From: a bacterium
Lineage (GTDB): Bacteria; Bacteroidota; Bacteroidia; NS11-12g; UBA9320
DNA: 64,000 nt
Assembly: GCA_018223105.1 (NCBI GenBank)
Contig: JAAEYY010000001.1
Span: 214,544-278,543, forward strand
Direction of reading: 5' to 3'
Made by a program: the position numbers and the translations under genes. Below are positions 1 to 64,000 of the stretch, in pieces (positions within the stretch are counted from its first letter, which is position 1; the number at the start of each line of letters is the position of its first letter). The notes beneath the pieces were generated by a model, which saw only the letters and a program-made list of their open reading frames with translations, had not been told where the DNA came from and made no database searches.

Positions 1-138
1 AGATTGATTCCCTTCAAACATCAAGCTTTGACGTGAATACCAGAAGAAAACCAAGAAAATGTAGATTCCTATGAATAATATTCCAATTGTAATGAAGATG
101 TATTTTAAAACTTTATTCATCTATAGTTTTTATTTTTT

Positions 139-651
139 CTAATCTAGAGAATCTGGTTTTCTCGCAAGAATATGTTCAACAAATTCTGTACTTTCCATTT
201 CATCATATTTAGGACACTCAACTTTGGACATTACTTTTTTAAGAGTGTATTCCTTGCTGTATTCAGAAATCTTTATGGTTTTATTTTCCAGTTCATTCAC
301 AACCCATTGGAATTTAAACTCATCGTTCGCATCAATAAATAACAACGTGTCAGATTTCCATTGATTTGAGAAATAAAATGCAGAGTAGCTACTTTCATCG
401 ATAAGTATTGATGATCTGCATTCACTAATCCGCCACTCAAAATAGTAGCCATCTTCATCAACCCCTTCCCAAGCTCCAACAATTACTTCTTCTTGCTGGT
501 GTGCACAAGACAATAGAAAGAGTATCAAAACTAAGCTTACTATTCCGCAATAAAAATTTAGAAATTCTTTTAATCTTTTAGTGGACCTGCAAACTGAGTT
601 TTTGAAAGTTGCGTAACTAATATTTTCTCCAGCCAATTTTATTTGTGTCAT
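139..651 (-). CDS. hypothetical lipoprotein (signal peptide with LSC lipobox)
   Basis: ORF of 170 aa. N-terminal hydrophobic segment ends in LLSCAHQ, consistent with a lipobox. No recognisable catalytic motif. Confidence 0.45.
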   Translation of the reverse strand: MTQIKLAGENISYATFKNSVCRSTKRLKEFLNFYCGIVSLVLILFLLSCAHQQEEVIVGAWEGVDEDGYYFEWRISECRSSILIDESSYSAFYFSNQWKSDTLLFIDANDEFKFQWVVNELENKTIKISEYSKEYTLKKVMSKVECPKYDEMESTEFVEHILARKPDSLD

Positions 652-1546
652 AACTAATTATAGGGTAAATATCATCTGAAGTTTGAGGCATTCCATCTTC
701 TCCTAACGAAAATAATGTGTAACCCCCTCCTATATTTCGGTACATATATTTTACCTGATCCCTTAAATTAGTTTGTTGGATTGGATCAATAAATGCTCCA
801 ATGTGAGTGAAAGGTGATAACTGTTCTAGACTATCAGGGTATTTATCATAAATTAAGTGGTAGAATTCAACGTCAACGACAAGATAATTTAGGTCATTCC
901 TTGCTGTTTCACTATACTGTTGTCTAGCATCTTCAGATTTCATGCCATAAAAGAATATTGAAGAATAAACTATTACAGTGAAAGCCATACAGGCAATACC
1001 AATTATAGTTAACTTGGTATCCTTGAATTTGAAAATACCAATGACCGTTAAATAACATCCTACAAAAAATCCAATTAGAGGTATGAGTCCTAGAAGCCCA
1101 GTTAAATACGGTGGTTTTGATTTACCATCTTTACCTAATTTAGTTATTTTCTTAGATATTATTTTTTCATGAATGATACTCCAACTGGTATCAACTAACT
1201 GCCAAGTGATTTTACGAATAGATTCTATTTGATAATGGTCAGTAAAAAAGTGCCACAATCTTCTACCAAAATAAAGTTTTTGTGTTACAATTTCAGTGTA
1301 ATTCTTATTTTCAAAATTGTTCTCAATTATTTGTTCATCAACCTCAAAATAGCTCAACCGTTTATAAGAATTCTGAAGATTGACTTTTAATTGCTCTTTT
1401 GTAATTTTTTTGTTATCAACAGTTTCAATTATTGCGGTTTCGTAATATTTTTCTAAATAACCATCAATACTCTTATTTTTATATGCATTAAATGTTTGTT
1501 TTTTTATTCGATCTAGCTCAATTAAAACTTCGTTATTATTCATCAA
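617..1546 (-). CDS. membrane protein with C-terminal type II secretion GspG-like (pseudopilin) domain
   Basis: ORF of 309 aa. Two central TM helices. The C-terminal stretch YMYRNIGGGYTLFSLGEDGMPQTSDDIYP resembles the GspG signature (...Y.SPG.HGAYDLFSLGADG...DI.NW). There is no N-terminal prepilin GFTLIE motif. Confidence 0.5.
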   Translation of the reverse strand: MMNNNEVLIELDRIKKQTFNAYKNKSIDGYLEKYYETAIIETVDNKKITKEQLKVNLQNSYKRLSYFEVDEQIIENNFENKNYTEIVTQKLYFGRRLWHFFTDHYQIESIRKITWQLVDTSWSIIHEKIISKKITKLGKDGKSKPPYLTGLLGLIPLIGFFVGCYLTVIGIFKFKDTKLTIIGIACMAFTVIVYSSIFFYGMKSEDARQQYSETARNDLNYLVVDVEFYHLIYDKYPDSLEQLSPFTHIGAFIDPIQQTNLRDQVKYMYRNIGGGYTLFSLGEDGMPQTSDDIYPIISYDTNKIGWRKY

Positions 1547-1756
1547 TTATTGCTTTTTTATTATTTATAACGCTGCTGGTCCTAATGCCGGGGCTCTTCT
1601 CAATGTTTCTCTGAGGATATGATAAGGTATTGATCCTCCTCGTGTTACAATAAGTTCATTAATTCCTAAGACCTAACTAGGTCCCTTTGAGCAAATTTAA
1701 CAAGAATGTGGAAAGAAAATAAGAGGGTGTTTTACCTATGTGTGATCATGAAATAA

Positions 1757-1800
1757 AAAAGCCTCATAAATCATTGGTCTACAAGGCTTTTCGTTTTTGC
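1757..1800. terminator. hairpin (aagcct...aggctt) flanked by an A-run and a T-run; possible bidirectional intrinsic terminator
   Basis: Inverted repeat is preceded by aataaaaaa and followed by ttttcgtttttg. It lies inside a 600-bp ORF-free stretch. Confidence 0.25.
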
Positions 1801-2146
1801 TTTGCGCCCCTTGTTACACAGAGTTGCAGCCAAAACTCGCCATATGAGGGGCTAAACCAGGATGGTTTAGATAATAGAAATATCACTCATATAGATTGTT
1901 TGGGCAACTAAAGTCAGTCGTGACTAATGTTCTAAATGTCTATACCTTGGTAAAAGATGGTTCTATATTGTCACAGTTATAATGTGGTTAAAGCCAAATC
2001 ACTTCGCTGGTGATTCATTCACGCTAATTGTCACAACTCAAATTGAATTTCCCAGAAATGAATGTTAATGGTTGCGGTGAGCCTTTGATAAGAAGGAGGA
2101 TGCCCGCCAGCATCTATATTTTAAAACCTGGATACATTAAATATAC

Positions 2147-2371
2147 TCAGCAACATCCACTGGAGCATGTTCCACTTTCTTGAATTGGTGGACACGGCAC
2201 TGATCCATAAGAGCAATACACACAGCAATCTCCATGGCGTGGTTTTAGGAGTGAGTGACAGTTCTCACATTCGTAGAAATACTGACATGCATCAGTAGGC
2301 ATAATCTCAACCTTCTTATGTCCACATGAAGGGCAGGTTAATTCTGATTCTAGAGTTATTTGTTTTTCCAT
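2147..2371 (-). CDS. GDCCVxC-domain small cysteine-rich metal-binding protein
   Basis: 74 aa containing CPSCGH, CENCH and GDCCVYCSYG motifs. Directly downstream of merT/P and translationally adjacent (stop/start abut at 2371/2372). Confidence 0.6.
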   Translation of the reverse strand: MEKQITLESELTCPSCGHKKVEIMPTDACQYFYECENCHSLLKPRHGDCCVYCSYGSVPCPPIQESGTCSSGCC

Positions 2372-2965
2372 TTATTTCTTGATTTGCCTAACTGAGTACC
2401 CGGTTTCTTGTTCAATATGTTTCGCTATGGTTTGTATATCTGTTTTGTTAGGGTCGAAAATTACTACTGCTGACTCATTTCTGTAATCTGAAGTTGAAGA
2501 TGTAACTCCATCTATTTCAGTAGTTGCATTGTTCACATGCACCTCACATCCAGTACAAGTCATGCCCTGAACATCAAGCTCCACTGTAGTGAATGAGCTC
2601 ATTATAGCACTGGACTTTTCAGGCGGTGCTAATAAATGTGAATATGATGGGAAGGTAATTGAAAGGATCGCGAAAGTAGTTATCACTACTAGAAAGGATT
2701 TTCCTTCATAAAACTTAGGTCTACGCACAATCTCACAGCCACAATCATCTTTGGGTTTGGGCTTAAGATGTATGTACCAAGCATATCCAATAGCGATAAT
2801 TGAGAATCCTATAAGATAAGGTCTCAATGGCTCAAGCCAGCTGAAACTTGCTGAGAGACTCCCTGCGCCAGCTATTGCTGCAACAACCGGCGCAATACAG
2901 CATGAAGAAGCAGCTATAGCTGCAATCCATCCTGTTGTAGAAGCTATGTTCTGCTTGTTGCTCAT
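2372..2965 (-). CDS. merT: mercuric transport protein MerT fused to a MerP-like heavy-metal-associated domain
   Basis: The N-terminal TM helix carries a vicinal Cys pair (ASSCCIAPV), typical of MerT. The C-terminal HMA motif is GMTCTGCEVHV. Overlaps the arsR stop by 4 nt. Confidence 0.7.
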   Translation of the reverse strand: MSNKQNIASTTGWIAAIAASSCCIAPVVAAIAGAGSLSASFSWLEPLRPYLIGFSIIAIGYAWYIHLKPKPKDDCGCEIVRRPKFYEGKSFLVVITTFAILSITFPSYSHLLAPPEKSSAIMSSFTTVELDVQGMTCTGCEVHVNNATTEIDGVTSSTSDYRNESAVVIFDPNKTDIQTIAKHIEQETGYSVRQIKK

Positions 2966-3327
2966 ATGCGTTCTGTTTCTACAACCTTCAAGTGATTAAC
3001 TAGGTTTGACATGAGTTCAGCACCATCTGCTGTCAAACTGTAGAATATTGTTTGTTTTAGTCTTCTATTTTGGATCACGCCTCCTTCCCGCAACTTTTTT
3101 AAGTGCTGGGAAACTGCGGGCATGGACATTTCCAAAACGTCGCTCAGATCACATACACATAATTCATCGTCTTGATTTATCAGCGTGAGAATTTTGAGCC
3201 GAGTAAAATTACCAGCAAGATTTAAGAAGTTAGCGAGCCTTCCTATTGATGAGTCATTCTCCTTCAAGAGTCTTTTTGCGCCATTGATTTGAGAAATATC
3301 TTTAAAGGTTCTGATGCACTGATCCAT
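2962..3327 (-). CDS. ArsR/SmtB family metalloregulatory transcriptional repressor
   Basis: 121 aa with an HTH (MPAVSQHLKKLREGGVI) preceded by the CVC metal-sensing motif (ELCVCDLSDVLE). Confidence 0.75.
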   Translation of the reverse strand: MDQCIRTFKDISQINGAKRLLKENDSSIGRLANFLNLAGNFTRLKILTLINQDDELCVCDLSDVLEMSMPAVSQHLKKLREGGVIQNRRLKQTIFYSLTADGAELMSNLVNHLKVVETERI

Positions 3328-3345
3328 TGTATTTGCAAATGTAGT

Positions 3346-3370
3346 TAATTAAGTGGTTGCTTAAATAACC
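3346..3370. promoter_or_regulatory. imperfect inverted repeat (TTAATTAAG-n6-CTTAAATAA) upstream of arsR; candidate ArsR operator
   Basis: Inverted repeat lies 20-45 bp upstream of the arsR start. ArsR/SmtB operators are imperfect 12-2-12 palindromes. Position and shape only. Confidence 0.2.
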
Positions 3371-3567
3371 TGAGCCGCTTCAATGAAGAAGATGAGTAAT
3401 TTATTACAAAAGACAGAACAGAACTCATTAGAGAGGAAGTCTCCGTGTAATTGTATCAAGCTAGACAAGAGTTCTTTTAAAATTGGCGGAAGTTACTCGC
3501 ATAGATGGAAGGTTGTAATTTGATGAGTTTTACTTCACGAGCCACTTTGGATTATCAAAACAAAAAA

Positions 3568-3598
3568 CGGTTACACTATAAAAGTATAACCGTTTTAT
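3568..3598 (-). terminator. intrinsic terminator-like hairpin downstream of tRNA-Asn
   Basis: aacggttacac/gtataaccgtt stem. On the minus strand it is followed by a U-run (A-run caaaacaaaaaa on plus). Confidence 0.35.
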
Positions 3599-3609
3599 CA
3601 TTATATCTG

Positions 3610-3683
3610 CGCCCCATCCTGGATTCGAACCAGGGACCTGCGGATTAACAGTCCGTCGCTCTAACCAACTGAGCTAATGAGGC
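3610..3683 (-). tRNA. tRNA-Asn (anticodon GTT)
   Basis: The reverse complement gives a cloverleaf: 7-bp acceptor stem (gcctcat/atggggc), anticodon arm CGGACTGTTAATCCG identical to the E. coli tRNA-Asn arm, and T arm cctgg-ttcgaat-ccagg. No CCA is encoded. Confidence 0.9.
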
Positions 3684-3755
3684 GTGTCGTGTGCCATTTG
3701 CTTAACCTGTTATTCTCAACTAGAACATAGTTCGTCGTCTCGTCTAACCAATGCT

Positions 3756-3846
3756 GACAAAGCTTTGCTTGTCTGCATCTGGACTAGAGCTTTGCTCTGC
3801 GTCCAGGCTGAGCTATTCATCTAGACCGAAGCTGTGCTTCGCGTCT
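3756..3846. repeat. three tandem about 33-bp imperfect hairpin repeats upstream of tRNA-Asn
   Basis: Units are gacaaagctttgcttgtc, ggactagagctttgctctgcgtcc and agaccgaagctgtgcttcgcgtct, each an internal palindrome. Confidence 0.45.
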
Positions 3847-3981
3847 AGAATGAGGCATTAAAATTGCCATTTGCTTTGACATTTATCCGGACTTGAGCAA
3901 CGCTCAACGTCAGGAGACTTTTGCAAAAGCGACTGCAAAAATAGAAGTTTCTGGAACTTCAACAATTGAAAAATGAAAAAA

Positions 3982-4743
3982 TTATTTTATGTCGAATCCG
4001 ACGCTGCCAATTTGCTCTACACGAGTCAATATTCGCTGGCCTTTTTCTAAGAAGACTGCCGAGGTTGCAGCACCTGCCATTAAATAGGAACCCGCCGGAA
4101 ATACTTGCCCCGCAGCGACTGCGAGTCGGGAGGCATTGGTAACCGATAACCAAGGATTACCCAAAATTGCTTTGGAGCTTCCTTCTTCTTTCACTTCGCC
4201 ATTTATTTTTAATTCCATGTGTAAATCGCTCAAATCTTGGTTGATATTTTGCCAAGCACCTACCACAAAAGCAGTGGATGAGCAATTATCCGCTACCACA
4301 TCTTCCAATGAAAACTTGAAATTCTTATATCGCGAGTCGATAATTTCGGTGGCCGGAGCAACTGCTTCTATGTAATCCTCAACTTCATCCAAGCCAATTT
4401 CTCGATCAATGTCCTTTTTTACCAAAAAACACAATTCAGGTTCCGCCCTGGGGTGAATAAACTTATTGAAATCCAATTCGGCATCCGCAAAATGAAGCAT
4501 GGAATCTGTAAGTCGACCCCAAATCATGTCGTGAACCCCCATTTGTTCCATCTTGGCGAAACTGGTGAATCCCAATTTCAAGCCCACAAATTTCTCTCCC
4601 CTGCTCAATCTTCGTTCGATGGAGAGTCTTTGGATTTCATATGCTTCATCTATAGTGAACTGCGTGTCTAAGCTCAATTGCTCTACAGGCTCGGCATTCA
4701 TCGCCGCCTCGTCTAATATTTTCGCTGCTTCCTGAATATTCAT
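3982..4743 (-). CDS. 2-keto-4-pentenoate hydratase / 4-oxalocrotonate decarboxylase family protein (MhpD/XylI/XylJ fold)
   Basis: 253 aa. Family-typical N-terminus (...IDEAYEIQ...GEKFVGLKLGFTS). Divergent from the paralogue at 4808. Confidence 0.7.
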   Translation of the reverse strand: MNIQEAAKILDEAAMNAEPVEQLSLDTQFTIDEAYEIQRLSIERRLSRGEKFVGLKLGFTSFAKMEQMGVHDMIWGRLTDSMLHFADAELDFNKFIHPRAEPELCFLVKKDIDREIGLDEVEDYIEAVAPATEIIDSRYKNFKFSLEDVVADNCSSTAFVVGAWQNINQDLSDLHMELKINGEVKEEGSSKAILGNPWLSVTNASRLAVAAGQVFPAGSYLMAGAATSAVFLEKGQRILTRVEQIGSVGFDIK

Positions 4744-4807
4744 TGCTGTGGCGAAAGTAAAGTAAGATTATTAAAGAGGCTATTTTAAGGATATATTTGG
4801 AGGCTCA

Positions 4808-5590
4808 ATGACGGATATACAACAAGCAGCAGAACGATTATGGCAAGCTTCGAAAAGCAAGCAGGTTTGTGAACCTATTCGAGATCTTATTGGTCCACAG
4901 AATATCGAAGATGCCTATAAAACTCAAGCAATAAACACTGAAAAGAGAATCGCCGAAGGTGCAAAAAAAGTGGGTTGTAAAATCGGCTTGACCTCCTTTG
5001 CAGTGCAGAAGCAACTTGGAGTAGATCAGCCGGATTATGGAATGCTATTTCAAGATATGCAAATCAACCCGGGCGAAACCATTGCTTGGAACGATCTTAT
5101 CCAAGGCAAAGCTGAAGCGGAAATTGCTTTTGTTATGAAATCAGGAATTGAAGGTGAGATAAATGCGGATTCTTTCAAAGCAGCCATCGATTACGCCTCC
5201 GTTTCCATTGAAATTGTAGGTAGCAGAGTTCGCGATTGGGATATCAAAATTGCAGATACCATTGCCGACAATGCTTCGGCGAGTCATTTTGTGTTAGGAA
5301 ATGAAAAGGTTGATGCAGCCAATTTGGATTTGGTCAATTGTACAATGCAGCTCAAGGTGAATGGAGAAATTGCTTCAGAAGGTAAAGGAGAGGCTTGTAT
5401 GGGTTCACCGCTCAATGCCGCTGTTTGGTTAGCGAAGACCATGGCGGATTTAGGTGCACCTTTATCTAAAGGCGATATCATACTCACCGGAGCTCTTGGC
5501 CCAATGGTTGCCTTGAAGCCCGGAGATCAGGTTTCCGCTAAAATTGAAGGTTTAGGCGAAGTGAATTTTAATGTAGGACAGCATGGATAA
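4808..5590 (+). CDS. 2-keto-4-pentenoate hydratase family protein (MhpD/BphH-like)
   Basis: 260 aa with [36 protein letters not shown]. Its stop overlaps the mhpF start. Confidence 0.75.
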
Positions 5591-6515
5591 AGTTAAAGTA
5601 GCAATTATTGGTTCTGGAAATATCGGCACGGACCTCATGATTAAAATCTTGAGAACTTCAGATGTGCTCGAAATGTCGGTCATGGTAGGAATTGATCCAG
5701 AATCCGACGGACTTGCAAGAGCCAAAAGAATGGGAGTAGCCACTACTCATGAAGGAATAGACGGTTTGATCAAAATGCCGGAATGGAAGGACATTGAAAT
5801 AGTATTTGATGCTACTTCGGCAAAAGCTCATCAATACAACTATTCTAAGATTCAGGAGTTTCCGGATAAAAAAGTAATTGATTTAACGCCTGCGGCGATA
5901 GGCCCTTACCTCATTCCACCTGTGAACATGGATAGAAACCTCGATGTTCCCAACGTAAACATGGTGACCTGTGGAGGTCAGGCTACCATCCCTATGGTGG
6001 CGGCAGTGAGCAGAGTTGCGAAGGTTCATTACGGCGAGATTGTAGCTTCCATAGCCAGTAAATCTGCCGGTCCGGGTACCCGTGCTAATATTGACGAGTT
6101 CACCGAAACTACGGCGGAAGCTATTGAAAAAGTAGGTGGAGCTACAAAAGGCAAAGCCATCATCATTCTAAACCCCGCAGAGCCACCATTGGTGATGCGC
6201 GATACGGTATTTACTCTTAGCGAAAACGCAGATCAAGATGCTATCCGAGAAAGCGTAGATGCGATGGTGAAGGAAGTCCAGGAGTATGTTCCAGGCTACA
6301 AACTTCACCAAGAAGTTCAATTCGAAGAAATCCCAGAAGATCAACCCGTCTTCATAGATGGCGTCGGCCACGTAAGCGGCCTCAAAACGATGATTCTCCT
6401 TCAAGTCATTGGCGCAGGCCATTACCTCCCGGAATACGCTGGTAATTTGGATATTATGACATCGGCAGCGAAGGCAACGGGAGAGAGAATTGTAAAGACT
6501 AGGTCTTTACAATAA
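5583..6515 (+). CDS. mhpF: acetaldehyde dehydrogenase (acetylating), MhpF/DmpF/BphJ type
   Basis: 310 aa. The N-terminal Rossmann motif [13 protein letters not shown] and overall length are typical of acylating acetaldehyde dehydrogenases. Confidence 0.85.
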
Positions 6516-6528
6516 ATTTCAAATATCA

Positions 6529-6626
6529 AGCCTGTCTGCCGACAGGCAGGCACCTACCCTTCTCCGCCGGCTGGCGGATTCGGATAGCGAGGGCCATCCT
6601 TCGCTGAAGCTACGGTTGACGTAGGC
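6529..6626. repeat. GC-rich palindromic repeat element (REP/MITE-like), copy 1
   Basis: Consecutive hairpins: cctgtctgccgacagg; ccgccggctggcgg; agcgagggccatccttcgct. Related copies occur at 6848, 7075-7193 and 11508. Confidence 0.6.
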
Positions 6627-6847
6627 AAATACCAAGGAAGTTCCAAATATCAAATTACCTCCCTACTCTTCATTTCGGGCGGCAGGCAAAATCCAGAAAA
6701 GATCCAATATTCAATTTTCAATAACCAAGTATCCCAACTTAGTGAGATACATTCGTCGTTGAAAACGCATTTGAGTGTCATTCTAATTTTTTGATCAGAA
6801 ATCAAGCAAAGAAATTGTGCGATGGGTGGAGCTAAGCAATCCTCGAA

Positions 6848-6866
6848 TCCGCCGGCTGGCGGATGG
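6848..6866. repeat. palindromic repeat ccgccggctggcgg, copy 2
   Basis: Same palindrome as at 6566 and 11508. Confidence 0.5.
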
Positions 6867-7070
6867 CTTGGGTTGCGGGGCGATTTCGAAGCGCTAGATT
6901 TCTTCAAAAAAGTAGTAAGACTTGACCTTTTGCTTCTTTTGTGTCAAGACAAAAGAAGGGAAGGTTTTGTTACTTTTTAAAAAGTAAGACTAGGGCTGAA
7001 TAGCTTGATTTTCTTCGAACAAATGAAAGAGGGAAGGCAGCATAATATTGTGAAAGACTTCCAGCCAGTG

Positions 7071-7193
7071 GGCTGGCAGGCCTGCCAGCCGAAGCTTTAG
7101 CGTAGGGTGGTTTGCTTCCTTTTTGAGCCCAAAAGGAAGTGTTTTTATTATCCCCTTGTCTGCCGACAGGCAGGCCTAACGGGTGACTAATCG
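7071..7193. repeat. GC-rich palindromic repeat elements (gccagtgggctggcaggcctgccagc; cttgtctgccgacaggcaggcctaacgggtgacta)
   Basis: The second element repeats the motif at 6531 and shares cgggtgacta with 11545. Confidence 0.6.
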
Positions 7194-7493
7194 CTTTATC
7201 AAAAAAGTAAGAAGGAAGAAGCTTGGATTTTAGGGCACCTCAGTTTAAGGGCTAGTTGGCCTGTTGAGAGACTGCAAGCTTTGGGATTTAAAAAGGATAG
7301 TAAGAAAAACATTTATTATTAAAAATTTTTGCTTGAAAGCATAGTTAGAACTGATTTTATTAAACATTTATAAAAAGAAACCAGGTCTATCGTAATGTTT
7401 CATGATTAGTCTAAGAAGCGGTAAGTTTGCATTTGAGTTAAATTGCATTGAATTGCCAGTTGGAAACTGGTAAATTCCAAATAGATTATTCAA

Positions 7494-8519
7494 ATGAAAC
7501 TTTACATTCAAGACGTAACATTACGTGACGGCATGCACGCCATCCGTCATCAATACTCAAAAGAGCAAATAAGAGAAATTGCAATTGCTTTGGATAATGC
7601 CAAAGTAGATGCAATAGAAGTAGCTCACGGTGATGGCCTTGCCGGATCTAGTTTTAACTATGGTTTCGGGGCGCATACAGATTGGGCTTGGCTCGAAGGT
7701 TTAGCGGAAGAACTAAATCATGCCGTATTGACCACCTTACTTCTTCCCGGTATCGGAACAATTGAAGATCTAAAAAAAGCCTATGATCTAGGCGTAAGAT
7801 CTGTTCGCATCGCGACCCATTGCACAGAAGCAGATATCTCGGCCCAGCATATAGAAGCAGCTAAGAAATTAGGAATGGATGTCGGTGGATTTTTAATGAT
7901 GGCTCACATGAATGAGCCTAAGAAATTGGCCGAGCAAGCAAAACTAATGGAAAGCTATGGCGCTGATTGCGTTTATGTTACAGATAGTGCGGGTGCATTA
8001 TTGATGGACGACGTAGCAGGCCGTATGAAAGCATTTAAAGATGTTCTCGATTCTAAAACGGAGATTGGAATTCATTGTCACCATAACCTAGGCCTCGGTG
8101 TCGCAAACACCATCGTCGCTATGCAGCATGGAGCTCATAGACTAGATGCATCGCTAGCCGGGATGGGAGCAGGGGCAGGTAATTGTCCTCTAGAAGTATT
8201 GATTGCCGTATTGAACAGAATGGGGCAAGATCACAATTCAGATCTTTATGCATTAATGGATGCAGCAGATGATCTGATCAGACCGCTTCAAACTAGACCA
8301 GTTAGAGTAGATAGAGAAACATTATCTCTCGGCTATGCCGGTGTGTATTCCTCTTTCCTGTTACATTCTGAAAGAGCAGCAGACCGTTATGGCCTCGATA
8401 CTCGAAGTATTCTTGAAGAGCTAGGCAAACGCAAAATGGTAGGCGGACAAGAGGATATGATTGTGGATGTCGCTTTGGATATGAAACGAAACAAGAATTC
8501 TAGCTCAGATTCCAATTAA
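7494..8519 (+). CDS. mhpE: 4-hydroxy-2-oxovalerate aldolase (MhpE/DmpG/BphI type)
   Basis: 341 aa. DmpG-like TIM-barrel N-terminus ([18 protein letters not shown]). Confidence 0.85.
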
Positions 8520-9942
8520 GGTATTTAATCTGAATATATTCTTCAATCCCGTATTTCGAACCTTCTCTGCCAAATCCACTGTGTTTCACGCCGCCAAAAG
8601 GGGCGGTCACATTCGATATTAATCCGGTATTAATTCCTACCATCCCGGACTCTAGATTTTCAGCAATATGCCAAATTCGTTTGGGGTCGGTGCCGAAGAA
8701 ATAAGCCGCCAAACCAAATTCAGTGTCATTTGCCAATTTAAGCATTTCTTCATCCGTGCTGAACTTGTAAATCGCTGCAAGCGGACCAAATATCTCTTCT
8801 TTCGCAATATCCATGTCATGAGTGACGTCTGCTATCATTCCTGCCGACATCAAAAGACCTTCTTTTACTTCAGGTTCGATGATGACACGGGCACCTTTGG
8901 ATTTAGCTTCTTCAAAGAGTCGAGTAACCTTGTCAACGGCAGCCTGATTAATTAGTGGTCCAATCTTGCTGTCGCTTTCTAACCCACTTCCCGCCTTAAT
9001 CTTCTTGATTCTGTTTTCAAGCTTCTCGATGAAAGTATCGTAGATGCTCTCGTGAACGTAAATACGATTCGCGCATACACAGGTTTGTCCTGCATTGCGG
9101 AATTTAGAAGCAATGGTGCCTGAAACTGCTTTGTCAATATCAGCATCATCGAGAATAATCATTGGAGCATTTCCTCCCAATTCCATAGAAAGTTTTTTAA
9201 GGGTCGGGCTGCATTGCTCCATCAATATCTTACCGACTTTGGTAGACCCTGTGAAGGAGAGTTTTTTAATTCGATCATCGGCACAAAGTACTTTTCCTAC
9301 CGTGGAAGAATCGCTTGTGGTAATTACATTGAGCACACCATTTGGAATTCCCGCTTGCTCCGCCAAATAAGCCATAGCTAATGCAGAAAGGGGAGTGTCT
9401 TCCGCAGGTTTGATTACCGCTGTGCATCCTGCAGCAAGAGCCGGAGCTATTTTTCTGGCGATCATGGCCATTGGGAAGTTCCATGGAGTAATTGAAGCAA
9501 CCGGACCCACAGCTTGCTTGATCACGATAATGCGTTCATCCTGAGATTTACCCGGAATAGTGTCGCCATAGATTCTCCTAGCTTCTTCAGCAAACCATTT
9601 AATATAAGAAGCGCCATAGGCGATTTCTGCCCTTGCTTCTGCGAGAATTTTTCCTTGTTCTGTCGTGAGAATAGTGGCTAGATCTTCTTGGTTTTTCATG
9701 ATCAAATCATACCATGCATATAGTATATCTGATCGCTTTTCTGCCGTTTGACTTTTCCAAGATTCAAAGCTCTTATGAGCCGCCTCAATAGCCTCCAGTG
9801 TTTCAGATTCCCCACAATCAGGAACTGAAATGATCAATTCCTGATTATAAGGATTTATAACTTCGAAACTCTTTGCAGATTCTCGCCATTGGCCGTTTAT
9901 CAAACATGAGTTTTTGAGTAGATTTTTGTTTTTTATATCCAT
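8500..9942 (-). CDS. NAD(P)+-dependent aldehyde dehydrogenase (succinate-semialdehyde / hydroxymuconic-semialdehyde dehydrogenase-like)
   Basis: 480 aa. ALDH superfamily: catalytic Cys context [12 protein letters not shown], Glu motif ELGGNAP, and SSADH-like N-terminus. Confidence 0.8.
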
Positions 9943-10087
9943 TAGAGCATTTCTAATTCAGTGAACCTTCACCAAAGGTGATAAAAAAACAACACTTATA
10001 AACACCTTTAGTTTAGTCTAAAGTAGATCGTGTTGTAAAACACAAATGATCATCACAACGTTTACAAGCGAACCTGCCACTAGGACT

Positions 10088-10323
10088 GCTCGGAGCACAC
10101 CTATAGTAAACCTCGGAGCATGTTTGGAGTACACCTAAAATACACCTCTGAGCCTGCTCGGAGTATACCTACAGTGCCTCGGAGTTTATTCGGAGCACAT
10201 TTATCATGTACCTCTGAGCCTACTCGGAGTACACCTACAGTGTACCTCAGAGTTTATTCAGAGTACACTTAAAGTGTACCTCCTGAGTTTATTCAGAGTA
10301 CACCTACAGTGTACCTCTGAGCT
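10088..10323. repeat. tandem minisatellite: about 34-bp hairpin unit x about 7-8 (68-bp super-unit)
   Basis: Units ctc[t/a]gag(cctgctc|tttattc)ggagtacacctacagtgtac repeat head to tail. Each holds the palindrome gtacac-ctaca-gtgtac. The last unit supplies the final four codons (RGTL) and stop of hppD. Confidence 0.8.
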
Positions 10324-11437
10324 CTTGCTCACGCTCAATCGCTTCAAACAAGGCTTTGAAGTTTCCTTTACCAAAAGAGGTCGCACCTTTTCTTTGGATG
10401 ATTTCGAAGAAAAGGGTAGGACGTGGTTCAATAGGTTTAGTAAAGATCTGAAGTAGATACCCTTCATCATCACGATCCACCAATATACCCAATTCTTTTA
10501 GAGGTTTAATATCCTCTTCAATTTCCCCAACTCTTTCGTGAAGTACGTCGTAATAGGTATCCGGAACTCTTAAAAACTCAACTCCTCTGTTCTGAAGCTG
10601 GGTCACCGTTTCAATGATATTGTCGGTAGCAACTGCAATGTGCTGTACTCCCGGACCTTCATAGAAATCCAAATACTCTTCGATTTGAGATTTTTTCTTA
10701 CCATCTGCAGGTTCGTTAATTGGGAACTTGATTCTACCATTTCCATTACTCATCACCTTACTCATAAGAGCTGTGTAATCAGTAGAAATGTCTTTGTCAT
10801 CAAATGAAATGATTTGAGCAAAGCCCATCACTTGCTTGTAGAAATTCACCCATTCATTCATTTTGCCTAGTTCTACATTTCCCACCATGTGGTCTATGTA
10901 TTTTAAGCCAATTTTTGAAGGGTTATAGCTGCTTTCCCACTTCTTAAAGCCGGGAAGGAACAAGCCATTGTAATTATCTCGCTCAATGAACATATGAACA
11001 GTCTCACCGTAGGTGTAAATACCTGCTTTAACTACTGTTCCCGAATCATCTTTTAATTCATGCGGTTCGCAGAAAGATTTTGCTCCTCTGCTGATGGCTT
11101 CTTCGTATGCTTTTCTTGCATCAGGAACCCAAAGCGCTACTGTTTTAACGCCATCGCCGTGCTTGTCGATGTGTGCTCCAATTGAAGTTCCACTCTTCAA
11201 TGGAGAGGTAAGCACAAGTCTAATTTTATCTTGAACTACCACATATGATTCAGTTTCTTTATTGCCGGTAGCTAAACCGGAGTATGCTAATGACTGAAAT
11301 CCAAATGCTGTTTTGTAAAAGTGTGCAGCCTGATTTGCATTACCTACGTAAAGCTCCACGTAGTCTGTACCTTGTATCGGCATGAAATCATCTGCCTCGT
11401 CGTATAATTTTGGAATTGATAATGTATCGCTATTCAT
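10304..11437 (-). CDS. hppD: 4-hydroxyphenylpyruvate dioxygenase
   Basis: 377 aa. Two VOC/glyoxalase-like barrels; conserved HPPD stretches GTDYVELYVGNANQAAHFY and FFEIIQRKGATSFGKGNFKALFEAIEREQ. Confidence 0.85.
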   Translation of the reverse strand: MNSDTLSIPKLYDEADDFMPIQGTDYVELYVGNANQAAHFYKTAFGFQSLAYSGLATGNKETESYVVVQDKIRLVLTSPLKSGTSIGAHIDKHGDGVKTVALWVPDARKAYEEAISRGAKSFCEPHELKDDSGTVVKAGIYTYGETVHMFIERDNYNGLFLPGFKKWESSYNPSKIGLKYIDHMVGNVELGKMNEWVNFYKQVMGFAQIISFDDKDISTDYTALMSKVMSNGNGRIKFPINEPADGKKKSQIEEYLDFYEGPGVQHIAVATDNIIETVTQLQNRGVEFLRVPDTYYDVLHERVGEIEEDIKPLKELGILVDRDDEGYLLQIFTKPIEPRPTLFFEIIQRKGATSFGKGNFKALFEAIEREQELRGTL

Positions 11438-11507
11438 GATCTTCTCTTTAATGCGTCAAAGGTAGAAATTTACATTTATTTTGACTCCCAAGCAAAGAAT
11501 AATCAAT

Positions 11508-11562
11508 CCGCCAGCTGGCGGAGAAGGAAGATTTGTTATCCCCCTATCGGGTGACTATTTGC
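11508..11562. repeat. palindromic repeat element (tccgccagctggcgga; cccctatcgggtgactatttgc)
   Basis: Perfect 16-bp palindrome plus a cgggtgacta motif shared with the 7150-7193 element. Confidence 0.5.
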
Positions 11563-11615
11563 TTATTATAAAAAGAAAAAATTAAAAGTTTCAGACGAAT
11601 TTTTAATTGTCTGAA

Positions 11616-12542
11616 TTAACTCTTCAATGTTAATTCCACCTGAGAAAGATCAATAAACTCTTGAACTCTTTTCTCAATAGCCGGAATCTCCAAGCCTACG
11701 AGTTTTTCAGTTCCGAATTTCTCTACACAGAAACTTGCCATTGCCGATCCATAAATCACTGCACGTTTGAAATTCTCAAAACTCAAACCATCCGTTGCAG
11801 CTAAATATCCGATAAAACCTCCTGCAAAAGTGTCGCCGGCTCCGGTTGGATCAAATACTTCTTCTAGAGGAAGTGCAGGGCAGAAATACACCTGTTTCTC
11901 ATTGAATAACAAGGCACCATGCTCACCTTTTTTAATTACGAGATATTTTGGTCCCATTTCCATGATTTTTTGAGCAGCTTTCACCAGGCTGTATTCTTTG
12001 CTCAGTTGTCGAGCTTCTTCGTCATTGATGATTAAGACATCGATCATGCCCAACACTTCTTTCAAGTCGTCCATTGCAATATCCATCCAGAAATTCATGG
12101 TGTCTAAAGCAATTAGTTTAGGACGTTTTTCAAGGCGTTCAATCACTGTTTTTTGGACTTGTGGACTCAAGTTCCCTAGCATTAAATACTCACAGTTTTG
12201 GTAAGCTTCAGGAATGATAGGGTCAAAGTCGCCTAGTACGTTGAGTTCCGTAACCAAGGTATCTCTGCTGTTCATATCGTTGTGATACTTTCCACTCCAG
12301 AAGAAGGTTTTTTCATCTTCTTTCACTTGAAGTCCTTCAGTATCAACACCATGTTCTTGCAAAAGCTTGATGTTCTCCTTTGGGAAATCACCTCCTACAA
12401 CAGCACATAAGTTGATGTTATCGGTGAAATAGCTTGAAGCAAGGCTGATATAAGTGGCAGCACCACCGATTATTTTATCTGTTTTCCCAAAAGGGGTTTC
12501 TATGGCGTCGAACGCTACGGATCCAATTACTAGTAAACTCAT
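11616..12542 (-). CDS. PfkB-family carbohydrate kinase (ribokinase-like)
   Basis: C-terminal DPTGAGDTFAGGF anion-hole motif. The ORF extends to 12611, but the internal Met (MSLLVIGSVAFD) gives the typical PfkB N-terminus, so the start was placed at 12542. Confidence 0.7.
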   Translation of the reverse strand: MSLLVIGSVAFDAIETPFGKTDKIIGGAATYISLASSYFTDNINLCAVVGGDFPKENIKLLQEHGVDTEGLQVKEDEKTFFWSGKYHNDMNSRDTLVTELNVLGDFDPIIPEAYQNCEYLMLGNLSPQVQKTVIERLEKRPKLIALDTMNFWMDIAMDDLKEVLGMIDVLIINDEEARQLSKEYSLVKAAQKIMEMGPKYLVIKKGEHGALLFNEKQVYFCPALPLEEVFDPTGAGDTFAGGFIGYLAATDGLSFENFKRAVIYGSAMASFCVEKFGTEKLVGLEIPAIEKRVQEFIDLSQVELTLKS

Positions 12543-12713
12543 CGCGGCAAAGATGCACAAAACAATTTTCTTGAGAAAGAGCACTTTAGTAAACAAAATA
12601 TACCCGATCAACTTTTTGGTTTGGATATGCCATTAAGCTTAAACTAACTTAGCCCCATCGTAGCTACTGAGAAGATATTATGGGAGCGAAGGAAGGCTCC
12701 GGATCCAGACAAA

Positions 12714-14405
12714 GTGAAAGCTTTGGTTGAAGATATGGGTGCGCCCGAAGAGATTGCTGCTTTGCTTTGTCAGCGAGGTATTGATTCTCCAGATGCAGTT
12801 CGCATGTTTTTCAACCCGAAAATTGAAGACCTTCATGATCCTTTTCTAATGCGCGATATGGAGCAAGCCATAGATCGTATAGATAAAGCGATTGAAAGCA
12901 AAGAAAAGCTCATGGTTTTTGGTGATTACGATGTGGATGGAACCACTTCGGTTTCAACGGTCTTCCAGTTTTTTCGCGATTATTTTGATGATATCATCTT
13001 CTATATACCTGATCGGTACAAGGAAGGCTATGGAATTAGTAAGCAGGGAATCGATAAAGCTAAAGAAGAGGGGATAAGCTTAATCATAGCATTAGATTGT
13101 GGTATTCGCAGTGTTGAACTGATAGATTATGCAGCCGAATTAGGTATAGATTTCATCATATGCGACCATCATTTACCCGGCGAAGAAATCCCGCAAGCTG
13201 TGGCTGTTTTAGATCCCAAACGGAAGGATTGCGAATACCCTTATAAAGAACTCTGCGGTTGCGGAATTGGGTTCAAACTCATTCAGGCTTTTTGTCAAAA
13301 GCACGATTTGGACGACCGACTCTATCAACGATATTTAGATTTAGTTTGCCTTGCTATTGCTTCGGATATTGTTCCAATTACCGGTGAAAATCGCGTTTTA
13401 GCGTATTACGGACTAAAGTTGGTAAATGCTAGACCTTCTTTGGGCATCAGAAAACTGATTGAAAAATCAATTCAAAAGGAAGAACTAAGTATAGGAGATT
13501 TGGTTTTTTATGTCGGACCGAGGATCAATGCTGCCGGAAGAATGGATAGTGCGGAACTCGCTGTTAAACTACTCACGACAGAAGATGAGCTTGAAGCGGA
13601 TGTTTTGGCCACAGAATTACACGCTAAGAATGCACATAGAAAGACGGTAGACGAGAAGATTACAGCTGATCTTCAAGAGATTGTAGCAAAGAATCCAGAA
13701 TTACTCAGCAGAAAAACGCTGGTGTTCTTTGATCCATCCTGGCATAAAGGCGTTATTGGCATTGCAGCTTCAAGGGCTATCGAGTTATACCATCGTCCCA
13801 CAATCATTTTAACGGGTTCGGAAGGCAAACTCAGTGGTTCAGGTAGGTCGATTAAGGGTTTTGATTTACACGAGGCTTTGCATCATTGCTCAGATCATTT
13901 GATTCAGTTTGGCGGACACATGTATGCTGCCGGATTAACTATGAAGGAAGAAAACTTGGATGCTTTTTCTGCCGCATTTGAAGAAGTGGCTCAGATGGAA
14001 CTATCAGAGGATGATATGCTGCCGAGATTAATGTATGATCAGGAAATTCAAGTAGATGATATCAGTGATAAGACCTTGAAAATTATTCAACGTATGGCGC
14101 CTTTTGGTCCCGGAAACTTAACTCCTGTTTTCAGAGCAAGGAATTTGTTAGATGACGGAAGCGGCAGAGTTATTGGCTCTACAGCAGAGCATATCAGACT
14201 AAATATTAAGCAAGAATCAGGCAGCATAGCTGCAGTTGGTTTCGGAATGGCAGATCAATTCGATGCCATAAAAAAAGCAGACTCTTTTGAAGCCTGCTTT
14301 ACTATTAATGAAAATATTTTTCGAGGTATGCGTTCGATTCAGCTCATGCTGAAAGGAATCCGGCCTACCAACGATACTGGTAATATCTCTTCTGTTTCAA
14401 GCTGA
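12714..14405 (+). CDS. recJ: single-stranded-DNA-specific exonuclease RecJ
   Basis: 563 aa. DHH motifs (FGDYDVDGTTS; ICDHH) and a DHHA1 region. GTG start. Confidence 0.85.
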   Translation: MKALVEDMGAPEEIAALLCQRGIDSPDAVRMFFNPKIEDLHDPFLMRDMEQAIDRIDKAIESKEKLMVFGDYDVDGTTSVSTVFQFFRDYFDDIIFYIPDRYKEGYGISKQGIDKAKEEGISLIIALDCGIRSVELIDYAAELGIDFIICDHHLPGEEIPQAVAVLDPKRKDCEYPYKELCGCGIGFKLIQAFCQKHDLDDRLYQRYLDLVCLAIASDIVPITGENRVLAYYGLKLVNARPSLGIRKLIEKSIQKEELSIGDLVFYVGPRINAAGRMDSAELAVKLLTTEDELEADVLATELHAKNAHRKTVDEKITADLQEIVAKNPELLSRKTLVFFDPSWHKGVIGIAASRAIELYHRPTIILTGSEGKLSGSGRSIKGFDLHEALHHCSDHLIQFGGHMYAAGLTMKEENLDAFSAAFEEVAQMELSEDDMLPRLMYDQEIQVDDISDKTLKIIQRMAPFGPGNLTPVFRARNLLDDGSGRVIGSTAEHIRLNIKQESGSIAAVGFGMADQFDAIKKADSFEACFTINENIFRGMRSIQLMLKGIRPTNDTGNISSVSS

Positions 14406-15054
14406 AATCGTACTGTAGAAATCCTCCAAATGCAATATTTTTAAGAACTGTAGCACCCGGGTATTTATTGTAGTTTAAAAATCCGAATGATGATCTACCT
14501 CCAATACTGAGTCTATTCAAATTGTTTTTAAATCCGAAGTTAACACCTAGACCTGCTACAAATGCGACATCTAATTTTCTTGGTGTTAAATCTGTTTCCG
14601 GATCAAAATCTTCATTGCCTGCTGCAATGGGATCTTGATACGTATTTGAAGCAGACAATGCGTACATTACAGCTGGTCCACCTTCAACATACCAAAATGA
14701 ATTAGGCTGGCCAACTCTGTATGGCATCATTTCTTTCTTTCTGAAAGGAGTCATCCAATGAGCAGTAAGTGGTACAGAGATATAGCTCGCATTTAAAAGG
14801 AAAGTACCTCCAACTCCCGGATCTACAACAGTTGATCTAATATCAAATAAAAGATCCCCTTCAAGCATTATTCTCTCTGATACTTGTTGCTTGTACGCCA
14901 AGCCATTGTAAATATTTATTCCGTAAGAATGTACGTATGTACCGGTGGTAGAGAGTCCACCTAAGCCACCTCCTGATTTAATTCCAAGGTAAAACTGAGC
15001 ATTTGCTCCTATTGCACAAAAAGTAATAGTTAAAAGTACGACTAGTTTTTTCAT
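14365..15054 (-). CDS. outer-membrane beta-barrel protein (porin-like, signal peptide)
   Basis: 229 aa. Signal peptide ending ANAQ, alternating amphipathic beta-strands, and a C-terminal aromatic residue. Confidence 0.5.
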   Translation of the reverse strand: MKKLVVLLTITFCAIGANAQFYLGIKSGGGLGGLSTTGTYVHSYGINIYNGLAYKQQVSERIMLEGDLLFDIRSTVVDPGVGGTFLLNASYISVPLTAHWMTPFRKKEMMPYRVGQPNSFWYVEGGPAVMYALSASNTYQDPIAAGNEDFDPETDLTPRKLDVAFVAGLGVNFGFKNNLNRLSIGGRSSFGFLNYNKYPGATVLKNIAFGGFLQYDFSLKQKRYYQYRW

Positions 15055-15130
15055 CTTAAAAAGGTATTAATTTGACAAATATAAGGTTTAACGAAGTTTT
15101 ATATTCCTGTGGTATGTTAATTTTGAAGGA

Positions 15131-15859
15131 ATGAAACTGGAGGCCAGCAACTTAGTGAAGCAATATAAAAAGAGAAAAGTTGTAAATGACGTTTCTCTGG
15201 AAGTGCATCAAGGTGAGATTGTTGGACTTCTCGGTCCCAACGGTGCCGGTAAAACCACAACCTTCTACATGGTTGTTGGTTTGATTAAACCCGATGAGGG
15301 AAAAGTTTTTCTGGATTCAGAGAATATAACGTCTAGAGCGATGTACAAAAGAGCTCAGAAAGGGATTGGATATTTACCACAAGAGGCTTCAGTTTTTCGC
15401 GATCTTAGTGTTGAAGACAATATCAAAGCGGTTTTGGAAATGACCGATATGTCTAAAAAAGACCAGCGAGCAAAGACGGAAGAGTTGTTGGATGAGTTCG
15501 GGCTGCAAAAAGTAAGAAAGAACTTGGGGAAAGTATTGAGTGGAGGTGAGCGAAGACGAACTGAAATTGCCCGTGCTCTTGCCGTAGATCCTAAGTTCAT
15601 TTTATTGGATGAGCCATTTGCCGGAGTAGATCCAATTGCAGTTGAAGATATTCAGCAAATTGTACAGCAACTCATCAATAAAAATATTGGCGTTCTGATT
15701 ACAGATCATAACGTTCATGAAACGCTTTCTATCGTAAACCGTGCCTACTTACTTTTTGAAGGTAAAATTCTGAAAAGCGGAACAGCTCAGGAGTTAGCAG
15801 ATGATGAAATGGTGCGTGATGTATATCTAGGTAAGAACTTCGAGTTACGCAGTTTCTAA
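15131..15859 (+). CDS. lptB: LPS export ABC transporter ATP-binding protein LptB
   Basis: 242 aa. Walker [15 protein letters not shown] signature LSGGERRR, Walker B ILLDEP. Confidence 0.85.
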
Positions 15860-16975
15860 TTACAGCCACTTCTTTTTCTTAAAATAGAAAATCATGAAAA
15901 TGGATATCACCACCATGATTCCCCACATGATGAAATAACTGTATCTATAATCCAGTTCCGGAACATATTCAAAATTAGTCCCGTAAATGCCTGCGATAAA
16001 TGTAAGAGGTATAAAGATCACAGAAAAAATAGTGAGGAACTTCATCACATCATTCAACTTGGTACTCATTGTAGTATGATAGACGTTTAACTGATCACTG
16101 AGAATTTCGCGATAAGAATCTGTTAACTCCGAAGCTTGTTGAACATTGTCTACTAATTCCTTATAAAATGGAGCAGTTCTCTTTTTGAGCAAAGGCGTTT
16201 CCATTTTTGATAAAAGCAGAATCATTTCCTGTCCGGGTTTGATATATCTTCTCAAGTAATTAATTTCCTTCTTGTACAGATTAATTCTTCCCAAAAGTTT
16301 TTCATCCGGATCTTCTAATAAGTCTACTTCCAATTCATCAATTTTCTCACCCAGAGCACTCGTTGAGTAAATGTAATTGTCGATTACAATATCCAGAAGT
16401 GCGAATGCAAGATAATCGGTCCCAAAAGTTCTAATCCTTTTTCTTTGGTCTCGAATCCGCTGTCGCACCGGATCAAACACATCACCTTCTTTTTCCTGAA
16501 AGCTAATGAGCACATGATCCATTATGATCAAGGAAATATTCTCAACATCGATCTCATTTAAATCCTCATCATGCATTAACATTTTTAGACTGACGAAAAG
16601 ATAGTTATCATGCTCCTGCACCTTTGGTCGAAGGTTAGTGTTCATGATGTCTGAAAGTACATATGACTCAATGCCAAAAGTCTCGCCAATTTCAGAGATG
16701 ATAGTGTCGTCGTGAAGTCCATTGACATTGATCCAACTTACCGTATCTGTATTTATTAAATCTTTGAATTTCTTAATGTCGACAATAGATACTTCTTCCA
16801 GTTTGTCTGAATCGAAATCTATAAGCTGAATATCTACGGTTTCTCTTCTTTGAACTCCCCTAAAAACCAGTGCATCCGGCGATACACCTATTACTTTTTT
16901 CTGTTTCTTCAGCGGATTTTTTATGTTCGCTTTCAAAGGGTTTTTCATGAAATCCAATGCTTTTTCTATAGCCAT
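15860..16975 (-). CDS. corA: magnesium/cobalt transport protein CorA
   Basis: 371 aa. C-terminal two-TM domain carrying the GTNFEYVPEL (GMN-type) motif. Confidence 0.85.
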   Translation of the reverse strand: MAIEKALDFMKNPLKANIKNPLKKQKKVIGVSPDALVFRGVQRRETVDIQLIDFDSDKLEEVSIVDIKKFKDLINTDTVSWINVNGLHDDTIISEIGETFGIESYVLSDIMNTNLRPKVQEHDNYLFVSLKMLMHDEDLNEIDVENISLIIMDHVLISFQEKEGDVFDPVRQRIRDQRKRIRTFGTDYLAFALLDIVIDNYIYSTSALGEKIDELEVDLLEDPDEKLLGRINLYKKEINYLRRYIKPGQEMILLLSKMETPLLKKRTAPFYKELVDNVQQASELTDSYREILSDQLNVYHTTMSTKLNDVMKFLTIFSVIFIPLTFIAGIYGTNFEYVPELDYRYSYFIMWGIMVVISIFMIFYFKKKKWL

Positions 16976-17334
16976 TCTATTTTCTCTCTAGTTAATTCCG
17001 TTTTCTCATCACCTGTATTGATGGTGCTTTCGGGCTCAAATAACAACACCGTAACTTCTTCTTTAGCTACCGGTCTGTGTTGTACTCCTCTTGGCACCAC
17101 TACCAGTTCTCCTTCTTCTAAATGCAGGGTCTTATCTCGAAATTCAATATCGAGTGAACCTTTGATAATCAGAAACATTTCATCTTCTTGATCGTGCTGA
17201 TGCCACACAAATTCACCTTTTAATTTAGCTAATTTGACATGTTGACCGTTTAAGGCGGCAACAATGCCCGGCTTCCAATGCTCTTGGATAAGGGACTCTT
17301 TTTCCTGAAGATTTACTTTGTTGATTGATTCCAC
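16966..17334 (-). CDS. cupin-domain protein
   Basis: 122 aa. Cupin motif HQHDQEDEMF...G...VVPRGVQH. Confidence 0.55.
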   Translation of the reverse strand: MESINKVNLQEKESLIQEHWKPGIVAALNGQHVKLAKLKGEFVWHQHDQEDEMFLIIKGSLDIEFRDKTLHLEEGELVVVPRGVQHRPVAKEEVTVLLFEPESTINTGDEKTELTREKIEWL

Positions 17335-17364
17335 AATGAAATCAAAGATAGTATTCTGATAAGA

Positions 17365-20300
17365 TCAAGAACCGAAATAGTTCTTCACTTTCTGTTTGTA
17401 ATAAGGCTGAAGTTCAGGTGATACACTTCTTAACATTTCCTGCTCCTTCATTTTTTCTTCCAGGTATTTCTTAATACTCGGAGGGATTTCTCTTTCCTTT
17501 TCTTTGGCTTCTTCCGCAGCGCGCTTCTCCTCCTTATCCTGCTTCTTCTCTGCGTTTTCATGCTCGCTCAACCTGATTTCAATATCCTGCAACTTCTCCA
17601 TTACCGCGGGATCCAGCTTCTTATAATACAGATCCTTCTCTATATCATCCATCATGTCCTGCGTTTTCTGAAGGTCACCCAAGCTCCCGCCTTTTCCTTC
17701 TTTTTGAAGGTCGCGTTCAAGTTCCTGCAAGCGTTTACGAATCTCTGCTTGCTTGGCGGCCATCTCAGCAAATTCTTTACTTCCGGGTTGTTGTCCCTTT
17801 TTCTTGCCATCCATCATTTCCTGCAATTGCTTGGCAAGATCTTGCTGCATTTTCTTGATGGTTTGCGCATTGGGTTTTTTCGGTTTTTCACCTTGTCCGC
17901 TACCGGGCTTTTTGCACTGACCACTCTTCTGTTGCTGCTTCTCTTTCATGGATTTCATCTGCTCTTGCATGGCCTCTAAACTCTGACTCAACATCAGTGC
18001 AAGATTGTTGTAACCGGTCATGACATATTGCTGATTCACCATGGCTTCAGAGGTTTGTCGCTCACCTAAATGTGCCAATGTTCTATCCAGGTTCTGATTT
18101 ACTCTTGCGATTTCCTCATTAACGAAATGCTCAATTTCCGGATTGCGCTTCGATAAGGCTAATAGAGAATCTTCTACCATTTTCGACTCATCCACGATGC
18201 GTCGTTGTAATTGTCTCAATTCTATGTATCGAGCATTATAGCTTCTGTTCTGTTTGAACTCAGAAATTATTTGCTCCTGATCAAAAGATAATTGAACCAG
18301 ATTTTCCAAGATTTGACGAAGGGCATTATAGTCTTCCTGATATTGCTCTTCATATGCCTCCTCAATCTGCTTCTCTAAACTCTCTGCCATCTTTTTCATC
18401 TCTTCAGCCGCATCTTGTTGCTTTTCAGATGCATCCGAGTTTTTTCCCTTCTCCATTGATTCTTTACTTTGATTCATTTTTTCTTGAATCTGATCAGAAT
18501 CCTCCTTCGGCATGTCCAGACTTTTTGGCTGCTCCAGTGCTTTATTCTTTTCTTCTATATCTTCTAAGTCTTTCTTCAGCTCTTCAAATTCCTCATTTAG
18601 TTTTTCCTGCTCCTTAATGAGCTCTTCATCCTTCTTCTCCCCATTCTTCGTTTTCTCGGATAACTCTTGCTGCTTCTTACTCAATTCGTTCAGTTTTTCA
18701 ACCGTTTCATTCAGTTTCTTCTCCAGCTCTAGCTCCTTAAACAACTCCAACATTCGATCTAAATCCTTCGACATCTCTTCTTCAGAAAACTCGAGATTTT
18801 CCATTTCCTGCTGAAGTTCCTGCATTCTATTTTCTTCCATGAGCTTTCGGATTTTCTCCATTAGCTCCTTGGTTTCTTCATCCATTACCTTTTCGAAGAG
18901 TTCTTCAATTTTTTGCTGCTTCTCCAACATTTCCTCGTTCACATCCTTGAACTCTTCTTCCTTCATGTTCTTCTCCATGTTCTCGTTCACAGTTTCTTCA
19001 ATTTCTTTCTGCAACTGTTCATGTTTCTTCAGGAGATCTTCAATCTTCTTTTTGTCGTTCCAATCCAGGTTCTTTTTCTCAGTCAGCATCTTCTTCACTT
19101 CCTGTAAATCTTTTTCGATTTCAGAAGCTTTCGCCTGAGAACTAGAAAGTGAACTTTTAATATTCTCGTTCGACTTTTCAGTTTGCTCTTTTATTTCTTT
19201 TAGAGAGGGTGCTTTATAAGTGGAAATTTGTGATCTCGTGGCCTTGGCTCCGTTAACTCCGTCGTTATCCCAAACCGTGAAATAGTATTCGATCTCATCT
19301 TCGGCCTGAACATTTATTTGCTTCAGGTCCCAATAATGATAGAAGGTTTGCTTTTGGATTTTCTTATCGAGTGCAATATTTACAGTACCCGACTTCCCTT
19401 TTTTATCGCCTTGAGCATTAACAAACTTGTAGCTGAAACTCAATTTCGTGAATCCGTGATCATCGTTCACCTCTCCAAGAAAATATAAAATCTTAGCACT
19501 CAAACTATCCGATTTCTGATCTACATCGATCTTAGGATAAGCATCGGGAATCACATTGATATTGTAAAACAAGCTATCTCCATCCTTCACACTTCGGTTT
19601 TTGGTTTTAACCTGAAGCAATGACGATTTCTTGAATATTTTAGAGAAACTTGCACGGTCTCCGGCATTGGTAATTTCCTTTCCTTCCGGTAAAATTTCAA
19701 TTTGATCTACATGTCGGGTTTCAAAATTCCAGGTGATACCTGTTCCTTCCGGCACTGTGATTTCACCAATATTGCTTACCGTCTGATCTTCCATGTCGAG
19801 GTAGGCCGGGAAATCTAATTTGGCATTATATGAGAGTAGACTCGGTTTAAGTGCTACATCCAGAGTATATCTATCGCTGTTAAAACCACCCGACTCAAAC
19901 CAAATCTCTTGTCCCTTTTGCACATTGCGAAGAAGATATTCAAATTGGCCGCTGTTCTTCCGGCTCATTTTATACCTCAATTCTCCAATGTGGATATAAG
20001 CATCTTTAGGAATCTCCGAACCTTCAAGTTTCAATGGGATTTTTAAATCTCTGTTTTGAACCGTGTTGAATATGGAAGCATCTACCACGAATGAAAAAGG
20101 TGCTTCGGGTTCAAAATGCTGATTGAATTTTACTATTCGCTCCGAGCTGCTTTTGAAACCCGGACTGATCACCATAATTAGTAACAAAATCACAGCGGGA
20201 ATCAAAGCCAATTTAACGTAACGCAGATTACTGTTAAACTTTATAGCATTGCTAAATGGGATAGGACTTAACTGTGCTGTTTTCTGTTCTATACTGGCCA

Positions 20301-20682
20301 GTAATAAGCTGTTTTTAGTGTTGAGGGCTGATTCCTGAAGTTCAAGAGTATTAAGAAGTTTATCTTTTACTTCGGGGAAATATTGACCAATAAGGAGAGA
20401 TGCTTTTCTATAACTTAGATTTCTGCGGATATTGATGAGCCCACCAATCGGCCGAATCACATACCAAAATAAAATAGCAGCTGATCCTAGAATGTATAAG
20501 CTAAACAGAAATGTACGAGTGCCGGTGTTGAAACGTCCGAAAAACTCTAGAACGCTTACCGCAAAGAAGGCAATAAGGCTAATAGATACAGCTAGGATAG
20601 CTCCTTTGAGTAACTGGTTCTTGTAGTACTTCTTAATGAAGAACTCGAGTTTCTGAATTAATATGTTTTGCTCCTGAGACAA
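17365..20682 (-). CDS. large membrane-anchored protein with extended E/K/Q-rich coiled-coil region (function unknown)
   Basis: 1105 aa. N-terminal TM helices, a beta-rich middle section, then about 450 aa of low-complexity charged heptad-like sequence. Confidence 0.6.
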   Translation of the reverse strand: MSQEQNILIQKLEFFIKKYYKNQLLKGAILAVSISLIAFFAVSVLEFFGRFNTGTRTFLFSLYILGSAAILFWYVIRPIGGLINIRRNLSYRKASLLIGQYFPEVKDKLLNTLELQESALNTKNSLLLASIEQKTAQLSPIPFSNAIKFNSNLRYVKLALIPAVILLLIMVISPGFKSSSERIVKFNQHFEPEAPFSFVVDASIFNTVQNRDLKIPLKLEGSEIPKDAYIHIGELRYKMSRKNSGQFEYLLRNVQKGQEIWFESGGFNSDRYTLDVALKPSLLSYNAKLDFPAYLDMEDQTVSNIGEITVPEGTGITWNFETRHVDQIEILPEGKEITNAGDRASFSKIFKKSSLLQVKTKNRSVKDGDSLFYNINVIPDAYPKIDVDQKSDSLSAKILYFLGEVNDDHGFTKLSFSYKFVNAQGDKKGKSGTVNIALDKKIQKQTFYHYWDLKQINVQAEDEIEYYFTVWDNDGVNGAKATRSQISTYKAPSLKEIKEQTEKSNENIKSSLSSSQAKASEIEKDLQEVKKMLTEKKNLDWNDKKKIEDLLKKHEQLQKEIEETVNENMEKNMKEEEFKDVNEEMLEKQQKIEELFEKVMDEETKELMEKIRKLMEENRMQELQQEMENLEFSEEEMSKDLDRMLELFKELELEKKLNETVEKLNELSKKQQELSEKTKNGEKKDEELIKEQEKLNEEFEELKKDLEDIEEKNKALEQPKSLDMPKEDSDQIQEKMNQSKESMEKGKNSDASEKQQDAAEEMKKMAESLEKQIEEAYEEQYQEDYNALRQILENLVQLSFDQEQIISEFKQNRSYNARYIELRQLQRRIVDESKMVEDSLLALSKRNPEIEHFVNEEIARVNQNLDRTLAHLGERQTSEAMVNQQYVMTGYNNLALMLSQSLEAMQEQMKSMKEKQQQKSGQCKKPGSGQGEKPKKPNAQTIKKMQQDLAKQLQEMMDGKKKGQQPGSKEFAEMAAKQAEIRKRLQELERDLQKEGKGGSLGDLQKTQDMMDDIEKDLYYKKLDPAVMEKLQDIEIRLSEHENAEKKQDKEEKRAAEEAKEKEREIPPSIKKYLEEKMKEQEMLRSVSPELQPYYKQKVKNYFGS

Positions 20683-20828
20683 GTCCTATCGAATAAACGC
20701 AAAGTAAGGCTTTTTTGTTGCTTTTCTTTGTCAGGTAATCCTCAGTGTTTCGTCTAAAAAAATGCAAGAAGCTTTTAGATCAAACTTTAGTCAAGTTTGG
20801 TCCTGAAGGCAACAATATGGCATAGAAA

Positions 20829-21365
20829 TTGGTTAATTTTGAAATAGATATGAAAAAGGTCTGGATAATCGCGATAGGTATTTTGCTTGTTTCAAGCGCA
20901 TTTATAATAATTCCAAAGGATGAAGTTGAGGTGGAAGCCGCAATTTCTGATTCACAATCTGAAGGAATAGAATGGTACGACTGGAATACCGGTTTTGCTA
21001 AAGCTCGTAAAGAAGGTAAGATGGCCATTATCGACTGTTACACAGACTGGTGTGGATGGTGTAAGGTGATGGATAAAAAGACCTTTACCGATTCTGCAGT
21101 TCAGAACAACATCAATGAATACTTTGTACCTATAAAATTCAATCCAGAAGAGAAAGGTAAGTATATTGTAGGTGAGGATACCATGAGTGGAAAAGGTTTA
21201 TTACGACAATTAGCACAGAATAAGTTTGGCGGATACCCTACAATTTTCATTTTTGTACCGCAAAATGCAAGAATGTTTCAGCATCCCGGTTACCAGGAAG
21301 CGGAACCATTCAATAATATGCTAGTTCAATACGTAGAATACCAGAAGGGTCTAACTTCTAATTAA
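20829..21365 (+). CDS. thioredoxin-fold protein (CxxC: DWCGWCK)
   Basis: 178 aa. Signal/TM anchor, then a thioredoxin-like CGWC active site. Confidence 0.65.
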   Translation: MVNFEIDMKKVWIIAIGILLVSSAFIIIPKDEVEVEAAISDSQSEGIEWYDWNTGFAKARKEGKMAIIDCYTDWCGWCKVMDKKTFTDSAVQNNINEYFVPIKFNPEEKGKYIVGEDTMSGKGLLRQLAQNKFGGYPTIFIFVPQNARMFQHPGYQEAEPFNNMLVQYVEYQKGLTSN

Positions 21366-21367
21366 AT

Positions 21368-22765
21368 TTGGGTCGAAGAAATAAGCAGCGCAATTTCGAG
21401 CGTGTAGAGTTACTTGCCGGTGGAGGCGAGGGACATGCCATTGCTAAGGTGAATGGCAAAGTAATATTCGTTAAATACGGAGCACCGGGCGATGTGGTGG
21501 ATATCAAAGTAGTAGGTCGAAAGAAGAGATTTGACCTCGCCAATATCACCGAGATTCACGAAGCTTCTAAAGATCGAACTGAACCTTTTTGTCAGCATTA
21601 CGGCACTTGTGGAGGTTGTAAATGGCAGCATCTAGACTATGCGGCTCAACTTAGGTTAAAAGATCAGTGGACCCGAGACTGTATGCAGCGCATCGGTAAA
21701 ATTGAACCTCAAGAATATATTGACATTCTCCCGGCTGCTTCAACTGAGTTTTATCGGAACAAAATGGAATACACCTTTTCAAATAAGAGGTGGTTGTACG
21801 AAGATGAGAACCTGGAAGACTTGGATCATACCAATGCACTTGGGTTTCATGCACCGGGTAGATTTGATAAAGTACTGGCCATTGAAAAATGCTGGTTACA
21901 ACATGACCATGGCAATAAAATCCGAAACTTTGTACGTGATTACGCTCTTGAACATGGACTAAGTTTTTACGATCTAAAAGAACATACCGGTCTCCTCAGG
22001 AATCTGATGCTCAGAAATACAAGGAATGGAGACTGGATGATCAACCTTATCGTAGCAGAAGATGATCCCTATTCATTTATGCCTTTACTGGAAGCAATTA
22101 AAAATGAATTTGATCCATATACGCTGAATTATTCCATTAATACCAAACTCAACGACTCTATCTACGATCTAGATTTTATAAATTACTCAGGATCGGGATT
22201 CTTGTGGGAGACCTTGTTTGATTTAGAGTTTGAAATTCATCCAAAATCATTCTTTCAAACCAATACGGTTCAAGCAGAAAAATTGTATCAAGTTGGTCTT
22301 GATTTCGCGGAGCTAAAAGGTACAGAAGTAGTATACGATTTGTATTGCGGAACCGGAACAATTAGTTTGGTGGCAGCCAGAAAAGCAAAGAAAGTTATAG
22401 GTGTTGAGATTATTCAGGAAGCAATTGATTCTGCGAATTCAAATGCAAAGCACAACAAGATTGACAATTCTGTTTTTGTCTGTGGCGATATGAAAGATGT
22501 GTTTCACGATGAGTTTTATAATCAGCATGGAGCACCGGATATAATAATAACAGATCCGCCACGATCCGGTATGCACCCAAAAGTGGTTCAGCAACTTCTC
22601 AGTATTGCCTGTCCGAAAATTGTGTATATCAGCTGTAATCCTGCAACTCAGGCAAGAGATCTGGAAGTGCTTTCGGAGAAATACGATGTTTTAAAATCTC
22701 AGGCGGTTGATATGTTCCCGCATACGCATCATGTAGAGAATGTGACTTTACTGAAGCTGAGGTAA
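21368..22765 (+). CDS. rlmD: 23S rRNA (uracil-C5)-methyltransferase RlmD (RumA family)
   Basis: 465 aa. TRAM domain, Fe-S Cys cluster (CQHYGTCGGCKWQH) and a SAM-MTase motif (DLYCGTGTI). Confidence 0.8.
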   Translation: MGRRNKQRNFERVELLAGGGEGHAIAKVNGKVIFVKYGAPGDVVDIKVVGRKKRFDLANITEIHEASKDRTEPFCQHYGTCGGCKWQHLDYAAQLRLKDQWTRDCMQRIGKIEPQEYIDILPAASTEFYRNKMEYTFSNKRWLYEDENLEDLDHTNALGFHAPGRFDKVLAIEKCWLQHDHGNKIRNFVRDYALEHGLSFYDLKEHTGLLRNLMLRNTRNGDWMINLIVAEDDPYSFMPLLEAIKNEFDPYTLNYSINTKLNDSIYDLDFINYSGSGFLWETLFDLEFEIHPKSFFQTNTVQAEKLYQVGLDFAELKGTEVVYDLYCGTGTISLVAARKAKKVIGVEIIQEAIDSANSNAKHNKIDNSVFVCGDMKDVFHDEFYNQHGAPDIIITDPPRSGMHPKVVQQLLSIACPKIVYISCNPATQARDLEVLSEKYDVLKSQAVDMFPHTHHVENVTLLKLR

Positions 22766-22966
22766 AACATCGGACATTCATTGATAGTTGCATATTTTGC
22801 AACTCCCGTCACTTCGGTTCTGTTTTTATGCAAGAAATCCGAATTCTTCTAATGATTTATGTTATTCTAAGGAAAATCAATTTAATTTTCTGTTCTGAAA
22901 CGAGAAAGAGCGTTAGAAATTTGCTATCTCTAATCTTGATTTGTGATCAAATAAAAGCAGAAGAAT

Positions 22967-24049
22967 ATGAATCTATTTGTCGGACCCGCACTTTTACTTG
23001 GACTCGTGTTAATCGAGCTCTTTGTGTTAGGTGTGGTCCGTAAAGAGAAGCTGCCCTGGAATGAGATTATTATGAATCTCAACTCCGGCCATATTCTACT
23101 TTGGGTTTTCCGAGGACTTGAATTATTGGGCTTCTATTACATTGAAACTTATTTTAGTTTTGGGATTGTAGCTCAATGGCCTCTTGCTTTACAAGTTGCT
23201 TTCACGTTCGTGGCCTGGGATTTTTTATTTTACTGGTTGCACCGCCTTCATCATACTTGGAAGTTTTTATGGGCAATTCACGAAGTGCATCACCAAGGGG
23301 AACATTTTAACCTTTCATTGGGAATTAGAAATAGTTGGTATTCATCACTCACATCTCTGCCTTTCTTTATACCTCTTGCTCTATTAGGAGTGCCAACAGA
23401 AGTGTTCTTGCTAGTTTCTTCTATCCATTACTTTGTGCAGTTTTACAACCACAATAAGTTGGTTGTAAACTCAGGAATTCTGGAATATTTTATGGTTACC
23501 CCGGCTTTGCATAAAGTGCATCACGGCAAGAATGAAGTGTATCGAGATAAAAATTGCGGTGGTACATTAAATATATGGGATCGCCTATTTGGTACCTATC
23601 AGAGAGAGTTGAAAAATGAACCTATTCAATTTGGTATCGATGAACCGATTCGATCAGAAAATCCATTTTGGGTGAATACTGTTCCGTTTTTGAAAATTGC
23701 AGGAAGGAATGTTAAGTCGCAAAATCGACCACCTTTTGAGCTTTCAAAGATTTGGGTCTCGGTTGGAGGTTTACTTCTTTTTTTACCTCTCCTGCTTTAT
23801 ATTAAACAAGAGTCTAGTTTAGATCTAATAGCTAAAGTACTCTTCTTTTCTTCCGTTTTCATTTCTACTCTAGCTCTTGGAGGTTTATACGAAGGAAAAT
23901 ATTGGGGACTTTTTGGCTGGATAGTTATAAATGTAGTATTAAACTCAGTGTTACTTTACTCCTTCTTATCGCCTCAAATCTGGAACTATCTTGCCTTGGG
24001 TCTTTTATTCTTACACGCAGTAATTACTCCCTTTTTAATAAAAAAATGA
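22967..24049 (+). CDS. fatty acid hydroxylase superfamily membrane protein (sterol desaturase / C4-methyl oxidase-like)
   Basis: 360 aa. Three His boxes (HRLHH, HEVHHQGEH, HKVHHG) plus an extra C-terminal multi-TM extension. Confidence 0.7.
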   Translation: MNLFVGPALLLGLVLIELFVLGVVRKEKLPWNEIIMNLNSGHILLWVFRGLELLGFYYIETYFSFGIVAQWPLALQVAFTFVAWDFLFYWLHRLHHTWKFLWAIHEVHHQGEHFNLSLGIRNSWYSSLTSLPFFIPLALLGVPTEVFLLVSSIHYFVQFYNHNKLVVNSGILEYFMVTPALHKVHHGKNEVYRDKNCGGTLNIWDRLFGTYQRELKNEPIQFGIDEPIRSENPFWVNTVPFLKIAGRNVKSQNRPPFELSKIWVSVGGLLLFLPLLLYIKQESSLDLIAKVLFFSSVFISTLALGGLYEGKYWGLFGWIVINVVLNSVLLYSFLSPQIWNYLALGLLFLHAVITPFLIKK

Positions 24050-25053
24050 TGGAAGCTAAGAGTATATTAATAACAGGTGCTACTGGCTTTTTGGGGAGCA
24101 GAACCCTGGAGTATTTGGCTGCAGAATATCCAGATACTCAGTTTATCGCTTCAGGAAGAACACTGAGGGAGGAGGCTAAAGTTTCATCTAAAAATGTAGA
24201 ATATATCTTGGGTGATCTAGTGGATATGGAATATGTCAAAACCTTATTCCGCTCAAAGCCGAATGTAGTGATTCATTGTGCTGCTCTTTCTTCTCCCTGG
24301 GGTAAAGCAGAAGAGTTCTATGAAGCGAATGTGCTGACTCAAAAAAATCTCTTAAACCTGGCATATGAAGCGGGATGTGAGCGATATATTTATATATCAA
24401 CGCCAAGCATATATTTCAATTTCAAACCTCGTTATGATATTAAGGAATCTGAACCCTTACCTGCACATTTTGTAAATCACTATGCCAGCACCAAGCGCGA
24501 GGCAGAATTGATGCTGGAATCGCAGAGCATACCATATGTTAGTTTGCGCCCAAGAGCGCTTATAGGTAGGGGAGATACAGTTATTTTGCCTCGATTGATT
24601 CGAGCCGTAGAAGAAGGCAGATTGAGAATTATTGGGGATGGTGAAAATGTTGTGGATCTCACTCCTGTAAGCAATGTAGTTCAAGCCATAGAATGCGCTC
24701 TTAAGGCTCCTAGAGAAGCCCTGAATCAGCATTATAACATTAGCAATGGAGCACCGGTAAAGCTTTGGGACTCAATCTTCAAAACGCTAGAAGCTTTGGA
24801 TCTTAAAGTGCCAACTCAAAAGCTTCCGGTAAGTATAGCCAGGACTATTGCAAGAGGAATGGAATTAATAGCTCAGCTATCCGGAAGTTCAGAGCCTGTG
24901 TTAACTCAGTACTCTGTTGGCACATTGGCTTATGATTTTACAATGAATATAGATAAGGCCAAAACACTGCTGTCTTATCATCCTTTACAAACTACGGATG
25001 AAGCAATAGAAGAATTTGTTCACTGGTATAAAGAGAAAAATAATGAAGTTTAG
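24046..25053 (+). CDS. NAD-dependent epimerase/dehydratase, 3beta-hydroxysteroid dehydrogenase-like SDR
   Basis: Start taken at MMEAKSILITGATGFLG (ATGA overlap with the upstream stop). YxxxK catalytic motif present (YASTK). Confidence 0.7.
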   Translation: MMEAKSILITGATGFLGSRTLEYLAAEYPDTQFIASGRTLREEAKVSSKNVEYILGDLVDMEYVKTLFRSKPNVVIHCAALSSPWGKAEEFYEANVLTQKNLLNLAYEAGCERYIYISTPSIYFNFKPRYDIKESEPLPAHFVNHYASTKREAELMLESQSIPYVSLRPRALIGRGDTVILPRLIRAVEEGRLRIIGDGENVVDLTPVSNVVQAIECALKAPREALNQHYNISNGAPVKLWDSIFKTLEALDLKVPTQKLPVSIARTIARGMELIAQLSGSSEPVLTQYSVGTLAYDFTMNIDKAKTLLSYHPLQTTDEAIEEFVHWYKEKNNEV

Positions 25054-25867
25054 ATTGATAAAAACAGGCTATTGTGATGCTTTTGAACATCATGCTATTC
25101 GAGGGGGGAAACGGAAGAAGATTCAATTTCCTGCAACAGTCGGGCTTCTAGAGCATCCTGAAAAAGGCTATGTTTTATTTGATACCGGATACAGCCAACG
25201 ATTTTTTGAGGAAACCCGGCGCTTTCCAAACAAAGTTTATGCTCTTATAACGAAGGTTTATCTCACCGAAGGCGAAGACTTAAAATCTCAACTTGAGCAA
25301 AGTGGGATAGACCCGAACTCAATTAAGCACGTTGTGATTTCGCATTTTCATGGAGACCATGTTTGTGGTTTGAAGGATTTTCCAAATGCCCAATTTTACT
25401 GTTCCCGAATGGCAGTTGAAGAGCTAAACAATGTATCTGATTTTCTGGCAGTGAGCAAAGGAATTCTTAAAGGCTTATTTCCAGCTGACTTTGAAGATAG
25501 ATTAGAATACATTGAAGATCTAAATCCTATAAATGAACCTCTTTTTGAGGCGACCTACGACCTTTTTGGCGATGGCAGTATTGAGTTGATAAAGCTTCAC
25601 GGACACGGTTGTGGTCAATATGGAATGAGATTTATGGCAGATGGTCAGCGGTATTTTTTAGCTGCTGATGGATACTGGCTGCGAAAGTCTTTGCAGGAGA
25701 ATATTTTACCTCATCCTATTGTGAAACTGTTTTTCTCTTCTTGGAAGGACTACAAACAGAATTTGAAGAAACTTCATGAGTACTATAAAGCCAATCCCGA
25801 TGTGATTATGCTATCTACTCATTGCAACGAAACTGTGAATGAGCAATTGATGAGACAAGAAGGATGA
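25043..25867 (+). CDS. MBL-fold metallo-hydrolase
   Basis: HxHxDH motif (ISHFHGDHVCG). The internal Met start overlaps the upstream gene by 11 nt. Confidence 0.7.
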   Translation: MKFRLIKTGYCDAFEHHAIRGGKRKKIQFPATVGLLEHPEKGYVLFDTGYSQRFFEETRRFPNKVYALITKVYLTEGEDLKSQLEQSGIDPNSIKHVVISHFHGDHVCGLKDFPNAQFYCSRMAVEELNNVSDFLAVSKGILKGLFPADFEDRLEYIEDLNPINEPLFEATYDLFGDGSIELIKLHGHGCGQYGMRFMADGQRYFLAADGYWLRKSLQENILPHPIVKLFFSSWKDYKQNLKKLHEYYKANPDVIMLSTHCNETVNEQLMRQEG

Positions 25868-27165
25868 AGTTTAAACTCCTCATATTGAAGTACTTTATAG
25901 TATTTAGGCTTCGCCGATTTTTCTTGCGAAATAAGACATTGCTTAGCTGGTTCCAAGGAATAAAGTTTAGATCGCAACAGAAGAAGTGGAAGAACTCGGA
26001 GTTTTATGCCGATTTAAACCATCGCGCAGCAAAACTGAACGAATATCCAGTCCTGTATAAGGCTGTGTTTATGAAGAACTTCGAAGCAATTAACACGGCT
26101 GGAATTGCTCTGGAGGAAGCATTTAAAGTGGCTTTGGATGCTGAAAATGGAATGCGAATTAATTCTGAGATTAATGGAATTACGGTAGGACTTTCAAGTG
26201 GCACGAGTGGAAATAGAGGAGTTTTTCTTGCTTCAGAGAAAGAGCGAGCTCAATGGGTAGGTGCTGTTTTGGATCGGGTAATTGGGCTAAAGCTCAAAAA
26301 ACGCAAAGTGGCTTTTTTCTTAAGGGCAAATTCAGAATTATATGAGTCGGTAAACTCCTCTTTGCTTCAGTTTGATTTTTATAATATTCATGATGAATTA
26401 GAGGTGCAAGTTGAGAGGCTCAATGCATTGAATCCCGATATTTTGGTAGCTCAGCCTTCAGTTTTACTACGTATCGCCGAAGGCGTAAATATGGGGAAGT
26501 GCAAGATTAAGCCGAGTAAAATAATTTCTGTAGCAGAAGTGCTTGAGCCAATAGATGAGCGGTTTTTAGAGCGGGTCTTTGATCTCGATATCGATCAGGT
26601 CTATCAATGTACTGAGGGGTTTCTGGCTTTTACTTGTAATAAAGGGAATTTGCACCTAAACGAGTATTCACTGATTATAGAAAAACGATACATCGATCTT
26701 GAGAAGAAAAGATTTCACCCCATAATTACTGATTTGGAAAGGGTGAGTCAGCCTATTATTCGATATGAGCTCAATGATATTCTGATTGAAGGCGAATGTA
26801 CTTGCGGATCAGTTTTTACCTGTCTGGAGCAAATTGAAGGAAGGGCAGACGACACCTTGTGTTTTGAAAATCAGGAAGGAAGAAAAGTTTATATCTATCC
26901 GGATATTTTCAGAAGACGGATCATCAAAAACTGTGAATGGGTTCATGAATATCAATTAGTTCAAACAGGAGAAAGGGAGCTTGAATATGCTATTAAGGCA
27001 GAGAATGGGTCTAGCCTTATTTCGGAGCAATTTAAAAAGGAAATCGCTCAGTTACTGGAAGAACGCGGCCTTGTAGATATTGAATTGGAAGAAGTAAAGT
27101 ATTTGGATCCCAAACCCGGAGATAAACTAAGACGAATTAGAAATACGAATTATGAAAAAGCTTAA
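25864..27165 (+). CDS. adenylate-forming enzyme, coenzyme F390 synthetase / PaaK-like (DarA-like?)
   Basis: 433 aa. ANL-type P-loop-like motif GLSSGTSGNRG, with the length and architecture of the PaaK/F390/CapK clade. 4-nt overlap upstream and 14-nt overlap with the downstream KAS III. Confidence 0.6.
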   Translation: MKFKLLILKYFIVFRLRRFFLRNKTLLSWFQGIKFRSQQKKWKNSEFYADLNHRAAKLNEYPVLYKAVFMKNFEAINTAGIALEEAFKVALDAENGMRINSEINGITVGLSSGTSGNRGVFLASEKERAQWVGAVLDRVIGLKLKKRKVAFFLRANSELYESVNSSLLQFDFYNIHDELEVQVERLNALNPDILVAQPSVLLRIAEGVNMGKCKIKPSKIISVAEVLEPIDERFLERVFDLDIDQVYQCTEGFLAFTCNKGNLHLNEYSLIIEKRYIDLEKKRFHPIITDLERVSQPIIRYELNDILIEGECTCGSVFTCLEQIEGRADDTLCFENQEGRKVYIYPDIFRRRIIKNCEWVHEYQLVQTGERELEYAIKAENGSSLISEQFKKEIAQLLEERGLVDIELEEVKYLDPKPGDKLRRIRNTNYEKA

Positions 27166-28138
27166 GATATCAGGAACCGGGACCTGTTTCCCGGAATATC
27201 TGTTAAGCTCGAGGGAGTTGGAACAGAAGTATGCTTTGCCGGAAGGCTGGTGTATGCGCTATTCCGGTGTGGAAAGCAGGTACAGAGTGATCCATGAAAG
27301 TGGGGGAGAGCTCGGCGCAAAAGCAGTTGAAAGGGCTATTGAAGATGCCGGTTTAAGTTTGTCTGATATTGATTTACTTATAAGTGCATCTGCAACATTC
27401 GATTATCCGCTGCCAAACCAGGCTTGTGTAATTAAATCTAAATTAAAAGATGGAAGTAAATATGACTTTCCGGCCATTTCGGTTGATTCAACTTGTACCG
27501 GATTCCTCACGGCTTTAGATCTCGCTGCAGGAATGCTAGACGGAGTCAAATATGGAAACATAGTTATCATAAATTCTGAGGATTCATCAAAAGGTCTTAA
27601 TCCGGATAATTGGGAGACTTTAAGTCTTTTTGGTGATGCAGCGGTTGCTAGCCTTGTTTCATATACAGAAGAGGATTTGGGAATTATAAAAAGTCATGCG
27701 ATTACAGTTGCAGAAGGAATGGAACTTACTATCATTCGCGGCGGGGGGAATGTGAATCACCCTAAAGACCATCCTTATGACCCTGAGTTATATAGCTTTT
27801 CAATGTCGGGGAAGGCACTTTTGAGAATGGCTAAAAAGTACATTGAACCTTTTATGGAAGACTTGTTTAGGGAGAGTGGATACAGCATGGGTGCTATGGA
27901 ACATGTTTTACCTCATCAGGCCAGTTTAAGTGGTTTAAATAGTTTTAAATCAATGTACAAGCTAAGCGAAGAACAGGTTCACAGTAATTTGAAAGAATTT
28001 GGTAATTGCATTAGCGCATCCATTCCCTTATTGCTGCATCAAGGTTTAAAATCAGGAAGAATAAAAAGAGGAGAAACCTGCTTGTTGGCAGGTACAAGTG
28101 CAGGGTTTTCAATTAGTGGTCTAATTTTAAAAGTATAA
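27152..28138 (+). CDS. 3-oxoacyl-ACP synthase III family condensing enzyme (FabH/DarB/OleA-like)
   Basis: 328 aa. Thiolase fold with active-site Cys (VDSTCTGF), His (LPHQAS) and Asn (GNCISASIP). Confidence 0.75.
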   Translation: MKKLKISGTGTCFPEYLLSSRELEQKYALPEGWCMRYSGVESRYRVIHESGGELGAKAVERAIEDAGLSLSDIDLLISASATFDYPLPNQACVIKSKLKDGSKYDFPAISVDSTCTGFLTALDLAAGMLDGVKYGNIVIINSEDSSKGLNPDNWETLSLFGDAAVASLVSYTEEDLGIIKSHAITVAEGMELTIIRGGGNVNHPKDHPYDPELYSFSMSGKALLRMAKKYIEPFMEDLFRESGYSMGAMEHVLPHQASLSGLNSFKSMYKLSEEQVHSNLKEFGNCISASIPLLLHQGLKSGRIKRGETCLLAGTSAGFSISGLILKV

Positions 28139-29283
28139 TGTCTGTGTTTTGGCCATTGGATTTTATTACTGGAGCAATGAAGAGGGGAACTCGTCTAAGT
28201 TTTAAGCGATTTGTAGTTGTTTTTATTGTTTTCCCGGGTATTCTAATTTGGCAAGGATGTAATCGCTTATTTCTGTTTCTTGATTTAATTTTCTTTCCCG
28301 GATTTAAGAAAATTGAAGTTGGTTCTGCGCTTTTTATTACGGGTTTGCCGAGAAGTGGTACCACTTATTTGTTCCGTCTATTGGCGCTAGATACATCAAA
28401 CTTTACAAGTTTTAAACTATGGGAAATACTATTTACTCCTTCTATTTGTCAGAAGTTGATGTGGCTACCTATTCAAAAACTTAATCGTGTTTTGGGTGGC
28501 CCTCTAGTTTATTTGGTCCGAGCTTTTGATCGTCTGGTATTAGGAGATTTTCGGAAAATTCACGAGATGGGTTTGCTGCAGGTGGAAGAGGACGATTTGC
28601 TTTTACTTCCCTTTGGACAGTCTAGCTATTATTTCTTTTTATTTCAGGAGAATAGAAACATGCGCAAGCTGCTCAACTTCGATTTCGACTTGGAACTGAA
28701 TGAGAGAAAAAAGATAATGAGCAACTACAAAGGTCTTGTTCAAAGACATTTGTATATGAGCGCGAATCGGGACAAGAAGTTTTTATCAAAGAACCCTTCT
28801 TTCGTTTCAAGAATTACCAGTTTAAAAGCCACTTTTCCGGAGGCAGAGGTGCTCTATTTATTTCGTGATCCTAAAAAGGTGATTCCTTCTTTTTTAAGTC
28901 TAACGGATCGTTTGTTTAAAATCACCGGTTCAATCAAACTATTGAAATCCGGAGATCCATGGTATATGAATCAATTGCTGCGTTGGTATGAAGACAGTTT
29001 AGACCTCGCGCTGAAAAACGGGAGTATTATTCTTTCTTTTCCCGATGTAGTTGGTGATACATCGTCTGTGATCAGAAACCTCTATAATGAGCTGAAATTA
29101 GAAATGAGGCATTATCATGTACAGCAGACTCTAATAAATTCTTACTCAAACTATAAGAGCAGTCATAATTATGAAGCCTATGAAGCTTTGCTTGGTCAGC
29201 AAGAACTTAGCGCTGTTAAAGCTATAAAGCTAAAAAGAAAAGGTATAGATTCTACACTCTTTACAAATCAAATTGGAGTATAG
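28138..29283 (+). CDS. PAPS-dependent sulfotransferase
   Basis: 5'-PSB motif LPRSGTTYL and 3'-PB motif FRDPKKVIPSFLS. TAATG overlap with the KAS III stop. Confidence 0.7.
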   Translation: MSVFWPLDFITGAMKRGTRLSFKRFVVVFIVFPGILIWQGCNRLFLFLDLIFFPGFKKIEVGSALFITGLPRSGTTYLFRLLALDTSNFTSFKLWEILFTPSICQKLMWLPIQKLNRVLGGPLVYLVRAFDRLVLGDFRKIHEMGLLQVEEDDLLLLPFGQSSYYFFLFQENRNMRKLLNFDFDLELNERKKIMSNYKGLVQRHLYMSANRDKKFLSKNPSFVSRITSLKATFPEAEVLYLFRDPKKVIPSFLSLTDRLFKITGSIKLLKSGDPWYMNQLLRWYEDSLDLALKNGSIILSFPDVVGDTSSVIRNLYNELKLEMRHYHVQQTLINSYSNYKSSHNYEAYEALLGQQELSAVKAIKLKRKGIDSTLFTNQIGV

Positions 29284-29314
29284 CAATGTTACCTTTGTAA
29301 CAGATTTACCTCAG

Positions 29315-29950
29315 ATGTACGGAACATTCAAATTTTACTTTCTTTTTTTAGTGGTAATGTCAGCAGCATCTTGTGTGCCTATCAATCATATTACCAGTCC
29401 GGAAGTTTTGGATAAATCAGAGCAAAGCATTGCTTTTGGAGCTGTGATTGAACCAAAACTTGTTAGTTACGACACAGCGCTTTATGGTGTTCAGCCTCAA
29501 TTTACTTACCGTACCGGATTAGGGCACGGCGCTGATTTCGGCATTGGAATTTATGGACTTGCGTACCCGATACTTAATTTTGATTACAAGCATTATTTAG
29601 TTGATCGCCCACGAGTTGACCTTACCGGGGACCTTCATTTCTTTGCAGGATATAAGCGACCTACGGGATTAAAGTACAACCTCATTTTTGGAAATGAACG
29701 GATTTTTACCAGCGGTGGAGTATATTATTTTTTCACACATCAGTTGGAAACCTCCAAAAATGTGAACTGGTTGTGGGGTTTGGGTGCAGCTTTAGGTGAG
29801 AATAAGAACTTTTTGGTTCAAGGCGTTATTTCAAATGAGATTAGCTTATCAGATAAAGCTTCGGTTATAGACAATATGCCTTATTACCCACAACCCTATC
29901 TCTCATTCGGTTTTTCGTATCAGTTTAACAGCAGAAAAAGAAGAAATTAA
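29315..29950 (+). CDS. hypothetical lipoprotein / outer-membrane protein
   Basis: The internal Met gives a signal peptide with lipobox (VVMSAASC). The ORF overlaps the end of the sulfotransferase gene. Confidence 0.45.
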   Translation: MYGTFKFYFLFLVVMSAASCVPINHITSPEVLDKSEQSIAFGAVIEPKLVSYDTALYGVQPQFTYRTGLGHGADFGIGIYGLAYPILNFDYKHYLVDRPRVDLTGDLHFFAGYKRPTGLKYNLIFGNERIFTSGGVYYFFTHQLETSKNVNWLWGLGAALGENKNFLVQGVISNEISLSDKASVIDNMPYYPQPYLSFGFSYQFNSRKRRN

Positions 29951-30035
29951 AAAAAAATATCATAAAGTGTAAAACAAAGTCTTTAATTATCTGTCTATAC
30001 ATACAAATAGAAGAATTAGAATTAAAATTAAAGAC

Positions 30036-30566
30036 ATGGAAGCACAAACAGCAAGCACAGCAAAATGGACAATAGACCCTTCACACAGTGAAATGGTCTT
30101 CAAAGTAAAACACATGATGATCTCTACTGTTACAGGGAGATTTGAAGATTTCAGCGGTGAGTTGGAAGCGGAAGGTGAAGATTTTTCTCACGGAAGAGCC
30201 AAGATCAACATTGACGTAAATTCTATTACAACAAACAACAAAGACCGCGACGCTCATTTGAAGTCGGATGACTTTTTCAACGCTGAATCTTTTCCTCAAA
30301 TCACCTTTGTTTCTCGTTCATTCGACGGAAATAAATTGGTGGGAGATCTTACCATTAGAGATGTGACAAAAGAAGTTAGTCTTGATGTAGATTATCAAGG
30401 TACTGCAGTTGACCCTTACGGACAAACCAAAGCAGGTTTTGAAGTAAGAGGAGAAATCAACCGAAAAGATTTTAACCTTAAGTGGAATGCAGTAACTGAA
30501 GCCGGAAACATTGTGGTTTCAGACACTGTTAAATTAGATCTTCACGTCCAATTTGTGAAGCAATAA
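30036..30566 (+). CDS. YceI-family polyisoprenoid/lipid-binding protein
   Basis: 176 aa with KWTIDPSHSEMVFKVKHMMISTVTGRFEDFSG, typical of YceI. Confidence 0.8.
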   Translation: MEAQTASTAKWTIDPSHSEMVFKVKHMMISTVTGRFEDFSGELEAEGEDFSHGRAKINIDVNSITTNNKDRDAHLKSDDFFNAESFPQITFVSRSFDGNKLVGDLTIRDVTKEVSLDVDYQGTAVDPYGQTKAGFEVRGEINRKDFNLKWNAVTEAGNIVVSDTVKLDLHVQFVKQ

Positions 30567-30585
30567 GTGGTTTTCATAGGAAGAT

Positions 30586-30616
30586 AAGCGGGCCCATTGG
30601 GTCCGCTTTTTTTTTT
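30586..30616 (+). terminator. rho-independent terminator after the YceI gene
   Basis: gcgggccca-ttg-ggtccgc stem followed by a T10 run. Confidence 0.6.
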
Positions 30617-30631
30617 GCCTGTATTTAAGAT

Positions 30632-31282
30632 TTGAAAATCAAGCAAGTACAAACCAAAAAAAACTACATATTTGTAAAGAACCAATTAACAAAACCTATG
30701 AATGAATGGTGGACTACCCTTGATACTTTTGAAAAGATCTTTTGGGTAATTGCAATCCCTTCTACTCTGGCATTTTTAATTCAGCTTGTACTCACATTTT
30801 TTGGTGCGGATATGGATATGGACGCCGATGCAGATATGGAGGTAGATGCTGAAATCGAAGCTGACCACGGTATCCCTTTTCAGTTTTTTACTTTAAAAAA
30901 CCTCATTGCATTTTTTACGGTATTCGGTTGGACCGGTATAGCCTGTTTAGATGCAGGTCTGGGGCAAGGCGTATCTGTTGTAGTGGCCTTTATTTCCGGC
31001 TTATTGATGATGACTGTAATGGCTACCATATTTTATTATATGGGTAAACTTACAGACAGTGGTTCTCTTAATATGTTAAATGCATTAAACACTGAAGGTG
31101 AGGTGTATTTAATCATTCCAAAGTCTAGATCCGGTTTTGGGAAAGTTCAAATAAAAATCCAAGGTTCACTCAGAGAGCTGGATGCTGCTACCAACGATTT
31201 GGAAGATATTCCAACCGGCAGTATTGTTCGAGTAACCGAAGTAAGTGCTAATAATATTCTTATCGTAACAAAGTCAAGCTAA
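30632..31282 (+). CDS. NfeD-like membrane protein (flotillin-associated, C-terminal OB-fold)
   Basis: 216 aa. TM helices and a C-terminal beta-barrel region (GEVYLIIPKSRSGFGKVQIKIQG...VRVTEV). Immediately upstream of flotillin. Confidence 0.55.
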   Translation: MKIKQVQTKKNYIFVKNQLTKPMNEWWTTLDTFEKIFWVIAIPSTLAFLIQLVLTFFGADMDMDADADMEVDAEIEADHGIPFQFFTLKNLIAFFTVFGWTGIACLDAGLGQGVSVVVAFISGLLMMTVMATIFYYMGKLTDSGSLNMLNALNTEGEVYLIIPKSRSGFGKVQIKIQGSLRELDAATNDLEDIPTGSIVRVTEVSANNILIVTKSS

Positions 31283-31286
31283 ATCA

Positions 31287-32714
31287 ATGAATTATATAGT
31301 AGTAGTATTATCCATTGCGGTCCTCTTTATTTTTATTCTCATTATATCGGTGCTTCGCCGATATAAAAGATGTCCATCGGATCGTGTTCTCGTAGTATAT
31401 GGTAAAGTAGGAAAAGGAGTAGATAAATTAAGCAGATCTGCTAAGTGTATTCACGGTGGTGCTGCATTTATCTGGCCTGTAATTCAGGATTATGCTTTCT
31501 TGGATTTAACACCGCATTCCATTGAAGTGAATCTAACCAATGCACTTTCAAGGCAAAATATTCGGGTAGATGTGCCGTCTAGGTTTACAATTGGTATTTC
31601 TACCGAACCTGGTGTGATGGAAAATGCTGCAGAGCGTCTATTAGGTCAGAGCAAAGAGCAAATTCACAATTTGGCATTGGATATCATCTTCGGTCAGCTT
31701 CGTTTAGTAGTTGCCACTATGGATATTGAGGAGATCAACAATAACAGAGATAAATTCTTGAGCAATGTAAGTTCGAATGTGGAAGCAGAGCTTAAGAAAG
31801 TGGGCTTGAAACTCATCAACGTAAACTTAACTGATATTAGAGATGAGTCGGGCTACATTGAAGCTCTAGGTAAGGAAGCTGCAGCAAAAGCAATTAACGA
31901 TGCAAAGAAATCTGTGGCAGAGAAAAACAGAGACGGTGCCATTGGAGAGGCAATCGCCTTGCAAGATCAAAGAGTTAAAGTTTCTGAAGCAGATGCAACT
32001 GCAGTAGAAGGGGAGAACTTAGCAAAAATTACGATTGCAAACTCAGATGCATTGCGTAGACAAAGAGAGGCAGAGGCTGAAAAGATGGCAATTGCCTCTG
32101 AGAAGGTTCAGGCGGCAAGAGCATTGGAAGAAGCATATGTTGCGGAGAAAGAAGCTGAAGAGTCTAGAGCGAATCGAGAGAAAGCAACAAAGTATGCCGA
32201 TATCGTAATACCGGCACAAATAGATAAAGAGAAAGTAGAAATTAATGCAGAAGCCGAAGCAGAGCAGAAAAGAAGAGTAGCTAAAGGTGAGGCCGATGCT
32301 ATCTTCTTGAAATTAGATGCAGAAGCGCGAGGTGTTATGGAAGTATTAACAAAACAGGCAAAAGGTTTCAAAGACCTTGTAGCAGCTTCCGGTAATGATC
32401 CTAAAAATGCTGCAATGCTCTTGATTGCAGATAAATTGAATGAGCTAGTTGAACTTCAAGCAAAAGCGATCAGCAATATCAAGATCGATAAAGTTACGGT
32501 TTGGGATGGCGGCAATAATGCTGATGGCAAAAACGCCACTTCTAATTTCTTAAGTGGAATGTATAAATCTGTTCCACCTTTAGAAGATATCTTCAACATG
32601 GCCGGACTTCAACTACCTGAATACCTCAGAGGCAAATCTTTGGAAGAAGCTCGAGATATTATGGAAGATAAAACTTCAGATGGCTCTGAAAACACAAATG
32701 AAGAAAAATCCTAG
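31287..32714 (+). CDS. flotillin / SPFH (band-7) domain protein
   Basis: 475 aa. N-terminal TM, SPFH domain, long Ala/Glu-rich coiled coil. Confidence 0.8.
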   Translation: MNYIVVVLSIAVLFIFILIISVLRRYKRCPSDRVLVVYGKVGKGVDKLSRSAKCIHGGAAFIWPVIQDYAFLDLTPHSIEVNLTNALSRQNIRVDVPSRFTIGISTEPGVMENAAERLLGQSKEQIHNLALDIIFGQLRLVVATMDIEEINNNRDKFLSNVSSNVEAELKKVGLKLINVNLTDIRDESGYIEALGKEAAAKAINDAKKSVAEKNRDGAIGEAIALQDQRVKVSEADATAVEGENLAKITIANSDALRRQREAEAEKMAIASEKVQAARALEEAYVAEKEAEESRANREKATKYADIVIPAQIDKEKVEINAEAEAEQKRRVAKGEADAIFLKLDAEARGVMEVLTKQAKGFKDLVAASGNDPKNAAMLLIADKLNELVELQAKAISNIKIDKVTVWDGGNNADGKNATSNFLSGMYKSVPPLEDIFNMAGLQLPEYLRGKSLEEARDIMEDKTSDGSENTNEEKS

Positions 32715-34111
32715 TACTTCGTGATTTTGTGAATCTCAGTTTTTCCTTTTGAATTGATGTGAATGAAGTATAGTCCTTTTGCAAAGCTCGAAAGGTCCAT
32801 CTCATGTTGGATAGCACTGAATTTGTGCTCTGCAACAAATGCTCCATTGACGTCATACACAATTACGGTTGCATCCTGAACCATTGGAAGTTCTATAAAC
32901 AAATGGCCTTGAGTTGGATTAGGATAAGCGAGATACGGAGCATCGGTATCGGTATTGATTGCGATTACCTTACTGTATCTTATATCTCCATTTTTAAAGG
33001 TTTGTTTAATGCGGAAATATGCCGGTCCGGGCTCAATTTGGAAATGATTAGCACTGTATGATTGAATACGAATACTGTTTCCTGAACTTCTTCTCTCCGC
33101 TAAAGGAACGAAAATCTTACCGTCTTCACTTACTTCTAAAGTGTAATAATCAAGACCAATTTCTTCTCTTGAAATCCACTGTAGTTCATATGCACCTTGC
33201 GCTGTCTGCACTGCTGTAAAATGCATGATATCTACTGAGTATTGTTCAATTTCTTCGTCGCCTAACTTGAACGCTTCTCCACGACCGTAGAAAGAATTAC
33301 TTTCAAATCCACCGAAAAATCCTTCAAGCCCTGATTGCTTATCAAATTCAGTTTTCAAGACCCAGCTTTTAGATGTTCCACCACCAAAAAGCGCAAGAAC
33401 TTCTTTTGTGCTTGAGCCATTCACTGAAACCTCAAAAGGGTAAACTCCTGCAAAAAGTTCAATATCGAATTTTCCATTCTCATCTGTATTTCCAAGATTT
33501 ACTTCTTTTCCGGGGCCCATTTTTGCCATCACTTTCACATTAGACAATCCGGCGCCATCTGCTTTCTCAACATGAATGCCATAGAATGCTGTTTGCAGGA
33601 TTAGGGTACCGCCATTTGCGCAAGCACTTACAGTTTGTGTTCCAACAGCATTAGAGTGGTCTTTTACTGCTTTAAATCGATAAGTACCGGGAAATAGTTC
33701 AGTTTTTACTCTACCGTTTTGCCCCGTGGTTCCTATGGATTGAAAATGCTCACCTTCATCATTATAAAAAACTTCTACATCAGACTGATTCTTCCCGAAT
33801 GAGTTTACAATTCTTACCTGGAAGTTTGCTGTTTTAAAACTAACTTTTCCGGGGGCACTGCTGTGAACAATTTGAAATGATTTGTTTTTACTTGCTTTAA
33901 AGTCCCAGTCTCCTTCAGCAAGGTCGGCAGAAAATAGACCATCACTGTTGGTTTGACCCAATAGTTTATAGGCTTCATTGTTCTGACTCGCTTCAATGGA
34001 AATGTTAGAAAGTGGTTCACCTTCTGAATTAAGAACTTCAAATTTTACGGGGGCGGCTTCGGCAAATAAGCCGAATAAAGTCAACAGACTTAATGCTAAT
34101 ACAGGTCTCAT
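32711..34111 (-). CDS. T9SS C-terminal-sorting-domain secreted protein with carboxypeptidase-regulatory-like repeats
   Basis: 466 aa. Signal peptide, repeated Ig-like/CarbopepD_reg-like segments, and C-terminal ...GLYFIHINSKGKTEIHKITKY, typical of a T9SS CTD. Confidence 0.65.
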   Translation of the reverse strand: MRPVLALSLLTLFGLFAEAAPVKFEVLNSEGEPLSNISIEASQNNEAYKLLGQTNSDGLFSADLAEGDWDFKASKNKSFQIVHSSAPGKVSFKTANFQVRIVNSFGKNQSDVEVFYNDEGEHFQSIGTTGQNGRVKTELFPGTYRFKAVKDHSNAVGTQTVSACANGGTLILQTAFYGIHVEKADGAGLSNVKVMAKMGPGKEVNLGNTDENGKFDIELFAGVYPFEVSVNGSSTKEVLALFGGGTSKSWVLKTEFDKQSGLEGFFGGFESNSFYGRGEAFKLGDEEIEQYSVDIMHFTAVQTAQGAYELQWISREEIGLDYYTLEVSEDGKIFVPLAERRSSGNSIRIQSYSANHFQIEPGPAYFRIKQTFKNGDIRYSKVIAINTDTDAPYLAYPNPTQGHLFIELPMVQDATVIVYDVNGAFVAEHKFSAIQHEMDLSSFAKGLYFIHINSKGKTEIHKITKY

Positions 34112-34164
34112 AGGTCGATAGTAAGGTTTAATTAAAGTTTAGGTCGCATTAACAACATGCGCTG

Positions 34165-34207
34165 CGAATGCCTGCGCAAGCTACGAATGCCTGCGCAAGC
34201 TACGAAT
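34165..34207. repeat. 19-bp direct tandem repeat x2.4 (cgaatgcctgcgcaagcta)
   Basis: Exact duplicate visible in the intergenic sequence. Confidence 0.6.
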
Positions 34208-34249
34208 TTTAATGCAGATTTCAATTAAAATGATTGAAAATCAAGTCTA

Positions 34250-35107
34250 TTAATCGTAAGAAATTTGCTTTTTCCAGCGCTTATGGCTCCAAAGGTACTG
34301 TCCCGGTTGAGCTTTTATATTCTGTTCCAACAAGCTGGCGTATTGTTTCACAACAGATTCGTCTTGCTTTATCGGAATGTATTCAACTTCGTAATATCCG
34401 CGCTTACTTTGGGTCATATGAGCATAGACCAATACTTGATCTAGCTTAGAAGCCATTCGGTCTGCACCTACGAGGAATTCGGTTTCAATACCGAAGAAAT
34501 CAGCAGATTCTATGCTGCTGTTCATTTTTGGTCTCTGATCTCCTATAACGTAGGTTAAGGTTGGAATTTGCTTGTCTGCATAGCCTTTTAGAACTTTAAA
34601 ACCATTAGCAGATTCTACACAGCGATTCCCAAACTTCTGTCTTAAAAGCAACATCAATTCATTAAAATAAGAGCTGCTTTGTTTCTGATAAAAGCTTAAA
34701 AAGCGATGATCTATATGTAAAGGTAAAAATGCCATCCACTCCCAGTTGGCAATGTGAGCTGCATAGACAATGACACTTTTCTTTTCGAGGTAATATTGTT
34801 TTAGTAATTCCGGGTTTATAATATTTACTCGTTTTTTAGCTTCTTTGGGGTTCATTCCCAGGATTTTAACTGCCTCAAGAAAGATGTCAGTAAAATGAGT
34901 TTGAAACTCTTTTCGGATCTTGGTTCTTTGCTTTTTACTCATTTGCGGAAAAGCAATTCCGAGGTTTTTCTCAATTACCTTTTTTCTGTATCCTATGAGA
35001 TTGAATATAATAAAAGATAATCCGGAAGAAATAAGGTGCAAGACCTTAACCGGTAAGAAAGACAGGAGATAAAAAGGAAGATATTTTAGTTTCCGGAGGA
35101 TAAGCAA
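34250..35107 (-). CDS. lipid A biosynthesis lauroyl/myristoyl acyltransferase family (LpxL/HtrB-like)
   Basis: 285 aa. N-terminal TM and the HIANWEW acyltransferase motif. Confidence 0.7.
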   Translation of the reverse strand: MLILRKLKYLPFYLLSFLPVKVLHLISSGLSFIIFNLIGYRKKVIEKNLGIAFPQMSKKQRTKIRKEFQTHFTDIFLEAVKILGMNPKEAKKRVNIINPELLKQYYLEKKSVIVYAAHIANWEWMAFLPLHIDHRFLSFYQKQSSSYFNELMLLLRQKFGNRCVESANGFKVLKGYADKQIPTLTYVIGDQRPKMNSSIESADFFGIETEFLVGADRMASKLDQVLVYAHMTQSKRGYYEVEYIPIKQDESVVKQYASLLEQNIKAQPGQYLWSHKRWKKQISYD

Positions 35108-35125
35108 AAGTACGAAGGGAATCTC

Positions 35126-35650
35126 TTAGGACTCTATTAAATATTCCATTTTAAAATCGTCCATTACATATCCATTACCAATGTCGAAAACAACTTCATC
35201 CATGATTTTAAATCCCATGGTTTGATAGGCGGCAATGCTGTTTTTATTGTATTTGTTTACTGTAAGTTCGATCTTATTTAAGTTTAATTCCTTTGCTTTT
35301 TTAATGATAAATTGGAATGATTTCTTGCCGTAGCCATTACCTCTTTGATTGGATTGAACATAAAACTTACTTAAGAATAAAGCTTCATTTCTAGGCTCAA
35401 TAGCAAAGTAACCAATCAGCTCATTCTGATAAATTCCATAGTACAAAAAACCGGCTTTCAGCTGTTCTTTCATTCGTTCTTTGGATTGAAATTTTTCAAG
35501 CATGTATTCAACCTGATCCGGTCCAATGATCGGGGTATAGTGTTCTCGCCATATTGCAAATGCAAGAGACTCGAGTTGCTCCAGATTGTCATTCGATTTG
35601 AACTCTTTTATTTCCACTGTTTTCCTTGAATCAGCGCCAAAACTAATCAA
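35126..35650 (-). CDS. GNAT family N-acetyltransferase
   Basis: 174 aa. Acetyl-CoA binding motif QRGNGYGKK. Confidence 0.7.
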   Translation of the reverse strand: MISFGADSRKTVEIKEFKSNDNLEQLESLAFAIWREHYTPIIGPDQVEYMLEKFQSKERMKEQLKAGFLYYGIYQNELIGYFAIEPRNEALFLSKFYVQSNQRGNGYGKKSFQFIIKKAKELNLNKIELTVNKYNKNSIAAYQTMGFKIMDEVVFDIGNGYVMDDFKMEYLIES

Positions 35651-35771
35651 AGTAAGAAACCAATTCTTTATTTTCTGTAGAGTTGAGATATAAATATGTG
35701 CAGCTTATTTCATAAAAAGCGCGTTAGAATATTAACCTTTGCAGGCGATATATTAAAGGAGAATTGCACGC

Positions 35772-36131
35772 ATGAACGAGAAACAACAAGAGATATTGAA
35801 ATTGCTTGAAGCGGATCTAAAAACTGTAGGTGAGGCTTTAGAAGAAACAGTTGGGGATATTGTAAAACACGGTTTCTCTCAGTATCCTGTTTTACTTGCT
35901 CATGTGGATGAGCTGAGTATTGCGGATAAGGTGATTGATAGAAATGAATACCAGACCAATTTCAATTTTTCAGCATCTACACTGGAAGTGCTGATATCTA
36001 AAGGCATTATTCTTCAGGATAAAAAACAGGCTTTAATTGATCAATTTGTTTCAAAAAATGACCAGGCTTGTATCTTTATGGTTCATCCGGATATGATGAA
36101 TATCATATTTTCGCCACTCACAAAGAAATGA
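35772..36131 (+). CDS. hypothetical protein
   Basis: 119 aa ORF. ATGA overlap with the downstream GT2 start. Confidence 0.4.
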   Translation: MNEKQQEILKLLEADLKTVGEALEETVGDIVKHGFSQYPVLLAHVDELSIADKVIDRNEYQTNFNFSASTLEVLISKGIILQDKKQALIDQFVSKNDQACIFMVHPDMMNIIFSPLTKK

Positions 36132-37165
36132 CAAAATCACAGGAGCCGGGTGTTGCCGTAGTTATTCTCAATTTTAATACGAAAAACTTACTCCGTAAGT
36201 TTTTGCCTATTGTGCTAAGCAGCACATATCGGAACAAAACCGTTTGGGTAGCGGATAATGCTTCCTCAGATGGTTCTGTTGAAATGGTAAAAGCCGAATT
36301 TCCTGAAGTTAAAACCATATCACTTAAGGAAAATTATGGTTATGCAGGGGGGTATAATGAAGCACTTAAGCAGATTGAAGATGATTATTATGTGCTCCTG
36401 AATTCTGATGTTGAAGTCACCCCGGGTTGGATAGAACCTCTGGTAGCAAAGGCATTAGCAGACCCCAAAGTAGGCGCAATACAGCCTAAAATATTAGATT
36501 ATAAACAGAAGAATTTGTTTGAATATGCCGGAGCTTGTGGCGGATTCTTAGACAAGTTTTATTACCCTTATTGTCGAGGTAGAATGTTCGACACGCTGGA
36601 AGAAGATCAGGGTCAGTACGACACTGAAATGAAAATTTTCTGGGCTACCGGCGCTTGTATGTTTATTAGCTCAAAAGCGTACAAAGAGGTTAATGGTCTT
36701 GACCCCGATTTCTTCGCTCATATGGAAGAAATTGATATGTGCTGGCGACTCATGCGTTTGGGCTACGTTCATTATGTATGTCCGGATTCTGTGGTGTATC
36801 ACATGGGGGGAGGCACATTGGCAAATGGAACAGAAAGAAAGTACTATCTGAACTACCGTAACAACTTGATCATGATGATTAAAAACTTGCCCTCGTTTAA
36901 GTGGTTTACTGCGATGTTGGGAAGAATGGTATTAGATGGTATTTCAGCCGTGAGATTTGCTACTCAAGGAAAATGGTTTGTGGTGAAAGCCATTCTCAAA
37001 GCTCATGGCGAAATTTGGAGGAAACTCGGGTATTGGCGAAAGAAACATCGCAACATTGTTGAATCCTCTGAGCAGAATATTTATTTACACGATGAGTCTG
37101 TTGTTTGGACCTATTTCATGCAGGGCAAGCACAAATTCAGCGATTTAAAACATCATGATGTCTGA
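36128..37165 (+). CDS. family 2 glycosyltransferase
   Basis: Start at MTKSQEPGVAVVILNFN. DxD-like (NSDVEV) and GT2 core motifs. Confidence 0.75.
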   Translation: MTKSQEPGVAVVILNFNTKNLLRKFLPIVLSSTYRNKTVWVADNASSDGSVEMVKAEFPEVKTISLKENYGYAGGYNEALKQIEDDYYVLLNSDVEVTPGWIEPLVAKALADPKVGAIQPKILDYKQKNLFEYAGACGGFLDKFYYPYCRGRMFDTLEEDQGQYDTEMKIFWATGACMFISSKAYKEVNGLDPDFFAHMEEIDMCWRLMRLGYVHYVCPDSVVYHMGGGTLANGTERKYYLNYRNNLIMMIKNLPSFKWFTAMLGRMVLDGISAVRFATQGKWFVVKAILKAHGEIWRKLGYWRKKHRNIVESSEQNIYLHDESVVWTYFMQGKHKFSDLKHHDV

Positions 37166-37587
37166 TTGCGGTGGAGAAGGTATTGAATTGCGAATTCGTA
37201 TCCTTTAAGTCCTAATCCAAAAACGCCACCCACCAGATATTGAGCTAGTAGTTCTTTATGACGCTCTTCTTCTCTAGCATAAATATTTGAAATATGCACA
37301 CCAACTACCGGAATATCTATTGACGATACAGCGTCGGCCAGTGCAACTGAACTGTGACTGTATCCTCCTGCATTTAATATTATTCCATCAAAATTTTCAG
37401 CGTCTGCACTGTGTATTTTATTGATTAGCTCACCTTCAACGTTACTTTGATAATAAGTAATTTCAATAGTGCTATATGCTTCTCTAATTTCATCGAGGTA
37501 AGATTCGAAGCTAGTTGCGCCGTATATCTCAGGTTGACGTTTTCCGAGAAGATTAAGGTTTGGACCGTTAATGATGATGAATTTCAT
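37153..37587 (-). CDS. aroQ: type II 3-dehydroquinate dehydratase
   Basis: 144 aa. MKFIIINGPNLNLLGKRQPEIYG is a typical AroQ N-terminus. Confidence 0.85.
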   Translation of the reverse strand: MKFIIINGPNLNLLGKRQPEIYGATSFESYLDEIREAYSTIEITYYQSNVEGELINKIHSADAENFDGIILNAGGYSHSSVALADAVSSIDIPVVGVHISNIYAREEERHKELLAQYLVGGVFGLGLKGYEFAIQYLLHRNQTS

Positions 37588-37619
37588 TTGGTGTTTTATT
37601 CCGATTCAAAGTTATAACT

Positions 37620-47700: not shown

Positions 47701-48399
47701 TTATATTTCAACTTCAAGCACTAAGCCTGTGCTGAGGTTTACCTTCATTGGTTTAGTAATGCCGTTAGTCATTTTAGTGACCATGGCCATAATCTCCGTT
47801 TCGTTGTTTGAATTAACGAGTCCGCGAATCACCATGACTTGGATTTGATCTTCGCTAGTCTCTTCGTCGCTTAGCTTTTCTTTGAAAAGTTCAGTGGCCT
47901 TATTCTTCTCATCTTCTCTTGGAGTAATCACCCAAAAGACTCTGTCGTGAACTTCGGTTGTACCTTGGTATTTGATTTTAGCTTGGTCATTTGAATGGAG
48001 TCGGGTAACGTAGATAGCATTAGTCTGAATTGTTTCAGCATAGAATGAATCTATGAGTTGATCTGCCTTAAAAACTATTTTATATCTAGACATTACACCT
48101 GCGGAACGTTCGCAATGCAATAGTGTCATATGTTCCACATCCACATCTTTAGCTAAGAACACCTTTCTCAATGAATCTCTAAACATTTGAGCTTTTTCAA
48201 CCACAGAATCTACCCCCGAAATCTCATGTTGTGATTCAGGCAAGAGTAAGCCTTTCATGGGGGTGAAATCTTTTTGTCGTACTGTTGTCAGTACTTGGTT
48301 CGCGTAGCTTTCACAGGCGTTCTGAGCCCAAAGTTCAGTGCTCATGAAGAGCATTATTGTTAAAATCGTTAAATATTTATATCCTGTCTTGACCATCAT
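47701..48399 (-). CDS. hypothetical secreted protein
   Basis: 232 aa with a signal peptide. Confidence 0.4.
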   Translation of the reverse strand: MMVKTGYKYLTILTIMLFMSTELWAQNACESYANQVLTTVRQKDFTPMKGLLLPESQHEISGVDSVVEKAQMFRDSLRKVFLAKDVDVEHMTLLHCERSAGVMSRYKIVFKADQLIDSFYAETIQTNAIYVTRLHSNDQAKIKYQGTTEVHDRVFWVITPREDEKNKATELFKEKLSDEETSEDQIQVMVIRGLVNSNNETEIMAMVTKMTNGITKPMKVNLSTGLVLEVEI

Positions 48400-49261
48400 A
48401 TCGTGTTAATTTAAGAATCGTTTTGTCTTTTTGATTCTCTAATTCAAGCATCTCATTATCGACGGCGATAATTCGAAATTTCTGTTTTTTATTCGAATCG
48501 GTCGTCTTTAGAGTTACCATACTATCTAAAACAATTACTGTTCCAAAAGTATGAGTATTGCCAAGGGTTTGCTTAATGTCTATACCTGAAATATGCCAAA
48601 TTTGATCTCCTGATTTCCAATTTCCCTGTAATTGGTTATTCATATCCAGGTTGTGATAATAGTTTTCAAAGAATTCGATTAGCCGACCATGTTGAGCAGG
48701 GTCTGTAAATGGACGATAGGTGATTTTATCTACCAGAGGTTTGCCTTCGTAAAACAATTGAACCGTTGTTACACCTTTGTGGCTCACATAATACTCCGAC
48801 GCTTCAAAACCTTTGCTCATGGGCTTGTCATAATCCCATCCTACGAAACCTTCAAGAGAATCGATCTTTTCTGCATAGTTCCATTCCGAGTGGCGGGCAT
48901 AAACAAATCTCTGTTTAACATAGTAATATTCTCTTTCAAGATTCGCATATGAAACCCCTATCGATTCTATAATCTTTACAAGAGTATCATTCAGAAACCA
49001 AGCTGACACTTCAGAACCGTGATCGAAAGCTTGATGAAGCAAAGACTCACCATTAAGAGTGATGACCGTATATCTATGTTGCAGTGAGTCGATGAGCTTA
49101 ACTTGTTGGTCTATTTGCTTAGCTGCAGAATCTTGATTAAAAGAAAATGCGTGCAAAGAACTCAGTAAGATGAATAGAGCGCTTAATTTAATAGACCTCA
49201 TAGCGTGTTTAATATAGTAATAACCTCCGGGAAGTTCAAGTAGTTGCTTCACGAAGCTCAT
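48377..49261 (-). CDS. hypothetical secreted protein
   Basis: 294 aa with a signal peptide. Overlaps the next gene's stop. Confidence 0.4.
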   Translation of the reverse strand: MSFVKQLLELPGGYYYIKHAMRSIKLSALFILLSSLHAFSFNQDSAAKQIDQQVKLIDSLQHRYTVITLNGESLLHQAFDHGSEVSAWFLNDTLVKIIESIGVSYANLEREYYYVKQRFVYARHSEWNYAEKIDSLEGFVGWDYDKPMSKGFEASEYYVSHKGVTTVQLFYEGKPLVDKITYRPFTDPAQHGRLIEFFENYYHNLDMNNQLQGNWKSGDQIWHISGIDIKQTLGNTHTFGTVIVLDSMVTLKTTDSNKKQKFRIIAVDNEMLELENQKDKTILKLTRYDGQDRI

Positions 49262-50160
49262 CTTTCTAGCTTTTCTGATTCAATTTTTATGGAGGTCATA
49301 GTTAAGGAACCACCGATGGCTTTGTCGTTAAACAAGCTGAGTTTATCACGGCCGCCCTTGAGAGCCAAAGTATAAAGGAGTGGGAGGTAATGTTCGGCTG
49401 TTGGAATGGCTAAGTCAAAAGCTTTTCCTTGTGATGTATAATTTATGAGTGATTTATGATCGCCATCCTCAATAAATTGCTTCATTTTATTGGATGCTTC
49501 CAATGCCCAATCGTAGCCATATTCATCTTCATTTAACTTGTCCCATGCTACCATTCCGAGGTTATGAACCATATTTCCGCTTCCAATGATCAGGATTCCT
49601 TTTTTTCTTAAAGCTGCAAGTTCCGCTGCAAGTTCGTAGTGATATTGCGGGTTTTGATAGCGATCCAAACTCATTTGAATCACCGGGATATTTGCATTGG
49701 GATAGAGATGCTTTATAACAGACCATGCACCATGGTCGAGGCCCCATTTATGATCGAGGCCAACTTCGGTTTTAGTAATGAGATCTGCCGTTGATTTAGC
49801 TAATTCAGGGTCGCCTTTGGCTGGATATTGAACTTCAAAAAGTTCTTTGGGAAACCCACCAAAATCGTGAATGGTTCTCGGGTTTTCCATAGCCGTTATG
49901 TGTGTGCCTCGAGTTTCCCAATGAGCAGATATGCAAAGGACCGCCGCCGGTTTAGGAATCCCTTCGCCCATTTTGCGAAAGCCTTTAACAAATTCATTTT
50001 CTTCAATGGCATTCATGGGCGATCCATGCCCCATAAACATTACCGGCATTTCTGAAGTGTCTTCAAAACTTGAAAGTATGGAATTTAATGACTTGAGTTT
50101 CATAGTTGGTCCTGCTAATGGTGCGAGGCAAAGTGATTTTATAAAATCTGAGCGTTTCAT
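49258..50160 (-). CDS. class III extradiol ring-cleavage dioxygenase (LigB / 4,5-DOPA dioxygenase YgiD-like)
   Basis: MPVMFMGHGSPMN motif and conserved His residues. Start trimmed to the Met after the upstream gene's stop. Possible Tat/Sec-like leader. Confidence 0.7.
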   Translation of the reverse strand: MKRSDFIKSLCLAPLAGPTMKLKSLNSILSSFEDTSEMPVMFMGHGSPMNAIEENEFVKGFRKMGEGIPKPAAVLCISAHWETRGTHITAMENPRTIHDFGGFPKELFEVQYPAKGDPELAKSTADLITKTEVGLDHKWGLDHGAWSVIKHLYPNANIPVIQMSLDRYQNPQYHYELAAELAALRKKGILIIGSGNMVHNLGMVAWDKLNEDEYGYDWALEASNKMKQFIEDGDHKSLINYTSQGKAFDLAIPTAEHYLPLLYTLALKGGRDKLSLFNDKAIGGSLTMTSIKIESEKLER

Positions 50161-50165
50161 TTTAT

Positions 50166-50855
50166 CTAAGCATGCTCTTGTTGCACCTTCTTCAAATCTA
50201 CAATTCTCGCCCCGGAGTAAATAAAACAAGCTGCGATAGCCATAAGTGTATGACTTGCAGCAAGATGATTAAACCATGGGTGAATAATCCAGGTATTCAT
50301 GAAGAATAATGCAGCTAAAGCTGCAAATGCAATTCCTATCAAAATTAAACCACTTGCGCGATTTTTGGTTTTTAAAAATAAATATCCTTCTAAGCTGAGT
50401 ACGACAAACATGAGTCCGTAACCGGAATGGAATTCGACATAAAAGAAATCGAGGTAATATATGCTCAGTCCCATAAAGGTGAGCAATTCCAAAATGTTGA
50501 TTTTACCTAGGACATTGATCACTTTATCAGGAAATAGTATACCTGCATGGTTGATTGCTGCTCTTTCTATCAGCATTATGCTGAGCATACTTATTATCCA
50601 ACCAGGAAGTTTCATGGAATCGGGCAGGCGATATAGGAAAGCATGACCTAAAACACCACCAAAGAGAGTGGCAATTCCCATGAGGAGGAAGTAGTAGGTG
50701 AAAAGTTTGATGGACTTATTCTGCTTTTCTTGGCGAACAAGTTTTGTAAAGAAGATAAAGCACAGAATAGCAACAATAATATCGGTAAGAGTAGCTATGG
50801 GTTCATCTACTCTGAGGTTTCCTATGTCAATACTAATTATTTCATGTGTGTCCAT
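50166..50855 (-). CDS. hypothetical integral membrane protein
   Basis: 229 aa with about 6 TM helices. Confidence 0.4.
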   Translation of the reverse strand: MDTHEIISIDIGNLRVDEPIATLTDIIVAILCFIFFTKLVRQEKQNKSIKLFTYYFLLMGIATLFGGVLGHAFLYRLPDSMKLPGWIISMLSIMLIERAAINHAGILFPDKVINVLGKINILELLTFMGLSIYYLDFFYVEFHSGYGLMFVVLSLEGYLFLKTKNRASGLILIGIAFAALAALFFMNTWIIHPWFNHLAASHTLMAIAACFIYSGARIVDLKKVQQEHA

Positions 50856-50907
50856 TTAGACTTGAAGGATACAAAAGAAATTCCAAAAAAACGTATTGGT
50901 CAGGCTT

Positions 50908-51702
50908 TTATCTGATTTGGAGATGAATGTGATCATCGTGACGCACCGCATGGCAACCGTGAAATCTAATTTTCGAGCTTGTAAGATTCATGGTTTCTTT
51001 CAGGAAGGGCTCAATAAAAATTTTCTCAGTTTTTGGATGATTTGCGAGAGTCTCGATAAGCTTTTTAGTTTTTGATTCAGAGAATTGAAGGTCTTTTCTC
51101 TGAAACGGACTAAAAATGGAAGTAATACTGTAAAGCGGATAGTTAGTTGAAGGACAAACAGGTTCTCGCTTGAGTTCTACGAAAGCTCCATACCCAAAAA
51201 TGCCGGGTACCTTTCCTGCTGCATATTGATCTGAATCTATGAAGTCATATTGAAAGCCAAGATCTATTTTCTTGCCATCATTGTGGCTAAGATGGGGTAT
51301 GAGTGGAAATCCATCAAAGAACGGGAAACAAGCGTCGAAGTAGACTAAGTGGAGATCTTTATTTTCCTTGAGACATTGATTTATAACTCCCTCAAGTTCC
51401 GGTGTTACGTAGTTTCGATTGAAGAAAACCGTGATGAAATTAACAGGTTTGAGTCGGGCAGAATTTTGAATTTTAGTTCTGCCAAATAGTGATGCAAGAG
51501 GAGGGGTGATAAGAAAAGTGAAAATGCTGTATATCGCAATGAAGCTTATGGATCTTTGCCATCGTCTTTTATTGATGTATTTGTTCCAGATGAAGCGATT
51601 GATGATGTACAGAATACCACCGATTTGGGTCAGGATGCTGAGCAAAGCGAAAATTAAAGTGATTCGCAGAAATTGGGCGATTTTTTTAAACGGACTTGGC
51701 AA
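50908..51702 (-). CDS. hypothetical membrane-anchored protein
   Basis: 264 aa with N-terminal TM helices. Confidence 0.4.
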   Translation of the reverse strand: MPSPFKKIAQFLRITLIFALLSILTQIGGILYIINRFIWNKYINKRRWQRSISFIAIYSIFTFLITPPLASLFGRTKIQNSARLKPVNFITVFFNRNYVTPELEGVINQCLKENKDLHLVYFDACFPFFDGFPLIPHLSHNDGKKIDLGFQYDFIDSDQYAAGKVPGIFGYGAFVELKREPVCPSTNYPLYSITSIFSPFQRKDLQFSESKTKKLIETLANHPKTEKIFIEPFLKETMNLTSSKIRFHGCHAVRHDDHIHLQIR

Positions 51703-51770
51703 TGATGTAGTTTCAGCGGGAATATAGGGAGAATGCTTGATTTGAGCTTCTCAGTCACTATATCATGCTT

Positions 51771-52008
51771 TTATGAGTATTTTTCCTCGACTCTCTTTCT
51801 GAGTTCTTTTTTGTAATCAAACTTTTTGGATGTTTTGAATGATCCTCTCATTGACTCCACAATTGGATTCAGGTTTTCATTTTTATCGTTTCGATTCTCT
51901 TTCGTAAGCACTTTGAGGTAATTTTCGATGATATCAGACAGGCAACGGTTCTTATCCTTTGAGTATTGTTTTGCCCTTTCGATAATTTTCTTTTCACGAC
52001 CTTATCAT
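51771..52008 (-). pseudogene. remnant of a small antitoxin-like (RHH/DUF6364-like) gene, N-terminally truncated and frameshifted
   Basis: Minus-strand frame reads GREKKIIERAKQYSKDKNRCLSDIIENYLKVLTKENRNDKNENLNPIVESMRGSFKTSKKFDYKKELRKRVEEKYS* with no in-frame start. An ATG (MIRS*) lies in another frame just upstream. Confidence 0.35.
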
Positions 52009-52177
52009 TTTTTACTAATATATTGAAAACCATAAAGCACGCGTGATTTTATTTGAATAGATACGTGTAAGGGCTTGTGATTAACAAGTTGAGTATAAAC
52101 GTAGTGCGGGTTTTATAATAATTCGTTGTTCGTCTACCGCAATGTTTTAAGAAGCTGAAATGCTCAACTTTACCAGT

Positions 52178-52369
52178 TTAGCCCGCATTGCGTTTATACA
52201 TTGTTGTGGGTAGTATTGAAAACGGGTCCACTGCTTCAATTTTTCCGTTTTTTACTACAATCAATGGACTTTTTTTCTGTTTTTTATATTCCACTAACCT
52301 TTTATAGGTCTCTTCAAGCCCTTTTACAATTTTGTCTCTTTCCTCTTTTAACTGTTCTTTAGTTGTCAT
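52178..52369 (-). CDS. small conserved hypothetical protein (partner of the adjacent P-loop ATPase)
   Basis: 63 aa. Overlaps the stop of the ATPase gene. Confidence 0.45.
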   Translation of the reverse strand: MTTKEQLKEERDKIVKGLEETYKRLVEYKKQKKSPLIVVKNGKIEAVDPFSILPTTMYKRNAG

Positions 52370-52843
52370 AATATTTATTTTTTAACTCAATCCATTTTTC
52401 ATTATTTGAAATATTTTCTTCATTCAAAGCTCCTTCCGCAATAATTTCATAGTTATCATCTGAATTATCTACAAAAAGCCAGTTATCAACCTTAGGCAGA
52501 AAAAGATTAAAGAAATTTTTCAATCCACTTTTATACCTACGTCTTATTATATCTTCTGGAATTGAATGACCTCCCTCCTTTACCCTTGTTTCAACTCTTG
52601 AAATGGCCAACTCCTCAGAGTTAAGCCAAAAAAAAATACAAGTTAGCTGATACCCAATTTTACGCGCTTTTACTATTAAATTCACATAGCTCCTGGTAGA
52701 TAGGGTAGTTTCAAATGCAAAACTTTCTCCGGATTCTAAAAGACTTTTAATCCTTTTCAACATCAATCTTCCGGCAAAATTGTATAGGAGGCTGTCGTTT
52801 TCCCAGCACCATTACATCCTGCAATGATGTAAAGTTTTTTCAT
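52359..52843 (-). pseudogene. zeta-toxin-like / predicted P-loop ATPase gene, frameshifted with internal deletion
   Basis: The N-terminal fragment MKKLYIIAGCNGAGKTTASYTILPED* (Walker A) stops at 52763. The remainder (...FAFETTLS...HSIPEDIIRRRY...WLFVDNS) continues in another frame from 52766. About 30 aa between the P-loop and the FAFETTLS region appear to be missing. Confidence 0.55.
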
Positions 52844-52985
52844 TAACTCAAAGATACAATTTACCTTGGAACCAGAGTCTTTTGGTATTGCCACCACCTA
52901 GGTAACAAACAAATAAATCATAATTATATCAAACCCTTTAAGGCATTAAACACATTAAACTTTAAAAAGTAAACTGATAAAGACG

Positions 52986-53639
52986 CTACATCTGAATTGC
53001 GTAGTTTAAAAAGACATGAAGACTCCTGTTCGATCTGTTAAATTGTGGGTTCGAAAGGTTTTCAGCTACCGGTATAAAGCTATATTGAAATTGGAGACCT
53101 ATTCTTAAGGCTCTCGATTCTTTATGAATGAGATCGTATGCCGCATGTGCTAAAATCCCCGAATCGTAGCGTTTGAACATGTCGACATTGTACTTGATCT
53201 TTTTTGGGACATTAGGTTGCTCTGGTGAATTAATTTGGGTAACTCCGAGCAAATAGGAAAAGAAAATACCTCCTCCAAGCTTCAAACGTTCCTGCTGTCC
53301 GAGCTTGTACAAGTTGATAATTCCGGTGTTCAAATAGGAATAATAATTATAGCTCACAAATGAACTGATCGGTTGACCTAGCATATTGGTTATATTGACT
53401 TTTATGCCGTTACCTTTTTGCACATATTGCAGACTAAATCGTATATCCGTCTGCTTGAAAAACTCGAAATCAGCATTTATGCCTGCATGAAGACCGATTA
53501 AAGGGCGAGCTTCAAGAAACTGACTTTTTTGATATGATATTGCTGTGCCGAGATCTGTGGAGATCTCATCTAAAATGATTTGACCTTGGACGCTTAGGTT
53601 CCACGCAAGTGCAGCTATAGCAATGATCAGCGACCGCAT
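52986..53639 (-). CDS. outer-membrane beta-barrel protein (hypothetical)
   Basis: 217 aa. Signal peptide and C-terminal aromatic residue. Confidence 0.45.
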   Translation of the reverse strand: MRSLIIAIAALAWNLSVQGQIILDEISTDLGTAISYQKSQFLEARPLIGLHAGINADFEFFKQTDIRFSLQYVQKGNGIKVNITNMLGQPISSFVSYNYYSYLNTGIINLYKLGQQERLKLGGGIFFSYLLGVTQINSPEQPNVPKKIKYNVDMFKRYDSGILAHAAYDLIHKESRALRIGLQFQYSFIPVAENLSNPQFNRSNRSLHVFLNYAIQM

Positions 53640-53641
53640 TA

Positions 53642-53962
53642 TTACGCTGTTTGATTTTCCGCTTCCGGCTTCAGAATCTTGGCATCCACATAGAAATTAC
53701 CGAAAGGAACAATGCTGGCAAAAAGCAGCTTCCAAGTTGTTTTAGTAAACTTCCATTTATAATCAGGGGCAGTACTGAAAACGACAAAGATGTAAATCAA
53801 GAATAAAGCTCCGTGGATAGGTCCCATGGTTTTTACTAAACTAGGATCATCGTTCATGTATTTCAAGGGCATTCCGACAAATACTAGGATGATTAGAGAA
53901 ACACCTTCAAGAAAGCCCATAATTCTCAATCTGCCAATAGAAGTTTTAATCAAATCTAACAT
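53642..53962 (-). CDS. DUF3817-like small membrane protein
   Basis: 106 aa with three TM helices. Confidence 0.45.
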   Translation of the reverse strand: MLDLIKTSIGRLRIMGFLEGVSLIILVFVGMPLKYMNDDPSLVKTMGPIHGALFLIYIFVVFSTAPDYKWKFTKTTWKLLFASIVPFGNFYVDAKILKPEAENQTA

Positions 53963-54023
53963 GCCGGCGAAGATAGAATATTCGGTTTTGCAATGACCAT
54001 TTTTAGTCTAATCGAGTTGTGAT

Positions 54024-54473
54024 TTAATCGTGATAGAAAAAGGTATAAGCTAGACCGAGATGTGTCCGTAACATGCCGCCATCCAAGTCCGAATTAATGT
54101 ATGGTGATAGTTCAAAAGCAAATTGTAGCGCTTTCGCTTTTTGAATTGGGTTGACCCTCACACCAGCATTGAGTACATAACCAGGTCGAGCTTCAATTTC
54201 TTTGAGATCAAAACCGGAATTAAAGTTGACTCCCGCTCCCAGGTAGTATTTGGCCATTTCGGTCTGCTTAAAGTTGAATTGAATACAGGGTTCAAAGTAG
54301 GTGTTACCGAAAAAGGTATTTGTATTTAGCCTTATATCACCCCAAATTGCTTTGTGCGGATCACTTGAAAGGCTTAAAACCGAATTGAAAGGGTAATAGC
54401 CTACAGAGAATTGTGCGTTAAGCGCGGGTTGAAGTGTAATTGTTAATAGGAGAATAAAGATTAATTTCTTCAT
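54024..54473 (-). CDS. outer-membrane beta-barrel protein (hypothetical)
   Basis: 149 aa, signal peptide, ends ...YTFFYHD. Confidence 0.45.
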   Translation of the reverse strand: MKKLIFILLLTITLQPALNAQFSVGYYPFNSVLSLSSDPHKAIWGDIRLNTNTFFGNTYFEPCIQFNFKQTEMAKYYLGAGVNFNSGFDLKEIEARPGYVLNAGVRVNPIQKAKALQFAFELSPYINSDLDGGMLRTHLGLAYTFFYHD

Positions 54474-55519
54474 AGACTTTGAATTAGTTTACAATAAATA
54501 GGTTTAGGTCGGTATTCACGGTCGAATAACAAAGGGAAATCAGTTCTATTAAAGGTTGAAGGTATCCAAGAATCATTATCTCTCAATCCCCAAAAGGTAA
54601 TTCCATGTTGAAATTCAGGAGGTAGATTTTGATACAATTTGAAGATCACATAAGCCTTATCTGCTTGTTTCTTTAGAGCCTCAGTGCCCGGGAAAGCGAT
54701 ATCATCTCCTTTATGGTTTATGGAAATATCCAACTCGGAGATGTGCACTTTGAATCCGGCTTGCCAAATTTCTGTGATGCAATTTCCGATTTCAGTAGTA
54801 GTAGGGTAGGAAGTGTTGATGTGCATTTGCATTCCAATTCCATCAATTTGAAGTCCTTGAGCTGCTGCTTTTGTAAAATATTGAATTACTTTTTTTCTCT
54901 TTTTTTCGTTCAATGCCAGGTTGAAATCATTGTAAAAAAGGAGTGCATCCGGGTCTACTTCCTTTGCCCATTGAAAAGCTTTGATGATATAATCGGGTCC
55001 AATGTGTTCGAGCCAAATGCTCTTGCGCAAAGATCCGTCTTCTTCAAATGCTTCATTAACCACATCCCAACTTTCAATTCTGCCTTTGAAATGCCCGACA
55101 ACTGTTTGAATGTGTTTTTTTAATAGCTCCTCCCAATCACGTTGTGTTCCTTCAAAGTTTTCAAGCCAATTGGGGATTTGATTGTGCCAAACAAGGGTAT
55201 GACCATGAATCTGAATTCTGTTAACGACAGCCAGATCTAAAATTGCCTCGGCATCATCAAAGAAAAATTGTCCTTCAAGGGGTTGAAGTTGACTCATTTT
55301 CATGGCATTTTCGGCAGTGAAACTGTTGAATTGACTCGTGGAAAGTTCTGCATATTCGGGCTGGAAGAACAGTTTATTGTGATCTACAGCGACTCCTATG
55401 GGGAAATCAAATTTGAAATGCAGCTTGTTGTTTTGAGTGTCGCATGCTGAAATTTTAGGTTTAGTGCATGAATTTCCAATGATAAGTAAAAGCGATATTA
55501 ATAAAGAGGCATTCTTCAT
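54470..55519 (-). CDS. GH10 endo-1,4-beta-xylanase (lipoprotein)
   Basis: 349 aa. WDVVNEAF (acid/base Glu) and HISELDI (nucleophile Glu) motifs. Lipobox GNSC. Confidence 0.8.
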   Translation of the reverse strand: MKNASLLISLLLIIGNSCTKPKISACDTQNNKLHFKFDFPIGVAVDHNKLFFQPEYAELSTSQFNSFTAENAMKMSQLQPLEGQFFFDDAEAILDLAVVNRIQIHGHTLVWHNQIPNWLENFEGTQRDWEELLKKHIQTVVGHFKGRIESWDVVNEAFEEDGSLRKSIWLEHIGPDYIIKAFQWAKEVDPDALLFYNDFNLALNEKKRKKVIQYFTKAAAQGLQIDGIGMQMHINTSYPTTTEIGNCITEIWQAGFKVHISELDISINHKGDDIAFPGTEALKKQADKAYVIFKLYQNLPPEFQHGITFWGLRDNDSWIPSTFNRTDFPLLFDREYRPKPIYCKLIQSL

Positions 55520-55959
55520 TCGCCAATATCTTCATTCCATAATTCCGGCTTATTTTGGATGAAATCTTCCATCAATTTAATACAACGATCATCATTTAAA
55601 ACCACAACTTCTACTCCTTTTGACTTTAATAGTTCTTCAGCGCCCATGAAGGTCTTATTCTCACCAATAATTACTTTGGGAATACCATACAGTAAAATTG
55701 CTCCGGTACACATGGGGCATGGCGAGAGTGTAGTGTATAGAACTGAGTTTTTGTAAATGCTCGCTGTTTGCCGACCTGCATTTTCCAATGCATCCATTTC
55801 CCCGTGAAGAATGGTTGATCCTTTTTGCACTCTGCGATTATGGCCCTTACCAAGAATCTTGTTGTTATGTACAATTACACTCCCAATGGGAATTCCACCT
55901 TCTTTGAGACCGGTTTGGGCCTCTTGCAAAGCGATTTCAAAAAATGGATCGGGATTCAT
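55516..55959 (-). CDS. cytosine deaminase, yeast Fcy1-type (CDA zinc-binding fold)
   Basis: 147 aa. HGEMDALENAG and SPCPMCTGAI zinc motifs. Near-colinear with yeast Fcy1 across the whole length, including the C-terminal ...WNEDIGE. Confidence 0.75.
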   Translation of the reverse strand: MNPDPFFEIALQEAQTGLKEGGIPIGSVIVHNNKILGKGHNRRVQKGSTILHGEMDALENAGRQTASIYKNSVLYTTLSPCPMCTGAILLYGIPKVIIGENKTFMGAEELLKSKGVEVVVLNDDRCIKLMEDFIQNKPELWNEDIGE

Positions 55960-56020
55960 GAAGCCAAATTTAGGGGAATACTAAAAGATCAGATCTTGAA
56001 AATTGTAAAATGACTGAAAT

Positions 56021-56515
56021 CTATTTAATGCGATTTTCAGGACGAGACAGAAACTCAATGATTTCTACACTTCCATCATAAATTCCCTGATAGTATTGGT
56101 TTTGTTTCAATTGTGGGATCATGTGCTTGTTTATAATGTCTTGAGCAATGCTATCTGTGAGCACTTTGGCCGTACCTATACCGGTTTCGATTCTTACCTC
56201 GCGGTTTGCTGCACTAAAAACTATGAGTAAGCCATTGTCTCGACTTGCTTTTCCAACACCTAAGGTATTGCCTAACTCAAAAGCAAAGTCGGAAATAGTA
56301 GAGTCTCCTCCATAATTAGCCGTTGTGATCAGCGCTATTTCATTGCCTGTTTCTTTTTCATGCAATCGATACATGCTATCTAAGGTCATTTCCTCTTCGA
56401 TGCTCAGAATTTCTTCTCGATCAAAAACATAAGTAGGTATCTCTGAATTTCCGACATTAAAACATCCTAAAGATGTAATGATAAAGGATATGATAAGAAT
56501 GTATTGTAGCTTCAT
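56021..56515 (-). CDS. TPM-domain protein
   Basis: 164 aa with lipobox LGC. TPM-like core. Confidence 0.55.
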   Translation of the reverse strand: MKLQYILIISFIITSLGCFNVGNSEIPTYVFDREEILSIEEEMTLDSMYRLHEKETGNEIALITTANYGGDSTISDFAFELGNTLGVGKASRDNGLLIVFSAANREVRIETGIGTAKVLTDSIAQDIINKHMIPQLKQNQYYQGIYDGSVEIIEFLSRPENRIK

Positions 56516-56519
56516 TGTT

Positions 56520-57302
56520 TTATGATTTAGGTTTAGTTCTGGCAGTCACCGGAACTGCTAGTCCTACTCCAAGGTGGCCGGGTAAGTAATTGTAAGGTCC
56601 GGACTCTGAAAACAATCTAATTCCGAATTGAAACATGAGCTTGCAGTAAGGGAATCCAGCCCTCAGCGTAATTACAGGCTCTGCTACAAAGTCGGTGTAA
56701 TTCCTGTATTGTCCTGTGGGATATGCTCTGCGTAAATCTAAGTAATGAATGAGCTGAAAACGTGTAGAGAACATGAAGTCGAACACACGTCCTGTTCTTC
56801 CTATCGCTGGTTGAAAGAAGTATCGATTATATAAAGCATAGGACTCGTTTGGTTGGACGTTCAAGTTGTCGTTATTCCGATTTAGGAGGATCTCAGACTT
56901 GGCATTTCTCCGGTCGAAAGCTAAACCGGTTTGTAGCTCGTAAGACCAACTCCCTTCTCCTATAGTGCCAAAATTTAGGAATGCGAGATTAATCTCAGAC
57001 TGCCGGTTTCGATAGCGTACAGAGCTGATCACTTCTTGCATTGAGTCAAACATCATTGATGTATCGGTGTCCGTATTTGAAACATAGCCTGCACTTACTC
57101 CAATATTGTCGCTTATGGCATATGCTGCTTGAACTCCACCTAAAGCAGAAGTATGAAGGTCGACTTCCCAGTCGCCTTTTTCTGTGAACAAGTAAGGATT
57201 GTGGGCTACGGATTTGTAGCGATAGGTATATGGATTGCAAGCAGTGAAAACCAAGCCTGACAGGACAATTATAAAGAGTAATTTAATTCTAATTTGATGC
57301 AT
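56520..57302 (-). CDS. outer-membrane beta-barrel protein (hypothetical)
   Basis: 260 aa. Lipobox/signal peptide, beta-strand pattern. Confidence 0.4.
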   Translation of the reverse strand: MHQIRIKLLFIIVLSGLVFTACNPYTYRYKSVAHNPYLFTEKGDWEVDLHTSALGGVQAAYAISDNIGVSAGYVSNTDTDTSMMFDSMQEVISSVRYRNRQSEINLAFLNFGTIGEGSWSYELQTGLAFDRRNAKSEILLNRNNDNLNVQPNESYALYNRYFFQPAIGRTGRVFDFMFSTRFQLIHYLDLRRAYPTGQYRNYTDFVAEPVITLRAGFPYCKLMFQFGIRLFSESGPYNYLPGHLGVGLAVPVTARTKPKS

Positions 57303-57577
57303 AACGGGTTAATCAGGTAACCAAATATACATTAAATCAACACTTTAGGAGTTTAATCCGGTTCAAACTGGTATTTCCAAATATATTTTCCATAGAAGGA
57401 TGTGGGCCATCACCGGTGTACATTCGGGCGAATTCTGATTGATATACACCATTGTGATTTTTCACTAAATCGATTGCATCTTGATTTGATCCGGGGATAT
57501 CGAAGACAACAGATTCTTCCGGAATTTGAGCTTTCTAATATCCCCGTTGGAATTCTTTTGGTTCATGAATCAATTGA

Positions 57578-58189
57578 TCAGTAAAGGCTATAATTTACCT
57601 CGAGACCGATTTTATAACTGTCTAAAGGAAATGAGGTGCTAACATTGAAGGATCGAGAAAATGAAAGACCAATTTGGGTATAGTCAAATACCTCATAACA
57701 GACTCCAATCCCAAGATAAACTGCGTGATTTACCGCGAAAGGGGGATTGTTCCAAGGTAATATTCCACCACCTTCCGCACTGAGTCGGTGGAAAGAATAA
57801 CCCAGTTCAGTAAAGGGTGCAATTTGCGATTCGGTGAAGTAAAATCTATAGCCTAAACCAAAGGTGAATGCAGTTACTCCAGGGTATAATGTTGAGTCAG
57901 AGTCAGTTGACATACCTTCTCGAACAGAGAATCTCCAGGTAGGTATTGGCTCTTCTATCTGGTTGAATTTTGCAAAGCCCAGATCAATAATAAAGTTCAA
58001 TGGTAGATCATCTGATAATCTTCCATATCTTAATTCAAGGCCATTTCCTCCTGTAACAACCTGTTTCATGTTTTTTGCAGGGAAATAATGGGTGTACTCA
58101 AGAGATAAATTCGATGTACTTTCAAAGAAGGATTGAGCTCGTGAGTTTAGACTGATGCCTAATAGGCATAGAAAGGCAAGGTATTTCAT
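57578..58189 (-). CDS. outer-membrane beta-barrel protein (hypothetical)
   Basis: 203 aa. Signal peptide, ends ...VNYSLY. Confidence 0.4.
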   Translation of the reverse strand: MKYLAFLCLLGISLNSRAQSFFESTSNLSLEYTHYFPAKNMKQVVTGGNGLELRYGRLSDDLPLNFIIDLGFAKFNQIEEPIPTWRFSVREGMSTDSDSTLYPGVTAFTFGLGYRFYFTESQIAPFTELGYSFHRLSAEGGGILPWNNPPFAVNHAVYLGIGVCYEVFDYTQIGLSFSRSFNVSTSFPLDSYKIGLEVNYSLY

Positions 58190-58459
58190 AGGGTAAATTT
58201 GAACCCCAAAAATAAGTATTGATTTAAATATATTACCAAAAGAGGAATCATCATATAAAAATTCAGCCCGACCTTCCGCGAAAGATCGGGCTGAAAACTT
58301 CTAGCCTCGAGTTTCTCTATAGAAACTCAGTTTAACTGGCCGAAGTGTTCTTTAAGATGATGAATCCTGAGACAGGTTCTTGGCTTTTGATGGTACAAGG
58401 TTAGGCTGCTGATGTATCCGGAATATTACCTCAGGAATATGTTTTGATTACGACAGATC

Positions 58460-58924
58460 TCAGAAATCAGGACAACCTATCCATCTGGATCGAGGTGGAA
58501 CACTTTTATTTTTCTTGGGTTTAGGAGGTGTAGAATCTGTAGCTTGTTTTTCTGGTTCAGGAGTTTCAGCAGGAGGTACTTCCTTCACGACCTCCATTTC
58601 AATACTATCCGTCTCAATTTCCGGTTTAATTTCTACTTGTGCTGAAACCGGACTCACAGAAAAACCTAGAAATGAAAGCACACTTAAAGCACCAAATAGT
58701 AGTCTTCGATAACCTTTAAGCTTACTTTGATGAGTGAGCTGATCTGAGGTGAAAATGCCACAAGTGCCTTTCTGTATTACCTCCAGTATCACTTCGGTAC
58801 TCATGCCTCTAAAATCAACAATATTGCGATCACAGGCTTTACAGTGAAACTCTGATTTTAAGTTTTTCATCCTGGCTAAAGAAGCGGGACAAGGTTTTGG
58901 AATGGTGAGTCTGGGCTGAGGCAT
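58460..58924 (-). CDS. hypothetical single-pass membrane protein with N-terminal Cys-rich domain and Pro/Glu-rich tail
   Basis: 154 aa containing CPASL...HCKAC...GTCG, a TM helix, then PPAETPEPEKQATDSTPPKPKK. Confidence 0.4.
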   Translation of the reverse strand: MPQPRLTIPKPCPASLARMKNLKSEFHCKACDRNIVDFRGMSTEVILEVIQKGTCGIFTSDQLTHQSKLKGYRRLLFGALSVLSFLGFSVSPVSAQVEIKPEIETDSIEMEVVKEVPPAETPEPEKQATDSTPPKPKKNKSVPPRSRWIGCPDF

Positions 58925-59010
58925 AGGAGGAAGAAAGATACGAAAAATTATTCAATAAGTTCCTGAGTGGTCTGTAGAGCTCAGGTATAATTGAATAAAG
59001 ATGAAATGTA

Positions 59011-59649
59011 TTATCTCTTTACCGATTGTAATGTCTCATCCCAAGCATATTTGTAACTAATGATAACTTCATTTTCGTCGATAGAAGAGATTCCTACACA
59101 TTGAGAAGCAGTCGGGTAGGGGCCGCATTCTTCTTCTAAGAATTTACCTATGCCTTGGTCTTTATTGTTTTTGATATCAAATAAACGGAGATTATTTCTG
59201 TTCTCGCCGGTTTGTGGCAAATACAGAATCACTTGTTCTTCTTTTTTGTGATCGACTAGAATCCCCTTTTTGATTTCTTCACCGCTTTCTTTTTCAATAA
59301 TCCTAAAGTAGATCGGACGCTCTTCGCCAAATTTCTGAACAAATAGAAAGCTTTCCGCAAATTCTTGCTCTATATAACCCAGAGTTTCGCTTTTAGCCTC
59401 TTTTCGGGTCTCACTGAGTACCCGAACTTCAGTTTCGTTTTTATATAATGTAAGCTTTTGCTTAGCCCCTGAACTATCTGCACTAGTAGAATATTTTATA
59501 TTGAACCCTCCTTCCAAGTCGGTGGGGAAAGGATATGAGGTAGATTCATTCTCAGTAATCTCTTGTTCATTGCTTTTTTGTTCTTGCTCCTGCTCTGAGC
59601 TGCAAGCTGCAATAAATCCGAAAAGAAGTACGATTACGATGGTTCTCAT
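59011..59649 (-). CDS. hypothetical lipoprotein
   Basis: 212 aa with lipobox AAC. Confidence 0.4.
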   Translation of the reverse strand: MRTIVIVLLFGFIAACSSEQEQEQKSNEQEITENESTSYPFPTDLEGGFNIKYSTSADSSGAKQKLTLYKNETEVRVLSETRKEAKSETLGYIEQEFAESFLFVQKFGEERPIYFRIIEKESGEEIKKGILVDHKKEEQVILYLPQTGENRNNLRLFDIKNNKDQGIGKFLEEECGPYPTASQCVGISSIDENEVIISYKYAWDETLQSVKR

Positions 59650-59823
59650 TTGAGGGGTGTTCTTAAAATATTACGAAGTCAAAATTAAGTGAAATAGTGA
59701 AATGAATTTCATCATTATTAGATTGATTAGATCAATTTGGTGTATTCGACCGAAAGAGAGACTCGTCCGATTTGTGTAATCAGACCGATACTGTTATCCG
59801 TCCGATTCGTATCCAGGTGGTCA

Positions 59824-59851
59824 CCTAGGGTCCACTGCGTGAGACCCTAGG
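59824..59851. repeat. perfect 9-bp inverted repeat (cctagggtc-n10-gaccctagg) in an intergenic region
   Basis: Seen directly in the sequence. Sits between two minus-strand genes. Confidence 0.4.
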
Positions 59852-59885
59852 ATGGATTCGTGAGGTTTAAACTAAAATTTTAAAC

Positions 59886-60380
59886 TTAATGAAGAGGTGA
59901 AAGATCCAGCTCCGCTTCTAACATCTTCTTTAGTTTTCTTTTGACGTAGTAGTGCATACCAATAAAATAGAGTCTGAAAATGCTTGCCATTAATGGAAAG
60001 GCAATCACAAAAACCCAATTCTTAAGCATAATTGAGCCTACAATAGTCAAAATCAAAATGACGATAAACCAAATTAGGTAGAGATACTCAAACGCGTCAT
60101 TAATCTTAAACTTGAGATCCAATCTGTTTTCATCCAAAAAAGTACCTTGAGCTACACAGAATATTCCATAAGGCCTGAATGTAGAGGATGAGATTTTGAA
60201 ATAATTTGTCTCTACATGGCCTATGTATTTTTTATCCGTAAAGCTGAAATAAAAGCTGCGGTTTATTTTAGTTTTACTTTGAAGTAATGTCTTAATTTCC
60301 TCGGGCTCCATTACTGAAGTATATTGATATTCTTCATTTCGGAAAGGTAGGAGCATTTGAATTACCGTAGGCCTTCCCAT
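59886..60380 (-). CDS. hypothetical membrane protein
   Basis: 164 aa with 2 TM helices. Confidence 0.4.
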   Translation of the reverse strand: MGRPTVIQMLLPFRNEEYQYTSVMEPEEIKTLLQSKTKINRSFYFSFTDKKYIGHVETNYFKISSSTFRPYGIFCVAQGTFLDENRLDLKFKINDAFEYLYLIWFIVILILTIVGSIMLKNWVFVIAFPLMASIFRLYFIGMHYYVKRKLKKMLEAELDLSPLH

Positions 60381-60381
60381 A

Positions 60382-61032
60382 CTAATGTTGTCTTAAATGA
60401 TAAAGTACCCCGTGGTCCGTTGGAGACCAAATTGCTGTTTTTACCTTAGCTTTCTTTAGAGCTTTATTCACCCAGCTATTGCAGGTGTTGATGCAATTAT
60501 AGTCACCATTGGCTTCAAAAAACTTGTCAATCTTGGTATATCCTGCACCGTAAATTTCCATAATATCCCCTCGTGGGCTTAGCTTAAATGAGCTCTTAAT
60601 GTAAGAACTCAAGCTATCTAACTGTGCCTCACAAAGTTCCAGTTCAATCCATTTGTTTCTTTTCTGAGTATAGAACGTGGTGTGCATTGCAGTCTCACTA
60701 TTTATAAGCAAAGCTTTAAACGCGGTTTCCAAGGTGAGATCATCCCAGGTGGGGGTATTGATGTAAAAGCCTTTATCGCCCCAGCCAAATGCCACATATT
60801 TAGCCTGATCAATGGGTCTCAATTGGTTGAGGAATTCACCATTTATTAATTCTGTAGGGTAAATTATGTCGAGGTGGACCCCATTACTACTCACATAAAC
60901 TTTCTTATTTAGTTCGCATACTCCCGGCGTGCTTGCAGGTATATGAGATGCAAGGCTCAAAATGATGGCAAGAACACTGTATAATAGTATTGGAAGGATT
61001 ATTATTAAAGATATTTTCAATAATCGTTTCAA
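60382..61032 (-). CDS. hypothetical protein (TIGR02117/DUF2459-like?)
   Basis: 216 aa with an N-terminal TM. Recalled resemblance at motifs VSSNGVHLDIIYP, GWGDKGFY and NCNSWVNKAL; unverified. Confidence 0.35.
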   Translation of the reverse strand: MKRLLKISLIIILPILLYSVLAIILSLASHIPASTPGVCELNKKVYVSSNGVHLDIIYPTELINGEFLNQLRPIDQAKYVAFGWGDKGFYINTPTWDDLTLETAFKALLINSETAMHTTFYTQKRNKWIELELCEAQLDSLSSYIKSSFKLSPRGDIMEIYGAGYTKIDKFFEANGDYNCINTCNSWVNKALKKAKVKTAIWSPTDHGVLYHLRQH

Positions 61033-61062
61033 TGCTAATTTTAGACCCGTTGAGATCTGGTG

Positions 61063-61395
61063 TTAGACCTCTGTTTCTCCAATCTCCTGTAAAGCAGTGT
61101 CGTCAAAAACCGGTTCTTGCTTAGCCCAACTGCGCTTTAATATTTGATATAAAACTACTGTAGATATAATTCCTAATGGAATAGACATGATGCCCAAAGC
61201 TGCTTCAGATGTATTATCAAGAAAACCGGGGTTCACTGTTCCAATTATAATTCCCAGTAGAAACGCAAAAATGAACATACCGCCGTAATATGTGGCAACA
61301 CCTGCTATGGCAAAGCCCCACCTTGGACGATCGTACTTGTCTGCTAAATCGTAGTAATACTTGCCTACAAAATAGATGAAAATTAATCCGAGCAT
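61063..61395 (-). CDS. small integral membrane protein
   Basis: 110 aa with 3 TM helices. Confidence 0.4.
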   Translation of the reverse strand: MLGLIFIYFVGKYYYDLADKYDRPRWGFAIAGVATYYGGMFIFAFLLGIIIGTVNPGFLDNTSEAALGIMSIPLGIISTVVLYQILKRSWAKQEPVFDDTALQEIGETEV

Positions 61396-61425
61396 AATCT
61401 TAATTTTTATAGATGAATTTAGAGT

Positions 61426-61953
61426 TTACTTTTTCAATATGGCCCATTGTGTGATCTTACCCTCTTTAAATGCTACCATGGTTCGTATGTCCATGCCTTC
61501 ATCAGAAGAAATGCAAATCAAAGTACCGGGACAATCATATTTTAATGCGGTAACTTTTTTAAAATCTTCCGGACCACTGTTTTTGTCTATGATTACTTCT
61601 CCAATAGAAAAAGATCCTGTAAAGGAGGTCTCGGGAAACTTATCATCACCATCCCAATTAAAGTTGATTCCTAAGCCTTTTATTTTTCCATTCTTTTCGG
61701 TTATTACAATGCCGGTTTTATCGTAGAAGTGACTTATTTCTCCATTCGGATAGCTCTTTTTACGATCTGCTTTTTGTATAGTTTCTTCTAGTTCACTTAT
61801 CGCCTTATCTAGAATTTCAATATCGTTGAAACTAAGCTCACCTTTCGCGTTTACATTGATTTTTGGTTCTTCAACTGTTGTGAAGGCAATTGAAATACAG
61901 GCAATTAGCATTAAGATTATGCTAGGCTTTAGCAGAAGGGCAACTTGATTCAT
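61426..61953 (-). CDS. hypothetical secreted protein
   Basis: 175 aa with a signal peptide. Confidence 0.4.
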   Translation of the reverse strand: MNQVALLLKPSIILMLIACISIAFTTVEEPKINVNAKGELSFNDIEILDKAISELEETIQKADRKKSYPNGEISHFYDKTGIVITEKNGKIKGLGINFNWDGDDKFPETSFTGSFSIGEVIIDKNSGPEDFKKVTALKYDCPGTLICISSDEGMDIRTMVAFKEGKITQWAILKK

Positions 61954-62003
61954 TTTGGTAAAAATAAATTATTTCGGAGAAATAGTTCTCCTAAAATGTA
62001 TTT

Positions 62004-63284
62004 CTAAACTCCTATTTCCTTTTTTCTAATGGGTCGGTTATACCTTCTGATAATGATTCCTAGCGGACGATCGTAATTGATGTAATTCTGAATCCAATCA
62101 ATTAAGGTTACCACTTTGTTTCTAAAACCAACCAAAGATAAAAGGTGAACAAACATCCATATAATCCAGGCAAATCTTCCCTGAAATTTCCAATGCGGAA
62201 GATCTACCACTGCTCTGTTTTTGCCTATTGTGGCCATGGTCCCTTTGTTCTTGTATTCAAAAGGAATCATAGCTTGACCTGCTTCTTGCCTTTTTAGGTT
62301 CTTCGCCAAATGTTTTCCTTGCTGAATGGCTACTTGCGCTAACATGGGTAGTCCTTTAGGATTTTCTTCGGTGCAATGACCTGCGATATCACCAATAGCA
62401 AAAATTCGATCAGAACCTTTTAACTTGTTGAACTCGTTCACTGCAAATCGATTAGCAGGAGCATGCCGCGTTGAGTCGATTCCTTGTATTAAGGCACCTT
62501 TCACTCCTGCGGTCCAGAGTACCGTTTGCGTGTCGAATGTAGTTCCATCATCCAGAATAACAGCATTTCCTGTGAAGTCTTTCACCATTGCATTTAGATT
62601 CACGCTCACATTGAGTTCGTGCAGATACTCCAAAGCTGCTTTTGAAGACTCTTCCGACATGCCATTCAACAGAGCATCTTGGGCTTCAAAAAGATGGATG
62701 TCCATATGGCCAAAATCGAAATCGGGATAATCTTTGGGCAATACTTTAGCCCTCATTTCTGCCAAAGCACCCGCAATTTCAATTCCTGTGGGTCCGCCAC
62801 CTATGATGGCAATATTTACAATTTCTTTTTTCTCTCTATGTTCCTTGGCAATGACCGCTTTCTCCATATTCTGCATTAGAAAGCTTCTGATATCAAGTGC
62901 ATCTCTAATCCCCTTGAGGGGAAGCAATTGCTCTTTAATATCATCAAAATTGAAGAAGTTATGTGTGCTGCCTGCGGCGATCACCAAATAGTCGTAGTGT
63001 ATAAGGCCAATATCGGTTTCAATATTGGCTTCTTCCTCGTTGATCTTGATCACTTCCGCCATACGAAAGGTCACGTTTTTCATTCCACGCAATACTCTTC
63101 TCACCGGGTATACAATGCTATCGGGTTCCAATCCGCCGGTGGCTACTTGGTATAGTAGGGGTTGAAATGTATGGAAGTTGTTTTTGTCGATTAGTAGCAC
63201 TTCAAAGTTTGAATGTGCTAGATTTTTTGCAAGGGCGAGTCCTCCAAAACCCGCTCCAATTATGACGATCCGTTTTTGACTCAT
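62004..63284 (-). CDS. ndh: type II NADH:quinone oxidoreductase (NDH-2), FAD-dependent
   Basis: 426 aa with two dinucleotide-binding motifs (IVIIGAGFGG; IAIIGGGPTG). Confidence 0.8.
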   Translation of the reverse strand: MSQKRIVIIGAGFGGLALAKNLAHSNFEVLLIDKNNFHTFQPLLYQVATGGLEPDSIVYPVRRVLRGMKNVTFRMAEVIKINEEEANIETDIGLIHYDYLVIAAGSTHNFFNFDDIKEQLLPLKGIRDALDIRSFLMQNMEKAVIAKEHREKKEIVNIAIIGGGPTGIEIAGALAEMRAKVLPKDYPDFDFGHMDIHLFEAQDALLNGMSEESSKAALEYLHELNVSVNLNAMVKDFTGNAVILDDGTTFDTQTVLWTAGVKGALIQGIDSTRHAPANRFAVNEFNKLKGSDRIFAIGDIAGHCTEENPKGLPMLAQVAIQQGKHLAKNLKRQEAGQAMIPFEYKNKGTMATIGKNRAVVDLPHWKFQGRFAWIIWMFVHLLSLVGFRNKVVTLIDWIQNYINYDRPLGIIIRRYNRPIRKKEIGV

Positions 63285-63412
63285 CCGCCACTAAATTAAC
63301 AATAGAGTTTGGAATATGTTGTTATCTATACCTTTTATTTTGAGCAGCTTCCCGAAGCGCTTCATATTGGTTCTGGGAGGGGAGATTTAATGCTGTTATT
63401 CTAGTTAAAGAA

Positions 63413-63802
63413 TCAATTTTGGTCCTTTAAGAAAGTAAGCTTAAACTGTCTTGCCCATTCCGTGCCATATCCTGTCCAGACCATAGTGTCGCCTTTAACT
63501 TTAATGTTCCACTTGCTGTCGTCTTGAGGTCCGGCATCACTGTCGAGCACCAAGGTTTCAAGATCCTGATCCCAATCATAGGTGCCTGTGTTTTTGCCGG
63601 CAGGTCTACCTCCTGATTCAAAAGACGAATCGTCGTTTAGTATGATGTAACGCTCGTTAAAGGGATTGTGATCTTTACTCACATCAGTGTCGTTCTGGAA
63701 TACTCCGGTGATGTTCCATTTGAAATTGATATTCTGTTCCGGTTCATCAGCGCAAGCCGAAATAAAAAAGAGAATAATCAAGCTTGGAATAATCTTGCTC
63801 AT
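63413..63802 (-). CDS. hypothetical lipoprotein (the ORF continues upstream to the window edge in the same frame)
   Basis: Internal Met gives MSKIIPSLIILFFISAC, a lipobox signal peptide. The upstream in-frame extension has no ATG before the window end. Confidence 0.4.
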   Translation of the reverse strand: MSKIIPSLIILFFISACADEPEQNINFKWNITGVFQNDTDVSKDHNPFNERYIILNDDSSFESGGRPAGKNTGTYDWDQDLETLVLDSDAGPQDDSKWNIKVKGDTMVWTGYGTEWARQFKLTFLKDQN

Positions 63803-64000
63803 ACCCAATACTAAGGACTTAAAGTGACTTCTGAAAGATTTCTTGCCTTTTAATTGAAGAGTAAGCCAAATTTTTGTAGAACTGATGCGCTTCTTCTCGT
63901 TTGATATTACATCGCACCCTGCAATTTTGGAACCCGGGAAATGAAGTTTCAATGGCTTGAACAAGTGCTCGGCCAACACCTTGGCCTTGGTGATGTTGTC

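What the first reader, a model, noticed from the sequence alone, without database searches (positions are those of the whole stretch)
10088..10323. Hairpin-forming 34-bp minisatellite fused to the 3' end of hppD
About 7-8 head-to-tail copies of a 34-bp unit are present. Two variants alternate, giving a 68-bp super-unit. Each unit contains the palindrome gtacac-ctaca-gtgtac. The array runs directly into hppD, so the last four codons (RGTL) and the TAG stop are encoded by the terminal repeat unit. The array also fills the whole spacer to the next minus-strand gene, the aldehyde dehydrogenase. It is not a CRISPR array because there are no unique spacers. It could be a slipped-strand variable locus, a transcription attenuator or RNA-stability element between hppD and the dehydrogenase, or a novel mobile repeat.
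Basis: seen in the sequence. Interest (0 to 1): 0.55.

Follow-up and report, generated by a model that had tools for sequence, protein, structure and literature searches.

The report
Home-grown hairpin minisatellite behind hppD
Seven head-to-tail copies of a 34-base hairpin-forming unit lie between two catabolic genes of an uncultured Bacteroidota bacterium, and because the unit is a copy of the upstream gene's own last five codons, stop codon and trailing hairpin arm, it is a locally born, decaying minisatellite and not a mobile, CRISPR-like or otherwise new kind of element.

Summary
The array is real. It has 7 tandem units of 32-35 nt at 10085-10321, with a 66-68-nt super-period. Two details in the finding are wrong. 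Only the four hppD-proximal units still fold into a hairpin. The array covers 219 of the 361 spacer bases, leaving 142 unique bases before the aldehyde dehydrogenase (ALDH) gene. Read on the gene strand, each unit starts with CTC AGA GGT ACA CTG TAG, which is L-R-G-T-L-stop. All 120 best HppD homologues end in (L/I/V/R)RGT(L/V), three with one extra residue, and none of six relatives examined has an array. The unit was therefore copied from the gene end, not fused to it. Identity to the genuine gene end falls steadily with distance (91 to 71%), and so does hairpin stability (-14 to about -5 kcal/mol). No other copy exists in the 64-kb window. Searches of genome, metagenome and viral collections gave only single chance matches. 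The only relative with hppD next to ALDH has stop and start overlapping (TAATG). Best reading: serial slippage duplication of a hairpin that spans the stop codon, now mostly decaying. At most, the 3-4 surviving hairpins buffer hppD mRNA or uncouple the ALDH gene. [quoted passage not shown] Interest is low to moderate.

The parts
10085..10321 (-). Whole tandem array: 7 units of 32-35 nt, all in direct orientation. Consensus on the gene strand is CTCAGAGGTACACTGTAGGTGTACTCCGAATAAA.
   Evidence: TRF, the repeat finder, unit alignment.
10288..10321 (-). Unit U7 (proximal, the genuine gene end): CTC AGA GGT ACA CTG TAG + GTGTACTCTGAATAAA. It forms a 12-bp hairpin with one bulged G and the stop codon in the loop (-14.0 kcal/mol).
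10304..10321 (-). Overlap of the array with the hppD coding sequence: codons L-R-G-T-L and the TAG stop.
   Evidence: This C-terminus is conserved in 120 of 120 homologues. Relative L011 encodes RGTL as AGAGGTACACTC, matching 11 of 12 nt.
10253..10287 (-). Unit U6 (A-type, 35 nt, 91% identical to U7). Hairpin -12.1 kcal/mol. The fossil codons read LRRYTL.
10219..10252 (-). Unit U5 (B-type, tail CCGAGTAGG, 85% identical to U7). Hairpin -11.5 kcal/mol. The fossil codons read L*GTL*.
10185..10218 (-). Unit U4 (A-type, 79% identical to U7). The hairpin is kept through one C-G to U-A double change (-7.8 kcal/mol).
10085..10184 (-). Units U3, U2 and U1 (71-74% identical to U7). The hairpins have decayed (-5.9, -4.7 and -6.0 kcal/mol), which is no better than shuffled sequence.
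9943..10084 (-). Non-repeat, AT-rich remainder of the hppD-ALDH spacer (142 nt). It has no exact Bacteroidetes -7 box. One 7-of-8 match, CACCTTTG, lies at 9973-9980, 30 nt before the ALDH ATG.
10304..11437 (-). hppD, 4-hydroxyphenylpyruvate dioxygenase, 377 aa, full length.
   Evidence: TIGR01263, 461.6 bits against a cut-off of 277. (most of the 120 best homologues listed are also 377 aa).
8500..9942 (-). Downstream NAD-dependent succinate-semialdehyde-type aldehyde dehydrogenase (ALDH), 480 aa. The start codon is supported by N-terminal similarity to the L003 orthologue.
11457..11464 (-). Bacteroidetes-type -7 promoter box TACCTTTG, 20 nt upstream of the hppD ATG. It is the likely start of the transcript that runs into the array.
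   Evidence: This is a consensus match only.

Best explanation
The array is a single-locus bacterial minisatellite that arose in place.

Step 1 (shown). The 5' half of the unit is ordinary, conserved hppD coding sequence: the codons LRGTL plus the stop.

Step 2 (inferred). A 12-nt inverted copy of those codons lies just after the stop, GTGTAC-TCTGA against TCAGAGGTACAC. It makes a hairpin that holds the stop codon in its loop.

Step 3 (inferred from the pattern). This 34-nt segment, coding tail plus hairpin arm plus AATAAA linker, was duplicated in tandem by replication slippage or unequal exchange. It diverged into two variants (A and B), and the 68-nt A-B dimer was then duplicated again. The youngest or most homogenised copies lie next to the gene.

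Step 4 (shown). Copies further from the gene have progressively lost both sequence identity and folding ability, so copy number and the distal hairpins are not under detectable selection.

Consequence (inferred, not shown). hppD and the ALDH gene overlap as TAATG in the only relative that has the two genes adjacent. Here they are separated by a 361-nt, strongly structured intercistronic RNA. Its 3-4 intact hairpins lack a U-run, so they would not terminate transcription efficiently. They could slow 3'-to-5' exonucleases, raising hppD mRNA relative to ALDH mRNA, and they abolish translational coupling. I regard this as a side-effect and not the reason the array exists.
For: - The array is real and non-random.
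- The unit head equals the LRGTL-stop codons.
- All 120 best homologues end in the RGT(L/V) motif, 116 of them in exactly RGTL, and most are the same 377-aa length.
- Relative L011 uses almost the same codons, AGAGGTACACTC.
- None of six relatives' downstream regions has a tandem array.
- In the syntenic relative L003 the stop and start overlap.
- Identity to U7 is 91, 85, 79, 74, 74, 71% with distance. Only 2 of 720 orderings are this monotonic.
- Hairpin energy is -14.0, -12.1, -11.5, -7.8, -5.9, -4.7, -6.0 kcal/mol (Spearman 0.89, p = 0.007).
- A/B alternation and the period-66 array are seen.
- No other copy occurs in the window or in three public collections.
- There is no Rfam family match and no hairpin-plus-T-run terminator.
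- There is no exact TAnnTTTG box in the spacer, while hppD has one.
- The whole spacer RNA folds at -128 kcal/mol, z = -4.4.
- The longest exact repeat in the array is 22 nt, so a short-read assembler could resolve it.
Against: - The evidence rests on one genome, a metagenome-assembled one, with no close relative. Neither the timing of the duplications nor copy-number variation could be observed.
- U4 keeps its stem through one compensatory C-G to U-A change. In total, 87.8% of stem cells can still pair when G-U is allowed. This leaves room for some selection on RNA structure.
- The mechanism of the first duplication, and any flanking microhomology, cannot be reconstructed.
- The origin of the 142-nt non-repeat spacer is unexplained.
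- Co-transcription of hppD and the ALDH gene is inferred only from the absence of consensus signals. A 7-of-8 promoter-like box lies 30 nt before the ALDH gene.
Confidence: 0.68

Rival explanations
1. Selected cis-acting RNA module. The row of hairpins right after the hppD stop codon is maintained because it sets the hppD:ALDH expression ratio. It could act as a 3' exonuclease barrier or mRNA stabiliser, as a partial terminator or attenuator, or as a translational uncoupler. Copy number would act as a rheostat.
For: - The four proximal units fold well, z about -3 to -4 for three of them.
- One compensatory pair change is seen in U4.
- The spacer RNA is far more structured than shuffled sequence.
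- No clear internal promoter or terminator is present, so the array is probably inside a bicistronic transcript.
- Intercistronic REP hairpins are known to do this in E. coli (own knowledge: Newbury et al. 1987; REP and mRNA turnover are also mentioned in PMC3479197 and PMC2777011).
Against: - The three distal units have lost the fold.
- Pair conservation does not exceed the column-shuffle control: 257 of 500 shuffles reach the observed value.
- Changes that keep a G-U wobble favour the sense strand only 7 to 4, which is not significant.
- No relative has anything similar.
- No hairpin is followed by a U-run.
Confidence: 0.2
2. Member of a dispersed or mobile family of small palindromic repeats (REP/BIME-, MITE- or MIRU-like) that inserted at the end of hppD.
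For: The unit is a short imperfect palindrome in an intergenic position. The same genome does carry another, GC-rich palindrome in several intergenic sites.
Against: - There is no second copy in 64 kb even at 3 mismatches.
- Only single, non-tandem chance matches were found in the genome, metagenome and viral collections. One is inside a coding region, and none has a second unit nearby.
- An inserted element would have to encode the invariant LRGTL-stop in frame by coincidence.
- All units are in direct orientation, with no terminal inverted repeats or target duplications.
Confidence: 0.03
3. Array of protein-binding sites (operators or iterons). The 6-N5-6 palindrome GTACAC-N5-GTGTAC, repeated every 34 bp, recruits a dimeric regulator that controls the ALDH gene or the cluster.
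For: The 17-bp palindrome has a shape typical of operators. It is present three times, at 34-35-bp spacing, upstream of the ALDH gene.
Against: - Half of every palindrome is dictated by coding sequence in the founding unit.
- Only 3 of 7 units keep the palindrome.
- It occurs nowhere else in the window, including at the hppD promoter.
- No regulator gene is adjacent; the neighbours are PfkB-family kinase and RecJ genes.
- The sites lie 320-380 bp from the ALDH start.
Confidence: 0.04
4. Assembly artefact of a metagenome-assembled genome: a mis-joined or inflated repeat.
For: The source is a MAG labelled only '[bacterium]'. Tandem repeats are a known weak point of short-read assembly, as seen in the curation described for Borg tandem repeats (PMC9879509).
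Against: - The units differ by 9-29%, and the longest exact repeat is 22 nt. Assembly k-mers span unique sequence.
- The ordered decay gradient and the A/B alternation are not what collapse or inflation produces.
- Both flanking genes are intact and in frame.
Confidence: 0.03

Closest known systems
MIRU-VNTR loci of the Mycobacterium tuberculosis complex (for example ETR-F/VNTR3239 between rnc and fpg1)
   Same: Both are direct tandem repeats of tens of bases that fill an intergenic gap inside a co-oriented gene pair. The gap is large in one lineage: 358 bp in M. tuberculosis against 1-54 bp in other mycobacteria (PMC2734929). Here it is 361 nt against a 1-nt overlap in L003. [quoted passage not shown] They are reported to overlap the stop or start codons of flanking genes (own knowledge: Supply et al. 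1997).
   Different: MIRUs are a dispersed family, with 41 loci in H37Rv and units of 40-100 bp (PMC2734929). This unit is 34 nt, occurs at a single locus, is unrelated in sequence, lies in a Bacteroidota genome, overlaps only the upstream stop codon, and is visibly derived from the neighbouring gene's own codons. Copy-number polymorphism was not testable here.
REP/BIME elements of enterobacteria and pseudomonads
   Same: Both are imperfect palindromes of about 35 nt located between genes of one operon, and both form stable RNA stem-loops. REPs influence mRNA turnover (PMC3479197 abstract; PMC2777011). Own knowledge: the malE-malF REPs stabilise upstream mRNA (Newbury 1987), and REPs within 15 nt of a stop codon stall terminating ribosomes (Liang, Rudd and Deutscher 2015).
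   Different: REPs occur in hundreds of copies per genome. Within BIMEs they sit in alternating orientation, and they are mobilised by RAYT transposases. Here there is one locus, all units are direct, and there is no dispersal.
Locally seeded tandem repeats of Borg elements
   Same: In both cases the repeat units are unique to each locus and appear to be seeded from local sequence. [quoted passage not shown]
   Different: Borg repeats are perfect, A-rich, very recent and pervasive throughout the genome. This array is old and degenerate (71-91% identity), is not A-rich, and is the only sizeable array in 64 kb.
Intrinsic (Rho-independent) terminators downstream of hppD in relatives
   Same: Both are stem-loops directly after the hppD stop. 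Relatives L004 and L006 have a GC-rich hairpin plus T-run at the same place.
   Different: The hairpins here lack a T-run, being followed by AATAAA or AGTAGG. They span the stop codon and are present in multiple copies.

Membership tests
Bacterial minisatellite / VNTR | Head-to-tail direct copies of a 10-100-bp unit at one locus | tested here: met
   7.0 copies, period 34, at 10087-10322. Units are in register at spacings of 32-35.
Bacterial minisatellite / VNTR | Copy number varies between strains | not testable with these tools
   No conspecific sequence is available. The best HppD relative is 85% identical and the best ALDH relative 62%. No positional record exists for the source contig.
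MIRU (mycobacterial interspersed repetitive units) | The same unit is dispersed at many loci of the genome | tested here: not met
   No other copy in the 64-kb window. Only chance single matches in public collections. The rest of the source genome could not be searched.
MIRU (mycobacterial interspersed repetitive units) | Unit of 40-100 bp lying between genes of an operon and overlapping their stop and start codons | tested here: inconclusive
   The position between co-oriented genes and the overlap with the upstream stop are met. The unit is only 34 nt, and the downstream start lies 142 nt beyond the array.
REP/BIME | Imperfect palindromic unit of about 20-40 nt able to form a stem-loop | tested here: met
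   U7-U4 fold at -14.0 to -7.8 kcal/mol.
REP/BIME | High copy number across the genome, and alternating orientation within clusters | tested here: not met
   Single locus, with all seven units direct.
REP/BIME | Associated RAYT (IS200/IS605-like) transposase | not tested
   The window's ORFs were not screened for Y1 transposases.
CRISPR array | Direct repeats separated by unique spacers of similar length | tested here: not met
   The units abut one another with no unique spacers.
Intrinsic terminator | GC-rich stem-loop followed by a run of T/U | tested here: not met
   0 terminator-like sites in 9700-10500 on either strand. The sequence following the hairpins is AATAAA or AGTAGG.
Known structured RNA families (Rfam 15) | Match to a curated covariance model at the gathering score | tested here: not met
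   Only one tRNA in the window. In 9850-10400 only microRNA and snoRNA noise at E > 1.
MITE / Correia-like miniature mobile element | Terminal inverted repeats, target-site duplication, multiple genomic copies | tested here: not met
   None of these were seen. The unit head is the host gene's own conserved codons.

The most novel reading that the evidence does not exclude
The array is a selected 'hairpin ladder' built from a gene's own stop-codon region. In this lineage an ancestrally overlapping, translationally coupled hppD-ALDH pair was pulled apart by repeated copying of the hppD tail. The number of intact hairpins now tunes the ratio of the two enzymes through mRNA 3'-end protection or partial termination. 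That would be an example of a new intercistronic regulatory spacer born from coding sequence, with copy number acting as an evolvable dial.
Probability: 0.1. Interest if true: 0.5.

Novelty: new member of a known kind. Interest (0 to 1): 0.22.

Why it matters
The locus has modest value as a clean, datable example of how a bacterial minisatellite is born. The founding unit can be identified with confidence, because half of it is an invariant protein C-terminus plus stop codon. The fossil copies (LRGTL*, LRRYTL, L*GTL*, LRGT**, ...) record the order of decay. It also shows one way an overlapping gene pair in an operon can acquire a long structured intercistronic spacer. For annotation it is a caution: a hairpin repeat that touches a gene end need not be a mobile element or a regulatory RNA. 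It opens no long-standing question and is not a new kind of system.

Tried and rejected
1. Dispersed repeat. I searched the core AGTACACNTANAGTGTACCT in genome contigs. The two hits are chance: one lies inside an ORF of a Bacteroidetes MAG and one is a lone palindrome in a Chloroflexi MAG. The 22-nt core in metagenome contigs gave only that same contig. A 17-specified-base version in viral contigs gave three single hits, none with a second unit nearby. Rejected.
2. Known RNA family. Rfam at the gathering and E-value thresholds gave nothing.
3. Terminator or promoter. The sigma-70 and terminator consensus scan gave one promoter-like hit, fewer than in shuffles, and no terminator. The Bacteroidetes -7 box TAnnTTTG is absent from the spacer.
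4. Strand-specific RNA selection. G-U-preserving changes favour the sense strand over the antisense strand 7 to 4, which is not significant. The covariation counts do not exceed the shuffles.
5. Strain comparison. An exact look-up of HppD and ALDH found no positional record. The cluster look-up identified the source proteins (MBR9859343.1 and MBR9859342.1). Their only cluster-mate, a 48-aa protein (P0242), is unrelated, and that look-up was wasted.
6. More syntenic comparators through ALDH homologues. L017 and L018 carry the ALDH gene without hppD and are uninformative.
7. A link between the array and the GC-rich palindromes elsewhere in the cluster. They share no sequence, and those palindromes are absent from all fetched loci.
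8. CRISPR. Rejected on anatomy, because there are no spacers.

Full report
**1. What is there**

Tandem Repeats Finder reports an array at 10087-10322 with period 34, 7.0 copies and 73% matches. It also reports the same stretch with period 66, 3.4 copies and 79% matches. The repeat finder puts seven copies in register at spacings of 34, 34, 32, 34, 34 and 35 nt. The 22-nt core GAGTACACCTACAGTGTACCTC occurs three times at up to 3 mismatches, always inside the array. None of 100 dinucleotide-preserving shuffles gave a match.

Both flanking genes lie on the minus strand:
- 10304..11437 is a full-length 4-hydroxyphenylpyruvate dioxygenase (TIGR01263, 461.6 bits, cut-off 277).
- 8500..9942 is a succinate-semialdehyde-type aldehyde dehydrogenase, called ALDH below.

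On the gene strand the units are U7 10288-10321, U6 10253-10287, U5 10219-10252, U4 10185-10218, U3 10153-10184, U2 10119-10152 and U1 10085-10118.

**2. Corrections to the observation**

The exact palindrome GTACAC-N5-GTGTAC is found, even at 2 mismatches, in only three units. Folded one at a time as RNA, the units give -14.0, -12.1, -11.5, -7.8, -5.9, -4.7 and -6.0 kcal/mol from U7 to U1. The last three are indistinguishable from shuffled sequence.

The array does not fill the spacer. The spacer is 9943-10303 (361 nt), and 9943-10084 (142 nt, about 34% G+C) is unique sequence.

The overlap with hppD is five codons plus the stop (18 nt), not four.

The two-variant alternation is real. A-type units have the head CTCAGAGG and the tail ...AATAAA. 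B-type units have the head CTC[C/T]GAGG and the tail ...GAG[C/T]AGG. B-type U5/U3/U1 are 79-85% alike and A-type U6/U4 are 80% alike, whereas most neighbouring units of different type are 59-77% alike.

**3. The key point: the unit is a copy of the gene's own end**

On the gene strand the proximal unit reads CTC AGA GGT ACA CTG TAG | GTGTACTCTGAATAAA, which is L-R-G-T-L-stop followed by 16 nt.

All 120 best HppD homologues (77-85% identical) end in (L/I/V/R)RGT(L/V). Of these, 116 end in exactly RGTL and three carry one extra residue. Most of the 120 are also 377 aa long. This C-terminus is therefore ancestral.

Relatives encode it with various synonymous codons. One of them, L011, uses AGAGGTACACTC, which matches the repeat head at 11 of 12 nt.

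The heads of the other units are fossil copies of these codons: LRRYTL, L*GTL*, LRGT**, LRGTVG, LRGVF* and LRGLL*. A foreign element that happened to supply the invariant residues and the stop in frame is not credible. The repeat grew out of the gene, not into it.

The 3' arm of the founding hairpin (GTGTAC-TCTGA) is an inverted copy of the coding arm (TCAGAG[G]TACAC). The hairpin is therefore also secondary to the coding sequence. It arose either under selection for a 3' stem-loop or through a template-switch event. This step is inference.

**4. History recorded in the array**

Identity to U7 falls monotonically with distance: 91, 85, 79, 74, 74 and 71%. Only 2 of 720 orderings are this monotonic. 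Hairpin stability falls in parallel (Spearman 0.89, p = 0.007). Dimers U6U5 and U4U3 are 83% alike, and the distal dimer U2U1 is 74-75% identical to each.

The simplest history has four stages:
1. A 34-nt duplication.
2. Divergence into A and B variants.
3. Duplication of the 68-nt dimer.
4. The most recent copying or homogenisation next to the gene.

The distal units are decaying freely.

**5. Is it anywhere else?**

It is not elsewhere in the window.
- A scan of 185,579 representative genomes with an 18-specified-base core found two stretches. One lies inside an ORF of a Bacteroidetes MAG. The other is a lone palindrome in a Chloroflexi MAG. Neither is tandem.
- The JGI metagenome scan returned only the first of those contigs again.
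- IMG/VR gave three single matches, none with a second unit nearby.
- Rfam has no matching family.

The window comes from an NCBI metagenome-assembled genome labelled only '[bacterium]' (HppD MBR9859343.1, ALDH MBR9859342.1, contig 297,169 nt). Homologue names place it in Bacteroidota, near Saprospiraceae, Lewinellaceae and Cytophagales.

Its nearest relative in the protein collection is a contig (L003) with 85% HppD and 62% ALDH identity. Strain-level comparison is therefore impossible with these data.

**6. Relatives**

L003 shares the gene order RecJ - PfkB-family kinase - HppD - ALDH. There the hppD stop and the ALDH start overlap as TAATG, with no spacer at all.

In L004, L006, L007 and L008, hppD is followed after 39-72 nt by a fumarylacetoacetate (FAA)-hydrolase-family gene. 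L004 and L006 show ordinary hairpin-plus-T-run terminators in that gap. L009 and L011 have other neighbours. TRF finds no array downstream of hppD in any of them, apart from a trivial 6/12-nt repeat in L009.

The 361-nt spacer and its array are therefore a derived, lineage-specific feature. Two further ALDH homologue loci (L017, L018) lack hppD and are uninformative.

**7. What it may do**

No hairpin is followed by a T-run, and the terminator scan finds none. The Bacteroidetes -7 box TAnnTTTG is present 20 nt upstream of hppD (TACCTTTG, 11457-11464) but absent from the spacer. The best match there is a 7-of-8 site, CACCTTTG, 30 nt before the ALDH ATG.

The likeliest transcript therefore runs from the hppD promoter through the array into the ALDH gene. 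This is inference from consensus matches only.

That intercistronic RNA is very structured: -128.1 kcal/mol for 401 nt, z = -4.4. It has many alternative inter-unit pairings (see also for the two strands and for DNA).

By analogy with intercistronic REP hairpins, the intact proximal hairpins could impede 3' exonucleases and raise hppD message relative to ALDH message. The spacer also necessarily abolishes the termination-reinitiation coupling that the TAATG overlap allows in L003.

I found no positive sign of selection for this:
- Pair conservation equals the column-shuffle expectation (257 of 500 shuffles reach it; one double change, in U4).
- Substitutions that preserve pairing through G-U favour the sense strand only 7 to 4.
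- Three of the seven units no longer fold.

My committed reading is a slippage-born, largely neutral minisatellite with at most a modest side-effect on mRNA stability or coupling.

**8. Comparison with known kinds**

The closest analogue is a MIRU-VNTR locus. The rnc-fpg1 spacer is 358 bp of direct repeats in M. tuberculosis and 1-54 bp in other mycobacteria (PMC2734929). That contrast parallels 361 nt against an overlap here.

The array nevertheless fails the MIRU and REP/BIME membership tests on dispersal, on unit size (MIRU) and on alternating orientation (BIME). It has no CRISPR spacers and no terminator U-run.

[quoted passage not shown] However, they are perfect, A-rich and genome-wide.

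The array is best filed as a new, single-locus member of the general class of bacterial minisatellites. It is unusual only in that its founding unit can be read off as the neighbouring gene's conserved C-terminal codons plus stop.

**9. Artefact check**

The longest exact repeat within the array is 22 nt and the units differ by 9-29%. Typical assembly k-mers would therefore resolve it. The ordered decay and the A/B alternation are not what mis-assembly produces. Read mapping is still needed for certainty.

**10. Verdict**

The 'fused' direction and the 'mobile repeat' option are wrong. A regulatory role is unproven. Interest is low to moderate (0.22). Novelty: new member of a known kind.

Noticed in passing
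window 6516-7493: A non-coding gap of about 980 nt separates the acetaldehyde dehydrogenase (5583..6515 +) and 4-hydroxy-2-oxovalerate aldolase (7494..8519 +) genes. In relatives L004, L006 and L007 these genes are only 2-15 nt apart. The gap contains GC-rich palindromes, each present twice: TGTCTGCCGACAGGCAGGC (6533 and 7157) and TCCGCCGGCTGGCGGAT (6563 and 6848). A further one, CCAGCCAGTGGGCTGGCAGGCCTGCCAGCC, lies near 7060-7090. There is no Rfam match.
   Followed up: partly
window 11507-11522 (also 6563-6579 and 6848-6864): A third copy of the GC-rich palindrome (CCTTCTCCGCCAGCTGGCGGATT) sits between the PfkB-family kinase gene and hppD. That makes three intergenic copies in 64 kb of an AT-rich genome. 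It looks like a small REP-like dispersed family, unrelated in sequence to the hppD array. It is absent from all 18 fetched loci. RAYT genes were not looked for.
   Followed up: partly
window 4808-9942 compared with L003: In L003 the genes run colinearly as HppD-ALDH-FAA hydrolase-acetaldehyde DH-aldolase. In the window the FAA hydrolase, acetaldehyde DH and aldolase genes are inverted onto the + strand. The aldolase gene converges on the ALDH gene, and their 3' ends overlap by 20 nt (8500-8519). This one catabolic cluster therefore carries an inversion and two abnormal spacers.
   Followed up: partly
window 34161-34207: A second, small intergenic tandem repeat between two minus-strand ORFs (34250..35107 and 32711..34111). 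The 19-nt unit ATTCGTAGCTTGCGCAGGC is present 2.5 times at 96% identity, about 43 nt after the upstream stop codon.
   Followed up: no
protein clustering (P0241/P0242): In the 90%-identity protein collection, the window's 377-aa HppD is filed in a cluster whose representative is an unrelated 48-aa protein (weak DUF3237 match, from GCA_024639905.1). This looks like a clustering glitch. It explains why HppD itself did not appear among its own search hits.
   Followed up: yes
window 10120-10272 (+) and 10258-10473 (-): The mechanical ORFs of 50 and 71 aa that run through the array are by-products of the repeat. Because the period of 34 is not a multiple of three, no frame carries a repeated peptide.
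   Followed up: no

What the first reader, a model, noticed from the sequence alone, without database searches (positions are those of the whole stretch)
22967..29950. Seven-gene overlapping operon for a candidate sulfated, hydroxylated, head-to-head-condensed lipid (Dar/Ole-like with a sulfotransferase)
Seven genes are translationally coupled, with 1-14 nt stop/start overlaps. Their products are:
- a fatty-acid hydroxylase / sterol-desaturase superfamily membrane protein (three His boxes)
- a 3beta-HSD-like SDR
- an MBL-fold hydrolase
- an F390-synthetase/PaaK-like adenylating enzyme (SSGTSG motif)
- a FabH-like KAS III with a Cys/His/Asn triad
- a sulfotransferase with clear PAPS 5'-PSB (PRSGTT) and 3'-PB (RDPKK..S) motifs
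- a lipoprotein.
The adenylating enzyme overlapping the KAS III mirrors the darA-darB arrangement of dialkylresorcinol / cyclohexanedione systems. KAS III plus an adenylating enzyme plus a 3beta-HSD-like reductase also parallels OleA/OleC/OleD of olefin and beta-lactone biosynthesis. No ACP gene, OleB or polyene machinery is present, and I know of no characterised Dar/Ole cluster that carries a sulfotransferase and a membrane hydroxylase. The hydroxylase + 3beta-HSD pair also recalls the ERG25/ERG26 sterol C4-demethylation pair. A YceI lipid-binding protein and NfeD/flotillin lie immediately downstream. Together this suggests a previously undescribed sulfated lipid or alkylresorcinol-type metabolite pathway.
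Basis: partly seen in the sequence, partly recalled or inferred. Interest (0 to 1): 0.78.

Follow-up and report, generated by a model that had tools for sequence, protein, structure and literature searches.

The report
Uncharacterised sulfated-lipid operon, conserved cassette
This is a real, tightly coupled operon built around a four-gene lipid-building cassette of unknown product that occurs in many bacteria, including E. coli Nissle 1917 and urinary-tract strains, here with an added membrane hydroxylase and a sulfotransferase that probably make a sulfated lipid.

Summary
Seven co-directional genes at 22967-29950 overlap or abut, and every domain call was reproduced.

The Dar/Ole interpretation is only partly right. 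The reductase is OleD-like. The KAS III is not OleA-like, because it lacks the catalytic Glu. It is not DarB-like, and it is not a housekeeping FabH. It belongs with MxnB/CorB, the ketosynthases that fuse two chains head to head.

The conserved unit is reductase, lactonase-like MBL hydrolase, TIGR02304 adenylating enzyme and KAS III:
- It is collinear in 65 of 77 related loci, out of at least 588 species genomes that hold a TIGR02304 relative.
- It also occurs, with the hydroxylase, in 674 of 5426 complete E. coli genomes, in Bacillus and in Ketogulonicigenium. In Paraburkholderia the KAS III is missing.

Tailoring genes vary between lineages. The sulfotransferase occurs in 19 of 44 fully flanked loci and the hydroxylase in 12 of 44. 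Others carry PAP2, DUF3419, ATP-grasp or Rieske genes.

Gene 7, YceI and flotillin are not conserved with the cassette.

No paper on the cassette was found.

Best reading: a two-chain or beta-keto lipid scaffold is reduced, released, hydroxylated and O-sulfated. I rate it a new variant of a known kind, interest about 0.6.

The parts
22766..22966 (+). Upstream intergenic region, presumed promoter and 5' UTR of the operon
   Evidence: 201 nt gap after the unrelated RNA methyltransferase gene at 21368-22765. No Rfam family here. The sigma-70 scan does not apply to Bacteroidota promoters. The promoter is inferred, not shown.
22967..24049 (+). Membrane di-iron hydroxylase of the fatty-acid hydroxylase / sterol desaturase superfamily, with a C-terminal multi-TM extension (FAH, 360 aa)
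   Evidence: PF04116 at 96 bits. Three His boxes at 92, 105 and 182. Best NCBIfam hit is OlsE, 94 bits, far below its cut-off. Orthologues at 44-59% identity sit in cassettes of other Bacteroidota, E. coli Nissle and Paraburkholderia.
24046..25053 (+). Extended SDR / 3beta-HSD-type reductase, OleD-like (335 aa)
   Evidence: Epimerase 122 bits, 3Beta_HSD 88 bits. NCBIfam 2-alkyl-3-oxoalkanoate reductase (OleD) at 162 and 157 bits (cut-off 580), next best HpnA at 91 bits. GATGFLG and YASTK motifs. Core gene in 70 of 77 loci.
25043..25867 (+). MBL-fold di-metal hydrolase of the AHL-lactonase type (274 aa)
   Evidence: Lactamase_B. AttM-type lactonase at E 2.5e-22. H101/H103/D105/H106, H188, D209 and H260 are invariant in 33 family members. 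Best solved relatives are N-acyl-homoserine lactonases and 4-pyridoxolactonase; PqsE is not among them.
25864..27165 (+). TIGR02304 'F390 synthetase-related' adenylate-forming enzyme, PaaK-like (433 aa)
   Evidence: TIGR02304 at 401 bits, above the 252 cut-off. Weak hits to PaaK, DVU_1553 and FlxY ligases. PDB: phenylacetate-CoA ligases only, E 1e-7. SSGTSG, YQCTEG and GDKLRR motifs. The family has 455 clusters (50% identity) at E<=1e-30.
27152..28138 (+). KAS III-fold ketosynthase of the MxnB/CorB type (328 aa)
   Evidence: C115/H255/N285 triad. 35% identity to MxnB and CorB against 27% to E. coli FabH. Family profile scores: MxnB 317 bits, CorB 311, best FabH 238, E. coli FabH 185, OleA 104 partial. 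Below the FabH cut-offs. Thr at MxnB T322, Glu at FabH G152, Leu at the OleA-Glu position, and no FabH R36/R151/R249.
28138..29283 (+). PAPS-type sulfotransferase (Sulfotransfer_3, Stf-like) with a hydrophobic N-terminus (381 aa)
   Evidence: PF13469 at 69 bits. PRSGTT71 and RDPKK243..S. Family profile: M. tuberculosis Stf1 79 bits, CurM ST 39.5 bits, OLS ST 31 bits. JGI names some homologues as Stf3-type menaquinone sulfotransferase. The closest homologue (37%) sits in the same cassette.
29273..29950 (+). Lineage-specific predicted lipoprotein or envelope protein (gene 7). Co-directional, but not a conserved member
   Evidence: No Pfam or NCBIfam hit. Lipobox-like SAAS-C at residue 20 counted from ATG 29315. 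No homologue in the 80 related loci even at E<=10.
30036..30566 (+). YceI-like lipid-binding protein, possibly co-transcribed, not conserved with the cassette
   Evidence: PF04264 at 176 bits. 85 nt after gene 7 with no terminator between them. Absent from all related loci.
30586..30608 (+). Intrinsic-terminator-like hairpin, the likely 3' end of the transcription unit
   Evidence: 10 bp stem with 7 G-C pairs followed by T9. It is the only strong + strand terminator-like site between 22600 and 32900.

Best explanation
The region is a dedicated secondary-lipid operon. Its core is a conserved, uncharacterised cassette of four enzymes: an OleD-like reductase, a lactonase-type MBL hydrolase, a TIGR02304 adenylating enzyme and an MxnB/CorB-type KAS III. 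This lineage has added a membrane di-iron hydroxylase and a Stf-like PAPS sulfotransferase.

Proposed route; every step below is inferred:
1. The PaaK-like enzyme activates a fatty acid, or a related carboxylic acid, with ATP.
2. The ketosynthase loads that acyl group on Cys115. It joins it by Claisen condensation to an already activated methylene partner. That partner is most likely a 3-oxoacyl thioester, as for MxnB/CorB, and less likely malonyl-ACP. The product is a beta-dicarbonyl or alpha-branched beta-keto (or pyrone/lactone) scaffold carrying two alkyl chains.
3. The OleD-like SDR reduces the beta-keto group to a hydroxyl.
4. The MBL enzyme releases or opens the product by hydrolysing a thioester or lactone.
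5. The di-iron enzyme hydroxylates or desaturates the alkyl part in the membrane.
6. The sulfotransferase puts sulfate on a free hydroxyl, giving an anionic amphiphile for the cell envelope.

Shown directly: the genes, their coupling, the intact catalytic motifs, the family placements, and the conservation and modularity of the cassette.
For: Operon and motifs.

Cassette conservation:
- At least 588 species genomes hold a TIGR02304 relative.
- The core is collinear in 65 of 77 loci, with overlapping junctions.
- It crosses phyla: E. coli Nissle/UPEC in 674 of 5426 genomes, Paraburkholderia, Bacillus mycoides and Ketogulonicigenium.

KAS placement:
- Profile scores of 317 and 311 bits for MxnB and CorB, against 185-238 for FabH and 104 for OleA.
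- Shared T322 and Glu residues, and loss of the FabH Arg residues.
- MxnB and CorB nest inside the cassette KAS radiation in a rough NJ tree.
- MxnB/CorB chemistry is taken from PMC5724707 and PMC5506619.

No Glu base, so the nucleophile must be pre-activated.

Other enzymes: the SDR is closest to OleD. The MBL has the full lactonase metal site.

Sulfate as a head group:
- The SULT family is closest to mycobacterial Stf enzymes, which make sulfated lipids.
- An APS-kinase gene family occurs in three SULT-bearing loci, L023, L034 and L040.
- An unrelated Sulfotransfer_3 gene lies beside the cassette in Ketogulonicigenium.
- Other lineages carry other polar-group enzymes in the same slot: PAP2, DUF3419 and ATP-grasp.
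- A PAP2-TIGR02304 fusion protein exists.
Against: - No product is known for any member, and no step has been tested.
- There is no ACP, CoA-transferase or acyl donor gene in the operon, so the thioester carriers are unknown.
- Paraburkholderia keeps SDR-MBL-F390-FAH without an adjacent KAS. The ketosynthase may therefore not be essential to the core chemistry.
- The TIGR02304 enzyme could act late, on the product's carboxylate, or could even O-adenylylate a hydroxyl as true F390 synthetase does. It need not activate the starter acid.
- The MBL is lactonase-like, not PqsE-like, so a thioesterase role is only an analogy.
- PAPS-supply genes are not in the window.
- The NJ tree has a single outgroup.
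Confidence: 0.45

Rival explanations
1. C2-extension route, with PqsA/PqsD/PqsE-like logic plus a reductase. The ligase makes an acyl-CoA. The KAS extends it by decarboxylation of malonyl-ACP or malonyl-CoA. The MBL acts as a beta-ketoacyl thioesterase. The SDR yields a free long-chain 3-hydroxy fatty acid, which is then hydroxylated and 3-O-sulfated.
For: The Cys-His-Asn triad is that of decarboxylating KAS III enzymes, and the KAS lies in the broad FabH clade. The ligase / KAS III / MBL trio mirrors PqsA/PqsD/PqsE (general knowledge). W32 of FabH is kept in 29 of 35 family members. OleD-type reductases act on beta-keto acids.
Against: The KAS is nearer to MxnB/CorB than to any FabH. It lacks FabH R36, R151 and R249, which bind CoA and ACP, and it has the MxnB T322 equivalent. 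The MBL shows no similarity to PqsE. Cells already make 3-hydroxyacyl chains, so the need for a dedicated cassette is unclear.
Confidence: 0.2
2. Dissociated olefin-synthase logic, as in CurM/OLS. The beta-hydroxyl made by the KAS and reductase is sulfated only to create a leaving group. A hydrolase then triggers decarboxylative elimination to a terminal alkene, so the final product carries no sulfate.
For: There is a part-for-part parallel with FAAL-KS-KR-ST-TE (PMC11837247). The SULT profile detects CurM ST (E 3e-9) and OLS ST. In related loci an alpha/beta-hydrolase gene accompanies SULT in 14 of the 19 fully flanked loci that carry SULT.
Against: The window has no alpha/beta hydrolase. That hydrolase family has a Cys nucleophile (GNCIGG), unlike the CurM TE. 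SULT scores twice as high on Stf1 as on CurM ST. Other lineages replace SULT with head-group enzymes (PAP2, DUF3419), which argues that the hydroxyl is a decoration site.
Confidence: 0.12
3. Ole-type pathway with substitute parts. The KAS acts as OleA, the SDR as OleD, the adenylating enzyme as an OleC-like beta-lactone synthetase and the MBL as an OleB substitute. The product is a long-chain olefin or beta-lactone.
For: The SDR's best curated match is OleD. An ATP-dependent enzyme and a lactone-type hydrolase are present.
Against: The catalytic Glu of OleA is replaced by Leu or Ile. OleA structures match only residues 7-148. The adenylating enzyme is PaaK-type, with no AMP-binding (ANL) Pfam hit. 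There is no OleB-type hydrolase. A lactonase would reopen a beta-lactone rather than decarboxylate it.
Confidence: 0.07
4. Sterol or hopanoid tailoring. The hydroxylase plus the 3beta-HSD-type enzyme act as an ERG25/ERG26-like or SdmA/SdmB-like C4-demethylation pair, followed by sulfation of the polycyclic alcohol.
For: The FAH and 3beta-HSD families are those of ERG25 and ERG26. The Rieske oxygenases in sister cassettes hit only SdmA, weakly at 52 bits. The SDR's best solved match is NSDHL. Stf-like sulfotransferases act on isoprenoid lipids.
Against: SdmB scores 41 bits against 162 for OleD. The SDR is always coupled to the MBL, the adenylating enzyme and usually the KAS, which have no role in demethylation. 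FAH is present in only 12 of 44 loci. There are no cyclase or squalene genes in the window. E. coli carries the cassette but makes no sterols.
Confidence: 0.04
5. Dialkylresorcinol / cyclohexanedione (DarAB) system.
For: A stand-alone KAS III is next to a second enzyme. There are weak DarB and StlD hits (E 7e-12 and 2e-14).
Against: DarB scores 45 bits against a cut-off of 550. No protein hits a DarA family. There is no ACP. The KAS groups with MxnB/CorB.
Confidence: 0.02

Closest known systems
MxnB / CorB (myxopyronin and corallopyronin chain-fusing ketosynthases; PDB 4V2P, 4YUC)
   Same: Stand-alone KAS III fold with a Cys-His-Asn triad. 35% identity over the full length with almost no gaps. 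Hydrophobic residue instead of the OleA-type Glu. Thr at the tunnel junction (MxnB T322). Loss of the FabH Arg residues.
   Different: MxnB and CorB work inside large trans-AT PKS/NRPS clusters on carrier-protein-bound polyketide chains. Here there is no PKS and no carrier protein, and the partners are an adenylating enzyme, a reductase and an MBL hydrolase. Pyrone formation is unproven.
OleABCD olefin / beta-lactone pathway
   Same: An OleD-like NAD(P)H reductase of beta-keto acids. A thiolase-fold condensing enzyme plus an ATP-dependent enzyme in one operon. A lipid-type product is expected.
   Different: The KAS lacks the OleA Glu and matches OleA only in part. The adenylating enzyme is PaaK-type, not ANL/OleC. 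There is no OleB. An MBL hydrolase, a sulfotransferase and a hydroxylase are extra.
PqsA/PqsD/PqsE steps of alkylquinolone synthesis
   Same: The same three enzyme types act together: a carboxylate ligase, a FabH-like condensing enzyme and an MBL-fold hydrolase that releases a beta-keto acid.
   Different: There is no sequence-level relation to PqsE. PqsD scores only 135 bits on the KAS profile. The substrate here is presumably aliphatic.
Mycobacterial Stf sulfotransferases with Cyp128 (sulfomenaquinone S881) and Stf0 (sulfolipid-1)
   Same: The same sulfotransferase family; the best solved match is Stf1. The logic of a hydroxylase paired with a sulfotransferase acting on a membrane lipid is also shared.
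   Different: The hydroxylase here is a di-iron FA_hydroxylase, not a P450. The lipid acceptor is made by the adjacent cassette. Identity to Stf1 is low.
CurM / OLS sulfotransferase-thioesterase module
   Same: An activating enzyme, KS, ketoreductase and sulfotransferase occur in one pathway. The ST family is distantly related.
   Different: There is no thioesterase in the window, and the ST is closer to Stf enzymes. The enzymes are dissociated and there is no ACP.
E. coli B2 island narI-[KAS III, SDR, MBL, TIGR02304, PAP2, sterol desaturase family, acyl-CoA desaturase]-tyrT (for example Nissle 1917 CIW80_RS24800-24830)
   Same: Orthologous KAS (33%), SDR (34%), MBL (31%), adenylating enzyme (41%) and hydroxylase (44%), also translationally coupled.
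   Different: The gene order puts the KAS first. PAP2 and a desaturase replace the sulfotransferase. It is also uncharacterised.

Membership tests
TIGR02304 F390 synthetase-related protein | Score above the curated NCBIfam cut-off over the full length | tested here: met
   401 bits against a cut-off of 252, residues 5-426.
MxnB/CorB-type chain-fusing KAS III | Cys-His-Asn triad in a KAS III fold, with MxnB/CorB as the best-scoring characterised relatives | tested here: met
   C115/H255/N285 are invariant. MxnB 317 bits and CorB 311 bits, against at most 238 for any FabH. 35% identity.
MxnB/CorB-type chain-fusing KAS III | Hydrophobic residue (Val94) where OleA/PpyS/NocG have the catalytic Glu, and Thr at the tunnel junction (T322) | tested here: met
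   Leu87 in the window; L, I or V in 35 of 35 family members. Thr in 33 of 35 and in the E. coli, Ketogulonicigenium and Bacillus copies.
MxnB/CorB-type chain-fusing KAS III | Condenses two long carrier-bound beta-ketoacyl chains into an alpha-pyrone | not testable with these tools
   Needs enzyme assays. No carrier protein gene is present in the operon.
Housekeeping FabH | Score above the FabH family cut-offs, and the CoA/ACP-binding Arg residues (E. coli R36, R151, R249) | tested here: not met
   TIGR00747 169 bits against 292, PRK09352 192 against 249. Y, W and S at the three Arg positions. 27% identity to E. coli FabH.
OleABCD | OleA-type thiolase with the catalytic Glu for alpha-deprotonation of an unactivated acyl chain | tested here: not met
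   Leu or Ile at that position. OleA structures align only to profile positions 7-148, at 104 bits.
OleABCD | OleD 2-alkyl-3-oxoalkanoate reductase | tested here: inconclusive
   It is the best family hit, at 162 and 157 bits, but the equivalog cut-off is 580. The protein is OleD-like, not orthologous.
OleABCD | OleC (ANL-type beta-lactone synthetase) and OleB (alpha/beta-hydrolase decarboxylase) | tested here: not met
   The adenylating enzyme has no AMP-binding Pfam hit, only PaaK-type hits. There is no alpha/beta hydrolase in 22967-29950.
DarABC dialkylresorcinol | DarB ketosynthase, DarA and ACP DarC | tested here: not met
   DarB 45 bits against 550. No other Dar family hit for any of the seven proteins. 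No ACP gene.
PAPS-dependent sulfotransferase (Sulfotransfer_3) | 5'-PSB loop (PxxGTT), 3'-PB motif (RDP...S) and a Pfam score above cut-off | tested here: met
   PRSGTT71 and RDPKKVIPSFLS243. PF13469 at 69 bits against 27. R72, K218 and R243 are invariant in 33 homologues.
FA_hydroxylase superfamily di-iron enzyme | His boxes HX3-4H, HX2-3HH and HX2-3HH in a membrane protein | tested here: met
   HRLHH92, HEVHH105 and HKVHH182. PF04116 at 96 bits against 31.
AHL-lactonase-type MBL hydrolase | HxHxDH plus downstream His, Asp and His metal ligands | tested here: met
   H101, H103, D105, H106, H188, D209 and H260 are invariant. The best solved matches are lactonases. The substrate was not tested.
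CurM/OLS ST-TE olefin module | ST closely related to CurM ST, followed by a thioesterase | tested here: not met
   CurM ST 39.5 bits against Stf1 79 bits. No TE or alpha/beta hydrolase in the window.
Sterol C4-demethylation pair (ERG25/ERG26 or SdmA/SdmB) | SdmB/ERG26-type decarboxylating 3beta-HSD paired obligately with the oxygenase | tested here: not met
   SdmB 41 bits against 600. The hydroxylase is absent from 32 of 44 cassettes.

The most novel reading that the evidence does not exclude
The cassette makes a previously unrecognised class of two-tailed, hydroxyl-bearing bacterial membrane lipids. Its polar head group is exchanged between lineages:
- sulfate here, in many Bacteroidota, and independently in Ketogulonicigenium
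- a phospho-group via PAP2 in E. coli B2 (Nissle, UPEC), Burkholderia and Ralstonia
- a homoserine-type group via DUF3419 in Emticicia
- an amino-acyl group via ATP-grasp in Flavivirga, Bacillus and Paenibacillus

The accessory families match those that tailor eukaryotic sphingolipids: FA_hydroxylase as in SUR2, FA_desaturase as in DES1, PAP2 as in AUR1/SMS, and sulfotransferase. This would be a convergent, ceramide-like lipid system built by a ketosynthase instead of serine palmitoyltransferase.
Probability: 0.22. Interest if true: 0.85.

Novelty: new variant of a known kind. Interest (0 to 1): 0.6.

Why it matters
If the reading is right, a widely distributed gene cassette encodes a lipid or lipid-like metabolite that nobody has identified. 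At least 588 species genomes hold a relative of its adenylating enzyme, and the TIGR02304 family has 455 clusters. It is present in about 12% of complete E. coli genomes, including the probiotic Nissle 1917 and uropathogenic strains.

The window shows the sulfated, hydroxylated version in an uncultured Bacteroidota-like organism. The E. coli version makes the question directly testable by knockout and lipidomics.

It would also widen the known role of MxnB/CorB-type ketosynthases from two myxobacterial antibiotics to a broad family of envelope lipids. It would add a bacterial lipid sulfation system outside mycobacteria.

Tried and rejected
- Ten full-text literature searches found no paper on the cassette. 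Terms included F390 synthetase, TIGR02304, PRK07204/PRK06849, sulfotransferase plus FabH or Bacteroidota, CurM, OleD/PaaK, sterol desaturase plus PAP2 plus E. coli, and C18-3OH plus CFT073 locus tags.
- The C18-3OH metabolite of E. coli Nissle is only a remembered, untested lead.
- An exact-sequence look-up of the window's own protein found no contig on record, so the rest of the genome could not be checked for fabH, PAPS genes or an alpha/beta hydrolase.
- Gene 7, YceI, the ORF called NfeD and flotillin were searched against all related loci and gave nothing. I reject them as cluster members.
- Rfam and tRNA scans found nothing near the operon.
- The sigma-70 promoter scan is uninformative for this phylum.
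- The DarAB, OleA-type, housekeeping FabH, CapK/capsule and sterol-demethylation readings were considered and set aside on family scores, residue tests and gene context.
- No structure prediction was run. It would only have recovered the PaaK, KAS III and MBL folds already evident from sequence.

Full report
**1. Observation**

The window holds seven co-directional ORFs at 22967-29950 on the + strand. With the most plausible starts, the stop/start junctions are as follows:
- 4 nt overlap (ATGA) between hydroxylase and reductase
- 11 nt between reductase and MBL
- 4 nt between MBL and adenylating enzyme
- 14 nt between adenylating enzyme and KAS III
- 1 nt between KAS III and sulfotransferase
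- either an 11 nt overlap (TTG 29273) or a 31 nt gap (ATG 29315) before gene 7

- FA_hydroxylase PF04116, 96 bits
- Epimerase/3Beta_HSD
- Lactamase_B
- TIGR02304 'F390 synthetase-related protein', 401 bits against a cut-off of 252
- ACP_syn_III plus ACP_syn_III_C
- Sulfotransfer_3, 69 bits

All quoted motifs are present: three His boxes, SSGTSG, the Cys/His/Asn triad, PRSGTT and RDPKK..S, HFHGDH, and GATGFLG/YASTK.

Gene 7 has a lipobox-like N-terminus but no family. YceI and a Band_7/flotillin protein follow.

The upstream neighbour is an unrelated RNA methyltransferase, 201 nt away. The only strong terminator-like hairpin lies after yceI at 30586-30608. G+C content matches the rest of the window. 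No riboswitch or other Rfam family is nearby. No ACP, fabH or PAPS-synthesis gene was found among the window ORFs scanned.

**2. The conserved unit is a four-gene cassette, not the seven genes**

The adenylating enzyme has thousands of homologues. Apart from the window's own record ('adenylate synthase [bacterium]', contig 297 kb), the best are about 50-55% identical and come from Crocinitomicaceae, Fluviicola, Balneolaceae, Flavivirga, Emticicia and others.

I analysed the best 80 loci by tblastn and by clustering all their ORFs:
- SDR-MBL-F390-KAS is collinear in 65 of 77 loci that carry the adenylating enzyme. Most exceptions are contig ends.
- Junctions overlap or lie within 20 nt in 57 to 64 of those 65.
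- Around this core the content varies. Among 44 loci with at least 3 kb on both sides:

| Accessory gene | Loci (of 44) |
|---|---|
| Sulfotransferase orthologous to the window's | 19 |
| Cys-nucleophile alpha/beta hydrolase | 14 (13 with the sulfotransferase; in the 17 loci overall it is always with it) |
| Hydroxylase | 12 |
| Rieske oxygenase | 10 |
| DesA-like desaturase | 9 |
| DUF3419 protein | 8 |
| Radical-SAM enzyme | 6 |
| ATP-grasp plus an unknown 377 aa protein | 4 |
| Sulfotransferase and hydroxylase together | 4 |
| No accessory gene | 4 |

An APS-kinase gene family occurs in three sulfotransferase-bearing loci, L023, L034 and L040.

Gene 7, YceI, the 'NfeD' ORF and flotillin have no homologue in any of these loci, even at E<=10 for gene 7. 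I treat them as lineage-specific neighbours. YceI may still be co-transcribed.

**3. The cassette crosses phyla**

The hydroxylase has roughly 50%-identical orthologues in Deinococcus, Paraburkholderia and others.
- In Paraburkholderia phenazinium it sits in desaturase-SDR-MBL-TIGR02304-PAP2-hydroxylase-Metal_hydrol, with no adjacent KAS.
- A tblastn search of plasmid records with the Paraburkholderia enzyme found Ralstonia, Burkholderia, Ketogulonicigenium, Paracoccus, Rhizobium, Bacillus mycoides, Paenibacillus, Fusobacterium and, unexpectedly, E. coli.
- The E. coli copy is chromosomal. It is a seven-gene, translationally coupled island between narI and tyrT/purU: KAS III, SDR, MBL, TIGR02304, PAP2, 'sterol desaturase family', acyl-CoA desaturase.
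- It is present in 674 of 5426 complete E. coli genomes, including Nissle 1917 and UPEC strains.
- Identity to the window proteins is 33% (KAS), 34% (SDR), 31% (MBL), 41% (adenylating enzyme) and 44% (hydroxylase).
- Bacillus mycoides plasmid p237 has KAS-ATP-grasp-SDR-MBL-TIGR02304-hypothetical.
- Ketogulonicigenium vulgare plasmid 1 has KAS-SDR-MBL-TIGR02304 next to a divergently transcribed TetR regulator and a Sulfotransfer_3 gene. That gene is not detectably related to the window's by BLAST.
- The TIGR02304 family comprises 455 clusters at 50% identity with E<=1e-30. One representative is a PAP2-TIGR02304 fusion. This ties the adenylating enzyme to a membrane phospho-lipid enzyme.

**4. 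What each enzyme is**

*KAS III.* Single-sequence and profile searches of solved structures both put MxnB (4V2P) and CorB (4YUC) first:

| Structure | Profile score (bits) |
|---|---|
| MxnB | 317 |
| CorB | 311 |
| Best FabH | 238 |
| E. coli FabH | 185 |
| PqsD | 135 |
| OleA | 104, N-terminal half only |

The window protein is 35% identical to MxnB and CorB over 326 residues with few gaps, and 27% identical to E. coli FabH. It falls below the curated FabH cut-offs and far below DarB, at 45 bits against 550.

Residue mapping shows:
- an invariant triad
- Leu, Ile or Val at the position where OleA, PpyS and NocG carry the Glu that deprotonates an unactivated acyl chain, and where MxnB and CorB have Val94 (PMC4578411, PMC9486936)
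- Thr at the position of MxnB T322, which lines the junction of its two substrate tunnels (PMC5724707); FabH has Phe304 there
- Glu at FabH G152, as in MxnB and CorB
- loss of FabH R36, R151 and R249

In a rough NJ tree, MxnB and CorB nest within the cassette KAS radiation, far from E. coli FabH.

The enzyme is therefore neither a housekeeping FabH nor an OleA or DarB. Its nucleophile must already be activated, meaning a 3-oxoacyl thioester as in MxnB/CorB, or malonyl.

*Reductase.* The best curated match is OleD, the 2-alkyl-3-oxoalkanoate reductase, at 162 and 157 bits. HpnA follows at 91, thioester reductases at 50 and SdmB at 41. The best solved match is NSDHL. This family acts on beta-keto and beta-hydroxy acids.

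*MBL.* The full di-metal site is invariant. The nearest structures are AHL lactonases and 4-pyridoxolactonase, and PqsE is not detected.

*Adenylating enzyme.* It is PaaK-like only at a distance, with intact P-loop, YxxTEG and C-terminal Lys motifs.

*Sulfotransferase.* The profile hits M. tuberculosis Stf1 best (79 bits), then a second mycobacterial-type entry, tyrosylprotein sulfotransferases and CurM ST (39.5 bits). JGI labels several homologues as Stf3, the omega-hydroxy-menaquinone sulfotransferase. The nearest homologue (37%) lies in the same cassette. More distant ones in other phyla lie in unrelated contexts.

*Hydroxylase.* It has three His boxes, OlsE as its only curated relative (94 bits), and a conserved C-terminal multi-TM extension that is also present in the E. 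coli orthologue.

**5. Mechanism**

The following points are directly shown:
- an operon of intact enzymes
- a conserved, coupled core
- modular accessory genes that are mostly membrane di-iron oxygenases or desaturases and enzymes that add polar groups to hydroxyls (sulfotransferase, PAP2, DUF3419, ATP-grasp)

My inference is that the core makes a hydroxyl-bearing lipid scaffold:
1. The adenylating enzyme activates a carboxylic acid.
2. The MxnB/CorB-type KAS fuses it to a 3-oxoacyl, or less likely a malonyl, partner.
3. The OleD-like enzyme reduces the beta-keto group.
4. The lactonase-type MBL releases or opens the product.
5. In this window the di-iron enzyme adds a hydroxyl or a double bond, and the Stf-like enzyme adds sulfate as the head group.

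Several things remain uncertain. The order of steps is not known. The adenylating enzyme could act last, or could even O-adenylylate. The KAS is missing from the Paraburkholderia version. The thioester carriers are not known either.

The main rivals are these:
- plain C2 extension to a 3-hydroxy fatty acid (PqsADE-like logic)
- a dissociated CurM/OLS-type route in which sulfate is only a leaving group; the frequent sulfotransferase plus alpha/beta-hydrolase pairing in relatives suggests it, but the window lacks that hydrolase and the sulfotransferase is Stf-like
- an Ole-type route, contradicted by the missing Glu, the PaaK-type enzyme and the absence of OleB
- sterol C4-demethylation, contradicted by the scores and by the cassette's presence in E. 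coli
- DarAB, contradicted by the scores

**6. Comparison and novelty**

The system works most like the stand-alone KAS III 'two-chain' pathways (Mxn/Cor, Ole, Ppy, Noc) combined with mycobacterial-style lipid sulfation. It is a member of none of them. It passes the sequence-level membership tests for the MxnB/CorB ketosynthase type, for TIGR02304, for Sulfotransfer_3, for FA_hydroxylase and for lactonase-type MBL. It fails those for OleA/OleB/OleC, DarAB, FabH, CurM ST-TE and SdmAB.

Ten literature searches found no description of the cassette. NCBI annotates the key enzyme only as 'F390 synthetase-related'.

I rate it a new variant of a known kind. Its Dar/Ole framing and the links to the lipoprotein, YceI and flotillin do not.

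The most useful new fact is that an orthologous operon sits in E. coli Nissle 1917 and UPEC strains, which makes the product experimentally accessible.

Noticed in passing
L092 (E. coli Nissle 1917 NZ_CP022686.1 4902074-4908955); also L090: A seven-gene island between narI and tyrT/purU: KAS III, SDR, MBL, TIGR02304, PAP2, sterol-desaturase-family protein and acyl-CoA desaturase. It is orthologous to the window cassette and present in 674 of 5426 complete E. coli genomes. I found no functional literature on it.
   Followed up: partly
P0367 (642 aa representative protein): Natural fusion of a PAP2_3 membrane domain (residues 59-191) to a TIGR02304 adenylating enzyme (207-640). It suggests that the two act on the same membrane substrate.
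   Followed up: partly
L004:14385-15245 and 16 other related loci (alignment A5): An alpha/beta hydrolase that always accompanies the cassette sulfotransferase has an invariant Cys in the nucleophile elbow (GNCIGG) instead of Ser. It is absent from the window.
   Followed up: partly
L093 (Ketogulonicigenium vulgare WSH-001 plasmid 1, 216137-221867): The cassette (KAS-SDR-MBL-TIGR02304) lies beside a divergent TetR regulator and a Sulfotransfer_3 gene. That gene shows no BLAST similarity to the window's sulfotransferase, so it may be an independent recruitment of sulfation.
   Followed up: partly
L089 (Paraburkholderia phenazinium CADERL010000015.1): A cassette variant without an adjacent KAS III: desaturase-SDR-MBL-TIGR02304-PAP2-hydroxylase-PF10118 metal hydrolase. 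The ketosynthase may therefore be dispensable or encoded elsewhere.
   Followed up: partly
window 3982-11437: A set of aromatic meta-cleavage-type genes: two FAA-hydrolase-family proteins, acetaldehyde dehydrogenase (DmpF-like), HMGL/DmpG aldolase, an aldehyde dehydrogenase and a two-domain glyoxalase/dioxygenase. A tRNA-Asn lies just upstream at 3609-3683.
   Followed up: no
window 41839-51702 (- strand): A long run of closely packed or overlapping minus-strand ORFs. Most have no Pfam family. It includes a LigB-type dioxygenase subunit (49258-50229), a DUF6962 protein (50166-50855), a metallophosphoesterase (43813-44499) and a T9SS-tailed protein (45849-46865). Possibly another uncharacterised operon.
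   Followed up: no
window 17365-20682 (- strand): A 1105 aa protein with N-terminal membrane segments and a very long Glu/Lys-rich, coiled-coil-like C-terminal half. It was not searched against any family.
   Followed up: no
window 32711-34111 (- strand): A secreted multi-domain protein with CarboxypepD_reg repeats and a Por_Secre_tail (T9SS sorting domain). This indicates a Bacteroidota host.
   Followed up: no
window 2372-2965 (- strand): A MerT-like mercury transport domain fused to a heavy-metal-associated (HMA) domain.
   Followed up: no
L094 and L095 (Pseudomonas megaplasmids pMPPla107 and pBASL58): TIGR02304 genes occur alone, or with only the MBL, among long runs of hypothetical genes on roughly 0.9-1 Mb megaplasmids. 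This is a context quite unlike the lipid cassette.
   Followed up: no
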